A DNA stretch of 64,000 nt, taken from the NCBI GenBank assembly GCA_963764165.1, contig CAVXRD010000002.1, positions 416,001 through 480,000 of the forward strand, written 5' to 3'. Below the pieces are notes generated by a model. The model saw only the letters and a program-made list of their open reading frames with translations. It was not told the origin of the DNA and made no database searches. This DNA is from an uncultured Verrucomicrobiae bacterium. Lineage in GTDB: Bacteria; Verrucomicrobiota; Verrucomicrobiia; Limisphaerales; Palsa-1400. The position numbers and the translations under genes were made by a program. Each line of letters opens with the position of its first letter. The stretch's first letter is position 1. Below are positions 1 through 64,000 of the stretch, in pieces.

Positions 1-343
1 GGCGAACCGAGCGCGCAAGCAATCCCAGAGTCAAGGAGGCGCAGATGGCGGTAAAAATGTTCAACGCAAGGGGTTCCCACCCCGCCGGGAGCAATCGAAT
101 GGGCGCCGTTAGAACGATGAACAGCGGAGCCATGAACTCCTGCCGCCAAATGACTGGGTACGGCTGCCAGTCCCAGCCAGTGACCTGGGCCATGACTGGG
201 AGGCTCCGCAACGAGACCCAATGATTCAACGTCACCAGGTAAACAAGAAGCGCGCCCGCCACCACAAACCACGGCTTAAGGATCACCGGAGGCGGCAAGG
301 TCACCATCCGCGAGTCGGGCTTGCTCTGTTGTTCCGAAGTCAT
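1..343 (-). CDS. Membrane protein N-terminus (DUF2723/TMEM260-like glycosyltransferase-family candidate), runs off the left edge
   Basis: Hand-translated from ATG at 343: MTSEQQSKPD...PWFVVAGALLVYLVTLNHWVSL...PLALNIFTAICASLTLGLLARSVR. No stop before position 1, several hydrophobic helices. Not in the ORF track. Family assignment is by recall only. Confidence 0.65.
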   Translation of the reverse strand, partial: MTSEQQSKPDSRMVTLPPPVILKPWFVVAGALLVYLVTLNHWVSLRSLPVMAQVTGWDWQPYPVIWRQEFMAPLFIVLTAPIRLLPAGWEPLALNIFTAICASLTLGLLARSVR

Positions 344-372
344 GGTCGCTCGATTTTGTGGCATTGCCGGGA

Positions 373-1527
373 TTATGGCAAGGCTAGACGCGCCGCCCTA
401 AGGTCGGCGACGCATTCGACGTGCTGAGTTTGAGGAAACATATCCAGCGGGATTATTCGCTTCACCGTAAAGACACCCTCACCGCACAATATGTTCAAGT
501 CGCGCGATAATGTTGCAGGATGGCACGAAACGTAGAGCACCTGGCCAGGGCGCGTTTTCCTCAAAACCTCAAGCATTTCCGGCGGGCAGCCCGTTCGGGG
601 CGGGTCGAGAATGACCGTCGTGGCTTCCGGCTTGAAACGCCCCAACATGCGGGGCAGGAACGCCTCGGTTCGTCCGGCCAGGAATTGTCCGTTGGCCAGC
701 CCGCGAGCGGCGGCGTTCCGCCTGGCTGCCTGAATGGCGGCTGTATCCACTTCGACACCGGCGAATTCCTCGACCAGCCCGGCTAGTTCAATGCTGAAAA
801 AACCGACGCCGCAATAGGCATCGATCAAATACCGGGAGCCGCTGTCTTTCAAGCGCGAAGCGACCGCTTCGACCAATTTTGGCAGCAAGAAGAAATTGTT
901 TTGGAAAAACGAATCTCGCGGAACATCCCACCCTTCCGCCGCGGCGCGCAAGACGACTTTGATGCCGCCTTTGGGAGGCGGGGATTGGCGGACTAATTTG
1001 ATCTGCTCGTTGAGCGCCGGCTCGGCAATTTTGCATTCCTCAATGTCCACCACCAGCCGGTTGTCGGACCGAAGAAATCCGATGTTCAGCCCCTGCTTGA
1101 ATTTATCCCACTGCGAACGGATCATGATCCGGTTGCGGTATCCGTAAGGCTCGGGGCATGGAACCACAGGATCAACAATCGCAGGGTCAATGCCGCCGAT
1201 ACGCTGAAATAAATCGCAAGCTTGCTTGTGCTTCATCGCCAACTGCGCGGGATAGGCGATGTGCTGGTACTGGCACCCTCCGCATTCACCGAAGTACGGG
1301 CACAACGGCTGAACACGATCCGGCGAAGGCTCTATCACCTTCAGCAGGCGCGCGCGGCCAAACCGCTTCTTGACCTCCAGCAATTCGGCCTCAACCGTTT
1401 CTCCGAGCGCAACAAACGGAACAAAGACAACAAAGTCGTTCAGTCGCCCCACCCCTTCTCCGCCGAAGGCAATGTCATCAATGGTCAAACGCACTGTTTG
1501 ACCCGGAGCAACAGTCGGATTTTCCAC
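373..1527 (-). CDS. rlmD: 23S rRNA (uracil-5)-methyltransferase, RlmD/TrmA family with TRAM domain
   Basis: N-terminal TRAM domain, Fe-S motif CPYFGECGGCQ, SFFQ, DAYCGVG SAM motif, LDPPR, YVSC, DMFPQTQHVE. Confidence 0.9.
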   Translation of the reverse strand: MENPTVAPGQTVRLTIDDIAFGGEGVGRLNDFVVFVPFVALGETVEAELLEVKKRFGRARLLKVIEPSPDRVQPLCPYFGECGGCQYQHIAYPAQLAMKHKQACDLFQRIGGIDPAIVDPVVPCPEPYGYRNRIMIRSQWDKFKQGLNIGFLRSDNRLVVDIEECKIAEPALNEQIKLVRQSPPPKGGIKVVLRAAAEGWDVPRDSFFQNNFFLLPKLVEAVASRLKDSGSRYLIDAYCGVGFFSIELAGLVEEFAGVEVDTAAIQAARRNAAARGLANGQFLAGRTEAFLPRMLGRFKPEATTVILDPPRTGCPPEMLEVLRKTRPGQVLYVSCHPATLSRDLNILCGEGVFTVKRIIPLDMFPQTQHVECVADLRAARLALP

Positions 1528-1546
1528 GGTTTGGGGAATTTGATGC

Positions 1547-3532
1547 TTACGCCACCGCAGTAAGACGAGCGGTGGCCGGCTCTTTGGAGAGCGCAGCCTT
1601 GACCCGTTCCACGGTGTTTTGCGCCGTCAAACCATACTTCTCGCGAAGATGGTCAACGGTGGTGGCGTGCTCAATAAATTGATCGGGCCAGGCAATGCGT
1701 TCCACCGGCGTCGTGATGTGCTTTTCGCTCAACAATTCGATCACGCTGGCTCCGTAACCTCCGGGCAGCACATGATCTTCCAGTGTCACCACCAATTCCG
1801 CCGAACGGGAGAAGAAGTCGGTTGTTCCGGCGTCGATGGGCTTGGTGAAACGCGGGTTGATGACCGCGCAATCGTATCCCTCGGCGATGAGTTGCGAGGC
1901 TGCTTTCTCGGCGACGGAATGCATGTTGCCCAAGCCAAACAAAGCGACCTTCTTGCCGCCCTGGCCGGAGAAATTCCGCGTGACTTCGGCTTTGCCAATG
2001 TCGATTAACGCCGGTTGATCTTTAATCGTCACACCTTCGCCAGCGCCGCGGGGATAACGAATGAATATTGGGTGCTTCGAGTGCGTGGCGGTGAACATCA
2101 TATCGGCCAATTCGTCCTCATTGCGCGGCGCCATGGCAATGATGTTAGGCACGCAGCGCAGGTAGGCGATATCAAACAATCCGTGATGGGTCGGGCCGTC
2201 GTTGGCGGAAAGCCCGGCGCGATCCATGCAGAATATGACCGGCAAATCCTGCAAGGCCACATCATGCAGGATGCAATCGTAAGCGCGCTGCAAGAAGGTC
2301 GAGTAAATCGCGACCACCGGACGGAACCCCATCGTCGCCATTCCCGCCGCAAAGATCACAGCGTGCTCCTCGGCGATGCCGACGTCGTAATAACGGCGCG
2401 GCATGGCCCGCTCCAGCGCTTTCAAACCGGTGCCGGTCGGCATTGCGGCGGTGATTCCCACAATGGAATTGTCCTTCAGGCACAACTTGACCATCGTTTG
2501 CCCGAATACGTCCTGATACGCGGGCGGCGTGCCTGGTTTCGCGGCGGGAGTGTTGCCGGTAATGGGATCGTAAGGCCCGAGACCGTGAAATTTTTCGGGA
2601 TGCGTCAGTGCCGCTTCGTAGCCTTTTCCCTTCTTGGTGAGAACGTGCAGCACCACCGGTTTGTCACACGTCTTGGCATATTCCAGCGTGCTGATCAGCA
2701 ACGGCAAATCGTGACCATCGATCGGGCCCAAATAGCGCATTCCCATTTCCTCAAAAATCAGGCTGTTGCCATGCCCGCCGCGGCCATCCGGATCGACGCG
2801 CTCTGTATTTGGCTGCATCGAAACTCCCGCCACCGCGCTCTTGAGCGCTTCTTCCGCCTTGTGTCCGATTTTCATGGCGAGGTCGCCCTTCGGAAAGCGC
2901 TTGGCGAACTTTTCAACGTCCCGTTGAAGCTGATTGTAGCGCGGATTGGTGATGAGCTTGTTGAGATAACCCGAAATGGCGCCGACGTTCTTGGCAATGC
3001 TCCATTCGTTGTCGTTAAGAATGCCAATGAAACGCTTGGTGGTATGGGCGATGTTGTTCAATCCTTCAAATGAGATGCCGTTCGTCAACGCCGCATCTCC
3101 AAAAATACAGACCACATTCTCATCCGATCCGCGCTGGTCGCGAGCCGCGCACATCCCCAAAGCCGCCGAGATGGCGGTGCCGGCATGCCCGGCGCCATAA
3201 CAATCATGCTCGCTCTCCGTGCGCAAAGAGAAACCGTTGAGGCCGTTGGTCGTGCGAATCGTGTCAAATCGATTTTTCCGGCCCGTCAACAGCTTGTGAA
3301 CGTAGCTCTGATGGCTGACATCCCATACAAACTTGTCGACCGGCGTGGAGAACACGCGGTGCAAAGCGATGGTCAACTCCACCACACCCAGGTTTGGGCC
3401 GAGATGACCGCCATATTTGGCAAGCTTGTTGATGAGCTCGTAGCGGATTTCCTCGGCTAGCTGCGTCATTTGTGGCAGCGTTAAGTTTTTGACGTGCGAT
3501 GGATGGTCTACCATGTCGAGATAACGATTCAT
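1547..3532 (-). CDS. dxs: 1-deoxy-D-xylulose-5-phosphate synthase
   Basis: GGHLGPNLGVVELTIALH, WDVSHQSYVHK, GDAALT..NDN TPP motif, DVGIAEEHAV, DGPTHHG. Confidence 0.97.
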   Translation of the reverse strand: MNRYLDMVDHPSHVKNLTLPQMTQLAEEIRYELINKLAKYGGHLGPNLGVVELTIALHRVFSTPVDKFVWDVSHQSYVHKLLTGRKNRFDTIRTTNGLNGFSLRTESEHDCYGAGHAGTAISAALGMCAARDQRGSDENVVCIFGDAALTNGISFEGLNNIAHTTKRFIGILNDNEWSIAKNVGAISGYLNKLITNPRYNQLQRDVEKFAKRFPKGDLAMKIGHKAEEALKSAVAGVSMQPNTERVDPDGRGGHGNSLIFEEMGMRYLGPIDGHDLPLLISTLEYAKTCDKPVVLHVLTKKGKGYEAALTHPEKFHGLGPYDPITGNTPAAKPGTPPAYQDVFGQTMVKLCLKDNSIVGITAAMPTGTGLKALERAMPRRYYDVGIAEEHAVIFAAGMATMGFRPVVAIYSTFLQRAYDCILHDVALQDLPVIFCMDRAGLSANDGPTHHGLFDIAYLRCVPNIIAMAPRNEDELADMMFTATHSKHPIFIRYPRGAGEGVTIKDQPALIDIGKAEVTRNFSGQGGKKVALFGLGNMHSVAEKAASQLIAEGYDCAVINPRFTKPIDAGTTDFFSRSAELVVTLEDHVLPGGYGASVIELLSEKHITTPVERIAWPDQFIEHATTVDHLREKYGLTAQNTVERVKAALSKEPATARLTAVA

Positions 3533-3804
3533 TGGATTTGCTCCGGCGGCGTTAACGGCTTCAAAGCCAGGCCACCTTTGGCAGTTTTCTCTAATTGTTG
3601 AATTTTCAATTCAGCTTCGGTCAATTTTTCCTGACAAACGACTGCAAGGCGAGAACCTTCCTCATAACGTGCCAGCAAAGTTTCCAAAGGCAAGTCCTGC
3701 CCTTCCATGGATTCCACAATCGACTCCAGTCGTTTGAGGGCATCCTCGAAGGGCAGATTCTCGGATTCGTTTGCCGGCTTGTCCGCACCCGCAGCGTTAG
3801 ACAT
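3529..3804 (-). CDS. xseB: Exodeoxyribonuclease VII small subunit
   Basis: FEDALKRLESIVESME...LPLE...YEEG...AELKI; classic xseB-dxs synteny with 4-bp overlap. Confidence 0.93.
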   Translation of the reverse strand: MSNAAGADKPANESENLPFEDALKRLESIVESMEGQDLPLETLLARYEEGSRLAVVCQEKLTEAELKIQQLEKTAKGGLALKPLTPPEQIQ

Positions 3805-3879
3805 GAAGCCACATTATCCGAAGCGGAGCGGCGCGTCGAGAGAGAATGGGAGGAACAGGGCAGACGCATCTTAATTCCG

Positions 3880-3967
3880 CGGTAGCGCCTCGCCGAGGCG
3901 TCCGGTTGCGCGTGAAAATGCTTCTGGCGTTGTGCGTGAATAACGCCTCACCCCGGACGCCTCGGCG
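3880..3967. repeat. GTAG-type REP doublet (REPIN-like); second REP interrupted by IS1182
   Basis: GGTAGCGCCTCGCCGAGGCGTCC...GGACGCCTCGGCG|IS|(GGCG)AGGCGTCCCTACC; removing the IS restores the palindrome GGACGCCTCGGCGAGGCGTCCCTACC. Confidence 0.8.
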
Positions 3968-5650
3968 GAGACTGTCTTAAAACGTTTTAGTCTGGCCGAT
4001 CTGGTTATATGGGCACCAATAGGGGCTGTGGAAACGGGTGTCAACTTTTAGTTGTCAGAGCGTGGCTGGCGTCAGCGATGACGCCAAGCTTCCCTTTCCC
4101 TCCTTTTTTAGGCCGCCATCGCCAAATTTCCTTCAACCGCGGCGGTTTTGACTTCCATTTTCGGCGTCTGGACCCGGGCCTGCCACTTTTTATAGAGGAT
4201 TCGCAGGTTCAAGGTGGCGCATAACAAGGCCCATTGGGCTTGCACGGCTTCCAGACCCCAAACTGTCCAACGCCGAAAGCCGTCGTGTTGCTTGAGCTGC
4301 CCAAACCGGCGTTCGATGATCTCTTTGCGCTTTCCATAAAGCGCGGCGGGTCCTGGCTCTTGCAGCCGGGCCCGCATGGCTTGCACCAGCGTGGTGTGCG
4401 GCCACACTTCGACTTGCCGCCCTTTGGGATCGCGGCTGCAGAGGGCGCGCACGGGACAGTCTCGGTGATGGCAGCGGAAGCGCTCAACGGTCTGGCCTTT
4501 CTTGGTGGTCTGGCCTTCGTGGTCCAGAAGGCGCTCTTGCGGGCAGGTGACGGTGTGGGCCGCCTCGTCATAATGAAAATGCTGCGTCGCGTAGGCGTTG
4601 TCGTGGGCTGGCTTGCCCTCCGCCGGCGGGGCCAGCACATTCATCTGCTGTTCCACGGCCGCTTTCAAGTCGGCCCCGCCCCCATAGCCGGCGTCGGCGG
4701 CGGTGAGGGTTGGAATGGCCGCCGGACCGAGGTTTTGCCTCGCTTCTTCAATCATGGGGACCAGCTGGCCGGCGTCGGTTTCCTGGCGGGTGGCTTGACA
4801 GGCGACCATGATGCCCTCCTGGCTGTCGGCCACCGCCTGGGCGTTGTAGGCAAAGCGGTTGGTGTCGCCGACTTTCATCCGGCGCGCCTCCGGTTCGGCT
4901 GGATGGTAATGGTGGCGCCCGTCGGCCTGCAGCTGGGCCAGGCCTTTTTTGATTTCCTCGCGCAGGGCCTGGCGCTGGGCCAACCCGGCGGGCAGCCGGC
5001 AGCCCGGTGCGCTGGAATCCTGGTTCTCCGCCACGACTTTGAGCTCGATTTCCTCCAAGGCGCCATCCAGCTGGGCCAGGAGCTTCTCCATGTAAACCTT
5101 GCTCCAGCCCTGCGGCCCGCTGCAGGCGGCTTGAATCTTGGTGCCGTCCAACGCTTGCAAGGCAAATCCCACCGCCCCGGTGCGGAGGGCCAGCTGCACG
5201 GTTTGCTTGAAAACCTGGCGCAGGGCCTTTTTGTTTCCGTCCCAGAACCGCCAGAGGCTGTTGTGGTCGGGGGCGTTGAGCCCCGTCAGCCACAGCAGCG
5301 AGACATGCTCCGTGCAGGCGGTTTCCAGCTTGCGGGTGGAGCGAATGCGGTGGAAATAACCGTAAAGCCAAATCTTGAGCAGGAGGCTGGGGGCATAGGG
5401 CGGACGGCCTTCGGCGGCGGCGGGAATGACAAACCCAAGCTGGGGCAGATCCAACTGGTCGACAAATTCGCGCAGGAAGCGGGCGGGATGGTCGGCGGAC
5501 ACCCAGTCCTCCAGGGCGGGCGGGAGGAGGAACTGCTGTCCGTAATCAGGGGCAATCGGTTGAGCCATATTTGTTGAACGGCATTGTCAACTAAAGGCTC
5601 ACATATTGTCAAATACATTCCTCAAAAAACAGAAGTTTTGAGACAATCTC
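3968..5650 (-). mobile_element. IS1182-family insertion sequence
   Basis: Terminal IRs GAGACTGTCTTAAAAC (3968) and GTTTTGAGACAATCTC (ends 5650), 14/16 match; 4-bp direct repeat GGCG at 3964-3967 and 5651-5654. Confidence 0.9.
4108..5568 (-). CDS. IS1182-family DDE transposase
   Basis: QQFLLPPALEDW..DHPAR, GRPPYAP..LLKIWLYGY, DGTKIQA, ADAGY, C-terminal Cys cluster, RKEIIERRFGQLK. Confidence 0.93.
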   Translation of the reverse strand: MAQPIAPDYGQQFLLPPALEDWVSADHPARFLREFVDQLDLPQLGFVIPAAAEGRPPYAPSLLLKIWLYGYFHRIRSTRKLETACTEHVSLLWLTGLNAPDHNSLWRFWDGNKKALRQVFKQTVQLALRTGAVGFALQALDGTKIQAACSGPQGWSKVYMEKLLAQLDGALEEIELKVVAENQDSSAPGCRLPAGLAQRQALREEIKKGLAQLQADGRHHYHPAEPEARRMKVGDTNRFAYNAQAVADSQEGIMVACQATRQETDAGQLVPMIEEARQNLGPAAIPTLTAADAGYGGGADLKAAVEQQMNVLAPPAEGKPAHDNAYATQHFHYDEAAHTVTCPQERLLDHEGQTTKKGQTVERFRCHHRDCPVRALCSRDPKGRQVEVWPHTTLVQAMRARLQEPGPAALYGKRKEIIERRFGQLKQHDGFRRWTVWGLEAVQAQWALLCATLNLRILYKKWQARVQTPKMEVKTAAVEGNLAMAA

Positions 5651-5824
5651 GGCGAGGCGTCCCTACCAATCAACGAGCTGGGCGCTCGTTGATTTTCAAT
5701 GGATTACGAGAATTAAGATGCGTCTGCCCTGATGGGAGGAATGAGAGAAGTGCGAGGGAGGGGAATGGGCGCGGTCTCGTTGAATGGAGCGGACGGAAGG
5801 ATTGAAACACTCCTCTCCATCCGA

Positions 5825-5935
5825 TAATTATATGATATCCAAAAAGTGGCAACATCCGTTACATGGTTGATTGCGAGGCGTTTAAGTGGCAACAAAAATG
5901 GCAACAAGGTGGCAACAGACTGGCAACATTTTGGC
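5825..5935 (+). repeat. Copy 1 of a ~100-bp GG(T/C)AACA-repeat element
   Basis: ATATCCAAAAAGTGGCAACATCCGTTACATGGTTGATT...GGCAACA x4; aligns with 11945-12045 (reverse) and 17655-17750. Confidence 0.7.
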
Positions 5936-6028
5936 GGCGCGTCAAAAATTTGCGCAGGCTCTTTGCAAAATCGAATTGCGGAAAGCATTCGCAGATGGCT
6001 GGCATCAATACTGCTGGAATCAATTCAC

Positions 6029-7585
6029 ATGGCGCTCAAAGAATACGTCCGCAAACGGGATTTCAAAAAGACCGCCGAGCCTCGCGGGCGAATCGAGACC
6101 AAACCTTCTTCGCATCGTTTCGTCATCCAGAAGCACGATGCCTCACGGCTGCACTACGATTTTCGCCTGGAGATGGATGGCGTGCTGAAATCCTGGGCCG
6201 TGCCCAAAGGCCCGCCCTATTCCAAAGCGGATAAGCGGCTCGCCGTCGAGGTTGAGGATCACCCGGTTTCCTACATTGATTTTGAAGGCACCATTCCGAA
6301 GGGGCAATACGGCGGCGGGACGGTGATGGTCTGGGATCGCGGAACGTTCGAAGCCACCAGCGAGACGCCGGAAAAAGATCTGGCCGGTGGCAAACTCCAC
6401 TTTCAGTTGCACGGCAAAAAACTCAACGGCGAGTGGTATCTGGTGCGCCTCAAAGACGAAAAGCAATGGCTCCTGATCAAGGCCGGCGAAAGCATGAAGC
6501 CAATCTCCGCCAAACAAGACGACACATCCGCCATCTCTGGCAAATCTATGAAACAACTTTCGCGCAGCGGCCAAGTCTGGGAATCCAATCGCGCTTCTCA
6601 GGAGCAGCCCGAACTCGTTCAACCGCCCGCCAAAGCGCCGGCCGGCAAAGCCTCGGCCAAATCGAAAGGCGCGGAATTGGAAGTCGACGGCGTGAAAATG
6701 AAGGTCAGCAATCTCGGCAAAATTTACTATCCAAAAACGGGATTCACCAAGGGAAATGTCATCGACTATTACATCCGCATTTCGCCCTTCCTGCTGCCTC
6801 ATTTGAAGAATCGCCCCATCACGCTGAAACGCTATCCCGAAGGCGTTGAAGGATTTTTCTTTTACGAAAAACAGTGCCCGGCCAACAAACCGGAGTGGAT
6901 GAACACAACGGATGTTCCAAGGTCGGACGGATCCATCATTCATTACTGCCTTGTTGACACGCTTCCAAGCCTCGTCTGGGCGGCCAACATGTCGGACCTG
7001 GAGCTGCATACATTTCTCCATCGGACACCCGCCATCGCGCGCCCAACAATCCTGGCCTTCGACCTGGACCCCGGCCCGCCGGCGGACATCGTTCTTTGCA
7101 GCACCGTTGGCCTGCGATTGAAGGCGCTGTTCGATTCGCTGAAGCTCAAATGCTTTGCGAAGACTTCGGGATCAAAGGGGCTCCAAGTATACGTTCCGCT
7201 AAACACCCCGGCGGCTTACAAGCAAACGAAATCCTTCGCCCGCGAAGTGGCCGCCGCGCTCGAGCGCGAATTTCCAGAAATGGTGCTGCAAAAAATGCAG
7301 CGCGATTTGAGAAAGGGAAAAGTATTCGTGGATTGGAGCCAGAACGACGACCACAAAACGACGGTCAGCGTTTACTCGCTCCGGGCCAGGGAGCATCCCA
7401 CAGTTTCGACTCCGGTCACCTGGGACGAAGTGGCGGCGGCCGCGAAAAAGAACGACGCCAAACGATTGGTATTTGAGACGGAAGACGTCCTCAAACGAGT
7501 GGAGAAAGATGGCGACTTGTTCGCTGAGGTGCAGACTCTGAAACAGAAACTGCCAAATATAAACGCGAACGAGATGAGTTTTTAA
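6029..7585 (+). CDS. ligD: NHEJ LigD-type protein: 3'-phosphoesterase + primase/polymerase domains, no ligase domain
   Basis: ATG 6029 MALKEYVRKRDF; PE motifs FVIQKHDASRLHYDFRLE and SWAVPKGP; PolDom motifs RYPEG, FDLDP, KTSGSKGLQ, VDWSQN. No KxDGxR ligase motif. Confidence 0.88.
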   Translation: MALKEYVRKRDFKKTAEPRGRIETKPSSHRFVIQKHDASRLHYDFRLEMDGVLKSWAVPKGPPYSKADKRLAVEVEDHPVSYIDFEGTIPKGQYGGGTVMVWDRGTFEATSETPEKDLAGGKLHFQLHGKKLNGEWYLVRLKDEKQWLLIKAGESMKPISAKQDDTSAISGKSMKQLSRSGQVWESNRASQEQPELVQPPAKAPAGKASAKSKGAELEVDGVKMKVSNLGKIYYPKTGFTKGNVIDYYIRISPFLLPHLKNRPITLKRYPEGVEGFFFYEKQCPANKPEWMNTTDVPRSDGSIIHYCLVDTLPSLVWAANMSDLELHTFLHRTPAIARPTILAFDLDPGPPADIVLCSTVGLRLKALFDSLKLKCFAKTSGSKGLQVYVPLNTPAAYKQTKSFAREVAAALEREFPEMVLQKMQRDLRKGKVFVDWSQNDDHKTTVSVYSLRAREHPTVSTPVTWDEVAAAAKKNDAKRLVFETEDVLKRVEKDGDLFAEVQTLKQKLPNINANEMSF

Positions 7586-7647
7586 TTGAACGAGCCCCGG
7601 GCTCGTTGATTGGCAGGGACGCCTCGGAATTGACTGGCAGGGTCCTG

Positions 7648-8220
7648 ATGCTAAACTCGGGCGTGCCTCAGACATTCACAGGTGCGGAATTGAGATTGGA
7701 CGAGTGGTTCGCGGAATTAGACCGTCATACCCGGCGCATTCCGCTGGCCGTTCTGACGGAGGGTCTGAAGCGCCTGCGGATTGACGCGAATGAAGTCCAG
7801 CCTTTCGTGCAATTTTCTCCAGAGCGGTATCGCCGCAATCTGATGCGGGCCGGTCCCGCTTACCATGCGTTGATGCTATGCTGGCGCAACGGACAGCGCA
7901 GCCCCATCCACGACCATCGCGGCTCCGCCTGCGGAGTGCGTGTGATAAGTGGCGAAGCGACCGAAACGATTTTTGAGATGACCGACGAGGGCCATGTTTT
8001 TCCGACGCGGACCCGCAAGCTCAGCGAGGGTTTCATTTGCGCGACCGAAGATCTGGACATGCACCAGCTATCGAATCTCCAATCGAACAAAGCGGACTTG
8101 ATCACTCTGCACATCTATTCGCCGCCGCTGCTAGAGATGGGCCAGTATTCGCTGATGGATTCAGAGGTGCGCGAATTTAAGGACGAGATCCACCAGTTCA
8201 TGCATGGGTCGGGGATTTAG
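7648..8220 (+). CDS. Cysteine dioxygenase type I family (cupin)
   Basis: YRRNL, CW...QRSPIHDH, H..SN, TLHIYSPPL. Confidence 0.88.
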   Translation: MLNSGVPQTFTGAELRLDEWFAELDRHTRRIPLAVLTEGLKRLRIDANEVQPFVQFSPERYRRNLMRAGPAYHALMLCWRNGQRSPIHDHRGSACGVRVISGEATETIFEMTDEGHVFPTRTRKLSEGFICATEDLDMHQLSNLQSNKADLITLHIYSPPLLEMGQYSLMDSEVREFKDEIHQFMHGSGI

Positions 8221-8410
8221 CGTGATCAGAAAATGCCGGCGCTAACCAGACGCTGGCCTCGTCATTTGCGAACAACCCCTCGCCGGAACACTGCCCGTCC
8301 CAAGTGCCCGCGTACGCGTCAACATGCTCCTGCATTGGGTTCGCGACCGATTTCGCCTTGCACTGGCGGGCCAGATGGGCGGGCAATCGAATCGCCAACG
8401 TCTTTGTCAT
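8198..8410 (-). pseudogene. Possible decayed RHH antitoxin/PIN toxin remnant
   Basis: MTKTLAIRLPAHLAR resembles an RHH N-terminus; the tail VWLAPAFSDH resembles the start of PIN toxins. Too short and fused. Confidence 0.3.
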
Positions 8411-8498
8411 ACACTCCCAAGTGTTACAGAAATTACAGCAAGACCTCAAGGCTGGAAACATTGCGCTTTTGAGCCGATCAACCACCCCGGAGGCTCGC

Positions 8499-8585
8499 AA
8501 CAGAAGGAAACGAAGTAAACGAGGAGGGACAAGTCCTTTGTTCGGCGCGGTTCTCCCTCCTTCGTTCACTTCGTTTCCTTCTGTT
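8499..8585. repeat. Long imperfect hairpin (AACAG-A/G-AGGAA repeat family)
   Basis: AACAGAAGGAAACGAAGTAAACGAGGAGGGA ... TCCCTCCTTCGTTCACTTCGTTTCCTTCTGTT; related hairpins at ~12090-12186 and 29190-29472. Confidence 0.7.
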
Positions 8586-8631
8586 GGCCCTTTTTCCTGT
8601 GTTCATGAGTTCCAGATTCATTTTGTCCCTG

Positions 8632-10158
8632 TCATTGCGGGACGGTGTTGTAGAAGCGGGCGGGGTAATTGGGAGCGTTGGTGTCGGTGAATTGCATCAG
8701 GCCGTTGGTGTCGGCGGTGGCGGCGCCTATGCCAAACCAGTTGATCAGGTTGGGGCTGGCTTCGATGGTGAAGATTTCGCCGGGAGAGCCTTGAGTCTGG
8801 AGCAGCATCGAGCCGTTCGATGTCTTTTGCAATTTGACCGGCGAATATTTGATGAGGACAAATTCGGTTCCGCCAGCCCCGGTGTCTTCATAGCCAGCGA
8901 CGTAGACATTTCCCGCGTTATCCACTTCGATGGCGTTGCCGACGGCATTGCCGCCGCTGGGGGCGGCGTAGGTTTGCAGCCAAAGCTGGTTGCCATTCGG
9001 GCCGTAGGCGATGGTGACGATGCCGGTGGTGGAACCTGTGCATGACCATCCCGTCACATACGAATTCCCAAACGAATCGATGGCAATGGCGGTCGCCACG
9101 CTTCGCACATTTTGAGATGCCACGGCCGGATAGAGGTTTGTCCACGCCCAATCCGCATTGGTATCGGCTTTGTAGGTTCCGAATAGAGTGGTCGCATAGG
9201 AGTAATTGGGAGCAAAATAACACGACGTTCCGGTTACTATGGCATTGCCTTGTCGATCCAACCCCAGCGCATAAGGCCCCAGGTCAGTACAGTCAACAGG
9301 ACTGTCATCACTCCAAAGCACATCTCCCACAACACCGAACTTTACCGTAAAAGGAGGAAGCTCGAAGACATTTGCTTCAGCCCAAATGTTCCCGAATACG
9401 TCGATGGCAAGGGTGGTTATTGTAAAAAGAGCGCCATCTAATTGGTAGAAGCCCGTCCACGTTTGACTCCCGTTAGCGGCATATTTCACCAAAAGCAGTC
9501 TATATTCTTGGAAGTCATACGGATAGTTGCCGGCCACATAGGTGTTGCCGGCGCTGTCCACGGTAACCGCTTCGGCATATCCTGGACCCCAGTAGGATGA
9601 CCCGGGATACGTGTTCATCCACACATTGCTCCCCATCGAATTGAGTTTTACCGTCGCGTTGGATGACGCAAATCCGGTGATTGCGACATTTCCGTTTGTA
9701 TCGACCGCCATTGATGCACCGTCGTAGGGCGCAGTCCAAAGCTCATTTCCGTTGGAGTCGTATTTGGCGGTGAGCGCACTACCGGTAATGATCACGTTGT
9801 TGCTGTTATCGAGAGCCAGGGCTGCCGGTTCGGCCAATGGAAAATTCGTGGAATCATAACGGGCCACCCAAATTTGGATTCCGTTCGGAGCGTATTTGAC
9901 GGTCGCGTAGCCAAGGTTAGTCTTGGCGTTCTGTGAAAACCCAGTCACCAGAATATTTGAACTGGAATCCATCGCCATTTTGAGCGCCTGATTTGTTCCC
10001 GCAGGGAAGCCGTTGTCGTATCGAGCGATCCATGCTTGTTGAATCTGAGCGCCAGCCAACAGTGGAAATAGCATTACGTAGAGAAATAAAGATGGTGCTC
10101 TGAAGCATGACATTTTAGCCATTCCAAACGCGTTGAGTTTTTGCAAGATGCGTTTCAT
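8632..10158 (-). CDS. Secreted SBBP-type beta-propeller repeat protein with C-terminal tail domain
   Basis: Signal peptide ending AGA/QIQQ; repeats AxAxDxxGNxYVxG...KYxxNGxxxW; tail EASPNLINW...ARFY. True start may be a later Met. Confidence 0.8.
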   Translation of the reverse strand: MKRILQKLNAFGMAKMSCFRAPSLFLYVMLFPLLAGAQIQQAWIARYDNGFPAGTNQALKMAMDSSSNILVTGFSQNAKTNLGYATVKYAPNGIQIWVARYDSTNFPLAEPAALALDNSNNVIITGSALTAKYDSNGNELWTAPYDGASMAVDTNGNVAITGFASSNATVKLNSMGSNVWMNTYPGSSYWGPGYAEAVTVDSAGNTYVAGNYPYDFQEYRLLLVKYAANGSQTWTGFYQLDGALFTITTLAIDVFGNIWAEANVFELPPFTVKFGVVGDVLWSDDSPVDCTDLGPYALGLDRQGNAIVTGTSCYFAPNYSYATTLFGTYKADTNADWAWTNLYPAVASQNVRSVATAIAIDSFGNSYVTGWSCTGSTTGIVTIAYGPNGNQLWLQTYAAPSGGNAVGNAIEVDNAGNVYVAGYEDTGAGGTEFVLIKYSPVKLQKTSNGSMLLQTQGSPGEIFTIEASPNLINWFGIGAATADTNGLMQFTDTNAPNYPARFYNTVPQ

Positions 10159-10339
10159 AAGGTTATTGGGATAAATGAATCGAGCTGGAAAGTGGATCGA
10201 GAAACAAGGAATTTGAATGCAAATTAATATCGTTGCAAGTGTTCGAGCCAGGAAACCAGCCGAAGCTGTTGTCAGTCCGCAATTGGATATGAAAGGTGAC
10301 TCCAGCCCCCCAAGGCGTTGCCGAAAATTTGGGCGGCAT

Positions 10340-10501
10340 TCAGGTCGGAGATGATGATGTTATTCCCGCCGAATCCAGGGCCATTTTTACGGCGGCATTG
10401 GTTCCATTGGAAATGCCGTTGTTATAGTGGGCAACCAAAGCCTGCTGGATTTGAGCGTGGGCGGGGAGAACAATGAGGAGGGTCAACAACACGCCGATCA
10501 T
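10340..10501 (-). pseudogene. Truncated 5' fragment of a paralog of the adjacent beta-propeller gene
   Basis: AHAQIQQALVAHYNNGISNGTNAAVKMALDSAG matches AGAQIQQAWIARYDNGFPAGTNQALKMAMDSSS of 8632-10158, then similarity ends. Confidence 0.7.
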
Positions 10502-10537
10502 AACCGGACGCCTTGGTCCGCCTTTGCATGGCTTCTG

Positions 10538-10600
10538 CTCGACAAGCGAGGCGTCCCTACCTTCAAGAGAAGTCACGGCTCGACAGAGTCTCGCCCTACC
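10538..10600. repeat. Two tandem GTAG-family REPs
   Basis: GCTCGACAAGCGAGGCGTCCCTACC and GGCTCGACAGAGTCTCGCCCTACC, both ending in CCCTACC as at 5661-5667. Confidence 0.65.
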
Positions 10601-10887
10601 AGTATGGAATAAATTTTTCGTAGAATGAGTTTCCAATGTGGGCGGAGGATGAAATGGGGTTTAAGAAAGGGGGCGCTTGCGCCGGCCAGTGACGCAGAGG
10701 GTGCATTCTGAGAGCGGGATTGCGAAGCTTCGCAAGTTCATGGAGTTGCTTTCAACAAAAGCCGCCAAAGCCCAAAAAACACGGAATGGATGCTTGTAGG
10801 GATCGCGTAAGCTTGGCTGGCACAGGATTGGACAATAGAAATATTCCAAGTCCAGGTCAAGTGGGTTTTGTGAAGGGGTATAATCAA

Positions 10888-11150
10888 GGGCGCATCTCAC
10901 TTTTTGGCAATCCCTTGCCGACGAAACGCGGATTCCCTCGCCCTGCGAAGCGGGGAGAGGGTTAGGGAGAGGGGCGGTTAGGAAGCGACTGAAATCCATC
11001 GGCCTCAATGCGCATCGCCTCGCCTAGCTTTAATGAGTTGCCCCTCTCTCCTTCTCTCTCCCCGCCAAGCGTGGCGGGGAGAGAGCGATCACTTGTCGCT
11101 CTGCGGAGCTTTTTGCAGAAGTCCGCCCTCACTAAAACTGAGATGCGCCC
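10888..11150. mobile_element. 263-bp MITE with 17-bp TIRs and 9-bp target duplication
   Basis: GGGCGCATCTCACTTTT...AAAACTGAGATGCGCCC flanked by TATAATCAA at 10879-10887 and 11151-11159; interior holds two CCCTC/GGAGAG palindromes. Confidence 0.85.
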
Positions 11151-11199
11151 TATAATCAAAGGCCGTGATTAGAAGTGGGTGAGGTTCGGAGATCGTTAG

Positions 11200-11289
11200 G
11201 CGCGGCTGTGTCGAAAACCAGCCGCAGCACCTTGTCACCAGTCGCGTCTTTTCGGTTTCGCGCGCTGCGGCTGGCCTGCGACAAAGCCG
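11200..11289. repeat. REP doublet (GGAG-type), degenerate copy of 29282-29382
   Basis: GCGCGGCTGTGTCGAAAACCAGCCGCAGC...GCTGCGGCTGGCCTGCGACAAAGCCG. Confidence 0.7.
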
Positions 11290-11944
11290 TATCGAAATAC
11301 CACTACATCGTGTAATTGCAGTCTTAATTGACGGAAGGGCCTGCCGGCCTTATGTTTCTTCCTGCCGCCGCCTGGGCGCGTTCTTTGATATGTTGCGGAT
11401 TTCACAGCCCGGGAACAGTTGTTCTGACCGGGGCGGAGGCATCCTCGTCTGGGTGCGCGTGAAAATGCTTTGGGCGTTGTGCGTGAATAACACGGCCGGG
11501 CGAGGCTGCCAATAAACCTGTGCAATGGGCGGATCCCGGCAGGGATGCGAGCTTGTAGCCGTTGGTTGAGCGGAGCGCTACCACCGGCTGCAAGCTGGGA
11601 TGCCTCTGGCGTCTCTCGCCGCCGCGCATTTGACTCTTTAAACAGTTCATTGGCTCTTCTCACCGATTCGTTATTTGAGGGCTCCTGCGGAGCCATGCCT
11701 TTCGCATGCCTTGCGCCCGTTACCGCCGGAGATCACTCAGACCTCAAAACGGAGCGGCCAAATCGCTGTCGGGGCGTTGCAGGCTATTGCACCCTATTGC
11801 ACCCTTGGCTTTTGCGACCAAAAACGCGTCGGCCCCAGCCCCGTTATCGGGCTTATGCGCGGACGGTCGCGATTCCGAAAACAACGCCGTGCGCGGCGGA
11901 ATTCCTCGTGTCCTTTGTTTCCTGGGTGTGGAGAATCCCCCTGT

Positions 11945-12045
11945 GTTCCGAAAATGTTACCGATGTGTTACCATTTTGTTACCGTGTAAATTGCTTACTA
12001 TCAACGATGTAACCGATGTTACCGATTTTTCGAGATTATATAATG
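11945..12045 (-). repeat. Copy 2 of the GGTAACA-repeat element
   Basis: Reverse complement: TATATAATCTCGAAAAATCGGTAACATCGGTTACATCGTTGATAGTAAGCAATTTACACGGTAACAAAATGGTAACACATCGGTAACATTTTCGG. Confidence 0.75.
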
Positions 12046-12268
12046 ATTCGCATCTAAAGGGCGTTCGGCGACCGACCCGGCCCTGAAATGGAACGCGGAG
12101 GGAAACCGAGGACGCAGGGAAAAGCAGGCGTTTTTCTCCAAAAGGCATCTTTTCTCCTCTGCGGCCTCGGCCGTAGTCCTGTTCAACCTTTTCATTTCCC
12201 GGCCACGAGCGGGGCCGAATTTCATGTTTGCGCTTTCCCGGGTGAGGGGCAAGTTTAGGCACATTGTT

Positions 12269-12835
12269 ATGGAGAATATCCAGCCATCAGAGCCATCGTT
12301 CCTGGCGCGCCTGAGCACGGCGGTGTCGTGCTTTACCCGTGCGCTGGCCAGCCCCGACTTTTGCCGGAAAGTCAGCGCACTGTTGCGCCCTTCAGAGGCT
12401 CGAGTGAGTCAAACCGCTCCGAGCGCGCCGATGGCCCCCATTGCGCCGAAGCCGCGCGTCGATTCATCGGGACTCGTCGTCCTTTCGATGCTTCAGCGAG
12501 AGGGTCGGCTGATCGATTTTCTGAAGGAGGACATGGCGGGTTATTCGGATGCGGATATTGGCGCGGCCGCGCGGGTCGTCCATGCCGGGTGCCGCAAAAT
12601 TTGCTCGGACTATCTGACGATCGAGCCGGTGTTCAAGGAGCCTGAGGGAGCGGCGATCAGCGTGCCGGCCGGGTTCGATGCGCACCGCATTCGGCTCAGC
12701 GGCAACATCGCCGGGCAGCCCCCGTTTCGCGGCACGCTCAAGCACCATGGCTGGGTGGCGACGGACGTGCGGCTTCCCGCCGTTTCTGAAACGCTTGATC
12801 CGCGCGTGCTGGCGGCGGCGGAAATCGAGCTTTAA
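12269..12835 (+). CDS. DUF2760 domain protein
   Basis: LQREGRLIDFLKED...DADIGAAARVVH...IRLSGNIAGQPPFRG.L.HHGW...AAEIEL; start set at ATG 12269. Confidence 0.85.
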   Translation: MENIQPSEPSFLARLSTAVSCFTRALASPDFCRKVSALLRPSEARVSQTAPSAPMAPIAPKPRVDSSGLVVLSMLQREGRLIDFLKEDMAGYSDADIGAAARVVHAGCRKICSDYLTIEPVFKEPEGAAISVPAGFDAHRIRLSGNIAGQPPFRGTLKHHGWVATDVRLPAVSETLDPRVLAAAEIEL

Positions 12836-12883
12836 CCTTGCAGCCTCAATTGATTTTACTGTCAGCGAATTTGGAATTGTCTT

Positions 12884-14722
12884 ATGTCCACTTATTCCAT
12901 CGGCATCGACCTCGGCACCACCAACAGCGCGGTCTCCTATTTCAAACTGGCGGAAGCCGCGGCGCGGGGGCGCGAACAAACCATGCTCGCGATTCCGCAG
13001 GTCACAAGCGTCGGCACGGTTGAAGAGAAGCTATTGCTGCCTTCCTTCCTTTACCTGCCGAACGCCCAGGAATTTCCCGCCGGAAGCCTCGGATTGCCCT
13101 GGGACAAGAAGAGCAAGGACGCTGTGGTGGGCGAATTTGCCAGGTCGCACGGCAGCAAAGTTCCGATGCGGCTGGTCTCCTCCGCGAAAAGCTGGCTCTG
13201 CCATCCGGGCGTGGATCGGCAAAGCCCAATCCTTCCGTGGCAGGCGCCGGAGGATGTCCAGCGTATTTCGCCATTGGACGCCACGGCGCGTTACTTGGGC
13301 CATTTGCGCGAGGCTTGGGATCACCAATTCAAAAATGACACGCTGGGAGAGCAAGAGGTTGTCCTCACCGTCCCCGCCTCCTTCGACGCCGCAGCGCGCG
13401 AACTGACACTCAAAGCGGCGCAACAAGCCGGCCTGCCGAATGTCACTTTGCTCGAAGAGCCGCAGGCGGCGTTCTATGCGTGGCTTGAGCAGATGGGCGA
13501 AGGTTTCCGCAAGGCTGTCAAGCCGGGTGACGTGATTCTTGTTGTTGACGTGGGCGGCGGCACCACCGATTTCTCGCTCATCGCGGTGACGGCCAAAGAC
13601 GGAGAAGTGGCGCTGACGCGGGTGGCTGTGGGCGATCATATTTTGCTGGGCGGCGACAACATGGATTTGGCGCTGGCTCACACCGTCAATCAGCGCCTTG
13701 CGGCGGACGGCAAGAAGCTGGACGCATGGCAATTCAACGCACTCACGTTCGCCTGCCGCAATGCTAAAGAGTCGATGTTTGCGGACGAGAAACTCAAGAA
13801 GGCGCCACTTGCAATTCCGGGTCGAGGCTCGTCTCTGGTCGGTGGGACGATCAAGGCGGAGTTGAGCCGCGATGAATTGAACCGCGTGCTTACCGACGGA
13901 TTTTTTCCAAAAACAGCCGTCACCGATGTCCCGCAAATGGCGCGTCGCAGCGGCCTGGCGCAGATGGCGCTGCCTTACGCCCAGGACGCCGCTGTCACGC
14001 GGCATCTCGCCGCCTTCTTGACTCGCCAGGCCCGCGCCATGGCTGCCGATCTGGACGCACCGGTCAAGGTAGAGGGAAAAACATTCGTGCATCCGACCGC
14101 GGTATTGTTCAACGGCGGCGTGTTCAAGGCCAGCGTGCTTGCGAATCGGGTGATCGATGTCCTTAACAACTGGCTTGCGACAGACAGCGGCCAACCCGCC
14201 AAGGCGCTGGAAGGCGCCGAGCTTGATTTGGCTGTCGCTCGCGGTGCGGCTTATTACGGGTGGGCGCGCCACGGTCACGGGGCGCGGATTCGCGGTGGCA
14301 CGGCCCACGCCTATTACGTCGGCGTCGAGACGGTGACGCTTGCGGTGCCGGGGATGGAGCCGCCGGTCAAGGCCCTTTGCGTCGCTCCTTTCGGCATGGA
14401 GGAAGGCACCCAGGCCGACATCCCTCCACAGGAGTTTGGACTTGTTGTTGGGGAGCACACGCGCTTCCGCTTCTTTTCCAGTTCGCTTCGCCGCAACGAT
14501 CACGTCGGCGCGATGATCGAGGAAGTTGCCGGCAACGACGAATTGGAAGAGGTGGCGCCAATTGAAACCACTCTCCCGGCTCAGGAAGGCAAGGAAGGCC
14601 AGCTCATCCCGGTCAATCTGCAGGCAGTCCTGACAGACATCGGAACGCTCGAACTGCGTTGCATCGAGAAAGGCGGCTCGGGCCAATGGAAACTTGAATT
14701 GAACGTGCGAATGAAGGAGTAG
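12884..14722 (+). CDS. Atypical Hsp70-family (DnaK-related) protein
   Basis: GIDLGTTN, TVPASFD, EEPQAA, DVGGGTTD, LGGDNMD, AVARGAA; C-terminus differs from the DnaK substrate-binding domain. Confidence 0.9.
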   Translation: MSTYSIGIDLGTTNSAVSYFKLAEAAARGREQTMLAIPQVTSVGTVEEKLLLPSFLYLPNAQEFPAGSLGLPWDKKSKDAVVGEFARSHGSKVPMRLVSSAKSWLCHPGVDRQSPILPWQAPEDVQRISPLDATARYLGHLREAWDHQFKNDTLGEQEVVLTVPASFDAAARELTLKAAQQAGLPNVTLLEEPQAAFYAWLEQMGEGFRKAVKPGDVILVVDVGGGTTDFSLIAVTAKDGEVALTRVAVGDHILLGGDNMDLALAHTVNQRLAADGKKLDAWQFNALTFACRNAKESMFADEKLKKAPLAIPGRGSSLVGGTIKAELSRDELNRVLTDGFFPKTAVTDVPQMARRSGLAQMALPYAQDAAVTRHLAAFLTRQARAMAADLDAPVKVEGKTFVHPTAVLFNGGVFKASVLANRVIDVLNNWLATDSGQPAKALEGAELDLAVARGAAYYGWARHGHGARIRGGTAHAYYVGVETVTLAVPGMEPPVKALCVAPFGMEEGTQADIPPQEFGLVVGEHTRFRFFSSSLRRNDHVGAMIEEVAGNDELEEVAPIETTLPAQEGKEGQLIPVNLQAVLTDIGTLELRCIEKGGSGQWKLELNVRMKE

Positions 14723-14783
14723 AACTCGAGCCGGCATCGCGGCTCGAATCGGCTCGGCCGCTCTCGTCTTCCACCCATTTCCA

Positions 14784-17573
14784 ATGCCTTCATCCTCTTA
14801 CATTATTGGCATTGATCTCGGCACTACGAATTGCGCCGTTGCTTTCGTGGACCCGGCCCAAGGCGCCGATGCTTCTATTGTTGACTTTCCAATACCGCAG
14901 TTGCAACGGCCCGGCGAGGTGGCGGCGCTGCCGTTGCTGCCGTCGTGTCTTTACGTCGCGGGCGAACATGAATTGCCAACCGGCTCGACTCAATTGCCGT
15001 GGGGCCCATCGCCCGGGCTGATCGCAGGCGCATTCGCGCGCTGGCAAGGGGCGCGCGTGCCGGGGCGTTTGGTTGCTTCGGCAAAAAGCTGGCTGTGCCA
15101 CACTGGCGTGGATCGCTCCGCGCCCATTCTGCCTTGGGGCGCGCCCGGCGACGTCAATAAGATTTCTCCGGTGGATGCGTCGGCGCAATTTCTTTCCCAC
15201 ATCGCCGCCGCCTGGAATTCCGCCCATCCCAATGAGCCGATTGCCCAGCAGGAAGTTGTGATTACGGTGCCGGCCTCTTTCGATGAAGTCGCTCGCGCCT
15301 TGACCGTCAGTGCGGCGCGCCAAGCTGGATTGGAAAACTTTGCGCTCGTGGAGGAGCCGCAAGCCGCCTTTTATGATTTTACCGCGCACCATCGCCGGAA
15401 CTTGGCGGAGGTCCTGAAAGATGCGCGCCTTGTGCTGGTGGTGGATGTCGGTGGGGGCACGACGGATTTCACCTTGGTTGAGGCTGGCGTTGGCTCCAAT
15501 GGTCCGGCATTGAAGCGCATCGCCGTCGGCGATCATCTCATGCTCGGCGGCGACAACATGGATGCCGCGCTGGCCCGGCTTGCGGAAGGACGGTTGTTGA
15601 CAGGAAACCGCAAACTCAGCGCAGCGCAATGGACTCAGCTTGTGCAGGCCGCCCGCGCCGCCAAGGAAGCGCTTCTCGGCCACGACTCTCCCGCCAAACA
15701 CGGAATCTCCGTGGCAGCGGAGGGAAGCAGGCTGATGCAAGGCACTCTCTCGACTGAAATTCAGCGCGAGGAAGCCGAGCAATTGATTCTTGACGGATTT
15801 CTCCCGCGTGGCGCTTCCAATGAAAACACACGCCGAGGCGCGCGGACCGCGTTGCAAGAAATGGGGCTTCCTTACGAGCAAGACCCGGCCATCACGCGCC
15901 ATCTGGCGGCGTTTTTGCGCCGCCACGCGCAAGCCTGTTTCGCCGCACTGCAAGACACCCGAGTGGGAGAACATTCGATGCCGCGACCCGACGCCATCCT
16001 CTTCAACGGCGGGGTTTTTAATTCGCCAAAGATATCCGAGAGATTGCTGGAAGTGGTTTCGTCGTGGTGGGCCGATGCGCCGCCGATTCGTTTGCTGCCC
16101 TGCCACTCGCTCGAATCCGCCGTGGCCCGCGGCGCGGCCTGCCATGGGCTGGCCAAACGCGGATTGGGACGCCGCATCAGCGGTGGATCGCCGCGCGCAC
16201 TTTACGTCGGTCTAGGCTCGGAGAAAGACACTGCCGCCGCGCGCGCCATCTGCCTCATTCCTCGCGGGCACGAAGAAGGCCAGTCGGTCGATCTCAAGAG
16301 CCGCCAGTTTGAGCTGACGCTCGGACGGCCGGTGAGATTTCCATTGTTTTCAACAACGGCGGATCGCGTCGATTTGCCGGGTGATCTAGTGCAAATTGGT
16401 GATGAGTTCATCGCGCTGCCCTCGATCCACACTCTTTTTAAAGGCACGCGCCCCAAAAGCGCCAGCGTGCCAATTCACTTGCGCGCCACTCTAACGGAAC
16501 TCGGCACACTGGAATTGTGGTGCGTCGCCAATGACAGCAACGAGCGCTGGAGGCTGGAGTTCGAATTGCGCGGCGAAGCGGCGGATGCCACTGCAACGGC
16601 AACCGAGCCAACGCCAGCCGGGTTCAGAGAAGCTCGCGAAGTTGTTGACAGAGTGTTTGGCCCCAAGACAGCCTCCGCTGATCCCAAGGAAGTGAAGCAG
16701 CTCGTTCGCGCCTTGGAAAAAACGATCGGGCCGCGCGATACTTGGCGCCTCCCGTTGTTGCGGGAACTGTGGAGCACCATGCGGGCGGGCGCAAATCGAC
16801 GCAAACGGTCCGCTGATCACGAGCGGATTTTTTTCCAACTGGCGGGTTATAGTCTGCGACCGGGATTAGGATATCCGCTGGACGAGTGGCGTTGCGAACA
16901 AACATTCCTTCTTTTTAGCGAGAGTGTCTCGTTTCATGCCGAGCAACCGAATTGGAGCGAGTTTTGGGTGATGTGGCGCCGGCTCGCTGGTGGATTGGCC
17001 GAGGCTCGGCAAAAAACCATCTGGAACTATCTCAAGCCTCATCTCGCTGCCCGCGTTCCGCTCAATCCAGTTAAAGAAATCGCCAAGCCAAAAGGCGTTC
17101 GACCTCAGGGCCTCGACGAAATGGTGCGGGTGGCGGCGTCACTGGAACACCTTAATCCCCCAGACAAAGTCCTACTCGGCAATTGGATTACGGAAAGGCT
17201 GCGTAGCCCCGCCACCGCAGCCGGTCCTTGGATTTGGGCCTTGGGCCGGCTTGGGGCGCGTGTTCCCCTCTATGGAAGCATTCACAAAACTGTCGCCCCC
17301 GACCAGGCCGCCCAGTGGCTGTCGCTTTTGCTAGCCCCAGATCTGTGGCACATGAACGGCGCCCCCTTCGCCGCCGCGCAACTCGCGCGATTGACCGGCG
17401 ACCGAACCCGCGACTTGGACGACGACCTGCGCTCACGCACGGCGGCAGCGCTCAAGTCCGCTGAAGCCCCCGAAGCTTGGTGGCGAATGGTGAGTGAAGT
17501 CACCGTCCTGGAAACCGCCGATGAAGCACGAGCGATTGGCGACAGCCTGCCAATCGGCTTGCGGCTCCGCTGA
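14784..17573 (+). CDS. Atypical Hsp70-family protein with C-terminal DUF3731-like helical extension
   Basis: Same Hsp70 ATPase motifs plus ~300 aa extension (AGYSLRPGLGYPLDEWR, WALGRLGARVPLYGS, GDSLPIGLRL). Confidence 0.88.
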   Translation: MPSSSYIIGIDLGTTNCAVAFVDPAQGADASIVDFPIPQLQRPGEVAALPLLPSCLYVAGEHELPTGSTQLPWGPSPGLIAGAFARWQGARVPGRLVASAKSWLCHTGVDRSAPILPWGAPGDVNKISPVDASAQFLSHIAAAWNSAHPNEPIAQQEVVITVPASFDEVARALTVSAARQAGLENFALVEEPQAAFYDFTAHHRRNLAEVLKDARLVLVVDVGGGTTDFTLVEAGVGSNGPALKRIAVGDHLMLGGDNMDAALARLAEGRLLTGNRKLSAAQWTQLVQAARAAKEALLGHDSPAKHGISVAAEGSRLMQGTLSTEIQREEAEQLILDGFLPRGASNENTRRGARTALQEMGLPYEQDPAITRHLAAFLRRHAQACFAALQDTRVGEHSMPRPDAILFNGGVFNSPKISERLLEVVSSWWADAPPIRLLPCHSLESAVARGAACHGLAKRGLGRRISGGSPRALYVGLGSEKDTAAARAICLIPRGHEEGQSVDLKSRQFELTLGRPVRFPLFSTTADRVDLPGDLVQIGDEFIALPSIHTLFKGTRPKSASVPIHLRATLTELGTLELWCVANDSNERWRLEFELRGEAADATATATEPTPAGFREAREVVDRVFGPKTASADPKEVKQLVRALEKTIGPRDTWRLPLLRELWSTMRAGANRRKRSADHERIFFQLAGYSLRPGLGYPLDEWRCEQTFLLFSESVSFHAEQPNWSEFWVMWRRLAGGLAEARQKTIWNYLKPHLAARVPLNPVKEIAKPKGVRPQGLDEMVRVAASLEHLNPPDKVLLGNWITERLRSPATAAGPWIWALGRLGARVPLYGSIHKTVAPDQAAQWLSLLLAPDLWHMNGAPFAAAQLARLTGDRTRDLDDDLRSRTAAALKSAEAPEAWWRMVSEVTVLETADEARAIGDSLPIGLRLR

Positions 17574-17654
17574 TGTGCGCAGACTTTTCTTCGAGCAGCC
17601 GTTGCTGGGACGCCTGCTTGGCGACAGCAAGCGTGGCATATGCCTGAGCAATGC

Positions 17655-17750
17655 GTTTAATATATATAATCTCCAAAAATCGGTAACATTGGTAACATCG
17701 TTGATTATCAACCACTTAATAGGTAACAAATGATTCCGCAACGTTTTCGG
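17655..17750 (+). repeat. Copy 3 of the GGTAACA-repeat element
   Basis: TATATAATCTCCAAAAATCGGTAACATTGGTAACATCGTTGATTATCAACCACTTAATAGGTAACAAAT. Confidence 0.75.
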
Positions 17751-17880
17751 TGGAATAGAATCCGGGCACTCGGCCACGAATTAAAACGAGCGTTGCAATC
17801 ACGATGTGGCCTAGTTGATCGCAATTCAATTCGTAAGCCCCGGCGACAGCGTTACTTAAATCTACAGCCTTCTGAAGTGC

Positions 17881-18300
17881 TTGGTCAGTTGGACCGCCTT
17901 TGCCGATGGCCTTGCCCAAACCGTTGATGCTGCCCACCACATCCGCCCCTTGTTGCAAGGAGGTTACGACGCCCTCCTCACCAGGACCCGCTCGCCATGG
18001 GTGGTGGAGAGGCCCGGGGCGCGTTTGCGGATTCGCTTTCTGCAGGATTCGGAGGGCAACGTAACACTGTTGCTTTCGGAGGAGCGGCAACTGAATGACA
18101 ATTTGGCCGCCCAGTTTGGTTTGACGCCGAGAGAGAGGGAAGTGTTGGCTTGGATCGGCGAAGGAAAATCGAATCCGGAAATCGGCCGGATACTGGGCAT
18201 CAGTTTCCGAACCGTGGAAAAGCACGTCGAACGGCTTTTGGCGAAAATGAATGTCGAATCGCGCCAGGCCGCGATGTTGATGTTTCTTGGCGCCAGGTAG
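17881..18300 (+). CDS. LuxR-type HTH regulator, probably N-terminally truncated
   Basis: GLTPREREVLAWIGEGKSNPEIGRILGISFRTVEKHV; TTG start, no receiver domain. Confidence 0.7.
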   Translation: MVSWTAFADGLAQTVDAAHHIRPLLQGGYDALLTRTRSPWVVERPGARLRIRFLQDSEGNVTLLLSEERQLNDNLAAQFGLTPREREVLAWIGEGKSNPEIGRILGISFRTVEKHVERLLAKMNVESRQAAMLMFLGAR

Positions 18301-18397
18301 ACCAACTGTAAATCGCGGCTGAGGTTGCTTTCAGAGGCTACGGAGCGGGACACTTGTGTGGCCCGCTCCTTGCGCTGCTCTTAAGCTGGTCGCTCGC

Positions 18398-21300
18398 CTA
18401 TGGCGACTCGATGGAATAGAAATCCGCCGACACACCGGGCGCGACCGGGATGGACAGCGAGAAGTTTCCGCTCGCGTCGAAGGTGCCGTTGGTCACGATG
18501 GTCCATTTAACCGGCACGGCCAGATTTGTCGTGCTCAGCAGGTGATACGTTCCAGACGGCGCGCCGCCGGCGCCGGTGAATGTCAGCGTTCCGTGAGACA
18601 AGGCAATCTGGCTAAATGTGGCCGGCGATGCTGTCGGCGCGGGGCCGGTCAAAACCCGGATGCTGCCTGAACCAGTGTTGGTGCCGGTCGCCGATCCCAA
18701 TTGCACCGGCCAGGAGGAGGGGAAGTTGCTTGGGTAGGCGCTGTTCAATTGCGCGAAGCTATAAGTGCCGGGCGATATGGCCGTGCCGTTGATGGACAGC
18801 GCATAGACCGTGTCGGCGGTATAGAGATACATTTGGCCGTTCAATGCCAGCGTGCCATTTGTCGTCACATAATTGTAGGTCGTCTCCAACATGGCGTTGG
18901 TGGCGATGCTAATGGAATTGGTGCCGAGCGAATTCGCCGCGTTGCCCAGCAGTCCGCCTTGAATGACGTTCCACTGGCCGGTGAATGTGTTGCTTGTGCC
19001 GGACACGATGAGGTCGTTATTCAAATAATTCGATCCCATGTAATCATAAGTGAGCGTGCCGGAGCCGGTGAGATAAGCGTTAATCTGCATGGAGCGGATG
19101 CTTCCCGCAGAGGCGCTATCACAATAGATCGATGAATTGCTAACGACGTCAATTTCGCCATCAAGGGCGACAGACGAAGCATTTCCGTTGTCGATCTGTC
19201 CGCCAGCCAACTCCAGGAACGGGAAGCTGACAAAGCCACCCTGAACGTAGGCTGTGCCGTAATTGGTGGCGGCGATGTCGCCCGATTCCTTCAGACGCAA
19301 TTCTCCGGTCGTCGTTTCCGTTGGGAATCCAGCGGAATTTCCGTCGACCAGCACTCCATCGCCTTGAACAATCAGGGCGCTGCCAGGGAAGACGGCATTG
19401 TTCGCCGTGGGTGTGCGTTCCATGGTGCCGGGGATCACGAAATAACTGCTATTGGGCTCCGCGTAAATGGAGGTCGCCACTGGCAATCCATCGCTCCAGC
19501 TTGTCGCGGTGTTCCAATCATCGCCGACCGGCTCCTGCATGGTGGTGGTGATGGTTTGATTGGGATTGGTCGGCAGAACGTCGAGTTCCGCCGCGCTGCT
19601 GGCGGTGGATCCCCCGGAGTCCGATGCAACCACCACATAAGTTCCGGCATTGGCTGCCGTCACGTTTGTGATTGACAGAAAATCCGTTCCCGAACCGGAG
19701 ATGTTGCCGCCATCCGTCAGTTCGACGGCGACGTTATTTTGGTTTGTGAACCACCATTGGTAACTCGAAGCATTCGGAGCCACGCCAATGAATTGCGCCG
19801 ATTGTCCGGGATAGACCGAGACCGATTGAGGCTGCTGAGTGAAGATCGGCGGCAATGTTCCAAGAACGGTGATGCTGCCCGCTCCGGTATTCGTGCCCGT
19901 GACGGAACCGAGCTGAATAGGCCAGGTGGCGGGAAAGTTCAAGGGGAAGGCCGCGTTCAACTGCGCAAACGTATAAGTGCCCGGGGGGACATTTGAGCCG
20001 TTTACGGTCAGCCCATAGACCTCGTCCGCGGTGTACAAATACATCTGGCCGTTGAGCACAATGCTGCCCTTCGTGGTAACGAAGTTGTAGGTTGTTTCAA
20101 GCGCGCCGCCTTGATCGACGGTGATTGAATTGGTTCCGAGGCAGTTCGGAGAGGTTCCGACGAGAGCGCCCTGCCCGACATGCCAGGGGCCGGTAAACGT
20201 GTTCGTCGGGCACGTCACCACCAGGGCGGTGTTAGTGGGCAAGGTGCCAAGGTAGGTGTAAAATAATCCACCAGAGCCCGTCAGATACGCATCCAGCAGG
20301 TAGGATCGGATCGTGGCCGCGGAAGCGCTGTCGGCGTAGATGACGGAATTTGAAACAACGTCAATTTCGCCTTCCAGCGAAACCACGGACGAACTGCCGT
20401 TATCAATCTGCCCACCCGCCAATTGCAGATTCGGGAACGTCACAGTGCCGCCGTAGGTATAGATCATGCCGGCATTGGTTGCGGTCGCAGTGCCGGATTC
20501 TTTCAGGCGCAATTCGCCAATGGTCGTCTCGGTGCCAAAGGACGCCCCGCCGCCATCGATCATCTGGCCATCGCCTTGAATTTGCAACAGACCACCCGGA
20601 AAGACTGCGTTGGTGACGATGGGGGAACGCTCCATTTTTCCAGGGGGAATGATGTAGGTGCTGTCCGGCTCCGCATAGACGGATACCGAAGCCGCGAATC
20701 CGTCGCTCCAGCTCGTCCCCGTGTTCCAATCTGAACCGGCCGCTTCCTGCGCAACCGCGTAAATCTGCTGGCCGGGGTTGGGTGACGAAATCGTCAGCGA
20801 AACCGGCGGACTGGTGTAGGTGCCGAAGGCGTTGCTGCTCACGAGAGTGACGTTTAGCGTCTGCCCCGCGAGGCTCGAGGCGATGTTGGAAATGGTCAAA
20901 TCCCCGGTAGCGGAGCCGCTTATCACGCCGTAAGAAGTGCTGCCATCGCTTAGATTAACACCGTTAATTTGCCACGTCTCGGTGAGAGGCGCCGAGCCAC
21001 CGGTTACGGCGGCAATGGAGGCCGTCTCGCCGGGATACAGCCCGTTCGCGAACTGCGTGTAGATGGAGTTTGTCGCCGGGAAATCGGTCAAGCCGGAACT
21101 CGACGTGAAGAGCGAATCCAATGACGACTGGCCGAGCGCTTGCGTGAAGATGCCAACCTCGTCGATGCTGCCGTTGAAGGTCAGCGCCCCCGTTGTGTCA
21201 TCGGGGTCGTCACCGATCATCGTTGTGCCGGCAAACGGCGCCACCGGATGAGGGTACGTGTGCGTGCTGGAAACGATGCCGTTGGTGTTCATCAACGTGA

Positions 21301-24226
21301 TCGTGGCGCTGGCCGGCGTGACTGTCAGCGCGACGAACGACCATTGATAAGCCGGGGCGATAATTCCCGAATCCCAATCATATGTGTTGGGATCGTTGTT
21401 CCAATTGTAACCAAGCGAGTAATCAGGGTTGCTGCTGATCACCAATCCTTCGACATCCGCCCCGATGCCGCGGTTCACGACGATGCCCGTGGCTTCAGGT
21501 TCCGTGGTCGTCGTGGGATAGATCCACGCAGTGATGGTGACCGTGTTGGTGTCCAGATTCCACGAAGAATCGATGGCGATGTAATTTGGCTCCGCGCCGC
21601 CTTGGAATGAGGCGGCATAGTTGGTTCCGGGCATTCCGGTGAAGCCATCAGACGCCATCGGCCCCAGGATTCCGTTGTAGCCATTTTGCGTGTTGTAACC
21701 GTAGATGCCGTTGTCACCTCCGGCAAAATCATAGGCCGGTTCCGTTCCGCCGGACGTGGTGTTTGTGTCATTAAACGCGTAGTAATGGACCGCCCCGGCT
21801 GCCGAAATCGCCGTTTCATAAGCGCCAACTGGCGTTACAACGGTCAGCGTGGCGGGCAGGCTGGCCGCGAATGCGCCGGAAATGGGATTGTCAACAATAC
21901 ACGCGTAATTCGCCTGGTCAGCCAGGGTCACGTTGCTGATGGTCAGCGTGCTTGAAGTTGCGCCAGAAACGGGGCCGCCGTTGACGAGATTGACACCGTT
22001 GCTCTGCCACTGAAAACCGACACCGGCGGAACCGACAACCGTGAACGAAGCCGTTCCGCCCGCATAAACTTGCACCGCCGTGGGCTGCGAGAAGATTTGC
22101 GGCGTGCCGATGGCCGCGGAGCCGGTCACTGGATTGGTTAGATTTTGCGAATGTTGATCGACATAAATATTGCCGAATTCATTTTGAGCGACTGTGCCGA
22201 GCGCGCTTCCAGGGCCGGTTCCAATATAATTGACTGGCAGCCCGACACCGCCACCGGCGGTGACATTGCGGAAGCCGTAAGTGAAGATCGAGCCATTGCC
22301 AGTCAGCGAGGTGGTGCCCCACATCAACGTCGGCGCGGCGCCCAGCCCGCCCGCGTCTACGTTGGTCCCTGTCATGCTGCCATTGGCCAGGTAGATCTGA
22401 TAGGTGCCCTTGGCGGCATTGATGACGAACCAGAAATAATACAAGTCACCGGGGATAGGCTGGTAGGGCGTGTTGTTCGGCGAAATCGTCGCGTAATAGA
22501 AAACGTTTGCGCCATTGACGCGGAAAAACCCGCCGCCGCTCGAATTGTCATAGTTGAATTGCGCGCTGGGCCCGGTGGCGGATTGGCCTGTTAATGCGCC
22601 GGGAGGACTCGAGTTGTCGATGTCGAAATTCATCGCCACAACCTCCGCTCCGGTAACATTTCCAAGCGTCGTTTGAATGCCCGGCAAGCTGAATTCGAGG
22701 AACACGGTTGAAGCGGTGTTCGAACCGGCAATGCCGAGGCCGGCTTCGTAATCGCCAATGTTGGCGACTGAACCGGCGGTGTATTGCGCATAATTATACG
22801 GGCCAAATGGCGCGCCGTTGGTGACGGTAATTGGCGTGCCGCCGCCGAGATTTGTCCAGCCCATTCCAATGCCCGCGCTGCCGGTAAGTCCGTTCAAATC
22901 GGCTCCCACGGAATCCAGGCTGAAGTTATCGAACAACTGCCAGCCCGAGGCAAGAACCACGGAACTGGCTTCATCGGACGGCGCGCTGGCTCCGCCGCTG
23001 CCTTGGGCGACGACTTCGTAATAGTAAGTGAGGCCTGCCGTCAAGCCGGTATCGAGGTAACTGTTGTTTGTGACTGTTTTCAACACAGTTTCAGCGCCGG
23101 AGGCCGTGGCTCGTTCTATGACATAATTGGTCGCGCCATAGCTGGATTTCCAGTGCAAGGCCAGATTGCCCGCGCCAGCCGCGCCGACTCCCAGCACCGG
23201 GGCTGCCGGAGCACCCACCGGCGTCGCGCTTATTTGGGTGGAGAAATTCGTGCCCGAGACGTTTTCAGCGGCGAGGACATAGTAATAGGTTGTCCCGCTA
23301 ATCACCTGCATGTCGATATAATTGGTCGTGGCGCTGGAAATCGCGTTGGTAAAATCGGTGTAAGGCCCGCCCGCATTGGTGCCGCGTTCCAAAACATAGG
23401 TCGAGGCATTGGCGGCGGCGTTCCATGTCAAATCAACCTGCACCGGTGTTCCCGAAGTTGCGCTTACCCATGTCGGCGTTCCGGGGGCGGGGACGTTGGG
23501 AGCGAAAATGGCTTCGCAGAGGACCATCTTTGCGCCGGATGAGCTGCCGGTGGAGGTAAACTTGATGCTGCCTGACGGGCAATTGGACGCGCCGCCAAAA
23601 GTCTGGGTCGCATTGCCACTGGCACCATAGGTTGTAGAGAGAACCACCGACGAGCCAGCAGGCGAGAGCGTCACGCCCAGCGTTTCGCCTGCGTTGCTGG
23701 CCGAGGTTGCCACCGCTGCCCAATCGCCGTTGGCGACGTTATTTACCGTGTTGTTGATCGTTTGCGCGCTGCCGTTGCCGACGCTTCCCGTAAGAGGCGC
23801 AATCGCCGTGTTTACATTGGTTATCGTATACGCCATCCACCAGTTTTGGTTGACTCCAGTCGGCGTCGTGCCGGTGAAGCTGCCGCTGCCTGGGGGCGGA
23901 TTGACCAGGTAATAAATGGCGTTGTCGTCCCATGTCGAGGCGGTGCTGCCCTGTGAAATGGCCTTCGTCAAAAGATGTCCGTTCCAGGCGAGATTGTTCG
24001 GCACACCGGGGTCAGTGCCCGGCGAATCTCCCTGCGTCCGGCCGCCGTAAATGAACACAAGCACACTAGCGCCTTGCGAGACAGTAAAGGCCGAGCTGTT
24101 GAGGTTGGTCGGGCTATAGTTGATGGGTGATGGCGCATCCAAATAGCCGATTTGGGCCTGGGCTGTGGAAAGAGCGCAGGCGTGGACGAGCAGGATGCCG
24201 GTGGTTAGTGTTATTAATTTACGCAT
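18398..24226 (-). CDS. Large secreted multidomain protein (FN3 x2, Ig-like, LamG/concanavalin, two ~300-aa beta-solenoid-like repeats, C-terminal tail)
   Basis: Signal peptide MRKLITLTTG...AQA (ATG 24226); FN3 motifs TYYYV.A; LamG TITAWIYP...WSFVALT...FNGSIDEV; tail LLSTTNL..W...DFY. Confidence 0.85.
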   Translation of the reverse strand: MRKLITLTTGILLVHACALSTAQAQIGYLDAPSPINYSPTNLNSSAFTVSQGASVLVFIYGGRTQGDSPGTDPGVPNNLAWNGHLLTKAISQGSTASTWDDNAIYYLVNPPPGSGSFTGTTPTGVNQNWWMAYTITNVNTAIAPLTGSVGNGSAQTINNTVNNVANGDWAAVATSASNAGETLGVTLSPAGSSVVLSTTYGASGNATQTFGGASNCPSGSIKFTSTGSSSGAKMVLCEAIFAPNVPAPGTPTWVSATSGTPVQVDLTWNAAANASTYVLERGTNAGGPYTDFTNAISSATTNYIDMQVISGTTYYYVLAAENVSGTNFSTQISATPVGAPAAPVLGVGAAGAGNLALHWKSSYGATNYVIERATASGAETVLKTVTNNSYLDTGLTAGLTYYYEVVAQGSGGASAPSDEASSVVLASGWQLFDNFSLDSVGADLNGLTGSAGIGMGWTNLGGGTPITVTNGAPFGPYNYAQYTAGSVANIGDYEAGLGIAGSNTASTVFLEFSLPGIQTTLGNVTGAEVVAMNFDIDNSSPPGALTGQSATGPSAQFNYDNSSGGGFFRVNGANVFYYATISPNNTPYQPIPGDLYYFWFVINAAKGTYQIYLANGSMTGTNVDAGGLGAAPTLMWGTTSLTGNGSIFTYGFRNVTAGGGVGLPVNYIGTGPGSALGTVAQNEFGNIYVDQHSQNLTNPVTGSAAIGTPQIFSQPTAVQVYAGGTASFTVVGSAGVGFQWQSNGVNLVNGGPVSGATSSTLTISNVTLADQANYACIVDNPISGAFAASLPATLTVVTPVGAYETAISAAGAVHYYAFNDTNTTSGGTEPAYDFAGGDNGIYGYNTQNGYNGILGPMASDGFTGMPGTNYAASFQGGAEPNYIAIDSSWNLDTNTVTITAWIYPTTTTEPEATGIVVNRGIGADVEGLVISSNPDYSLGYNWNNDPNTYDWDSGIIAPAYQWSFVALTVTPASATITLMNTNGIVSSTHTYPHPVAPFAGTTMIGDDPDDTTGALTFNGSIDEVGIFTQALGQSSLDSLFTSSSGLTDFPATNSIYTQFANGLYPGETASIAAVTGGSAPLTETWQINGVNLSDGSTSYGVISGSATGDLTISNIASSLAGQTLNVTLVSSNAFGTYTSPPVSLTISSPNPGQQIYAVAQEAAGSDWNTGTSWSDGFAASVSVYAEPDSTYIIPPGKMERSPIVTNAVFPGGLLQIQGDGQMIDGGGASFGTETTIGELRLKESGTATATNAGMIYTYGGTVTFPNLQLAGGQIDNGSSSVVSLEGEIDVVSNSVIYADSASAATIRSYLLDAYLTGSGGLFYTYLGTLPTNTALVVTCPTNTFTGPWHVGQGALVGTSPNCLGTNSITVDQGGALETTYNFVTTKGSIVLNGQMYLYTADEVYGLTVNGSNVPPGTYTFAQLNAAFPLNFPATWPIQLGSVTGTNTGAGSITVLGTLPPIFTQQPQSVSVYPGQSAQFIGVAPNASSYQWWFTNQNNVAVELTDGGNISGSGTDFLSITNVTAANAGTYVVVASDSGGSTASSAAELDVLPTNPNQTITTTMQEPVGDDWNTATSWSDGLPVATSIYAEPNSSYFVIPGTMERTPTANNAVFPGSALIVQGDGVLVDGNSAGFPTETTTGELRLKESGDIAATNYGTAYVQGGFVSFPFLELAGGQIDNGNASSVALDGEIDVVSNSSIYCDSASAGSIRSMQINAYLTGSGTLTYDYMGSNYLNNDLIVSGTSNTFTGQWNVIQGGLLGNAANSLGTNSISIATNAMLETTYNYVTTNGTLALNGQMYLYTADTVYALSINGTAISPGTYSFAQLNSAYPSNFPSSWPVQLGSATGTNTGSGSIRVLTGPAPTASPATFSQIALSHGTLTFTGAGGAPSGTYHLLSTTNLAVPVKWTIVTNGTFDASGNFSLSIPVAPGVSADFYSIESP

Positions 24227-24265
24227 AAATTTCGGATGGGTCTTTTGCAATTGAGGGCGGGCTGT

Positions 24266-25153
24266 CTAAAGAGTGGGATAAATATAATTGTTGTTGGTGC
24301 CCCATTTCCAATTCTCCAAAGCTACGTGGCCATCAACGAAGCCGAGATTGCAATTTCCCCGGTGGCGCGTCGTCAGTGGATTCCCCGGGGGCGACCAGCG
24401 CCCGTCGTCGATCATGCTTCCGGTCGCGGGTGGAAGATCCATCAATGGATCGCTGGAAGCCGTCGGCGTGTCAACCGACCCGGTGGGAAGCGTTGCCTCC
24501 TCGGCAAACGAAATTTTTTGCGCGGGCCGCTTTACCGCGCTGTTCTTGAATTGAAACATTTCCACTCCGTTTCCGACGTCCTCCTGGACGCTGGTCAGCC
24601 CCTGGTTGACAGTCCCGGTGGAGTCCAGCCCAATGCTATTCATGCTGTAGCTGTACCAATAAATCGGATTGCCCGCATCGTTCGCACTCCCTGCGCCGAC
24701 CACGGCGATGCGGTCACGGTCGCTGATATCCGCCGGGCAGCGGAAAATATTGGTGGATTTTTTCGTTCCCGTGTAGGCGATGACCGGGCTGCGGTCCAGG
24801 GTTTCCAGGACACCAGCAATGTTTTCCGTGGCCGCCCCGGCGCGCCAATAGATCCAGTCATCAATCTGGAAGCCGTAGGTGTTGCGGGAGGCGCAAGAGG
24901 GATAGACATCCTTGAAATCATCCAGATACATCGCAATGCCCAGCTCCAGCTCCTTGAGGTTGTTGCGGCAATTAGTCTGCATGGCCTGATCTTTCGCACG
25001 GGCGAGGGCGGGCAGCAGCATGGCGGCCAGAATCGCTATGATGGCAATGACTACCAGCAATTCGATCAGCGTGAAGGCCGGGCTGGAAAAACGGGAATTC
25101 CTGGCGGCCCGCGGATGCGGCCTGCCCATAGAGACACTTGGTGGCGTCAGCAT
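24266..25153 (-). CDS. Prepilin-type N-terminal cleavage/methylation protein with H-X9-DG motif (DUF1559-like)
   Basis: [29 protein letters not shown]...C.NNLK, C-terminal [15 protein letters not shown]. Confidence 0.92.
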
Positions 25154-25204
25154 GTCAGTTCTTGTGGATGCTGACCACCTTACGGAACATCCGGGCTGCA
25201 TTAT

Positions 25205-25225
25205 ATCATTAAAAATGATGATTTT
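25205..25225. promoter_or_regulatory. Putative operator, identical to 37143-37163
   Basis: ATCATTAAAAATGATGATTTT, 21/21 identical copy; 52 bp upstream of the prepilin-like gene. Confidence 0.6.
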
Positions 25226-25334
25226 GGCCGGGTCGTCGCATGCTTCCCATAATTCCCATTCTTCCCACAAAAAGGGGGCTAATGAGAATAATGGGAATTG
25301 AGGGATGGCCCCGCAGTCCCTCGCTCCGGCCGGG

Positions 25335-25958
25335 TTACTTCAAGAACTTCAGCACAGCTTCAGTCCGCGAGCGAACATGCAATTTCTCGTAGATGTGCCG
25401 GAGGTGCGTGTTAACGGTCGCGAGGCTGATGGAAAAATGCTCGCTGATCTCCTTGCTGGAATATCCCTTGGACAATTCCTGAAGAATTTCCATTTCGCGA
25501 GAGGAAAGCTTCTCATCCACCGCCGGATCGCGCGGGGGCTCCCGGAACGACTGCACAACCCGCGCCGCGATCTGGCTGCTCATCGGCGCCCCGCCCTGCT
25601 TCACTTCCTGGATGGCGCGGAGGATGTCGGCCGGTTCGGCCCGCTTCAGCAAATACCCGCTCGCGCCCGCCTTCAATGCGCCAAAAATGCGGTCGCTGTC
25701 CTGGTAGACCGTCAAGATGAGTATTTGCACCTCCGGGCAAAGCTCCTTCAGGCGGCGCGTGCAATCCACTCCCGACATGCTTGGCAAATGAATATCCATC
25801 AGCACCACGTCCGGAAGCAGTTTCGGAATGGCCTTGAGACCCTCTTCGGCGGAATCAAAATCGGCCGCGCAATGGAAGCCGGGCGCTTCATTGACATACT
25901 CCGCCAGCTTGGCGCGAAAGCTCCTGTTATCCTCCACAATGACAATATTTAGTGGCAT
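25335..25958 (-). CDS. NarL/LuxR-family response regulator
   Basis: ATG 25958 [42 protein letters not shown]...[11 protein letters not shown]. Confidence 0.93.
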
Positions 25959-28900
25959 ACCCCGTTTTGATGAAATGGCATTCGAATGGCGCACCGCGTT
26001 CCGCTGCCCGGGCGGCTGTCGCATTCGAATTTGCCGCCGATCTTTTTCAATCGCGCCCGCATGTTGCAGAGGCCATTGCCGTGAAACTTGCCTTCCGCGT
26101 TGAATCCCCGGCCGGTGTCTTCCACGGCAATGAAGAGGGTGCTCTCCTGCCAATGAATGCGCAGCCAAATTTCCTTTGCCCCCGAGTGCTTTGCCGCGTT
26201 GTTGAGGGCTTCACGGATGCATAGATAGAGATTATGGCGCACTTCCGAAGTCAACGCCATGGATGGAAGATCCTCGTCAATATCAAGACGGCATCGGGCG
26301 GAAAGGCTCCGGAAAAGCTCTTCCGTGGTGTGGCGCAAATACGATGCGAGGCTGGCCACCGAATCATTGGCGGGATCCACCGCCCAGACGATTTCATCCA
26401 GCGACGAGACCATCTGCCGCGCTTTTTCGGAGACCTCGCACAATTGCGTCCGCGTGTCATCCGGCACGGTGGCATCCCCGCTTTCCACCGCGCTCAAAAA
26501 TCGTATCTCGGTCAGTGTCGCGCCGAGTTCGTCGTGGAGGTCCTGCGCAATGCGGGCGCGCTCCTCTTCGAGCGCCCGCCGGTGTTCCGCGCGCTCGCGG
26601 CTCTTGATTTCGGCGGTCAATTGCGCCGAGCGTTCTTCCACCTTGCTCTTGAGCAGCGTGATCCAAACCATCGCCGCCGCCAGCACCGAGGCCAGGGCGC
26701 CCATCACCACCGCCGCGTGGCGAACTGTCCACCACGACGGCGCGGCCAGCACGCGAACATCCCTGGGCGAATTCAACAGCAGCTCAAATGAATCGATGTC
26801 CCGGCTGACAGTCCGATCCACCCGCTGGCCCATGTAGATTCCGTTCAATTCCAGCATGCTGCCCGGCTCCAGATCGGGAAGCGTCCCGTTGCCGCGCGGA
26901 ATGCGCGCCGCGTAATCGCGATGGCCCAATTGAAGATCGAGCACCTGCTCGGCGCCGTTAAACGTCATCCCGATCAGGCGCGAGGTGACGCGGACACGCC
27001 GGGCATCCAGCCGGGAGTCAAGCATCTCGCGTTCTGTCAATAATTGCGCCACCGGCAATTCGGACTTCCCGGTCCGCCGCACCCAGGCCTCGCGCAAAAC
27101 TGGCGACGGCCCGTTCCGGTCCGGAAATCCAACGACCTCCACATGCGTCCCCACTGGCAGCTCCAGCGCGGTTTTCGGGCGGAAGCGGAAGCCGTTGGTG
27201 CCATCCATCATGAAGTATTCGCCGTGATATTCGCGCATGACCTGGCCGGAAACCTTGACGCGGCGCAGCAAATCCGCATGGGCGTCGAAAAAATACAGGT
27301 CGTTGGCCCGCTTGAGCGGCGTGTCGAAAGGGTTCGCGGGCGCCGGTTCGTCCACACTGACGGAGCCATCGTAAATCCGCAAACTTGGCAGCATCATCTG
27401 ATTTTCGTCGCGGTCGGAGCTGCTCACGCCGCAAACACGCACCAGCGCGTCAGTCACGCCGTCGAGGTTTTTTGGCTCCTCGCCCATAAACACCAGCGTC
27501 AGCTTTCCGCCGCGCGTCAACAATTGCAGCCGGTTGGCGACGACATCGATGACGATTCCCTGCACTTCAATGTAGCGGGTGGTCAGGGTGCCGTTCACCA
27601 GCTCATCCCAAGTCGGGCGCACGGGGGTGGGCAGGATTCCCGGGCCGAGATACATCGTGCGCTGAAGTTTTACGTCCGGCGCAAAAGCCGCGCTGGAAGT
27701 TCCCTCGATTTGCCAGCATTCGCCGATGCCCGGCATGGGCTGGCCGCTCGATCCTTCATAATACGCCCAAATCGCCCAGGTGGAATCCTGGATGAAAAAT
27801 CCCTGCCCGAGATGCGCCGTGATGACTCCTTGCAGTTTGACCGGGTAGCCGCGCAGCGCTTCAGCGCGCCCGATGTTCATGACCTGCCTGGCGCTCGTGA
27901 GAACCGGGAGATTGGTTTGGCTCGCGGCGGAACCGGGCTTTCTTTCGTCAATAATAGAAATGTTATCCAGGGACGGCGCCAAGATCGACGGGACGTCCTG
28001 CCCATCGACCGTTTTTGCGCTTTGGTAAATTCCCGACACTCTGACCCGGTGATGAAGCAGCGATTCCGCGGGGACCGAGGCGGCATCCAAAACTTTGAGA
28101 TAGATGCGGCCGGTGCTGGACGTTAGCTCGAGGCTGGGCGATTTGACGGGGCCCCGCACGACGGCGATCATTCCCTCGGTTTCCGCCCATTGGTTTTCCT
28201 GAGTTTCGTTTGCCAGTTGGCCCGGCACGACGACTCTTGGCGGCGGCAAAGGCGCGGTTCCCTTCACCGTAATGCGGAGAGGCTCGTTCTCGATAAACAA
28301 TTTGCTGCCGTCGTCCGATGCCGTCCAAAATTTGTATTTCCCGTCGCAGGGCGCGGAAAAGAGGCCCTCAAAAACGATCGCCACATGCTGATCGCGAGTT
28401 CTTACGCTCAAATCAAAATTCGAAACCGAACCGCAGGCCACCGGCAGCAGGCTCGAAAAATCCGGCGTCCACTGCCACGCGCCCTCGTAAACCTGATATT
28501 CCAAGCCCGGCGTCGTGGCGTGGCTGGAGTTCGCCGAGTGAAACAAACCGGAGATTGGCGCGCGCTCCTTTCCTGGAATCCGGCAATCCACTTTCAATGA
28601 AAAATGCCCCGTGTCATTGAACCACTCGACACGAATCGGGTGCAGTCCGGCGCTCAGGAAGGCCTCGCCGGATTTTTGGAGAGCTATGTGCGCGCCGTCA
28701 TTGTTCACGAGCGGGAGACAGCCGACTTCGCCGATTCCCGCCTCGCAATCGCCCTCAATCAAAACCCGCTGGCCGCCGCAAATCGGCCCGGCCTGTTTGC
28801 GCAGGTCAATTTTCAATATGGCGCCGCCCGAATCGTCTTGAAACGCCACCATGTTTCGCGCTGTGCTGGCCCACAAGAGCACTCCATCCAACCGCACGCG

Positions 28901-29119
28901 AAAACGTGCAATTTCCTGGCCCAAGGCAACGCGGCGCAATTCGGATGCATTGGTGATCGTGCGGATTTCAGAAACTTGCGGCGGCGCATTCGTCTCGCGC
29001 GCAGGAGAAAAACTCGCGCTGAAAAGCAAGAGCAGAAGCGTGAGACAAATACACCGGAAGCCCTGGCGTCTGGCGCAAGGCAGCAATGACCATTCACCTG
29101 GGAATCGGCTCAGTGGCAT
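25949..29119 (-). CDS. Sensor histidine kinase (HisKA_3) with large extracytoplasmic region containing PA14
   Basis: ERARIAQDLHDELG, EALNNAAKH, DTGRGF, GNGL.NM; one TM near PSWWT; PA14 motifs SDDGSKLFI and NNDG.H. Confidence 0.9.
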   Translation of the reverse strand: MPLSRFPGEWSLLPCARRQGFRCICLTLLLLLFSASFSPARETNAPPQVSEIRTITNASELRRVALGQEIARFRVRLDGVLLWASTARNMVAFQDDSGGAILKIDLRKQAGPICGGQRVLIEGDCEAGIGEVGCLPLVNNDGAHIALQKSGEAFLSAGLHPIRVEWFNDTGHFSLKVDCRIPGKERAPISGLFHSANSSHATTPGLEYQVYEGAWQWTPDFSSLLPVACGSVSNFDLSVRTRDQHVAIVFEGLFSAPCDGKYKFWTASDDGSKLFIENEPLRITVKGTAPLPPPRVVVPGQLANETQENQWAETEGMIAVVRGPVKSPSLELTSSTGRIYLKVLDAASVPAESLLHHRVRVSGIYQSAKTVDGQDVPSILAPSLDNISIIDERKPGSAASQTNLPVLTSARQVMNIGRAEALRGYPVKLQGVITAHLGQGFFIQDSTWAIWAYYEGSSGQPMPGIGECWQIEGTSSAAFAPDVKLQRTMYLGPGILPTPVRPTWDELVNGTLTTRYIEVQGIVIDVVANRLQLLTRGGKLTLVFMGEEPKNLDGVTDALVRVCGVSSSDRDENQMMLPSLRIYDGSVSVDEPAPANPFDTPLKRANDLYFFDAHADLLRRVKVSGQVMREYHGEYFMMDGTNGFRFRPKTALELPVGTHVEVVGFPDRNGPSPVLREAWVRRTGKSELPVAQLLTEREMLDSRLDARRVRVTSRLIGMTFNGAEQVLDLQLGHRDYAARIPRGNGTLPDLEPGSMLELNGIYMGQRVDRTVSRDIDSFELLLNSPRDVRVLAAPSWWTVRHAAVVMGALASVLAAAMVWITLLKSKVEERSAQLTAEIKSRERAEHRRALEEERARIAQDLHDELGATLTEIRFLSAVESGDATVPDDTRTQLCEVSEKARQMVSSLDEIVWAVDPANDSVASLASYLRHTTEELFRSLSARCRLDIDEDLPSMALTSEVRHNLYLCIREALNNAAKHSGAKEIWLRIHWQESTLFIAVEDTGRGFNAEGKFHGNGLCNMRARLKKIGGKFECDSRPGSGTRCAIRMPFHQNGVCH

Positions 29120-29189
29120 TAAGACTTGTGTAATCGAAAATCATTAATCTTCCAAGTTCATATTGCGCTTTCTCGCGGAACAACGAGAA

Positions 29190-29472
29190 ATTGAACAGGA
29201 GGAAGGCCAAGGAAACGGAGAGAAAAAAGCTTGGCTGGCAACGTGGGATTAGCAGTCGATGAGCGGCACCAAATCCACACCGGAGCGCGGCTGTGTCGAA
29301 GACCAGCCGCAGCCATGTGGAATTTACCGACGCGCCTGGCGGTGCAGCGCGCTGCGGCTGGTCTTCGACACAGCCGCGCTCCGTCTGATGGCCTGCGCGC
29401 GCCACCCATTTCAAATCACCCCAAGCAAACAGGCCTTTTTCTCCGCGCTCTCGGTCTTCCTCCTGTTCAAAT
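29190..29472. repeat. Nested repeats: GGAG-type REP doublet (29282-29382) inside an AACAGGAGGAA inverted repeat
   Basis: Outer arms AATTGAACAGGAGGAAGGCCAAG... / ...GGTCTTCCTCCTGTTCAAATT; inner arms GGAGCGCGGCTGTGTCGAAGACCAGCCGCAGC and its exact reverse complement. Confidence 0.8.
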
Positions 29473-29502
29473 TCAAAGCCGCCTTGCGATTGGCCGGGGT
29501 CA

Positions 29503-30042
29503 TTAAGAATTTGTCCCAGACTCCGCGCGCCGGGCTCTTTCACGGGCCAGCGCCCATTCAACGGAAGTCAATAATTTTGCGGAAAACCTCCTCACCGTGT
29601 GCCGAACCTCGCCGACCGAAACGTATGCGCAATCGCCAAGTGGGTAGGCTTCGATGTTCACGAAATCGGAAGGCCGGGGTGCCGCGCCCGCCAGCTTCGG
29701 AATATCTGTCAAACAAACTACTCCAATGCACACGCAGCCAGCCTTCCTTTCCTCAATCGCATTGGCGGCCTTTTCCGCCGAAACTGCGCCGGGAATAAGC
29801 CATGATTTCCCGTTGAGCGCGGCATTGGTGTAACCGCTATCAACAATCAACCCATCCGGCAGAACTTTGATGATCCGTCCGCAGATTCGGCGCCGACTTC
29901 CGATGCACGCGTCCCTCACCTCGACTTCGTGCTTTGCCTCCGCCACGGTTTGCGCGGTGTCGTTTGTCTGCGCGACTGCAGGCGCCGCGCTCGCCGCCGC
30001 AAGCATGAGGGAGAGCCAAACGATGTTACTGTTGAATCGCAC
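29503..30042 (-). CDS. Hypothetical secreted protein
   Basis: Signal-peptide-like N-terminus (AAASAAPAVAQ); overlaps the stop of the upstream large gene, so likely co-transcribed. Start uncertain. Confidence 0.6.
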   Translation of the reverse strand: MRFNSNIVWLSLMLAAASAAPAVAQTNDTAQTVAEAKHEVEVRDACIGSRRRICGRIIKVLPDGLIVDSGYTNAALNGKSWLIPGAVSAEKAANAIEERKAGCVCIGVVCLTDIPKLAGAAPRPSDFVNIEAYPLGDCAYVSVGEVRHTVRRFSAKLLTSVEWALARERARRAESGTNS

Positions 30043-33000
30043 GGTAGAATCGGAACGGATAATTAGTCGAGCCGCTGTCCATCAAGAAAATCGATGCCCC
30101 AGAAGCGGCGTTGGTGGTGAGCGGCAGCCAGTTGATTAAATTCGTGGTCGCTTCCAGCACGTAATTGGACCCTGTTGACGTGCCTGAGAGCTGCATCTGG
30201 AAAGTTCCGTTCGGCTGCAAGCCCGCCGCGCTCATGGTCAGCGGCTGGAACACGAACAGCGCGCTGGCGGCCACGCTGTTGTTGAAACTGGCCTCAAACT
30301 CATTGGCCGAAACCGTCAGCGTATGGGTCAATCGCAGCGGCCCGGTGTAGACCGCCGAATTGGTCGTCGGCAGCGAGCCGTCCAGCGTGTAATAAACGGT
30401 CGCATTGGTGTCGGATGCCATCACCGTCACCAGAATCGATTGATTGAACGTTCCGCCAGCCGGGGTAATCGTGGGCGGCGGAAGAGCGGGTGTGCCAGGC
30501 AGGCTGTTGATCCACGCCGCCATCACCGCGACCGCGTTGGTATCAATCAAATTGCGCGCCAGCGGCGGCATCTTAACAGCGGCGCTGAGAGTATTCATTC
30601 GCTGGTAAATCATCGAGCGCCAAACGTCATCCGCCTTGACGATGCACGCGTTGTCGTAGCCCAGCGAAAATTGCGCCGGGTAATTGACGATGGCCTGATT
30701 CACGAGTGGCGTGTCGTAACGCGCGTCAAACGTGATGCCCGTCCCTCCCGGTTGGTGGCATTGCGCGCAATTGGCGTCGAGATACGATCTGGCCCGCTGT
30801 TCCAGCGACGCATTTGAGTTGGTCAGCGACGCGAGCTGCTCAAAGTTCGAAATGCTCGCTTCATCAAAAGCCGGATTGAAAAGCCCGAGCCGATTTAACG
30901 TGCGGAGTTGATTGTCGGTCACGCCCGTGGACGGATACGTCAATGGACCGTTGAGCTGCCGGGTGTTCACGCCGAGGACGTAATTCGCCACCGGCGTATG
31001 GCACGTCAAACAATCTGCCGGGCTGGGGTAATACCATGTCTGGCTCGCGACTCCGCTCGCGTTTGTCACCAAAATGGTCTCGTTAAGGCTCGAGGTGAGG
31101 AGATCGGCGTCGCTGTTATCGGGGCGCCATTTGTAGGTGACACCGTAAACGCCGCCATTTTCATCGCGCACCAAAAGGCGGGTTTCCAGCCGCCGCAGTG
31201 GAGCCGCCGGATTTGTCGTGTTGACAGCCAGGTCGAAATTTTTCACGAACACCGTGCCAGCGGGAAATTGCCACGAATTCGTTGGAGTGAAGCCAATTTG
31301 CGCGGCGGGCGTGATCGCCCCGCCTGTTCCCGGCAGCGCCATGTAACGGCTCTTGATCGCACCGTCCGACCACAGCGGCGTGTTTGGCGCGTATGGAATA
31401 AGTCCAGCGGATGGGACTCGATTCGCCGTGTCGGAGAAAACGCCCGTTCCCGAAAGCACCGATGGCAATCCGCCCGGCAAAATCGCGGGCACGACGGGAG
31501 GCAGATTGGAATGGATGAATGGCCCAATGACCGGATTCGACGTCAGTCCGTAAGGCTGGCCGCTGGCCGCATTAACATTGATGAATACCGGCGGCGACGT
31601 CGTCATCAAGCCGCTTCCGTCGCTCGCCACCGCCGTCAGCATGTAACCCGGCGGAGACACAGCTTGAACGACGTAATAATATGTCGTGCCATTGACCACA
31701 GCCGAATCGGTGTAAGTCGTGCCCGGCCCGCCACCAATCAAAGTGTAAGGCCCGCCACTTTTCGGCGCCCGCGACACGAGGTAATTGGTCGCCCCGATGC
31801 TTGCGTTCCAGGACAATGTCACCGACGCGTTGCCAGCCGTGGCAATAAGCCCGTAGGGTGCAACGACTGGTCCAGGCGCGCTATATTGGGGCGGCGCGAC
31901 CGTGATTGAACCGGATCCGCCCGGCAGAAAATTATTCGGAAACATCGCGCTTAGCTGCCCGTAGCCATACGTGCCCGGCGCGAGGGAATCTCCTTGAATG
32001 TTCGCCGCCGCAAACACGCAATTCTGATGAAGATTCATCATTCCACCATTGGCCAGCGTCAACGTCCCTGAGCTCGCCAAATCATAATTGACCTCCACCA
32101 CCGCTGGCCCGGCGGGAGAGCTCGCGCCTGGCATGTTTGTCAAATATCCGATGTAAAGCGGGTCGACGGTGATGCTGTTGGTGCCGAGCGAATTTGGCGT
32201 CGCCCCTTCCAGCCAGCCCGCCTGCACAATCCATTGCCCCGAAAAAGTATTGGAAGCGCCGGAGATAATTTCCGGCGCATTCGTCGCGCAGTTGATGATG
32301 ACGATGTTTCCCGCCCCGCTCAAATTCGCGGATAGCGTGAGTGGCCGTGGATTCGGAGCCAGTCCGCCGCCGCCCCCGTTCTCGCCCTGCATCGAATCGA
32401 TGGATTGCGAAATCACGCGAACGCTGCCCGTGATCGTCATTGCGCCGTCCGTTCCGCCGTTCAACATGCCACCGTTGAGGATCAAGCCCGGGTTCGCGCC
32501 GACGCCGGGAAAATTGACCGAGCCAGTCTCATTTTTCATGCGCAACTCTGTGTTCGCATTCATCGTGAGGGAATCGCCCGGAAACGTATAATTGCCCGCG
32601 TTCCCCGGCGAGCGCAGCCGCGTGTTGTTCAAGCTGTTGCCAATCGAAATGCCGTTGGAATTCAACACGTAATTGTTCCCCGCCACCGCCGCCACCGCGG
32701 TTCCGGTGCCGTTGGTTTTCCAAATCGCCGCCGTCCAATCCGTGCCGGACGCTTCAGTGGTCGTGGAAATCAGCGTGTGATCCGCAAAGGGCGTCGCGCT
32801 GGCTTCGATGGAGTTGGAACTTGCGCCGCCGGTGATTTGGCCAAAGCCGGGAACGGTGATTGTGTAAAGCGGCGCGGTCGCGCTGGAATTCAAATTGCCG
32901 ATCCAATTCCCGTTCGCGTAAAAGGAAACATTCGTGAGGGGATTATTCGGCGCGTCGGACATGGCGCCGATGGTGACTGTGCCGGTGGCGGTGAAATTCT

Positions 33001-36000
33001 GGCCGTTGGTCGGAGTCGTGATGAGAATTGTCGGCGGGGGATTTGTGTAAGAATAGAGCTGCGTCGTCGGTATGATGGACTTCGGAGTCGATGGGCTGCT
33101 CCATGCCAGCGACACCTGCGAGCCGTTGTCGTTCTGGTAATAATAATCGAGTTCAACATTGTAGAACTGCTGCGCGGTGAGCGCGATGCGGTTGCTGAGC
33201 GCCGTCGCGCTTTGGTTGACCCAATCGTTGACAAACAATTGGCCGTTTACGAAGAGCCGGACACCGTCGTCCGCCGTGGTGTAAAATGCATACGTCTCCG
33301 TGAATTGCGGCTGGATCATCCCCGTCCAGCGCACGACATAATTCGTTCCGCCAATTGCGGGCGCGGGACCCGCGGTTCCCCATGCAAAATTGATGTTCGT
33401 GTCAACCCTCACCAAGGTGGGCGCCGCGCTGAAATTTGAATTGGTGAAGGCGGCGCTGGTGGTGTTCGACCAGTATTGGCCCGTCAACCCCGTTCCCGTT
33501 CCAATCTCCGAGCTGTCAATAAAAGCGGCGCTCGCAACCGGGCTGTTGAACGCGCCCGGCACGGCGGCCATCGCATTGACCGCCGCGGAATTGGTCAATG
33601 TAATCGGGCCGGTATAGACGGCGGATTCAATCGTCGGCGTGCTCCCATCGAGTGTATAATAAATAGTGGAATTGCTGCTTGTCTCCGTGATCGTCACAAT
33701 AATTGAATTGCTGAACACTCCGCCGTTCGGCGAAATGACCGGTGGCGCAACCAGGTTTCCCACACCGTAGACATCGAGGAAATATTGGCCGCGCACAAAT
33801 ACTTTGCCGTTGGCAACGACGGGCGCCGCATAATTCACCGGGCCGCCCGCCGCGTCGCGCGCGGCGTTCTGGCTGCTGTTGTATAATTCCTGGGAAAGAT
33901 TGGTGGCGTTGAAGGCGTGCAAAATCGTCGGCGAGCTGTCTGTCTGAATGTCCCATGCGATGGCATTGCTCGTGCCGTTGGCGGAAATGGTTGGCGTCGA
34001 ATATCCGCCGCCAAAACTCACGCCGGACTTCGTCACCGGCGAGGCCGTCATCACCGCGTTGCTGATGCCGAACGCTTTCAGGACATCGCCAGCGCCCTGA
34101 AAATAAACCATGTTGTTGAAGTAAGAAGGAGAACTCCACAACCCGCCCACCGCCGACTGCAATTCCTGCACGATATGATTGCTGGCCACATTGAAGTGCC
34201 CGAGATTATTGCAGTCGACGACGAAGATGTGCCCTTCCTTCCCGGTGCCCACGACGAGGTTCGGATGCGCGGCGCTGCCAGCGGCGGCTGGCAGCATCAC
34301 GGGACCGCCTGAACCAAGATCCTCATCGTTGATCGCCAGCGACGCGGCGTTGGATGGACTGAAATAATCCACCACCGCGAAACCATTCGATGTGGAAAGT
34401 TTCACAAAGCTGTCCCCGTAATCTCCGCCGTTGGTATTGGCGCTGAAGCTGCCGTTGCCCGACATGAAATAAAGATTTCCACTGGCATCGACGCACGGCC
34501 CATCGCCCCCCATCCAAAGCGCGCCTTCGCCGGCATTCACGCCGAAGGCGTTGCTGCTGGCATTCGGCGTCGTGGCAAAAACGCTGTTCGCCAGCGGTTG
34601 AAGATTCGTTGCGTTGAAACCAAAAACCCAGCCGTGATAGGGATCGGTGTCGCCGTAACTTCCATAGCAAACGTAAAGCGAACCCCCGGACAGCGTCAGC
34701 GCCGGACGATTCATGTGGTGGCTTGGATTGAAATGCACAACCCCGTTGACCGCCTCGACGCCGACACCTGGAACCGAGCCCGCCACCACCACCGGGCTGT
34801 AAGGCTGTTCCGCGCCGTTGGTTATGTTGAGCGCGTGGAGCGTGTGAAAGCCCGCAGCCGAATTCGACTCCGGCCCGGAAAACACGTCGACATACATGGT
34901 GCCGTGAGCAAGATCAATCACCGGCGTCCCGGTGATGCCAATGAGCGGGTTCAGGACGTTGTGATGATACCGCACGCCGTAATAAGTGCTTGTCAGCGCG
35001 ATGCCGAGATTTGTCCGCCAAAGCAGCCCGCCGTTGGGACCCTGATTGCTGTCCGCGTCAAACGCATAAACGCTGTCATTTTCCGTTCCTATGTAGACGA
35101 CGTTGTGCGTCCCTTGCCCGGGAATTTCCACATTCGGCACAAAGAGCGGCGAGGCATAACAATATCCGTCCACCGCGTAGCTGAATAATTTGGCGAATGT
35201 ATTCGTATTGACATTCGCCAGCGTCAGAATCGTTTCGTTGGTGTTGGCCCCGCTGCGAAAATTATCATACTTGTAAGTGAGCACAGGCGGCGCGGTGAAA
35301 GCCGGATTGCTCGCAGCCGTGGTAAAAGAAAGCGAAGACGCGGCCCATCGCGCTCCATCGGCATTGACGGCGCGGGCGGTAAAATAGTAAGTCGTGCTTG
35401 GGGAAAGGCCATTGACGGTTTCAGCGAAAATTCCCGCCTGCGCCCCGATGGATACGCTCGATTGCCAATTCGCAGAGTTCGTGCCGCCATCGCTGGTTCC
35501 GTAAAAAAGTGTGATGACGGTCGGACTGTCTCCCGTGAACAGCACCTGCCCATTGAGTGTGGCCACGGTGCCCTCAACCGAATTTGCCGGAGCAATGGCC
35601 ACTTGCGGCAGCGAACTCGGTTCGGTCAGAAACTTTGCAGAAGGCGCCGCCCAGAAAATGCCAACATCGTTGCTGCACATCGCGGTGTAGTAATACGTCG
35701 TATTGGAGCCAAGCCCCACTGCGCCCGCGGAAAACGCATTGCTCACATATCCGGCGGAAACGCTGCTCGCCCAATTGGCGGGATTGGTGCCGCCGTCATT
35801 CGGCCCGTAATAAAAGGTCCCCACGGGAGTCGTTCCCGTCGAAGAGACCACCTTGCTGTTCAAGGTGGCCGAGACTGCCGTGATGTTGTTCGCCAATAAA
35901 TTTGTCAGGACAACGCCCGGGTTTGTTTGCGTGCTCGGCAAAGGCAGAGACAGCGCGCCAGTCGTAAAATCGCCACCGCCATCGACCGCCGCGATTTTGT

Positions 36001-37057
36001 AGTAAGCCATTCCGGAAGGCGCGGGGGTATCCGCGTAAAAGAGATTGGTTCCCGTGCCCGATGTGATCGGCGAGTAAGGCCCGGCGAGATTCGTTGACCG
36101 GTAGACAAGATAATTTGAAGCTCCGAGCACGCCAACCCACGACAGAACATTCGTGTTGCCTTCAACCGTTAGCGCCACCTGTGTCGGCGCGAGCGCGGAC
36201 CAGCGAATGTCTTCAATTTGCGCGGGCGACATGGCCGTCGTCGCGGTTGTCGAACTGTAGAATCGAAAATCATTAAACCAGCCGTCGAAAGAATATTCCT
36301 GGTCGGAGGCGCGATTGCCAATTTGCAAGGTGCTGCCCGCCCCGCTTGGCGTTCCCAGGTTAAGAGTTTGATTCGGCAAATGCGCGGTGATTTGCTCCTG
36401 GATGCCAACGGTTCCGTCCGTTCCATCCGTGCCCTGATAACCCAAGAGCGACGTGCCGTCATAGGTGACCGCGTAGAAATACCATTGATCCAGGATGTAG
36501 TTAGGGCCGCCTTCCTCCGAAAGCGGATCCAATTCCGTGCCGTTGAAGTTGAACGAGATCTCGTTGGCTTGCTCAAAGTAAAGGCCAATGCTGTTGGCCG
36601 CACCAATGTCTTTGACACCGTTAGTCCCCAGCGCGAAAAGGCGTGGACCGGTTGTGCCCTGCTGGTAAAGAACGTATCCGCTTGGCCGAAACCAAATCGT
36701 GGCGGTGAAGCTTTTGACCGCGCCAAAATTGAGCGCGGCGCTGCTCTTCGTTATCGCCATCGGCCCGAGCCCAAAATAGTCGCCGCCGGAATAGCTGAAA
36801 TCGGAGTTGGTGGAAAAATCGAGCGCCACATTCAATCCCGAAACGCCGCTGCCCGGCACGCCGTGAAAATTCATGCCCGCGCCGTTGGAAGCCAGCAACG
36901 AAAGCGAAAGAGGCCCGAGTGCGCTGACCGTTGCCGCCGCGTTCGTTCCAGCGCCAAGGTCAGTGAACGGGATTTCCAGTTGGAGAGCAGGCTGGGCAGC
37001 CAGCGAGACGGTCGAGATGAGCCACGCCATGGCAGCGGCCGCAGATAGATGTTTCAT
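30026..37057 (-). CDS. Large secreted protein: LamG, FN3-like, PQQ-like propeller, chitobiase/Fn3-associated, PA14, Ig-like, diheme cytochrome c domain, C-terminal tail
   Basis: ATG 37057 MKHLSAAA signal; YDNFRSGANTNE and GITGTPVID propeller motifs; IYYTLDGS x2; TADDGVRL PA14; CLTCH and CAQCH heme motifs; tail EATTNLINW...FRFYR. Confidence 0.87.
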   Translation of the reverse strand: MKHLSAAAAMAWLISTVSLAAQPALQLEIPFTDLGAGTNAAATVSALGPLSLSLLASNGAGMNFHGVPGSGVSGLNVALDFSTNSDFSYSGGDYFGLGPMAITKSSAALNFGAVKSFTATIWFRPSGYVLYQQGTTGPRLFALGTNGVKDIGAANSIGLYFEQANEISFNFNGTELDPLSEEGGPNYILDQWYFYAVTYDGTSLLGYQGTDGTDGTVGIQEQITAHLPNQTLNLGTPSGAGSTLQIGNRASDQEYSFDGWFNDFRFYSSTTATTAMSPAQIEDIRWSALAPTQVALTVEGNTNVLSWVGVLGASNYLVYRSTNLAGPYSPITSGTGTNLFYADTPAPSGMAYYKIAAVDGGGDFTTGALSLPLPSTQTNPGVVLTNLLANNITAVSATLNSKVVSSTGTTPVGTFYYGPNDGGTNPANWASSVSAGYVSNAFSAGAVGLGSNTTYYYTAMCSNDVGIFWAAPSAKFLTEPSSLPQVAIAPANSVEGTVATLNGQVLFTGDSPTVITLFYGTSDGGTNSANWQSSVSIGAQAGIFAETVNGLSPSTTYYFTARAVNADGARWAASSLSFTTAASNPAFTAPPVLTYKYDNFRSGANTNETILTLANVNTNTFAKLFSYAVDGYCYASPLFVPNVEIPGQGTHNVVYIGTENDSVYAFDADSNQGPNGGLLWRTNLGIALTSTYYGVRYHHNVLNPLIGITGTPVIDLAHGTMYVDVFSGPESNSAAGFHTLHALNITNGAEQPYSPVVVAGSVPGVGVEAVNGVVHFNPSHHMNRPALTLSGGSLYVCYGSYGDTDPYHGWVFGFNATNLQPLANSVFATTPNASSNAFGVNAGEGALWMGGDGPCVDASGNLYFMSGNGSFSANTNGGDYGDSFVKLSTSNGFAVVDYFSPSNAASLAINDEDLGSGGPVMLPAAAGSAAHPNLVVGTGKEGHIFVVDCNNLGHFNVASNHIVQELQSAVGGLWSSPSYFNNMVYFQGAGDVLKAFGISNAVMTASPVTKSGVSFGGGYSTPTISANGTSNAIAWDIQTDSSPTILHAFNATNLSQELYNSSQNAARDAAGGPVNYAAPVVANGKVFVRGQYFLDVYGVGNLVAPPVISPNGGVFSNSIIVTITETSSNSTIYYTLDGSTPTIESAVYTGPITLTNSAAVNAMAAVPGAFNSPVASAAFIDSSEIGTGTGLTGQYWSNTTSAAFTNSNFSAAPTLVRVDTNINFAWGTAGPAPAIGGTNYVVRWTGMIQPQFTETYAFYTTADDGVRLFVNGQLFVNDWVNQSATALSNRIALTAQQFYNVELDYYYQNDNGSQVSLAWSSPSTPKSIIPTTQLYSYTNPPPTILITTPTNGQNFTATGTVTIGAMSDAPNNPLTNVSFYANGNWIGNLNSSATAPLYTITVPGFGQITGGASSNSIEASATPFADHTLISTTTEASGTDWTAAIWKTNGTGTAVAAVAGNNYVLNSNGISIGNSLNNTRLRSPGNAGNYTFPGDSLTMNANTELRMKNETGSVNFPGVGANPGLILNGGMLNGGTDGAMTITGSVRVISQSIDSMQGENGGGGGLAPNPRPLTLSANLSGAGNIVIINCATNAPEIISGASNTFSGQWIVQAGWLEGATPNSLGTNSITVDPLYIGYLTNMPGASSPAGPAVVEVNYDLASSGTLTLANGGMMNLHQNCVFAAANIQGDSLAPGTYGYGQLSAMFPNNFLPGGSGSITVAPPQYSAPGPVVAPYGLIATAGNASVTLSWNASIGATNYLVSRAPKSGGPYTLIGGGPGTTYTDSAVVNGTTYYYVVQAVSPPGYMLTAVASDGSGLMTTSPPVFINVNAASGQPYGLTSNPVIGPFIHSNLPPVVPAILPGGLPSVLSGTGVFSDTANRVPSAGLIPYAPNTPLWSDGAIKSRYMALPGTGGAITPAAQIGFTPTNSWQFPAGTVFVKNFDLAVNTTNPAAPLRRLETRLLVRDENGGVYGVTYKWRPDNSDADLLTSSLNETILVTNASGVASQTWYYPSPADCLTCHTPVANYVLGVNTRQLNGPLTYPSTGVTDNQLRTLNRLGLFNPAFDEASISNFEQLASLTNSNASLEQRARSYLDANCAQCHQPGGTGITFDARYDTPLVNQAIVNYPAQFSLGYDNACIVKADDVWRSMIYQRMNTLSAAVKMPPLARNLIDTNAVAVMAAWINSLPGTPALPPPTITPAGGTFNQSILVTVMASDTNATVYYTLDGSLPTTNSAVYTGPLRLTHTLTVSANEFEASFNNSVAASALFVFQPLTMSAAGLQPNGTFQMQLSGTSTGSNYVLEATTNLINWLPLTTNAASGASIFLMDSGSTNYPFRFYRAIQQ

Positions 37058-37142
37058 GCAAATGACTATGCCCACCACACAGGGCTGGTTGTCACTGCGA
37101 GTTGGCTCGCCGTCATTTTCCCCACAGCGGGAAGCCAATTAA

Positions 37143-37163
37143 ATCATTAAAAATGATGATTTT
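37143..37163. promoter_or_regulatory. Putative operator, identical to 25205-25225
   Basis: ATCATTAAAAATGATGATTTT, 86 bp upstream of ATG 37057. Confidence 0.6.
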
Positions 37164-37250
37164 AATCAATAAGCCCGGGATGCAGACCCATAGCTGGCGC
37201 ACCTCGCAAGATTACGCTTCAGAAACCCCTGATGATACGGCATCAAGGCA

Positions 37251-37318
37251 TGGAGCCAACTGCCGGATTTGGGCTGCCCTGCCTGATTCGGATACGAGGA
37301 TGATCGCCGATTCCCTCG
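37251..37318 (-). other. att-like site 1: tRNA(Thr)-type 3'-end fragment plus conserved element end
   Basis: Reverse complement CAAATCCGGCAGTTGGCTCCA (T-arm 3' half, acceptor stem, CCA); flank GGCTGC...GATTC..TACGAGG...TTCCCTC is shared with 52561-52607. Confidence 0.75.
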
Positions 37319-37432
37319 TAAAGCTGAGGGAACAAGATTGAAACAGTCAGCCACGGAGTGCGGGTTAAATCCAACGGACTTTCCGCAGCGACCCGGACAC
37401 CAAGGAAGTCGCAAGTTATGCCGCCAAGCGCA

Positions 37433-40400
37433 TCAGCGCGGGGCCTGCGGCGCCACAACCCGATAATAGCGGTAGCCGCGGTTGGTTGAGGCTGGGTCGC
37501 TGAAGTAGCGCAGGCTCGCCGGCGACACGTTGGTGCTTATCGAACTCCAACTGGCCAAATTCGTGGTGGCTTGCAAAATGTATGTGCTATCGGCGATTCC
37601 AGAGAATTCCAACGTGAATACGCCATTCACGAAATGCGCTCCCGTGATTTGATTGAAATTCGGCGCCAGGGTCGTAAAGCTTACGGCATTCCCAGTGGCG
37701 ACACCGCCGGCGTTGGACGCTACGATGGCGTAGAAGTAGGGTGTCCCCACCTGCAAGCCCGCCAGCACGTTGCTGATATTGTAGCCGCCGGTTTCCGCCG
37801 GAAGCGTTGCGACCATATTGGTGTTTCCGAAGTTTGTCGTCGTGCCCCACACAAAGCTGACCGTCGTCGGGGCGTTTTGCGGATTCACGACGCCGTTGAG
37901 GGTGGCGGAGTTTGTCGTCACGCTGCTGGCGGGCAGCGTCGTCACGCTGGGCGGGAAATTATTGACAGTGACCTCGATGTTGTTGGTGGCGGCCACATAA
38001 TCGTTCGTGTCAAATGGCGTGTAGGTGACGCTTTGCAGGCTGGTGCCGAGCGGGGGCGTTGTCTCGGGCGCGGTGAAGGCAAAGTTACCCGGCGGGGTGG
38101 CGGCGCCGCCGCTCAAAGTTGCCGCCGCCAATGTTTGTCCAAGAACAATCGGGCTGGCAGTCGGCCACGTGATGACAGTCGAATTGGTTCGGTCTATCGT
38201 TATCCAACCGCTTGCGCCGGTGAGTGTGTAGTTGCTTGAGGCGCTCCCGGTCAAATCCAGCGGCGAAAAATTGACGATGGCTTCCATGCCCGCGTTTGTG
38301 CTCGCGAGGATGGCATAACCGTCCAGCGCGAGGTTAGTGGAATCGAGATCGTTGGTGATGGACAAAATGGAGGCCATGGCGGTGGCCGTTCCGTCGAATG
38401 ACCGCTCGCCTGTCAATATAACAGGCAGCGGCGTCACAATGACGTCGCCGCTAAAGCCCGCAAGCGTGTAATTGCTGACGGACGCGCCCCCGAGCGCGAT
38501 GGTGCCCAATGAGGTCATGGCATTTGTGCCCACGCTTGCGCTGGAAAGACCGTTGCTTCCGGATGCCACGATGATGTCATCGCCAGCGACGGCGTTCGAC
38601 ACGGACAAAATCCCATAGATGGCGTTGGTTGTCGCATCGTAATTGCGGGTGCCGGTCAGAACCACGGGCAGCGGATTGACCGTCAGGGCGCCGGCGTTGT
38701 AGGTGATGGCATAGTTGGCCGGGTTGAAGGTGCCACCGGTTGCGGCGCTCGGCGTGATGGCGTAAGGCGAACCAGAAACCGGCGCGTTGGCCGCTCCACC
38801 GTTGCCACCGATGGCGAGGGTGACGGACCCAATCGTTTCGCCATATTGCAATCCGACGCTGGTGAATTGCGCTCCTCCGCCGCCGAGGGTTTGCCCATAG
38901 GTTTTGCTTAGCGAATTGGCGGTGATGGAAAGAGGCGCCGGCGTAACCTGAATGTCAACGAAGTTCGTTGCTCCCGTGTAATCGTTTGTGTCCAGCGGTG
39001 TGAAGACGGTGGTCAGCGAATAAGTGCCCACGTTCAACATGGCGCCATTGGTCGGCAAATAAACGAAGCTGCCTTGAATATTGGCGGTGGCTATCAACTG
39101 GGTGGACAGGCTCAACGGTGTGCCATAGATGATTGGTGCCGGGTTGGACCAGGTCACGACCGACGGGGCGGTTTGGACTACGATGGTCACGCTGGCGCTC
39201 AGACTGGAATAGGCGGCGGGGTAGAAAGGCGTGAAGGTCACCAATAGCGTATTTGTCCCGACCGGCAGCACTGTCCCGAGCGAGGGTGTATACATAAACG
39301 CGCCCGGCCCGGACGCGGTTGCGTTTAATTGGGCCTCCGTCAATGCCGTGCCGTAGACAATGGCGGCTGGATTGGTCCATGTGATCGCATTGGCCGACAG
39401 CAGGGCCTGGCGACTGTCAATCATACATCCGTCCGCGGAAGTGACCTGGCAGCGCACCACCGCGCCATTATAAGCCAGCGCCGCGGACCCGACCGTGACG
39501 GTCGCCGAATTGGCCCCGGTAAATCCAGGCACGCCCGCCAGCGATGTAAACGCATTCGTATTGCCGGCCGGGGCGATCTGCCAGGCGTAGGTCAAGCCGT
39601 CGCCGGCCGCGGAAATGGAGAACGCGTTGGATCCCGGGGTGGGATAATACAAGTCCTGCGGCTGAGCTGCGATGAGAAGTGAAGCTGATTTTGTTCCCGT
39701 AAATTCATATGGCCCCAAATCAATCTGGCCGCCGACTTCGCGCGCATTTCCGGCGAGATCAGAATTTAAGCCGGCATCGAAATTGGTGCTGCCGAGACCA
39801 ATCAACGGCGAGCATGGCGACAATTGGAAATCACCGCTGACCGACGGCGCTTGCGCCGGGTCAATCGGAGTGACGAAGGCCGGAGCCAGATTGGTCACCT
39901 CAGTGCCGCTGTAGGTGGCAAGGCTCTCGATCGAAGCATACGCCAGAGTCACGCTGCCCTGCTGCACCGTCAGTTGCTGCAACTCCACCGAGGCGCCGTT
40001 CGGATTGGCGGATCGGTTGTTCCAAAGAATGCTGTTTTCAATCGCGAGTGTTGATCCCAGCGCGTTGATGCCACCGAAGAATACGCTGCCAGCCGTGACA
40101 TCTTCGTTGGCGGTCACAGTCGAGTTGACCAACGTGCCGGTGCTGTTGATGATGGCCAATCCGCCGGCGTTGCCCGCCACGAGGGCGTCGGCCAGAATGA
40201 TTTCGCTGTTGGTGGCATACAACGCGCCTTCAAGATTTCCTTGGAATGCGCAATTGGTGAACGCCCCGCCGCCGTCCATCAATTCAGCGCCGATGCCCTC
40301 GTTGGCGATGAATTGGCAATTGCGAATCACGGGGCTGGCGTTGGAAATCATCAAACCCGTTGACGAACCGGTTACGACAAAGCCATCGAGGACAGTGTCC

Positions 40401-43400
40401 GAACCCGCTGTCGATTGAACCGTTACCGCCGCCGCACCGCCGCTGTTCGTGAGCATCGTCGGATTGGCGATCCAATTGCGGGAGGCCAAAGTGCCGCCGG
40501 AAACGAACCCACCGTAAACCGCGACATGAGCCGGAATGGAATAACCGGCACTCGCTGTATAAGTCCCCTGCGCCACCCAGATGCTCACGTTGTCGCATGC
40601 GTTTTGCGCGGCAGTCGCAAGGGCCGGCGCCAGGTCATTATAGGCGGTAGCCCATGTGAGGCCGTTGCCGCCAGTCGCCGCCGAGGCGTCCACATACAAA
40701 ACCGACGGTGGGAACGTAATGGTCGCGACGGCAGTGGTGTAGGAAATCCCGGAGTAAACGGCGTGGACCTGGAGAGCGGTGAGATTTGTGCTCAGATTGG
40801 ACAAAGTGAGCGTGGAAATCCCGTTGTTGGAAGCCAGGCCCGCGGAAGAGCCATAAAGCCACGAGCCAGAGGCGAAATTCGTCCAACCGCCGCCAAAACT
40901 GTATTGCCATCCAATCGCGTACGACGGCAAGCCGCTGGCTTGGAATGCGGTGCTCCCACCCGCGCACGCGATCACTGACAACGGCGCCGGCCCGACGGAA
41001 ATCGCGCCCGCCCCGGTGCTTGCGGATTCATAGGCGCCGAGGTCCACCACGGAATGTTGAACGCGCGCGTTGCCAGCCAAATCCGTTTCGCCGCTAAAGA
41101 CGAATCCGTTGCTGCCAGCGTTGATGGCAGGTGAAATTGAGGACAGCGCAAAGCCGCTGCTGAAAAGCGGATCGAAATTCAAAACGTTCGCGCCGCCCAG
41201 AGCTGTGTCGAACTCCACAATATCGTTGGTCGCGCTCACGCTTCCTTGCGCGACGTAAATGTTGCCGCTCTGCGTGTTTGAGGCTGACAGACTGGCGGCG
41301 TTGTTGCCCCAGAGAATGGAATTCAAGATCGTCGCCGAGCCGCCCGACTGCCCGATGCCGCCGCCATAAACCCCGGCAAGGTTGGAAGCCACGGTGCAAT
41401 TGACAAGAGCCACGGTTGCTCCCGCGTTCTGAATTGCGCCGCCTTCAATGCTCGCGTTATTCAAGGCGAACAAAGAATTGTAAACCGTGAGAGCACCGCC
41501 GCCCAAATACAACGCCCCTCCGTTGGCGCCCGAATTATTGGAGAAAGTGCAAGACTGCACGGCGAGTGTCGAATTCGTGGCGTTGATTGCGGCTCCATTG
41601 CCGGCGGAAAGATTGTTGGTGAAGACGCAATTGCTAATCACCAAGCCCGACGAATTATGAACGCTGATGGCGGACAAGCCGGCGCCTGTCAGCGCCAGGT
41701 TCTGCAAGGCAGGAGTCGCGTTGGAAACAAGAATGCCGCTGCCATATTTCCCCTGGACCACGAGCCCGTCGAGAACGGTATCGTTGGTCGCTCCCGAGCC
41801 GAAGACCACAATGTTGGAGACTGCTCCATTCAAGATCACAGGATTGGCCTGCCAATTTCGCGTGCCGCCGCCGGAAGGATACCCTCCGTAAACCGTGACG
41901 TGGGGGGAGACGAGAAAGTTTGACGTCGTGGTGTAAGTGCCTTTCGCCACGAAAATGTCACCACCGCCGCATCCGTTGAGTTCAACTGCAACCAGCGCGG
42001 AACCGAGGTCGCGATAAGCAGTGGCCCAAGAACTTCCATTGCCGCCAGCCGCCGCGTTTTGATCCACATAAATGTTGAGTGGCAGCAACACCGTCAAAAC
42101 CGCCGCCGGTGTCGTGTAAGATTGGTCGACATACACCGCCTGCACTTCCATGCCATTGAGATTGGTGGGTATGCCGCCCAAGCCGAGGGTGGAAGTGCCA
42201 TTGATGCTGGTGACCGTGACATTGGCTCCGTCAAGGAACGTGCCGTTCGTCAAATTGATCCAGCCCTGGCCAAGGTTGTATTGCCACTGGAACTCATAGA
42301 GAGCCAATCCGGTGGCTTGGAACGAGGCAGTGCCCCCCGGGCAGGCGGTGTAGGAAGAAGGCGCCGATCCATGCACTGGGGTGCCCGAACCATTATAGGC
42401 GGATTCGTAAGCGCCGATATCGACGATTCCTTGTTGAACGCGCGGGTTTCCAGCGATGTCCGTCTCGCCTGCCAAACTGTAGGCATTGTTGCCGTCATTG
42501 ATGGCGGGGGAATTTGAAGACAGCGTGAAATTGGTGTTCAACAGCGGATTGACATTCACGTAAGCGCCGCCCGATCCGTTTTGAACGATGTTATTGGCGG
42601 CGGTGGGTGTTCCACCAGAGGCGATTATTTCCCCGGAAGGCGCATAATTGCCCCATAAAATGGAGTTCTCGATGGTCAATTGGGCCGCGTTGGTGTGCCC
42701 GATGGCACCGCCGCCGGGGCCTCCATAGACTGTCGTGTTGCTGGCTATGGTGCAATTAACGATCGTCAGCGGCGAACCAGCCTGGATCGTGGCTGACCCG
42801 TAGTCCACCATGTTGCTGACAAACAGGCAGTCGCGGAATGTGGCGGGGTAGTTGACAAGGGCCGCCGATCCGCCGTCGTAGGCAACGTTGGCGGAAAAGG
42901 AGCAGCCTTCAAAACTCCAGGAGCCGGTGGCGTTGGCGCCGGTCTGGGATACGCTAAGGCCGGCTCCAAATGCCGTTTCCGAGTACTCGCCATTGCCCCT
43001 GAACTGGCAGTTCAGCACGGTCACAGTGCCATCGTGGCCGGCCATGCCGGTATCACAACCTATCAAGGCGCAATTGCTAAGCACAATTCCACTGGCAGGG
43101 AATTCGGCTTCGATTCCAACGGTCGAGCCTACGACCGTGAGATTTTGCAGCGCAGGAGTTGCGTTGGAAGTATAGATTCCATATTGGCCGCCGTAAATGG
43201 AGAAGCCATCCACCACGGTGTTTGTTCCAGTCGTTCCAACGATACTCATCACGTAGTAGGGGCTGCCAGCGCCTATTTCCAATATGGTTTGATTCGTGGT
43301 CCAGTTGCGCTTTGCCATGGTGCTTCCGCCGGGTGGAAAGCCGCCGAAGAGAACTGTGCCGTCAGTAACGTAATACGGGCCACTCTCGGATGTGTAGGTT

Positions 43401-46400
43401 CCCGCCGCGACTTCGATGATGCTCGCGCAACTGCCCGCCATGTTCGCAGTGAGGGCAGCGGACAATTGAGTGAAAGCATTGGACCACGAGGTGCCGCTGC
43501 CATTGCCGGTGGCTGTGGCATCGACGTAGATGATCGGCGTCGGAACGACCGTCAAGGTGGCCGCCGGTGTGGTATAGGTGGTGCCGCCATAGACGCACCG
43601 AACTTGCAGGTTGTTGAGATTGGTGCCGACGTATTCCAGAACCAAAGTTGAAACCCCGCCATTCGTTTGGGTGACGACCGTCGCCCCCATCCAGGAGCCG
43701 TTGGTGAAATTAGTCCAGGTCGTCCCGAAACTATATTGCCACTGGAAGTTATACGAAGCCAAGCCGGTCGCTTGGAAGGTCGCTTCATATCCAAGGCAGG
43801 CAGCCACCGGCTGCGGTGGCGTGCCGTAAGTTGGGCCGCTGCCGGTCCAGGAGGCTGCTTCATAAGCTCCCACATCCACCGTTCCGCCTTGAATGCGCGC
43901 ATTGCCGGCCAGATCCGTTTCACCCGTCACCGTGTAGGCATTGTTCCCGGCGTTGATTGCCGGGGAGTCGGCTGACAACGTGTAATCGCCGTTTAACATC
44001 GGGTTGACATTCATAATGTCATTCTCAAGCAGGGCCTGGGTGTAAGGCTGGGTTAATTGCGATCCGACATTGCCCCAGATGATGCAGTTGGCCAGCGTTG
44101 AAACCGAACGCGTGTAGTTGGCAATGCCTCCTGACAGGTTGCTCACAATCGTGCAATTGACAGCCTCGATGGGCGTATCGTTCATGATGGCTCCCGGCCC
44201 CCCGGAATTCGACGCCATCAAGCAATCCCGGAAAAGCGTTGGAGTTCCAGACACGTAGATGGGAGCCACATCGGGGCTTGAATTTCCAATGAAAGCGCAG
44301 GCGTCAAAAGTTCCTCCCGTGGCAATGTTGACCGGGTCTGAATTATTGATAAACCGGCAATTTGTCGCCGACAGAAAAGCACCAGTGCCCGCCGTCCCAT
44401 ACACACCCGCGATGCAATTGCTGATGGCGGAATTGAGCATGGTGACATTGCCTCCCTCGCATTGAATGGCAGCACCCGCGCCGACGCCGTTGAAGTAGGT
44501 GTTGCTGATGGTAACGGACGAGAACGGAAACATGGTCAGGCTCGACGCCAGGAACGCGCAGTTGCGAATGATGGGTGATCCTCCGTTCTGCTCGATCACC
44601 AGCGACGACGCATTGCCGAAGGTCAAGCCGTCAAGGATGGTATGCTGGCCAAACGTCTCGGCCGTGGTCTGACTCACCGGGGTGCCCGCCGCCGTGGTAA
44701 TTGTAACCGTGTGCGTGGCGGGGTTGCGCGTGGCAGACGTGCCGCCGTTGGTGAACCCGCCGTCGATTTCCACCCCGGGCGGAATGGTCACTCCCGAGAG
44801 CGAATAAGTTCCCGTGGCTACATATATGGCGTCGCAGGAACCGGACGCGCCGATGGCCGTGGCAAGACTGTTGTAGGCGTTCGACCAGGTCGTTCCATTG
44901 TTGGCGCCCTTCGCATTGGCATCGACGTACACGATGGGCTGCGGATTCACGGTGATCGTAATCGAGGGCGAAGTAAAGCTGACCGACCCGGAGGTGATGA
45001 ATCGATAAATATAGCCGCTGAAAGTGGACTGGACGTTTTCAAGGGTCAACGACGAGCCGTTGGCTGTCGTCGTAATGACATCGTTCGCGTCATTGGTCAC
45101 GGTGCCGAATCCCGTCCCCCTGTTCACCTGCCAGGTGACGGACAAGGCGCCCCCGTTTTGATTATAAACGTACATCGGCAGGCCGCCGAAGCGGCAAACC
45201 GAACTGTTGGCCAGCGCATAGTTCAAATACGCGGGCAGGACCGCCCCGCTGCCGAATGCATATGCCCCGATATCCACCACGCCGTTGAAAAGGCGCGCAT
45301 GGCCCAGCAAATCCACCGTCGCCGCGGAAATGCCGTTGGTCTGGCCGGCGCCCACCGCGGGCGAGACCGACGTCAATTGATAATTTCCAACCGCCGGATT
45401 GACGAACACCGGGTCGTAGGAAAGCAGCCCCGGTCCCGAATTCGCATAGTAGAACAGCCCCTGGATGATGCTGTTGGCGAGGGCGGCTGAGCCGGCGAGA
45501 TTCATCTGCGCCTGCTCCACCGTTCGGTCGCTCAACGTTGTCGTGTTTCCCCACAGGATCGTATTAACGATGCTGGCCGAGCCGCTGCCGATCCAGAGGC
45601 CGCCGGTCAGGCCGCTGGCGCTATTGTTGACAACAGTGTCATTAAGAAGATTCACCGCCGACGCGCTGCCATAAATGGCGGACGACGCAGCCGTGCCTAC
45701 GTTTCCGACGACCACGGAATCATTGAGCGAGAGCACGCTGCCGCCATACGCGGACAGAGCACTGAAGCCGCTGTTGTTGGAAATAATGCAGTCCTGCACA
45801 ATCAAAGCGGACTGGCTGGCGACAATCGGCTGGCTGTTCGGCACGGTGTTGCTCGAAATCACGCAGTTGGTCAGGCCCGCCGCCGAATTGGTGAGTGTCA
45901 AGCCGGCCACTCCCCGGCCATTGAGAAACTGGCAGTTGAACAACTGAAGATTCGTCGACGCCTGCACCGCCATCGACGAATTGGTATTGTTGGTGAAGGT
46001 GCAGTTATAGAAGTAGGCTCCGGTGGAATTGCTAATCGATACGGCGAAGTTGTTGCTCACGAACGTGCAGTTTTGAATGATCGGCGCCGCGTTGGAAACA
46101 ATCAGGGCGGGAATGGAAGTGGAAACACCGTTGGCGGTGAGCTGGAATCCATCGAGGACGCCGCTCCCGACAAATGGTTGATTCAGCAAGTTGGTGGCCG
46201 TGACCATGATGCCCTTGGTCGCCGCCGAATTGGTGGTGCTGGGCGCGAGAATGGAGATGTTGGTCAGGAAATTACGCTGGCTCAAGTTGGTTTCCGTCCC
46301 ATTGAATCCCCCGTAAATAGCCACTCCGTCTATCAATTCGACGCCGCTGCCGCATTGGTAAGTTCCTTTCGCGACCCATACTGCGGTGCAAGTGTTGGTT

Positions 46401-49400
46401 ATGCTGGCCAATGCGCTCGGAAGGTTTTTGAAGGCCGTCGCCCAGGTTTTCCCTGTGCCGCCAGCCGCCGCGGCGTTGACATAAACGACGCTGGGCGCAG
46501 TGAAGGTCACAGGCTGTGGATCGAGGGCCACGGCGCCGTTCACCACGGCCTGGAACTCGTAACCGAGAAAGGCATCAGGATTCAGGATGGTCAGCGTGTT
46601 CGTGGGGCCCGATTGTGTGATTTGGATATACCCACTATTTGTCAGCGGGATGGAGACGCTGTTGCTGACGGCATACCATTGATAGGTGTAATTGGACCCC
46701 GTCGCCGCCACGACGGACATGGCCGCAGCCGGATCCGCCACCCCGCAGGTTGAGGCGGTGGTCGATGAGTTGACAAGATTGATCACTCCGGTGCCCGCCC
46801 CTTGGAATTCATAGCAACCAATGTCCGGCAAACCGCCGTTGTATTGACGCGCGTTGTCAAGCAAGTCCAGCTCAGGGCTCGCCTCGTGCGGCGCGCTCGC
46901 GGAACCGGCGTTGATGGCCGGCGACGACGACGTCAATTGATAATTGCCGCCTGCATCGTTGGCGAACAGCGGGGCATAGGAAATGTTGTTGTTCCCGACA
47001 TATTTGGAAAGCCCTTGAATGATTGAATTGGAAACGACGGCGCCGAATTGATCAATTTGCATGGACTCCGTTGTGACCCCGGTCGTGACACTCACGGAAT
47101 TTCCCCAAAAGATCGAGTTCCAAATTGTGATATTGGTGCCAAGGGTGGCGTCCAACCCGCCGGTGGCCTGGTAAGACATGTTGTTGGCGACGGTGCTGTT
47201 GACAATGACAAGATTTGTTCCGTCAAATTGGATGGTTCCTTTTCCGGTCTGGGTGGTGTTGCTGGCGAACAGACAATTGTCAATGACGGCGGTATTCGTC
47301 TCAATGGCAAGCGCAGACGGGCCATTGGTCGTTCTGTTGCCGGTGAAACTGCATCGCACCCACGATGACGGCGCGCCAGTCGAGAGCCGGACCGCGCCGC
47401 AGAGCGTTCCAATATTATTTTCAAAGGCGCAGTCGACGGCGGTAATGCGGGCTCCGTTGGTGCCCGTTATGGCCCCGGCGTTGGTTTTCTCGGTATTGCC
47501 GTAGAAGAGACAGCTTTGCAACGTCACCGCGCCCGCGGTCACCAACGCGGATTTCGGATAGTTAAGAAACTGGCAGTTGCTGAAGGTCACACCCGCGCCG
47601 CCGGCAATGGACGCGCCGTAAGTGTTGCCGGCAACGCTGGACAACACACAATTCTGGACCGTCGGCGACCCGGCGGCAATCAGCACGGCGGGGCCGGCAA
47701 TGGTTTGTTGCAAATAGAATCCATCCACCAACGTGCCGTTCGTTCCGGCGGCGCTTGTGAATTGGAGGGTCGAGCCGTAGCCGGGTTGCAAAATGGTCGG
47801 ATGGGCCTGCCAATTCCGTTGCGACAGGTTGGTTTCAGTTCCGCTAAAGCCGCCGTAGATAAGTTCATTCGGCGACGGTATGAAGGCCCCGTTATTGTAC
47901 GTTCCAGTCGCCACCCAAATCTGTCCGCATCCACCCAAGGACGCAATGGCCACGTTCAAGTCCGTGAACGCATTCGCCCAACTGGTGCCGTCATTGTTTC
48001 CGATGGCTGCGGCGTTCACGTAAACCAGCGCGTTGTATTGGGAGATTGAAGCCGGGGCGGTGACGTACTCCGGCGAAGTGGCGCTGCCAGACTGCCCGCC
48101 GAGATTCCACAGCCGAAATTGGTAGCCGCTCATCGAGAGGGGCGGATCCACGATCACCAACTCAGACCCGGATATCGCAACGTCCTGGTCCGGGAACAAT
48201 TTGGAAACTCCCGTCGGCGAATCGGACGCCGAAGTGTAGGAAGTGGTGCCGTAAGTAACTTTCCCGGTTACGGCTTTGATGATCAAATCCGTGAACCCAT
48301 TGCCATCGAGCGCGTCGACCTGCCAGCGCGCGGATGAATAATTCGGCACGCTCGGCGAGGCGGTGAAAATCGTGGTGGGCATGCCGCCGGTCCCGCATTC
48401 CGTCGTTGTGGCAATGGAGGCATTAAATATGACGGAGGGAGCCGTACCCTGGTACTCATACGCGCCAATGTCAATCACGCCACCAACGATGCGGGGATTT
48501 CCGGCTGCGTCAGTCGAGGTGAACAAGCTGGAGGAATAATTGCTGGCGCCAGCGTTGATCGCCAGCGAGTTGCCGACACCGGAATTTTCGGCGAACGAGT
48601 CGATTTGCAGGGCTTGAATCGGCAGCAACCCGTTGACAAGCGAATACTTGGCGAACTGGATCTGCAATTGCGGGCTGACGTCCAGCGAATTGACGCTCGG
48701 CAGCAAAGTCAGGCCTTGCAAGATGCAGTTCTGAATTTGCGACGCTTGGTTGACTTGTTGGTATTCCAGCGTTCCCGCCGTCACCGATGTGTTGGAATAA
48801 ACAATCGAATTCAGCAACTGGCACGTACCGTTGCCCACGTAGCAAATACCGCCGCCCAGGTTGAGTCCTCGGTTGCCATAGATTGTGCAATTCTGAACGG
48901 ACAGGGAAGCCTGCTGGCTGCCAATTCCTCCCCCAAATCCTCCGCCCGGCGTTATGCTGGTGTTCTGGTAAAATTCCGATCCCCAAATTTGAGATGAATT
49001 ATTGCTGCCCGCGAGATAGCAGCCACCTGTGAGCGTCCCTAGGTTGAAGTCAAAACGACAGTTCTGAACAATGGTAGAACTCCCCGAACTGTACAACGCG
49101 CTGATGCTGGAATTGTTGCTCGTAAAGTTGCAGCCGGAAACGGTGACGGTGGAACCCGAGGTATGCAACGCTCCCTGCGGCGCGTAATTGGCCATGAAGA
49201 AGCAGTTTTCGACCACCGCCGGCCCTGCCGCCGACACGGGGCCTCCCGAGGTATAACTTGCGTTGGAGAACGTCAGCCCTTCAACAACCGAATTGCCGCC
49301 CAGCACCGTCAGCGCATTGGTTTGGTTGTAAGGCTTGATGATGGTCGGATGCTGCGAGGGGTTGCTCTGCGAGGTGGATGTCTCGTTGCCCGCGAATCCG

Positions 49401-52144
49401 CCGTAAATGGAGACTCCAGCCGGTACCGTAAAGTTGCCTGTATACGTTCCCGCCGCCACCCAAACGGAGTCCCCGGGCACCAGCAACGGGCTGATCGAGA
49501 GTGTCGTCGCCGCATTGGCCCAACTGCTGCCGTCGTGGGTGCCACCGGACACGTTACCGTTGACATAGTAAGTGAAGCCGGGAGGATCTTCGCCGGTGTT
49601 CTGGGTCGCGCCCATGTCGCGCCCCGAATAGGAGAAGCCCAGCAAGTCATAGTTCGCCAAAGGCCCCGTCACGGTGTAGGCAAGATTTGAGTTGCCCTTC
49701 CCCAGGCCAGGCGAATTTGGGAAACTTCCCAAAAGCGAGTCCAGGTGCGGATCAATGCTGATATTGCCGTAAGCCGGGTTAAGCATCGTTTCACGATTTC
49801 CTTCGCCGACATTGGGATAACCTGTCCTGCCTTGGAGGGACGGAGGCGAATACCCATTCCAAGTATAGATGGCGCCAACCGGGACAGGAAAATACAAGGT
49901 ATCCGAGCCGCCATAATATCCGGTGGCGTAGCTCGCATTGTTGTCGCCGGCGAGGGGCGTGCTCGAAGGATTGCCGGAAGAATCCACAAATTGCCCGGTG
50001 CCGATTTCCAACCGGCTCAAGCTCTGCACGTCGGAATTGCGGATATCGCAGACCGCCACCCACTGCCAGTGCGAATTTCCCGCCGCATTATAACTCGTCG
50101 CTTCGTTGGCGTTCAAGTCGCTGTATTTGGCCGTGAAAACGTCGATTCCGGCGGCCCCGTTGGAGACCGTGTTGCCCCACAGAATGGAATTGCCGATGAC
50201 CACATTGGCGCCCGTTTCATTATCCACGGCAGCGGCCTGGGTGGCGTCCGCGGTATTGTTGCTGAGGATTGTGCAGTTGATAATGCGCGTCTCCTCCTGG
50301 GCAAAATTAACAATGGCGCTGGCGCCGTAGGCGCAGTTGTTGCTGAAGAAGCCGTCGTTGAACAAAACCGGGGCGCCCATCCCCGAGAAGGCCACCGCCC
50401 CGCCCGTGCTCACCGCGTTGTTGCCCTGAAAAAGGCAATTCTCAATAAATTCATTGTTGTAACAACTCGCAAAAGCCCCGCCCATGCCGAACGTCGTATT
50501 GTTCAGGAATTGGCAATTGTAAAAGACCGTCGGGACGGAGTAATTGCAGAACATCGATTGATTCGCCGCCCAGAGACCCGATGCCGATTGCTCATAGGTG
50601 GGGCCGGGGGGGGCAAAGATGCCCGCGATGATCGAGCTCAGTTCGTAGAGAAGCTCAATCGGATTGGTTCGATCGCTGACCAGCGTGAGGACATCGCTAA
50701 CAGCCACCACCGTCGGATTGTTGGGGCTTACGCCAAGGTATTCAGCGAGAGCGACGGCTCCCTGGCCAGCACTCACCACGGCTGAGGCCACCGCAAAGAC
50801 GGTGCCAAGCGATCCCTCGGAGGCCTCTGCAATGACGCTGGCCAGATCGATGCCGTCATCTTCTGCCGCAGTCGCCGCCAGGCTGTCTGCAAGCGCCACC
50901 CCATAGTTTCCCAATTTGCTCCCGACCACCACCGCCAAATGAATCCGGAGTGAAAGAGGCGGATTCTCGACCAGCGCCACCAATTTGGCAAACCGGCTTT
51001 GGTCCTCCGCAATCTGCGTGTCCAATCCCTCGTTCAATTGCACGATGTAAGAGGCCGCGTTGCCGATGGCGTTGGTGTTCCATGGAAAATCGATGTTGTT
51101 ATATCCCGGCAAACTGATGCATTGGACGGCTCCGCCCGACCGGCCCCCGACGTTTTGCGCAAAGTTACAGCCGTTGAACACGCTGTTTTGATTGCATCCC
51201 CAGAACGCGCCTCCCGAATAGTCCGCCTCGTTCAGCCAGAAAGACGAGTCGATGACGAGCATTTGCGCGCCATAACAAGCCACCGCTCCACCCATCCCCA
51301 CAGCCCTGTCGTTGATGAACAAGCAGTTCTGAACCATGATATCGCCGCTATCATCCTCGCTGGTGATGTCTGGAAAAGACGGATTTTGCCAGTAGTATGA
51401 GACATATTCGGGCCTCTGGTTGTCCACCACCGCCAAACCGCCTCCCGCCACCCGCGTGTCCAGCGCAGTCAGGGGAAAGCCCGGCCCGGTGGAATTTTGA
51501 CTGCTGGGATCCGGCATGGTCATGAGTGGAATTGTCCCCGGATCCACCCCGCTTCCACTCACGTAATTCGTGCCTGGATCCGCGTCTCCATTGGCGATGA
51601 TCAATCCGTCCAGCACAATTTCCGCGCTTGCCCCGTGGCCGCTGGCCGTCACAACATTGTAAGAATTATCCTGAAACCCAGGGTCGGTCGGATCGAACAA
51701 AAGGGAAGCAGGATTAGCCAGCAATGTTTCCGCTGTCACCGCATTGGTGGCGGGCGTCCCAATATCACCGCTCAAGACCGTTTGATAAATGGGCAAGCCG
51801 TTGGTGCCGAACCGTCTCTGTTGGGGATACGATTCCGTGCCCGCAAAGCCACCCCGCACCACCATTCGCGTCGTGAGGGCAAACGAAACAGTTCTGTCAG
51901 TGCCAGAGGTGGGCTTGTATGTTCCCGCCGCGACCCAATATTCCGTTTGGTAAGGATTCCCGCCCCCGTTGGTAATTGCATTGCGCAATTCGTGATAGGC
52001 CGTGGCCCAACTATTCCCGTCCTGTTGGGAATTCGCGCTGCCTTGGTTCACGTAAATGATCCGGTCTTGCGCGCGCGCAAGCTCGGGCACGACAACGCTC
52101 AGCAATAACGCTCCGACGGCTAAAATGCGAATTGGGGTTTTCAT
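37433..52144 (-). CDS. Giant (~4900 aa) secreted repeat protein: eight beta-helix/choice-of-anchor-Q modules with Ig-like linkers, MBG/YDG-like stalk, C-terminal tail; probable adhesin or surface protein
   Basis: ATG 52144 MKTPIRIL signal peptide; eight YV(N/D)...G.(S/T)W..A motifs, most modules ending GN.R....D(I/L/V)G.YE; tail LQATTNLASW...YRYYRV. Confidence 0.9.
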   Translation of the reverse strand: MKTPIRILAVGALLLSVVVPELARAQDRIIYVNQGSANSQQDGNSWATAYHELRNAITNGGGNPYQTEYWVAAGTYKPTSGTDRTVSFALTTRMVVRGGFAGTESYPQQRRFGTNGLPIYQTVLSGDIGTPATNAVTAETLLANPASLLFDPTDPGFQDNSYNVVTASGHGASAEIVLDGLIIANGDADPGTNYVSGSGVDPGTIPLMTMPDPSSQNSTGPGFPLTALDTRVAGGGLAVVDNQRPEYVSYYWQNPSFPDITSEDDSGDIMVQNCLFINDRAVGMGGAVACYGAQMLVIDSSFWLNEADYSGGAFWGCNQNSVFNGCNFAQNVGGRSGGAVQCISLPGYNNIDFPWNTNAIGNAASYIVQLNEGLDTQIAEDQSRFAKLVALVENPPLSLRIHLAVVVGSKLGNYGVALADSLAATAAEDDGIDLASVIAEASEGSLGTVFAVASAVVSAGQGAVALAEYLGVSPNNPTVVAVSDVLTLVSDRTNPIELLYELSSIIAGIFAPPGPTYEQSASGLWAANQSMFCNYSVPTVFYNCQFLNNTTFGMGGAFASCYNNEFIENCLFQGNNAVSTGGAVAFSGMGAPVLFNDGFFSNNCAYGASAIVNFAQEETRIINCTILSNNTADATQAAAVDNETGANVVIGNSILWGNTVSNGAAGIDVFTAKYSDLNANEATSYNAAGNSHWQWVAVCDIRNSDVQSLSRLEIGTGQFVDSSGNPSSTPLAGDNNASYATGYYGGSDTLYFPVPVGAIYTWNGYSPPSLQGRTGYPNVGEGNRETMLNPAYGNISIDPHLDSLLGSFPNSPGLGKGNSNLAYTVTGPLANYDLLGFSYSGRDMGATQNTGEDPPGFTYYVNGNVSGGTHDGSSWANAATTLSISPLLVPGDSVWVAAGTYTGNFTVPAGVSIYGGFAGNETSTSQSNPSQHPTIIKPYNQTNALTVLGGNSVVEGLTFSNASYTSGGPVSAAGPAVVENCFFMANYAPQGALHTSGSTVTVSGCNFTSNNSSISALYSSGSSTIVQNCRFDFNLGTLTGGCYLAGSNNSSQIWGSEFYQNTSITPGGGFGGGIGSQQASLSVQNCTIYGNRGLNLGGGICYVGNGTCQLLNSIVYSNTSVTAGTLEYQQVNQASQIQNCILQGLTLLPSVNSLDVSPQLQIQFAKYSLVNGLLPIQALQIDSFAENSGVGNSLAINAGASNYSSSLFTSTDAAGNPRIVGGVIDIGAYEYQGTAPSVIFNASIATTTECGTGGMPTTIFTASPSVPNYSSARWQVDALDGNGFTDLIIKAVTGKVTYGTTSYTSASDSPTGVSKLFPDQDVAISGSELVIVDPPLSMSGYQFRLWNLGGQSGSATSPEYVTAPASISQYNALVYVNAAAIGNNDGTSWANAFTDLNVAIASLGGCGQIWVATGTYNNGAFIPSPNELIYGGFSGTETNLSQRNWQAHPTILQPGYGSTLQFTSAAGTNGTLVDGFYLQQTIAGPAVLIAAGSPTVQNCVLSSVAGNTYGASIAGGAGVTFSNCQFLNYPKSALVTAGAVTLQSCLFYGNTEKTNAGAITGTNGARITAVDCAFENNIGTLCGAVRLSTGAPSSWVRCSFTGNRTTNGPSALAIETNTAVIDNCLFASNTTQTGKGTIQFDGTNLVIVNSTVANNMSYQATGGLDATLGTNITIWNSIFWGNSVSVTTGVTTESMQIDQFGAVVSNSIIQGLSKYVGNNNISYAPLFANDAGGNYQLTSSSPAINAGSASAPHEASPELDLLDNARQYNGGLPDIGCYEFQGAGTGVINLVNSSTTASTCGVADPAAAMSVVAATGSNYTYQWYAVSNSVSIPLTNSGYIQITQSGPTNTLTILNPDAFLGYEFQAVVNGAVALDPQPVTFTAPSVVYVNAAAAGGTGKTWATAFKNLPSALASITNTCTAVWVAKGTYQCGSGVELIDGVAIYGGFNGTETNLSQRNFLTNISILAPSTTNSAATKGIMVTATNLLNQPFVGSGVLDGFQLTANGVSTSIPALIVSNAAPIIQNCTFVSNNFAVSISNSTGAYFYNCTFTNNTNSSMAVQASTNLQLFNCQFLNGRGVAGLTLTNSAAGLTNCVISSNTVPNSQPIVASQSALIVQDCIISNNSGFSALSAYGGSVLSLNDSVVVGNVGTAASSAIYGSASAVNLLNDTVVNNSASGLTGGLWIGSGSASIVNTILWGNTTTLSDRTVEQAQMNLAGSAALANSIIQGLFYYANSGPGLLSYDPVFVNPAVGNYQLTSVSPAVGAGQTNGISAATVDLLGHARLFNGVVDIGAYAFGSGAVLPAYLNYALANSSVCRFGGLPMYVYNQNGGALSVTWQVNRGTGFGTVTNDANDVITTTANGSSLTLENVQSTFSGYIYRFITSGSVSFTSPSITITVNPQPIVYVDANAKGANNGTTWSNAYNSLATAIGASGSCDAIYVATGTYSLSGVTIPPGVEIDGGFTNGGTSATRNPATHTVTITTAAGTPVSQTTAETFGQHTILDGLTFGNASSLVIEQNGGSPIIRNCAFLASSLTMFPFSSVTISNTYFNGVGAGAAIQCEGGNVTMLNSAISNCIAGVYGTAGTGAFLSATNCRFINNSDPVNIATGGTFDACAFIGNSSPDVAPIYVSGTPTLFRDCLMASNSGGPGAIMNDTPIEAVNCTIVSNLSGGIANYTRSVSTLANCIIWGNVGSQLTQPYTQALLENDIMNVNPMLNGDYTLSADSPAINAGNNAYTVTGETDLAGNARIQGGTVDVGAYEAASWTGSGPTYGTPPQPVAACLGYEATFQATGLASYNFQWQYSFGTTWTNFTNGSWMGATVVTQTNGGVSTLVLEYVGTNLNNLQVRCVYGGTTYTTPAATLTVVPTPIIYVDATATGNGSGTSWSNAFTQLSAALTANMAGSCASIIEVAAGTYTSESGPYYVTDGTVLFGGFPPGGSTMAKRNWTTNQTILEIGAGSPYYVMSIVGTTGTNTVVDGFSIYGGQYGIYTSNATPALQNLTVVGSTVGIEAEFPASGIVLSNCALIGCDTGMAGHDGTVTVLNCQFRGNGEYSETAFGAGLSVSQTGANATGSWSFEGCSFSANVAYDGGSAALVNYPATFRDCLFVSNMVDYGSATIQAGSPLTIVNCTIASNTTVYGGPGGGAIGHTNAAQLTIENSILWGNYAPSGEIIASGGTPTAANNIVQNGSGGAYVNVNPLLNTNFTLSSNSPAINDGNNAYSLAGETDIAGNPRVQQGIVDIGAYESAYNGSGTPVHGSAPSSYTACPGGTASFQATGLALYEFQWQYNLGQGWINLTNGTFLDGANVTVTSINGTSTLGLGGIPTNLNGMEVQAVYVDQSYTTPAAVLTVLLPLNIYVDQNAAAGGNGSSWATAYRDLGSALVAVELNGCGGGDIFVAKGTYTTTSNFLVSPHVTVYGGYPSGGGTRNWQANPVILNGAVSNIVVFGSGATNDTVLDGLVVQGKYGSGILVSNATPALQNLALTGAGLSAISVHNSSGLVISNCVFTNNLSAGNGAAINATNSTLAVQSCTFSNNSGANGGALYLGGGALTVYNSLFALNNASIEGGAIQNAGATVALVNCTVASNLAGVYGGGIGQSGGSATILNSILWGNNAASLSASNTQSGNIYVAQGSVSATNDIVEFDTALGGANVLNFDPLFSSGFALSSISPAINAGSNGFVFSGETDLAGNARVQHSVVDLGAYESASTGAGAISVGPAPLSVIACAGGSTAFQASGLPSYAIGWQYSFGGGWTNFASGSWLYGSSAGLASNNGISTLTLSNLSTNLTALQVHAVYSGISYTTAVATITFPPSVLYVDASAATGGNGLTWATAYNDLAPALATAAQNACDNVSIWVAQGTYTASAGYSIPAHVAVYGGFVSGGTLASRNWIANPTMLTNSGGAAAVTVQSTAGSDTVLDGFVVTGSSTGLMISNASPVIRNCQFIANEGIGAELMDGGGAFTNCAFQGNLEGALYATNSEIILADALVAGNAGGLAIINSTGTLVNSTVTANEDVTAGSVFFGGINALGSTLAIENSILWNNRSANPNGASVELQQLTVQQGSVTLAYASIESLATYSGTEVTNLAPAFVTPIDPAQAPSVSGDFQLSPCSPLIGLGSTNFDAGLNSDLAGNAREVGGQIDLGPYEFTGTKSASLLIAAQPQDLYYPTPGSNAFSISAAGDGLTYAWQIAPAGNTNAFTSLAGVPGFTGANSATVTVGSAALAYNGAVVRCQVTSADGCMIDSRQALLSANAITWTNPAAIVYGTALTEAQLNATASGPGAFMYTPSLGTVLPVGTNTLLVTFTPFYPAAYSSLSASVTIVVQTAPSVVTWSNPAPIIYGTPLSLSTQLIATANIQGSFVYLPTNGAMLNVGTYSLTTVFTPLDTNDYTGATNFVDIQVTPAPLSITANSLSKTYGQTLGGGGAQFTSVGLQYGETIGSVTLAIGGNGGAANAPVSGSPYAITPSAATGGTFNPANYAITYNAGALTVNPLPVVLTGTRNYDATTNAIYGILSVSNAVAGDDIIVASGSNGLSSASVGTNAMTSLGTIALGGASVSNYTLAGFSGDVIVTPLPVILTGERSFDGTATAMASILSITNDLDSTNLALDGYAILASTNAGMEAIVNFSPLDLTGSASSNYTLTGASGWITIDRTNSTVITWPTASPIVLGQTLAAATLSGGAATPPGNFAFTAPETTPPLGTSLQSVTYTPFDTNDYVAATNNIEVTVNNFPPSVTTLPASSVTTNSATLNGVVNPQNAPTTVSFVWGTTTNFGNTNMVATLPAETGGYNISNVLAGLQVGTPYFYAIVASNAGGVATGNAVSFTTLAPNFNQITGAHFVNGVFTLEFSGIADSTYILQATTNLASWSSISTNVSPASLRYFSDPASTNRGYRYYRVVAPQAPR

Positions 52145-52539
52145 AAATGGAAATGAAATGAACCTTTCACTTTTGCGCGGCTCTGGTTTTAGGGTTAAAG
52201 ACTCCACAGATCAGCGGAACTTTTTATAATATCCGGACAAAGTCGCCCATCCCCGAATATTCGTGAGGCTCATGGAATCTTTACAACGCCCGGGATCCGT
52301 TTGAGTGGAGGAAACGAATTTGGCAAGAGGAGTCAATCGGCAAACCAAAAAGCTTACGACCAATATCCGTCAACGGTCATTCAACTATAATCGATGCATG
52401 CTGCGCTGGTCGCCAGAGCCCCTGGCCCGGACAATCCACGCGATTGCGTCGGTGTGGATTTGAGCGTGCCGTTGGTGCCCCATTTTAGTGTCCACCGCCG
52501 CCATCACCTCTTCAAACTCCTGTGTCAATACATTATGAA

Positions 52540-52692
52540 TGGAGCCAGTTGACGGATTTGGGCTGCGTTCACGATTCAGCTACGAGGAGAATATTGATTC
52601 TTCCCTCCGAGAACCAGCACCATTTGGCTTTACCCCTCCACTACTCTTTCATTACTCCGTCGATGCTTTCACTGACAGTTTCACCGACAGTC
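52540..52692 (-). other. att-like site 2 (core 52540-52560) with arm-type repeats ACTGACAG/ACCGACAG at ~52671-52692
   Basis: Reverse complement CAAATCCGTCAACTGGCTCCA; direct repeat of site 1 and inverted repeat of site 3. Confidence 0.8.
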
Positions 52693-52717
52693 GCCGCCGA
52701 ATTCAAAGGGATGATCT

Positions 52718-53107
52718 CTACGCCCAGATACGGCGGATGGCATAAGCGTCGAAGGCGAAGTCGGCACTAACAATCGGAAAGTCCTCGACCTGGCATTGGG
52801 CGGCCATCAGGCGGTCAAATGGGTCTCGATGATGAACGGGCATCGCCACGACCGCAGCCACATGCGGCAACTCAATGGCAAGCACCTCAATCTGGTTTAA
52901 TTGAAGTTGGCGGGGTATGAACTGGTCGAAGGGTTGAGCCAGCGTGAGTTTGCCCAGGCTGACCTTGATCGCTAACTCCCACAAACTGGCCATGCTCAAC
53001 AATCGGCGGTTGTCGGGATCCTGAATCAACGATTGCGCCCGGCTGCTGAGGCGGGGATCATTGGCGATGAACCAAAGAAACGCGTGCGTGTCCAGCAACA
53101 GGTTCAC
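52718..53107 (-). CDS. vapC: VapC-family PIN toxin
   Basis: LLDTHAFLW, SMASLWELAIK, HHRDPFDRL, SAD..F. Confidence 0.93.
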   Translation of the reverse strand: MNLLLDTHAFLWFIANDPRLSSRAQSLIQDPDNRRLLSMASLWELAIKVSLGKLTLAQPFDQFIPRQLQLNQIEVLAIELPHVAAVVAMPVHHRDPFDRLMAAQCQVEDFPIVSADFAFDAYAIRRIWA

Positions 53108-53310
53108 TTCATGTAAGGCTCAAAGTCCGCCAACGGTGCGTCGAAGTCTTCCGCCATGCTGACCAACCCTCGGGCGCTGCCTGGCTCGATGCGAGCCAGC
53201 GTCTTGACGGATGGCTCCCTGGCCAGCAACTCCACAAGCTGCAACAACGCCGTCTGCGCCGAATCGGGCAGCGTCTTAGCCTTCGAGTAAATTAATTCCG
53301 CTGTACTCAT
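53104..53310 (-). CDS. Antitoxin (DUF2281/VapB-like)
   Basis: 68 aa, C-terminal GSARG...MAEDFDAPLADFEPYM; 4-bp overlap with vapC. Confidence 0.85.
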   Translation of the reverse strand: MSTAELIYSKAKTLPDSAQTALLQLVELLAREPSVKTLARIEPGSARGLVSMAEDFDAPLADFEPYMK

Positions 53311-53474
53311 GGAGCTAATCTAATTGCTCCCAGGCTGGCATGCAAGCTCCGGGACCGTGGCCGGTTGAGTGGAAGGGGAGCGCGTCGGCGGGTCGCCACT
53401 TCGCCACAATTCGGAATTACTCGCCGACTGCTCGCTAACGTCTCGCCGCCAATTTCATTCACGCTGGCGGGTGA

Positions 53475-54172
53475 GTGGAAAACATTGAGACACAAAGCAG
53501 CGAGGTAAAACGAGCTGAACCGGAAAGCGAGCCATTTAGCTCGCCGGTTCTGCGGTCGGACGTAGCTAAAACTGGCATAGTGGAAAGACCGGGGGCGGAG
53601 CGGCGCGGAGCGCCGCCCGCCCCCGGCCTTCCTTGTCTATTGAGTAACAACTCAGACAAGGAGGTCGTCGAACCCTTGGGGGAAAATGCGGAAGAGGTGC
53701 CGAAATTCAACGTCCTGACAGGTGGACACAAGAGAACAGCCTTTGTTCTGGCGGAAGAAATCATAGGCCTTGCCAACGAATTCGGATTGGAGCGATTGGG
53801 GTTCTTCACGCTGACGTTTTCTGACCGCGTGCAAGAAATGAAGGAAGCCAATCGCCGGTTCAACAATCTGAACAGGCGCGTATTAAAGGCACGTTACCAG
53901 CGGGCAATTGTCGTCACGGAGCGTCAGAAGTTGGGCCGTGTCCATTTTCATCTGCTCGTGGTGTTGCCCGTGGATATTCGCACGGGCGTCGATATTGAGG
54001 CGTTCAAGCGTGGGCACTATCAAACCGCAGGGAAGGCATTGCGCTCAGAGTGGGCCTTCTGGCGGAAGACGGCACCGATGTACGGCTTTGGCCGTCATGA
54101 ACTGCTACCCGTCAAGTCGAACAAGGAAGGGATTGCCCGCTACGTCGGCAAGTATGTTTCCAAGAATATCCG
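53475..54172 (+). pseudogene. HUH rolling-circle replication initiator, truncated just after motif III
   Basis: Motif I FFTLTF, motif II HFHLLV, motif III YVGKYVSK; sequence after ~54172 reads better in a different frame (ORF runs on to 54440). Confidence 0.75.
53589..53653 (+). other. Putative double-strand origin inside the rep 5' region
   Basis: GC hairpin CCGGGGGCGG-AGCGGCGCGGAGCGCCGC-CCGCCCCCGG followed by CCTTCCTTGTCTATTGAGTAACAACTC (CTTG nick-like motif). Confidence 0.5.
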
Positions 54173-54538
54173 GCAAGCCGAGTTCTCCTGTGCCGTCCAC
54201 GCAACAGCCCCGATTGGTCCGTTATCCAGGAATTTGAGGAAGGCTCCGCCTACGCCAGAAATCACGGACGCACGGAAGTTCTGGTGCAGGGCCAAAATGT
54301 TCGGGACGTGGTCATGGAGTATGTCGCTCAAGCGAATCACACGCTCCGCTTTTCGGAGCGCAATCTTGTGGCTAACGCGCAGAAAATGGTGTGGCGCCAA
54401 TTCCCGGAACACAACCCCGGCAAGGTCGTGGAAGCCTTGATGGAGCACTGCGATAAGGCGGTCACGCACAATCGCTCGATTGGCGAGAGCCAGTCGGAGG
54501 CCCAAGACAACCGTCGATCTCGCGGCATGAGAGTATGA
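54173..54538 (+). pseudogene. 3' remnant of a hypothetical island gene
   Basis: Open frame RVLLCRPRNSPDWSVIQEFEEG...SRGMRV* whose stop overlaps the next ATG (ATGA); 5' end replaced by rep. Confidence 0.5.
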
Positions 54539-54888
54539 GCATCCCGAAGGACAGGCCGTTAAGTTCGGAGCGGGAAAGGTTCCTGAATCTACGGCACCTT
54601 CCTGCGCAATTAAGCGCAAGTGAAGCGTCGCATCTGCTGGGCTGCGCTCCGCACGACGTTCCCGTCTTGGTTGCCCGGGGCTTGCTTAAGCCACTGGGCA
54701 ATCCGACTCCCAATGCCGTTAAGTACTTCGCCCGCGTCACGCTGGAGGAATTGAGCAATGATGCGAAATGGGTCTTTCGCATCAGGGCCGCCATTAACGA
54801 GTTCTGGCGGATGAAAAACGCCGGGCGCGCTGCCGTTGAATTTCAAATGTCCGAGCAGACTCAAGACGCGGCCCAGCGTGTCGCCTGA
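54535..54888 (+). CDS. Excisionase-like HTH DNA-binding protein
   Basis: LSASEASHLLG...VPVLVARGLLKPLG (HTH_17/Xis-like pattern); lies just before att site 3 and the integrase. Confidence 0.6.
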   Translation: MSIPKDRPLSSERERFLNLRHLPAQLSASEASHLLGCAPHDVPVLVARGLLKPLGNPTPNAVKYFARVTLEELSNDAKWVFRIRAAINEFWRMKNAGRAAVEFQMSEQTQDAAQRVA

Positions 54889-54939
54889 TTTTATTTCATA
54901 TTGACTAGCGCGGCTTTGATTCTCTTTAGCCCCCTTTGC

Positions 54940-55160
54940 GCGGACACCAACGGACACCAAAACGGACACCAAACGTGTTAAAAAAGGTATAGGCTGGTAA
55001 ACGGAATTATCCTTGATTACCGAGGGAAAACGGGTATATTTTACCTCGTAAACGCGGTGAAAAATGCCCAAATCCGGCAACTGGCTCCATTCCTAACCGC
55101 GTGTGCGGCAATGGTTTAGAACCGCCGGACTGGCCACTGTCAGTGAAAGTGTCAGTAAAT
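54940..55160 (+). other. att-like site 3 (core 55069-55089) with arm repeats CGGACACCA x3 on the left and TGTCAGT x2 on the right
   Basis: CAAATCCGGCAACTGGCTCCA 183 bp upstream of the integrase ATG; arms at 54941-54972 and 55138-55156. Confidence 0.85.
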
Positions 55161-55271
55161 GGGGGTGCGGCGCAACTGCTCGCCCACAACTCCGACACTA
55201 CTCCGCTGAAACTCGCCCACTGCTCGCTAACGCGATGCGAGTGGACTGGTTCACAATTCAGTGAATCAGTT

Positions 55272-56117
55272 ATGAAACAACGATTCATCTTGTTCCGGCG
55301 AGCGGGCGTTTTCTACGCCGAGGAAACGGCAACTGGCAAGCAAACCAGTCTCCGCACCAAAGACCAAGCCGAAGCCATCACCCTGCTGAACACCAAGAAC
55401 GAGGCCACCCGGCAACCGGCCATGAACCTGCAAATCGCCCAAGTCTATTTGCAGCACGCCGACCCGACGTTGGCGCAGCGGACATGGCAGGATGTCATGG
55501 AGGCCATGCTGCCGCTCAAGAATGGCCCGACGCAGGCGCGGTGGGCATCCGCAATGAGGGACAGGGCCTTTGATCTCATCCGCAGCCGCAAATTGATGGA
55601 GACGGCATCCGAGCATTTTTTGCAGGTGTTGAACGCCGGCACGATTTCCACCAATATGTTTTTGCGCCGTCTGCATCATTTCGCGGTGGGGATGCACTGG
55701 CTGCCGTGGCCAGTCCTGCCGAAGCTCAAATGGCCCGCCGTGGAGCACAAGGAGCGCCGGGCGATCACAGCCGAGGAACACCAGCGAATCATTGACCGCG
55801 AGCACAATCCCGAAATCCGGGCCTATTACCAGCTTTTGTGGCACCTGGGCGGCTCGCAAACGGACATTGCAGATTTAAACGCCGAGGACATTGACTGGAA
55901 AGAACGCACGGTTTCTTACCAGCGGCGTAAAACTGGCGTGCCGGTCATTATCACTTTTGGCGCGGAGGCGGCCAGCATGTTAGAGTCGCTGCCCAAGTTA
56001 GGCCCGTTGTTTCCGAGCATGGCGCGAATCAAGGAGAACCACCGCGCCAAGATGTTCATCAAACGGCTCAAGACGGTGGGAATTTCCGAATCGGCAAAAC
56101 CAGATAACGCTGATTGA
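55272..56117 (+). pseudogene. Tyrosine recombinase/integrase, C-terminally truncated
   Basis: Arm-binding N-terminus (KQTSLRTKD), box I-like LLWHLGGSQTDI..L..EDIDW, RRKTG; ends at LKTVGIS with no HxxR, LGH or catalytic Tyr. Confidence 0.8.
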
Positions 56118-56322
56118 GTGATCTGGCGGGGGTTTTACTTTCTGTCAAAAGCTTTTGAAACCGGTTTGCGTCCACCATGACAATAATCCGCCGTGCCTGT
56201 GCCAGGGCTTTTGAACCGAGTAGATACCTTTCAAAGTGAACCGGGTCAAATTCGTAAGTTGAGAAAACCGCGAACCGCGCGTTCTTCCCCTCGAAAAACG
56301 TACTGAATTCCAAGGGTTTCAT
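56068..56322 (-). pseudogene. N-terminal fragment of a PLD-like nuclease-family protein
   Basis: AVFSTYEFDPVHFERYLL...IIVMVD...NQRY; breaks at the same point as the integrase, before any HxK motif. Confidence 0.55.
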
Positions 56323-58103
56323 TTTTTCTGCATTCGTGCCAGCTCCCCTTTGAGGAATTTCCCGCCTTCTGCCGTAAGCATCGCCAGCCGCCGGTCATTG
56401 TCGTCGTGTTCCAACAGCGCCAGGTCTTTTAAAATCTGCACCGCCGAATAAAAGCGCGAGTTTTCCACGACAATGTCGTCGTAGCTCAACCCCCGCCACC
56501 GTATTACGCCTTGCTCGCTGTGAAAAAGCGCTCGGGTACCGTCCCAAACTTTTTCATAGGACAAAACCTCGTGCTGTTTTACAACGAAACGGCCAATAAT
56601 CAGCATCGCAATATCCCGCCAGCTTGCCTCCCAAAAATTCCCCAATGATTCCCGAAGTTCCCGCAGCACCACCGGAACTGTTATGTCCCTATAGGGATCG
56701 TGTGTGGCGCCAGCCAGCCAATTGCCGTACGGCCCCTGATTCCATCTTGTGTATCGAGAAACCGTCATCGTCAACAACACGAGGGCGCACGCAATTCCCT
56801 CCGGGGTGGCATACCCCAGATCACGCTGAATGAGTTGACCGGCCAAGTTGTTTTCAGAGAGCGGATGCGAGTAGTTGAAATGTCGGTCGAAATCATCCCC
56901 GGTAACCAGGTCTTCACCTGTGGATTTGAAACCCCCAATTTGGAACAACTGGCACGGGGTTATTTCAAGAAAATCGTCCTCGCATTTTTTGCGCAGCACC
57001 TCACCCATGAATTTCAGTACGCTTTTTGACTTCAAGGAATCTACTATTGTTTCCAGCCGTGTGCCGGCCATCCCCGCCTTTTGTGCGTAACCAACTACTC
57101 CCGCAAACAAACTCTCCAATGCCACCGACAGGAAATAATGGAAATAAAACATTCGCCAGCGGTTCGCGATGTTCTCCAATGGGCGGGATAATTCAAGATT
57201 CAGAACTTTGTTTCTGTCTTCATCGGTTGCCGTGGCGTTAAAATAAACTGCGTCTCTCAACACAAAATGATCCAGCCTGATGCCGTGCGGTGAAACTTTG
57301 TCTGTCAATTCGAGGAATAGTGTCAGGCTGTCATGTCGGAATTTATGGCTTTGTCCCGGACTATGGACCCGGTCAAAAAAAACCTCTCGCAGTAGGGTAC
57401 GATCAGGTGCGCTGGAATTCGTCACTTCGCACAGCCCTCCAAACTCGCCCCATTTTTTCAACTCGCTGGGCTTGCAGCCATCCGGTTCCTTCGTCAGTTT
57501 TACCACTACCGGCAGATGTCGGATCGCGCGTTGATAAGATGAAGCGACACGATTTCCAAGCTCGCTTAATTCAAGGTCGGTAATTTGCTGGTCGGAATCA
57601 TCATCCGTTTCAGCCTCGTCGTTAGCTCCATTTTCGTCCGGTGTTTCATTGAAAAATCCCAAGTGGACGAGGGAATTGTAATAGGCGCGCAACGCTGGGT
57701 TTTTTACAAAACTCAATTGCGAAAACTTCGGGGTTCTACCCGGGTTTGCCGCCAGCCATTGCATCGCCTTTTCAGAGCCAACCAACCTCCCGTCCTCGCA
57801 GGCATCGCCGTTGTGGTGCAACACACATCCGAGCGTCAGAGCCTTTTCCCGCAATCGGACGGCTTCAATCAAGTCAGTGTCCGCCCGGTTGGCCTTCTCT
57901 CGTTTTGAAAAATCCGACACACACCACGGAAGAAATGAAAAATACCTGGCTCGTGGTGTTATGGATGTGATGCAGTGCAGCAGTTCGGAAGAGAGACGCG
58001 CCGAAACACGAAGGGACAAACCCAACGGGTCCTGCGCCTGTGAAATCGGAACCATTTTGCTCCAGGCCAAAAGCACTTTGGAGTTGTCGTTTTTGGCAGG
58101 CAT
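56319..58103 (-). CDS. Hypothetical defence-associated protein (DUF6361/Azaca ZacA-like)
   Basis: N-terminal W....DPLG.......LL..ITSITPRARYFSFLPW and YYNSL..LG; lower GC; translationally coupled to the PLD-like fragment. Family call from recall. Confidence 0.55.
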   Translation of the reverse strand: MPAKNDNSKVLLAWSKMVPISQAQDPLGLSLRVSARLSSELLHCITSITPRARYFSFLPWCVSDFSKREKANRADTDLIEAVRLREKALTLGCVLHHNGDACEDGRLVGSEKAMQWLAANPGRTPKFSQLSFVKNPALRAYYNSLVHLGFFNETPDENGANDEAETDDDSDQQITDLELSELGNRVASSYQRAIRHLPVVVKLTKEPDGCKPSELKKWGEFGGLCEVTNSSAPDRTLLREVFFDRVHSPGQSHKFRHDSLTLFLELTDKVSPHGIRLDHFVLRDAVYFNATATDEDRNKVLNLELSRPLENIANRWRMFYFHYFLSVALESLFAGVVGYAQKAGMAGTRLETIVDSLKSKSVLKFMGEVLRKKCEDDFLEITPCQLFQIGGFKSTGEDLVTGDDFDRHFNYSHPLSENNLAGQLIQRDLGYATPEGIACALVLLTMTVSRYTRWNQGPYGNWLAGATHDPYRDITVPVVLRELRESLGNFWEASWRDIAMLIIGRFVVKQHEVLSYEKVWDGTRALFHSEQGVIRWRGLSYDDIVVENSRFYSAVQILKDLALLEHDDNDRRLAMLTAEGGKFLKGELARMQKK

Positions 58104-58193
58104 GTTCAGAATTTGAACCTATCTTCACTCGTCGCGATTTCATTATGTCTGCCCTTTGTCATGTCGCCTCGTGGGTTCCTGCTGAATTGTGGT

Positions 58194-59087
58194 TCATCTC
58201 CAAATGGGTGACGTATCCCATGTAGAGGGGAATCCAGCCAGATTCAGTGGAATATCAGGGTAATTTTTGAGCAACTCGCGTAATCGGTTGGCCCATTGGC
58301 TTTGTGGAGCTATTCGTAGCAGCAACCATTTAAGCAAAGTGAGAACCGCGAACGTCCGGCGGTTGTCTGGTGTCATGGGCACATGCCATTCCGGGAGGTT
58401 TTTTCGGTCGGGCACGAGTGGCCGGATGCCCAATTCTCGGTTCCAAAGCCGGGAATGATGGGCGCAGAGGTTGCGGATGTAGTTCAGGCAAAACAGCCAG
58501 TTTTGCAGCACGTTGGCCGGAAGTCCGATCTGGCCTGAAAGTTGTTTTTGTTCTGGCAGGTGCAAATAGCGGTAAAAAGTGAACAAAGTTCCGAAACTGG
58601 CCACTTCTGCCGCCATCCAGAGCGGCAGCCCCGGTTCGCTGGTGTACTTCGCGCGAAACTGATCCACAAACGGCTCCCGACTTCGACTCGTCGCTTGGTC
58701 AATCTCATCAACCATTCGTTGGTGGTCGAGGCCCGCAAATTCCGGGCGGAAATTCCTGGCATCTCGATACCCAAACGGCCCGTATTTCCGGGCGTGGTGT
58801 TCCACCATCAATGTCCGCAATACGGCCACTTCCACACGCTCAATGGCATCCATCACTAACAACCGCAATTGCCGGTCAAACGTGTAGCGACGCCACACCT
58901 TCTCCAAAGTCGTGCCTGGCGCGAAGGATTCATCCGGTCGCTTGAACGGGTGCCAATAGGCGCTCAGGCGGTAGTAGCTGACTCGGCTCAAAGTTTCAAT
59001 CAGCCGGGCGCGGTCTGCCTGAAAACCACGGTTGAGAAGTTGGTCCGCCTGCTGCTCGAAGGACAGCGCCGGTTTGGCATATTTCAC
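58194..59087 (-). CDS. Abi_2 (AbiD/AbiF) family HEPN ribonuclease
   Basis: GTG 59087 MKYAKPALSFEQQ; YYRLSAY, YTFDRQLR..IERVEV, P.WMAAE..SFG, HEPN motif RNLCAHHSRLWN. Confidence 0.9.
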   Translation of the reverse strand: MKYAKPALSFEQQADQLLNRGFQADRARLIETLSRVSYYRLSAYWHPFKRPDESFAPGTTLEKVWRRYTFDRQLRLLVMDAIERVEVAVLRTLMVEHHARKYGPFGYRDARNFRPEFAGLDHQRMVDEIDQATSRSREPFVDQFRAKYTSEPGLPLWMAAEVASFGTLFTFYRYLHLPEQKQLSGQIGLPANVLQNWLFCLNYIRNLCAHHSRLWNRELGIRPLVPDRKNLPEWHVPMTPDNRRTFAVLTLLKWLLLRIAPQSQWANRLRELLKNYPDIPLNLAGFPSTWDTSPIWR

Positions 59088-59113
59088 GCCAGCCTCCCCG
59101 ACGCAATCGCGGC

Positions 59114-59168
59114 AATAAAAAACCCGCCACATTTGAGCTTGGCTTGCGCCAGAGGCTTGGCAGGTATG
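59114..59168 (-). ncRNA. Putative abiF-motif RNA antitoxin (AbiFr-like)
   Basis: ACCUGCCA-AGCCUC-UGGC(GCAA)GCCA-AGCUCAAAUG-UGGCGGGU-UUUUUAUU between a sigma70-like promoter and the abi start codon. Confidence 0.7.
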
Positions 59169-59177
59169 CTGGAAATA

Positions 59178-59205
59178 ACAATACCCAACGTTGGGTATTC
59201 GTCAA
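59178..59205 (-). promoter_or_regulatory. Sigma70-like promoter with an overlapping perfect 20-bp palindrome
   Basis: TTGACG-N16-TATTGT; palindrome AATACCCAACGTTGGGTATT at 59180-59199. Confidence 0.6.
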
Positions 59206-59300
59206 CTCTCATTTTATCAGCATTTTTCATTCGACCAGAGGTAATGTGCCATCAATGGATGGGGAATGTCATCAAAGGAACCACAGGATGGCGATCTCCA

Positions 59301-59972
59301 TTATCGTCGGAGCATGATGCCCAACATCAGCCCGAACGAAACGAGCAGAGACGCAACCAAAAGATAGGCGAACCAGTCCCGCTTGGTCAGGCGCTGCTCC
59401 AACCGCTCCCGTTCTTTGTTCATTTTTTCCCGCGCCATATTGAAATCCTCCTTTGCCTGGTTCCACGATTCAGTTCCCTGATTGAGATCGTCCGAGATTT
59501 TTCGGGCGACAGCCTCAAGCTCCCGCGCTTTCGAGCATATTTGGGTGGCGATGCCGTGGATGACATCGTTGTAACCTGACACCGTCATGTCATATTGCTT
59601 TAATCTTCCGTCTATTGCTTCGATGGTGGTCTTGGACTGAGCCGCAATCTGTCGGCGGTGGTCGGCTTGGACGGCGTCCAACATTTTTTTGGAGTCGCTG
59701 GCAAGCCGACGCGCATCATCCAGTGCGCTGTTGAATTGCGCCGAAAAGCGGGCGCGGTGGCTGGCTTGGTCTTGCTGCCAATCTTTTTGAGAATCCCTCA
59801 GAATATGAGGCAACCGTCCGATGGCTCGCCATTGGACCTTGGTCAGCAAGGCCAGTTGGACTGGAAACGAGTTTTCATCGCCGCTGCACCATTCGGCCAG
59901 AATTTTTCGCAGGCGCTTCGCCTCTGCCGGATTGACGCCGTCACACAACAAATCAAAGTCGGTGTCGATCAT
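59301..59972 (-). CDS. Coiled-coil protein with C-terminal TM helix (TraM/MobE/StbC position)
   Basis: Heptad-rich body, terminal WFAYLLVASLLVSFGLMLGIMLRR; third gene of the operon. Confidence 0.65.
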   Translation of the reverse strand: MIDTDFDLLCDGVNPAEAKRLRKILAEWCSGDENSFPVQLALLTKVQWRAIGRLPHILRDSQKDWQQDQASHRARFSAQFNSALDDARRLASDSKKMLDAVQADHRRQIAAQSKTTIEAIDGRLKQYDMTVSGYNDVIHGIATQICSKARELEAVARKISDDLNQGTESWNQAKEDFNMAREKMNKERERLEQRLTKRDWFAYLLVASLLVSFGLMLGIMLRR

Positions 59973-59975
59973 AAA

Positions 59976-60794
59976 TTACTCTCCAAAATTAAGTTGTGGT
60001 TGCGGCCTCTCGGTTTTCCATTCCCGTTGAGGCGGCAATTTTGGTTCAGGCATGAGCGCCGTTGGCAAGAGCGACTCCGCAATCGAGTCGTATTGTTGAA
60101 ACATCCGTTGCATGGCCCACTGGATTTCCCCGGCCAGCAACCGTTCCAAGTGGCCTGCTTCGATGCGGGACAATTCGGCGAAGCTCAAACCGTGCTTCGC
60201 GTTGGCCTCGGCCTTTTCTGCGGCCAGCAACGTCGTCGGTGTCACGGTCGGCAGCGTGAGGGTCTTCGCCCCGAATTCTGCCAATTGCTGTTCCAGTGGC
60301 GAACCTTTGAACAAGTCGCCCCTCGCCTTGGCCGGATTATGGACGATGACATAATCCACCCGGTCGCCCGCATACAAGAACAGTCGTCCCGCGTTGGTCA
60401 TGCTCTCCGTGTCGTCGGTTGGAAACAGGAAGAAGGTCAATCGCACGTCCTGTTCGGCGCAGACATCGAGCACCTGCAATTCCTCCAATGCCGCCATGAT
60501 GAGCGCATCCGCCTGGGCGCGTGTGTCAATGACGTGAACCGGCGCGGCGTCTTTGAGCACCCGGCGAAAAAGACTGAGCAAGGCCGTCTTGCTCTCGTGC
60601 TCATTGCCAAGTTGATACGAACGGACGGCATCCTTGTGCCGACTGGCAAACGTGTGGTGCCGGTCGTCGAGGTCTGATCCGTTCCATTGAACGCCAAGCT
60701 GGTCGAGCCAGGCCGTGCGGAATTCCGCTTCAAAGCTTTTACCAAGGTTTCCTTTGGACTGTGGATTTAAGTGAATACGTCGTGTGATGTTCAT
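59976..60794 (-). CDS. ParA/MinD-like P-loop ATPase (TraL/MobD/StbB-like)
   Basis: Deviant Walker A SKGNLGKS, DLD, Walker B VIDT. Confidence 0.75.
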   Translation of the reverse strand: MNITRRIHLNPQSKGNLGKSFEAEFRTAWLDQLGVQWNGSDLDDRHHTFASRHKDAVRSYQLGNEHESKTALLSLFRRVLKDAAPVHVIDTRAQADALIMAALEELQVLDVCAEQDVRLTFFLFPTDDTESMTNAGRLFLYAGDRVDYVIVHNPAKARGDLFKGSPLEQQLAEFGAKTLTLPTVTPTTLLAAEKAEANAKHGLSFAELSRIEAGHLERLLAGEIQWAMQRMFQQYDSIAESLLPTALMPEPKLPPQREWKTERPQPQLNFGE

Positions 60795-61192
60795 AATTTA
60801 TTTGGATCGTTAAGGTTTAGACTTTCAGGACTCGGTTGGCGAAACGAACGTGCGGCCGGAATGGCCGCAAGAACCGGCTTGCGGTTTGATTCTGGCCGAC
60901 TGGCCGACTCATGTGGGAGGATGGGTGGCGCGGACAGCGTCTGGCCTTCGTCCTCCCAATGATGCCGCCCCTGCCGCTTCAAATATCTGCGGTAGAATTG
61001 ATGCAGACCTTGGAGCGTGATGCGGCAGCCTTCTTCAACTACGAGCCGTTCGGCGATTTCCCTCCACGTTTTGCGCTGCTGGCGCTGTTCGCGAATGATC
61101 GCCACGAATGGCTCGACGCGGCTGTGAAAGGCGCGTCCGCCGCCATTTCTGGCCGCCACTGCGTTCGTTTTCGTTTCCGATTCCATTGCCAT
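60791..61192 (-). CDS. Small HTH DNA-binding protein (TraK/MobC/StbA-like)
   Basis: ATG 61192; SRVEPF...IREQRQQRKTWREIAERL...ITLQGLHQFYRR; first gene of the operon. Confidence 0.65.
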   Translation of the reverse strand: MAMESETKTNAVAARNGGGRAFHSRVEPFVAIIREQRQQRKTWREIAERLVVEEGCRITLQGLHQFYRRYLKRQGRHHWEDEGQTLSAPPILPHESASRPESNRKPVLAAIPAARSFRQPSPESLNLNDPNKL

Positions 61193-61284
61193 AACTTTAA
61201 ACCCGCAATACTCGACTGCGTTAACGGGCAGCAGGCGAGTTAGCCCGATTTGTGGGAGAGTTAAGCCGATTAGGTTTTGCACCT

Positions 61285-61343
61285 GTTGAAAAGTGCTGAA
61301 AGGCGTTGAATCGCTGCGTTGAAATCCGTTGAGACGTGTTGAA
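61285..61343. repeat. Two sets of three G(T/C)TGA(A/G) direct repeats at 10-bp period
   Basis: Copies at 61285, 61295, 61305 and 61318, 61328, 61338. Confidence 0.75.
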
Positions 61344-61575
61344 TCTGTCAACGCCCTTCAAGGCCTTTCGACACGAGAATTCGTGCAGATCGGCGCATAG
61401 CCGCCAAACCTACGATTTGTTCGTAGGGGTAGGGCGTCCATCTTTTAATTCCACACGCATAGAGTGGAAACAAACGCAATTTTGCCTATGAAAGTGAGGC
61501 GAATGCTGCCGTGTGCCAATGTGTGAATGAGAAATGCGTCCCGGTTCCAGCAATTCAATATGTGACCGTTCCCAT

Positions 61576-61676
61576 GCACTGAACGCGTGACCCGAAGCCG
61601 GAGCGGAACGAAGCGAGCCGAGGGGTTATGGGGCGGCAGGCGAAGTGAAGCGTGGCTGAGGGCACGCGTTGAGTGC
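61576..61676. other. Putative single-strand initiation (ssi/pas-like) stem-loop
   Basis: Stem GCACTGAACGCGTGACCC / GGGCACGCGTTGAGTGC enclosing GAGCGGAACGAAGCGAGCCG. Confidence 0.5.
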
Positions 61677-62153
61677 GAAACCCGCATGGATGTTTCCGGT
61701 TGAGGCGCTTTGTCTGTCCGGTTTTCGGTGGCGGAAGGGGAAAAGCGGGCAGTCAAGGGGCCGGAAAACGCCGCGCCATCGTCTCGCCCACAACAACCAT
61801 CTGCATGATAAAAAAATCGGTCTGGTCCACGTTTGGAATCCTTCGGGCAACAATTTCAGACCGAGCCAGTTCGATATTCTGGTGAAATCGGGTTAATTGC
61901 GCGTCTCCATCCACCGTTTTGAACGTTCGGGCCATCCTGCGCCTGGCCCATAGGAAAACGGTCGTGGATCACCTCTGGCTAAATCGAAACGAGCGTCAAA
62001 TTGGTTTAATCTGTTTATTCGAAGCCTGCTCTCGTTATTATGGCGGTCGAATTCTGTAATGACAATGCTGTTCATCGAATTCAATTATGTGGAAACGGAT
62101 AGCTCAACGGCCTGGTTTAAGGCAGATCCCGGAGATCGGCGAAGGGGCCACCT

Positions 62154-62682
62154 ATTCCAAACGATGAAACCAGGAGGACCGATTATGCGCTTCGCATCCC
62201 GCATGGCCTAAGTTTGCTCCTCACGCATGAATTTGATTCGAAAGTGACCGGACTAGACGAATTCCCCCGGAGCGACTGGCCCAACGTGCGTGTCGTTCAC
62301 TGGTCGTTTGACCTCATGGTTGGCTGCGGAACGGCGCTGTTTCTGTTATCGGCGGCGGGAGGATTGCTCTGCTGGCGACACCGCCGGCTGCCTGATATGA
62401 AATGGTTTCTGTGGGCTCTGGTGATCTGTGGGCCTCTGGGCTTCGTCGCCATTGAGGCCGGCTGGGTGGTCACAGAGGTCGGAACGCCAGCCGTGGATCA
62501 TCTATGGCGTTATGCGGACGGAACAAGCCGTCACGCCCATGCATGGGATCGCGGCGCCCTTCGCAATGTTCACGGCGCTCTACATTTTCCTAGGCGTTGT
62601 CGTGGCCGTTCTCCTGCGCCGCCAGTTTCTGCAAACCTCCAATCCGCTTCCCGGCCCCTCTACGCCTTCAACCCATGCTTGA
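62154..62682 (+). pseudogene. cydA: Cytochrome bd oxidase subunit I, 3' fragment with frameshift
   Basis: IPHGLSLL...GLDEFP..DWP...FDLMVG...EAGWVVTEVG, then an extra base near 62483 before RQPWIIYGVMRT; 5' two-thirds absent. Confidence 0.85.
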
Positions 62683-62930
62683 GACCATCGTTGCCACTTT
62701 CATTCTACTTTCGCTGATCTTATATGCGCTCCTAGGCGGCGCAGACTTTGGCGGCGGCATTTGGTATTTGCTGGCAGCCGGCCCGCGGTCCAGACTGCAA
62801 AGGAAAGCCGTGGCCGATGCCATCGGACCAATTTGGGAGGCCAACCATGTATGGCTGATTCTCGTGATCGTTTTGCTGTTCACCGGCTTTCCGCGCGGAT
62901 TTGCGTCGTTGATGACCGCGCTGAACATCC
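62675..62930 (+). pseudogene. cydB: Cytochrome bd oxidase subunit II, interrupted by IS66
   Basis: LYALLGGADFGGG...IGPIWEANHVWLI...FP; similarity stops at 62930. Confidence 0.88.
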
Positions 62931-62989
62931 GTAAGCGTCACGCCGAGCGCCTCTGTAACAAGACAGCATTTTCGTCATAGCCTTTTGCT

Positions 62990-63400
62990 ATGACATCTAC
63001 ACAGAGCTCTGGTCAGATTCTTAAAACCGATTCATTGGCGCGCCTTCAGACGCCCCGACTGCGCAAAGAGCAGTTGCTGGATGAGTTTGAGCGCAGCGGG
63101 TTGAGTTGTCCTAAATTTGCTGGGCTGTCAGGGGTTAAGTATTCGACCTTCGCCGCCTGGGTGGCCAGGCGCAAGCGGAGTCGTTCCACGGAAGCCCCGC
63201 TGGCCAAGGGTCCCGAGGAAAAGGCCCAGGTGCAGTGGTTGGAGGCGATGGTCGATCAGGCCAGGGTCGCGACTTCCAAGGAGACATCCGTGCTGAAAGT
63301 CTATTTCGGCAAAGACGCTCGCGCCGAGATTGCCGATGCCCGGCAAGCCGAGCTGGCGGCGGCGCTGTTGCTGGCTCTTAACACACCATCGCGATGCTGA
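62990..63400 (+). CDS. tnpA: IS66 accessory protein TnpA
   Basis: LLDEFERSGLS..KFA...GVKYSTF..W HTH. Confidence 0.8.
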   Translation: MTSTQSSGQILKTDSLARLQTPRLRKEQLLDEFERSGLSCPKFAGLSGVKYSTFAAWVARRKRSRSTEAPLAKGPEEKAQVQWLEAMVDQARVATSKETSVLKVYFGKDARAEIADARQAELAAALLLALNTPSRC

Positions 63401-63750
63401 GTTTTTCCGGAAGCATCAAAGTGTTGCTGGCGATGGAGCCGTGCGATCTGCGCAAGAGTTTTAATGGCCTCCATGGTCTGGTCACCGAGCGGCTGGGCGA
63501 GGATCCCCGCCAAGGCGCGATCTTTGTGTTTACCAACCGCCGCCGAACCCGGCTCAAAATGCTCTGCTGGGATGGCACCGGACTTTGGCTTCTGACGAAG
63601 CGCCTCGAAAATGGCACTTTCTTCTGGCCGCAGACGGTGGATGCCGGGCAAAAGAAAATGTCGCTGACGCCGCAGGCTTTGGCGATGCTGACTGATGGCG
63701 TTGATTTGCGGGGCGGCACCTTGCGGCCGTGGTATGAGCGGCAGCCATAA
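63394..63750 (+). CDS. tnpB: IS66 accessory protein TnpB
   Basis: DLRKSFNGL, FVFTNRRRTRLK.L.WDGTG.WL..KRLE.G.F.WP. Confidence 0.93.
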   Translation: MLSFSGSIKVLLAMEPCDLRKSFNGLHGLVTERLGEDPRQGAIFVFTNRRRTRLKMLCWDGTGLWLLTKRLENGTFFWPQTVDAGQKKMSLTPQALAMLTDGVDLRGGTLRPWYERQP

Positions 63751-63817
63751 AAAAGTGAGGGATTTTCTTAATTATACTTGACTGTAGGGGCGTTTTCCGT
63801 TAAACCCTTGCTCTGTC

Positions 63818-64000
63818 GTGACGGAGCAGGAACTTCAACTGGCCCAACTGCTGGAAAAATGCCAGCAGGCCTTGACTGAATCGCTGCGGAGGGAGGAAGC
63901 CCTCCGGCGGGAAAACACCGTCCTTCGGCAAAAGGTGGATGCCTTGGTCCGCCGGGTGTTTGGCTCCAGCAGCGAGCAGATAAATCCGGCCCAGTTGCAG
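63818..64000 (+). CDS. tnpC: IS66 transposase TnpC, N-terminus (partial)
   Basis: Hand-translated from GTG 63818: MTEQELQLAQLL...LRQKVDALVRRVFGSSSEQ leucine zipper with the FG.SSE motif. Confidence 0.85.
   Translation, partial: MTEQELQLAQLLEKCQQALTESLRREEALRRENTVLRQKVDALVRRVFGSSSEQINPAQLQ

Follow-up and report, generated by a model that had tools for sequence, protein, structure and literature searches.

A giant beta-helix gene between tRNA-Thr-derived att sites of a verrucomicrobial tandem array: probably a CIME-like relic

Introduction

CIMEs have lost their integration and transfer genes, have kept their att sites and cargo, and arise in tandem with IMEs (PMC5704250, PMC7563491). Arrays of the order CIME-IME-IME-target have been tabulated, in which CIMEs of 1.2-13 kb lie distal to younger IME-type elements at a tRNA 3' end (PMC7563491). 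In Islander islands, the ends are marked by a tRNA gene and its displaced 3' fragments, with identity starting in the T-loop region, and an integrase in each unit and a fragment in tRNA orientation are required (PMC4383910). Tandem SXT/R391 elements at one site were reported to delete and fuse by recombination, giving hybrids that stay functional ICEs (PMC5812530).

Here we describe a unit, A-B, in an array at a tRNA-Thr(CGT) gene of a Verrucomicrobiota genome (G000), most of it within a window of 64,000 nt (G000:C2:416001-480000) to which all coordinates below refer unless stated otherwise. A-B shares with CIMEs the retained att sites and cargo, the loss of integration and transfer genes and the position distal to younger elements at a tRNA 3' end; it differs from them in its size of 15.3 kb, its phylum, its integrase family, one giant gene as sole cargo, the two classes of its ends and a mobilisation in cis that is putative. 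The tRNA fragments at its ends start as in Islander islands, but with the Islander requirements A-B alone, which has no tyrosine integrase of its own, and the inverted site C described below would be rejected. The fusion of SXT/R391 elements in tandem is the route that we propose for the unmatched ends of A-B; whereas those hybrids are functional, a fusion in A-B would be immobilised, as the arm words of the neighbours differ. Integron cassette arrays are likewise rows of single-gene, recombinase-free units, but they are bounded by attC hairpins, whereas the boundaries of A-B are accounted for as tRNA copies with arm words; neither IntI nor attI was identified in the array described here, and the neighbours of A-B are whole elements with integrases of their own. 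A literature search, whose coverage excluded most subscription papers, returned nothing on this integrase family or on the carriage of giant genes in the group.

Results

Repeats and array at tRNA-Thr(CGT)

A sequence-only reading of the window had noted two direct-repeat 27-mers around a single giant gene and had proposed that they are att sites of a tandem array at a tRNA-Thr gene. We confirmed the repeats at 37251 (site A) and 52540 (site B), 15,289 bp apart and with three differences. Over its first 21 nt, each repeat corresponds in reverse complement to the 3' end of tRNA-Thr(CGT), with one mismatch in B and two in A. The tRNA gene is located at G000:C2:510414-510489 on the minus strand, at window coordinate about 94,414 and thus outside the 64-kb window, in which no tRNA gene is found; it lies about 42 kb from B and 57 kb from A, in the same orientation as both. 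The role of the repeats as att sites is also borne out by the arms and neighbouring elements described below. That A resembles the tRNA end by chance or through mis-assembly, and that the interval is ordinary chromosome, is highly improbable: A has the weakest arm signal of the array, and an inversion at C could be a mis-assembly, but A agrees at 19 of 21 nt with its cognate tRNA end, is joined by an in-register right-arm remnant, and 21-mers with at most two mismatches to this end are expected 0.006 times per whole genome.

A third core, C, which had been overlooked, is inverted relative to A, B and the tRNA (Table 1). The mismatches to the tRNA rise with distance from it, from none in C over one in B to two in A, which fits the expectation of tandem accretion. 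An origin of A and B from different isoacceptors, raised earlier in view of the differences between them, is not borne out: neither variant is found in the other three tRNA-Thr genes of G000, and among 96 junction cores, obtained with search patterns that allowed both, each is seen a single time, so that these are private changes. A and B are identical over 14 nt of the presumed strand-exchange region, and recombination is therefore compatible with the cores taken alone. A crossover in the anticodon loop (TCGTA motif) was considered as well and is disfavoured; the spacing of this motif to the core varies from 18 to 21 nt, and the TCGTA zone gives no score to the sequence upstream in the tRNA. 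Within positions 1-37250, no further core with fewer than six mismatches and no arm at 8 bits was found, and a search of the window with Rfam gave three weak matches, none of them inside the A-B interval.

From the tRNA outwards, the array consists of element 1, element 2 and A-B. Element 1 (class F1a) starts beside the tRNA 3' end with Int1, an intact tyrosine integrase of 359 aa (PF00589) about 41 kb from A-B, followed by a TrwC relaxase and cargo that includes an N-ATPase operon; an intact integrase and a relaxase are thus present in the array beside A-B. Element 2 (class F2) contains the truncated integrase Int2, a Rep gene and a PIN/DUF2281 pair, and ends at B. Int2 is 74.5% identical to Int1 on the protein level, and the two genes are 76.8% identical over 693 nt. 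The rep gene, together with 53388-53520, matches the inner right end of F2 elements (90-91% over 132 nt). The words CGGACACC are found at +48 and +60 after the tRNA and at -149, -139 and -127 before C, and TGTCRGTRA words at +48 and +60 after C and at -150 and -138 before B; both ends of an element therefore carry a single kind of word, which runs in one direction. An inversion spans about 54500-56082 and would, unless it is an assembly error, further hinder the excision of elements 1 and 2. As had been proposed, A-B is without integrase: none of the 22 PF00589 matches of the genome lies between A and B. In our reading, A-B is likely to be the oldest, integrase-less member of this tandem array.

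Table 1 Features of the A-B unit and of the adjoining elements in window coordinates.
Feature	Position	Strand	Remarks
Site A core	37251..37271	-	copy of 3'-terminal 21 nt of tRNA-Thr(CGT), 2 mismatches; no att found further out in array
Proximal part of decayed right arm at A	37272..37325	-	closest to F2-right
Single arm-like word	37391..37402	-	at offset where right-arm words begin (-149 to -151)
Giant gene	37433..52144	-	ATG 52144, stop 37433; 4,903 aa, 14,712 nt
Upstream region, 326 nt	52145..52470	-	tblastn best E 0.24
Decayed left arm, class F1b	52471..52539	-	36.6 bits, E 1e-8 (HMM); no integrase after
Site B core	52540..52560	-	tRNA-Thr(CGT) 3' copy, 1 mismatch; hybrid junction of element 2 and giant-gene unit
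Element 2 right arm, F2	52563..52716	-	90.6 bits; two TGTCRGTGA words at -150, -138
PIN-domain toxin and DUF2281 antitoxin-like pair, inside element 2	52718..53310	-	domain matches
Rolling-circle-type Rep (PF23343)	53475..54440	+	profile match
Element 1 right arm, F1a	54855..55068	+	220 bits; three CGGACACC words; inverted relative to array
Site C core	55069..55089	+	perfect tRNA-Thr(CGT) 3' copy, inverted
Element 2 left arm, F2	55090..55171	+	88.6 bits
Int2, tyrosine integrase of element 2	55272..56117	+	broken at about residue 272, before C-terminal catalytic residues

Arm words and integrase classes

The target of elements with this family of tyrosine integrases is the tRNA 3' end, where every insertion leaves behind 21 nt copied from the tRNA. 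In the other 30 genomes of the family, 14 occurrences of the core in its att form were found, spread over 9 genomes, and 75 metagenome stretches contain it as well; the att pattern had no match in viral contigs. Based on 96 distinct junctions, we defined three right-arm and three left-arm classes, and the arm models were built without the four G000 sites from 14, 12 and 21 (right) and 7, 8 and 8 (left) sequences. In 17 of 18 junctions, the class of the integrase tracks that of the left arm. Among the integrases that target tRNA-Thr, identity is 77-81% in the catalytic region, over residues 50-270, and 31-49% over the first 45 residues; it is presumably the N-terminus that reads the arm word. 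Besides elements 1 and 2, the same word at both ends was found in L115 and in the first unit of L142, and both complete units of an array at tRNA-Cys in G000 follow the same rule with other words, as read from the printed sequence. Of seven F1b-like left arms with an integrase behind them, six are perfect, and the five without one have 1-4 mismatches (the rows of this comparison were hand-picked, and one short row with 254 nt visible was set aside).

Two related metagenome contigs have their distal units in common, and at the place of the tRNA in one of them, the other carries an additional element, so that accretion is seen directly. The distal unit of these contigs, with an F1a-left and an F2-right end, an integrase relic of 31 aa and kdp cargo, has a layout like that of A-B.

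Ends of the A-B unit

The sequence-only reading had seen arm-like motifs inside both ends of the unit. Both motifs are present (CGGACACCA at 37394-37402 and GGTGCCC/AGTGTCC at 52474-52493) and the arm at B is real, but the ends are not matched: the left one belongs to class F1b, the right one is F2-like and decayed, and the motif at 37394 is single and runs opposite to the word at B. The inner arm at B contains two GGACACC-type words with two mismatches and an inserted base, giving a spacing of 13 instead of 12, and the likeness to relatives ends 70 nt inside B (blastn matches to the first 70 nt only).

The patchy likeness over ~50 nt beyond the cores, also noted in the earlier reading, is real and belongs to a proximal right arm common to the att sites of relatives, and not to the tRNA, to whose class this zone scores z 0.0 at A. 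The proximal 54 nt at A gave z 7.6 to F2-right, with none of 400 background windows as high, 3.4 to F1a-right and 1.3 to F1b-right, the partner expected for the left arm at B. Since the HMM score of this end is 4.1 bits and the F1a arm of C reaches z 7.0 to F2-right in the same test, we assign the right end, from these 54 nt, to F2 with moderate confidence, F1a being also possible. That it is not F1b and that its word doublet is gone is firm from the same comparison. The distal arm zone, in which arm words are located, does not exceed background for any class (z at most 0.8). The word at 37391-37402 agrees at 6 of 9 positions with the F2 word on the tRNA-sense strand, as read from the printed sequence; alternatively, it is an F1 word in reverse. 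The reversed F1 word is found at 1 of 23 junctions, which is A itself, and inside A neither a second arm word is recognisable nor is there a GGACACC word in the same direction. On its outer side, site A has no arm. The earlier suggestion that the unit is old agrees with these worn ends and with core mismatches that are highest at A.

Inside the unit, the non-coding DNA beside the giant gene measures 155 nt at one end and 395 nt at the other. Neither of these two short ends showed an insertion-sequence gene or an extra repeat, promoter and terminator scans of both gave chance level, and tblastn detected no integrase or response-regulator remnant in the 326 nt upstream of the gene. GC and GC3 (0.70) of the unit are like those of its neighbours.

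These results bear on the earlier proposal of a working single-gene cassette, according to which Int1 or another member of the family would excise A-B in trans as a circle and giant genes would be exchanged. The tight packaging of the gene, the 14 identical nt of the cores and the intact Int1, whose arms have the GGACACC word that is also found inside B, would fit this proposal. We nevertheless regard it as unlikely, because the intact, matching arm words that a trans-mobilised cassette would have inside both ends are lacking in A-B: the words at B are decayed, the distal zone at A is at background and holds no GGACACC word in the direction of the one at B, and the cores have acquired private mutations.

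The giant gene and its product

The one convincing gene of ~4900 aa that had been recognised between the repeats was confirmed as the sole gene of the unit. Its product has a signal-peptide-like start, an N-terminal module, seven modules of ~440-520 aa, YDG domains and a C-terminus that we take to be a sorting-like domain. Each module comprises a right-handed beta-helix, choice-of-anchor Q and Ig-like strands, and the scores against NF041518 (choice-of-anchor Q, 195.7 bits at a cut-off of 25) and PF13229 (169.6 bits at a cut-off of 25.9) place the protein among the choice-of-anchor Q/beta-helix repeat proteins. A single module was predicted to fold as a right-handed parallel beta-helix (pLDDT 77), with the pectate lyase Pel9A (PDB 1ru4) as best Foldseek match (E 5e-7, TM 0.42, 15% identity); a search of the PDB by sequence profile gave no match. 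The parallel beta-helix is common to Pel9A and the module, whereas the giant protein has seven modules in one chain. The catalytic residue of Pel9A is a lysine; since lysine makes up 0.5% of the residues of the giant protein, lyase activity is not indicated. Most likely, to judge from sequence and fold prediction, the product is a secreted, surface-anchored glycan-binding or adhesive rod, for which the label 'adhesin' would be derived from domain content. In the Atlas, beta-helix clusters were found at 0.88-0.90, which we take as a lead only.

Distribution of the giant-gene family

Homologues of the giant gene, searched with the N-terminal 881 aa, were found in none of 4 genomes of the same genus, 5 of 30 of the family, 9 of 300 of the order and 2 of 400 of the class, with E cut-offs that differ between these sets and with incomplete genomes in the genus and family sets. 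The closest homologues in genomes are 52-55% identical and belong to another family. A protein collection contains at least sixty relatives of 2,700-8,600 aa, and G000 itself encodes three further paralogues. Several homologues have a kinase/regulator pair directly upstream; A-B is without such a pair.

For 12 family members with both flanks (5.5-23.6 kb per side), we searched blindly for tRNA-end-like direct repeats; members on contigs too short to include both flanks were left out (G012, G017, G020, G022, G041, G197, G234, G266, G315:C718). Significant brackets were obtained for three of the twelve, namely A-B, which is counted by construction, a paralogue in G000 and G259:C1, and for none of the other nine, including the two closest homologues examined (best E 0.34). 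Thus, elements do carry such giant genes, but carriage is not the rule. The paralogue in G000 is part of an F2 island at tRNA-Thr(TGT) and ends ~250 nt before the F2 right-arm words; the end of this island would lie on contig C5, by a join of C2 and C5 that we infer. In G259:C1, two tRNA-Leu(TAA)-type copies with identical cores enclose a unit of ~41 kb, in which the giant paralogue is accompanied by two regulator genes and by LexA-like, Smr and kinase genes. This unit gave no match to an integrase, and about 450 nt downstream of the stop of the giant gene it has a perfect F1a right doublet. The flank needed to locate its empty site in G315 was not found there. In G041:C158, a tRNA-Gly 3' copy lies about 350 nt before the giant-gene start. 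Among the giant ORFs of G000, 2 of the 4 family members and 4 of the 30 others lie within 1 kb of a tRNA or tRNA-end copy; these numbers are small, and one of the latter four is the outer neighbour of A and one an internal match. In 40 relatives, nothing of the flank of A is conserved apart from short domain matches, and the neighbours of tRNA-Thr(CGT) and of a larB-like gene differ in genomes of the same genus.

Working cassettes would again be favoured by the G259:C1 unit, which likewise has a giant paralogue between att sites and no integrase match, and whose cores are identical and right-arm doublet perfect, but no Int1-family match was found in the genome of G259, which is 96% complete. 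The nine unbracketed family members rather bring up another explanation, namely that the giant gene entered later, by another route, into a dead att-bounded remnant and replaced its interior. Debris next to tRNA genes is a common landing zone, and no integrase remnant is left in A-B. We consider such a later entry improbable: the paralogue in G000 occupies, in the same orientation, the corresponding place inside a further F2 right end, that of G259 lies just inside an F1a right end, and the two non-coding ends of A-B show neither an insertion-sequence gene nor an extra repeat.

Discussion

The explanation that we favour and consider likely is that A-B is a CIME-like relic which has lost its integrase and kept its gene and in which two old elements are probably fused. 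The unit is bounded by attL- and attR-type ends, a B core with an F1b left arm and an A core with a right-arm remnant, which differ in class and both match classes of elements that have an integrase elsewhere; the words are decayed, no integrase, transfer gene or backbone remnant is present in A-B, and the 14.7-kb gene is unbroken. A-B looks more like the stranded cargo of an old element than like a cassette that is still being swapped.

In the sequence of events that we propose, the giant gene would have been brought in by an F2-type element, as cargo at its right end, and a deletion would then have fused this element to an F1b neighbour, possibly by recombination between integrase genes of ~77% identity. 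Such a fusion would have removed the integrase, the backbone and the usual sensor/regulator pair; at the proposed fusion point, no integrase remnant was found. Afterwards, the ends of the unit may have decayed while selection kept the giant gene. A-B would now be mostly fixed and would leave its site only when carried along in a larger excision, and its cores, poor in arms, may act as secondary targets. Read in this way, A-B exemplifies how elements accrete in tandem at a tRNA and decay there, a process already known, here in a group that has been little studied.

A more far-reaching reading would be that tRNA-targeting integrases with swappable arm ends move giant beta-helix genes as integrase-free, att-bounded passengers of 15-40 kb, with A-B and the G259:C1 unit excisable by a helper. 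We regard this as doubtful; if it were true, tRNA arrays would be places where cells acquire and swap giant surface proteins, and if integrase-less units can be excised, they would be unusually large passengers with a single cargo. The integrase family itself has a clean and testable code, in which each element has its own arm word at both ends, and this code lets live units be told from fused relics by sequence alone. For the giant surface-protein genes, which are patchily distributed across the order, elements of this kind offer a route by which they may travel between families.

Giant paralogues at other tRNA genes

Genes paralogous to the giant beta-helix/choice-of-anchor-Q surface-protein gene lie at or near several other tRNA genes or tRNA-gene copies (see table). 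The island at tRNA-Thr(TGT) of the source genome, G000, carries F2 arms (repeated words beside the att cores), a broken integrase, a kinase and a MobA/MobL-like relaxase, the last label being assigned by eye, and its giant ORF exceeds 13,000 codons and extends past the contig end. Contig C5 seems to bear the end of this island together with attR. In the related genome G259, the paralogue inside the tRNA-Leu(TAA)-type unit has 11,454 codons, and no integrase match was obtained within that unit. As a still-excisable passenger, the G259 unit is a better candidate than A-B, the integrase-less giant-gene unit between the tRNA-Thr(CGT)-derived cores A and B. For a further paralogue, on contig C1 of G000, 270 nt separate the gene's end from the 3' end of tRNA-Pro(GGG), and the gene's start lies 7 kb past tRNA-Ala(CGC); no tRNA fragment was found at this gene.

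Inverted piece and possible rearrangements

The piece around core C, the inverted perfect tRNA-Thr(CGT) 3' copy, is either a true rearrangement or a mis-assembly; the remainder of its truncated integrase, Int2, was not found. Comparing the neighbours of tRNA-Thr(CGT) at G000:C2:510489-511000 with C2:1675083-1678133, we found that the genes flanking the larB-like gene and this tRNA in same-genus genomes are, in G000, two genes 3 kb apart at C2:1.67 Mb, which suggests a reciprocal rearrangement beside tRNA-Thr(CGT). Elsewhere in G000, eight scattered copies of the tRNA-Gly(CCC) 3' end lie distant from that tRNA, and among the atypical tRNA genes of the cluster are one further tRNA-Thr(CGT) and one that bears the anticodon TTA. 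Within the window, the weak abiF RNA match sits immediately upstream of the Abi-like gene.

Coordinates of features in the window, the source genome (G000) and G259
Feature	Location	Remarks
DUF2760 gene, then two Hsp70-like paralogues	window 12224-17573	second paralogue with DUF3731
Inverted piece	window ~54500-56082	opposite to array; small ORF, F1a right arm, core C, F2 left arm, truncated Int2
Abi-like gene	window 58194-59132	Abi_2
abiF RNA match	window 59122-59164	34.8 bits, below gathering score of 37
Element 1 cargo	L001:6476-13827	directly past window; N-ATPase operon, phosphoketolase, PPK2, heavy-metal P-type ATPase, IS66
tRNA-Gly(CCC) 3'-end copies	G000 C1:921621, C2:326592, 863460, 903918, 1349765, 1354661, C3:251042, C4:45742	
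Nine atypical tRNA genes	G000:C2:1559019-1561230	cluster
tRNA-Cys array	G000:C2:3257783-3278079	three units; integrase family as at tRNA-Thr(CGT)
Second tRNA-Thr island	G000:C2:3564248-3615160 and C5:1-2364	at tRNA-Thr(TGT)
11,324-codon paralogue	G000:C1:939962-973933	between tRNA-Pro(GGG) and tRNA-Ala(CGC)
~41-kb unit	G259:C1:4956-45857 (L088, L089)	flanked by identical tRNA-Leu(TAA)-type 3' copies

Related integrases and probable recent spread of element 1's integration module

In the tRNA-Cys array of G000, every unit has a separate arm word. Int1, the intact tyrosine integrase of element 1 at tRNA-Thr(CGT), shares, together with the left arm (G000:C2:509160-510506), 93% DNA identity with G003:C60 and G016:C7, and the protein is 97% identical to that of G041:C161; these three genomes belong to genera or species other than that of G000. 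Such identities suggest that the integration module of element 1 spread recently.
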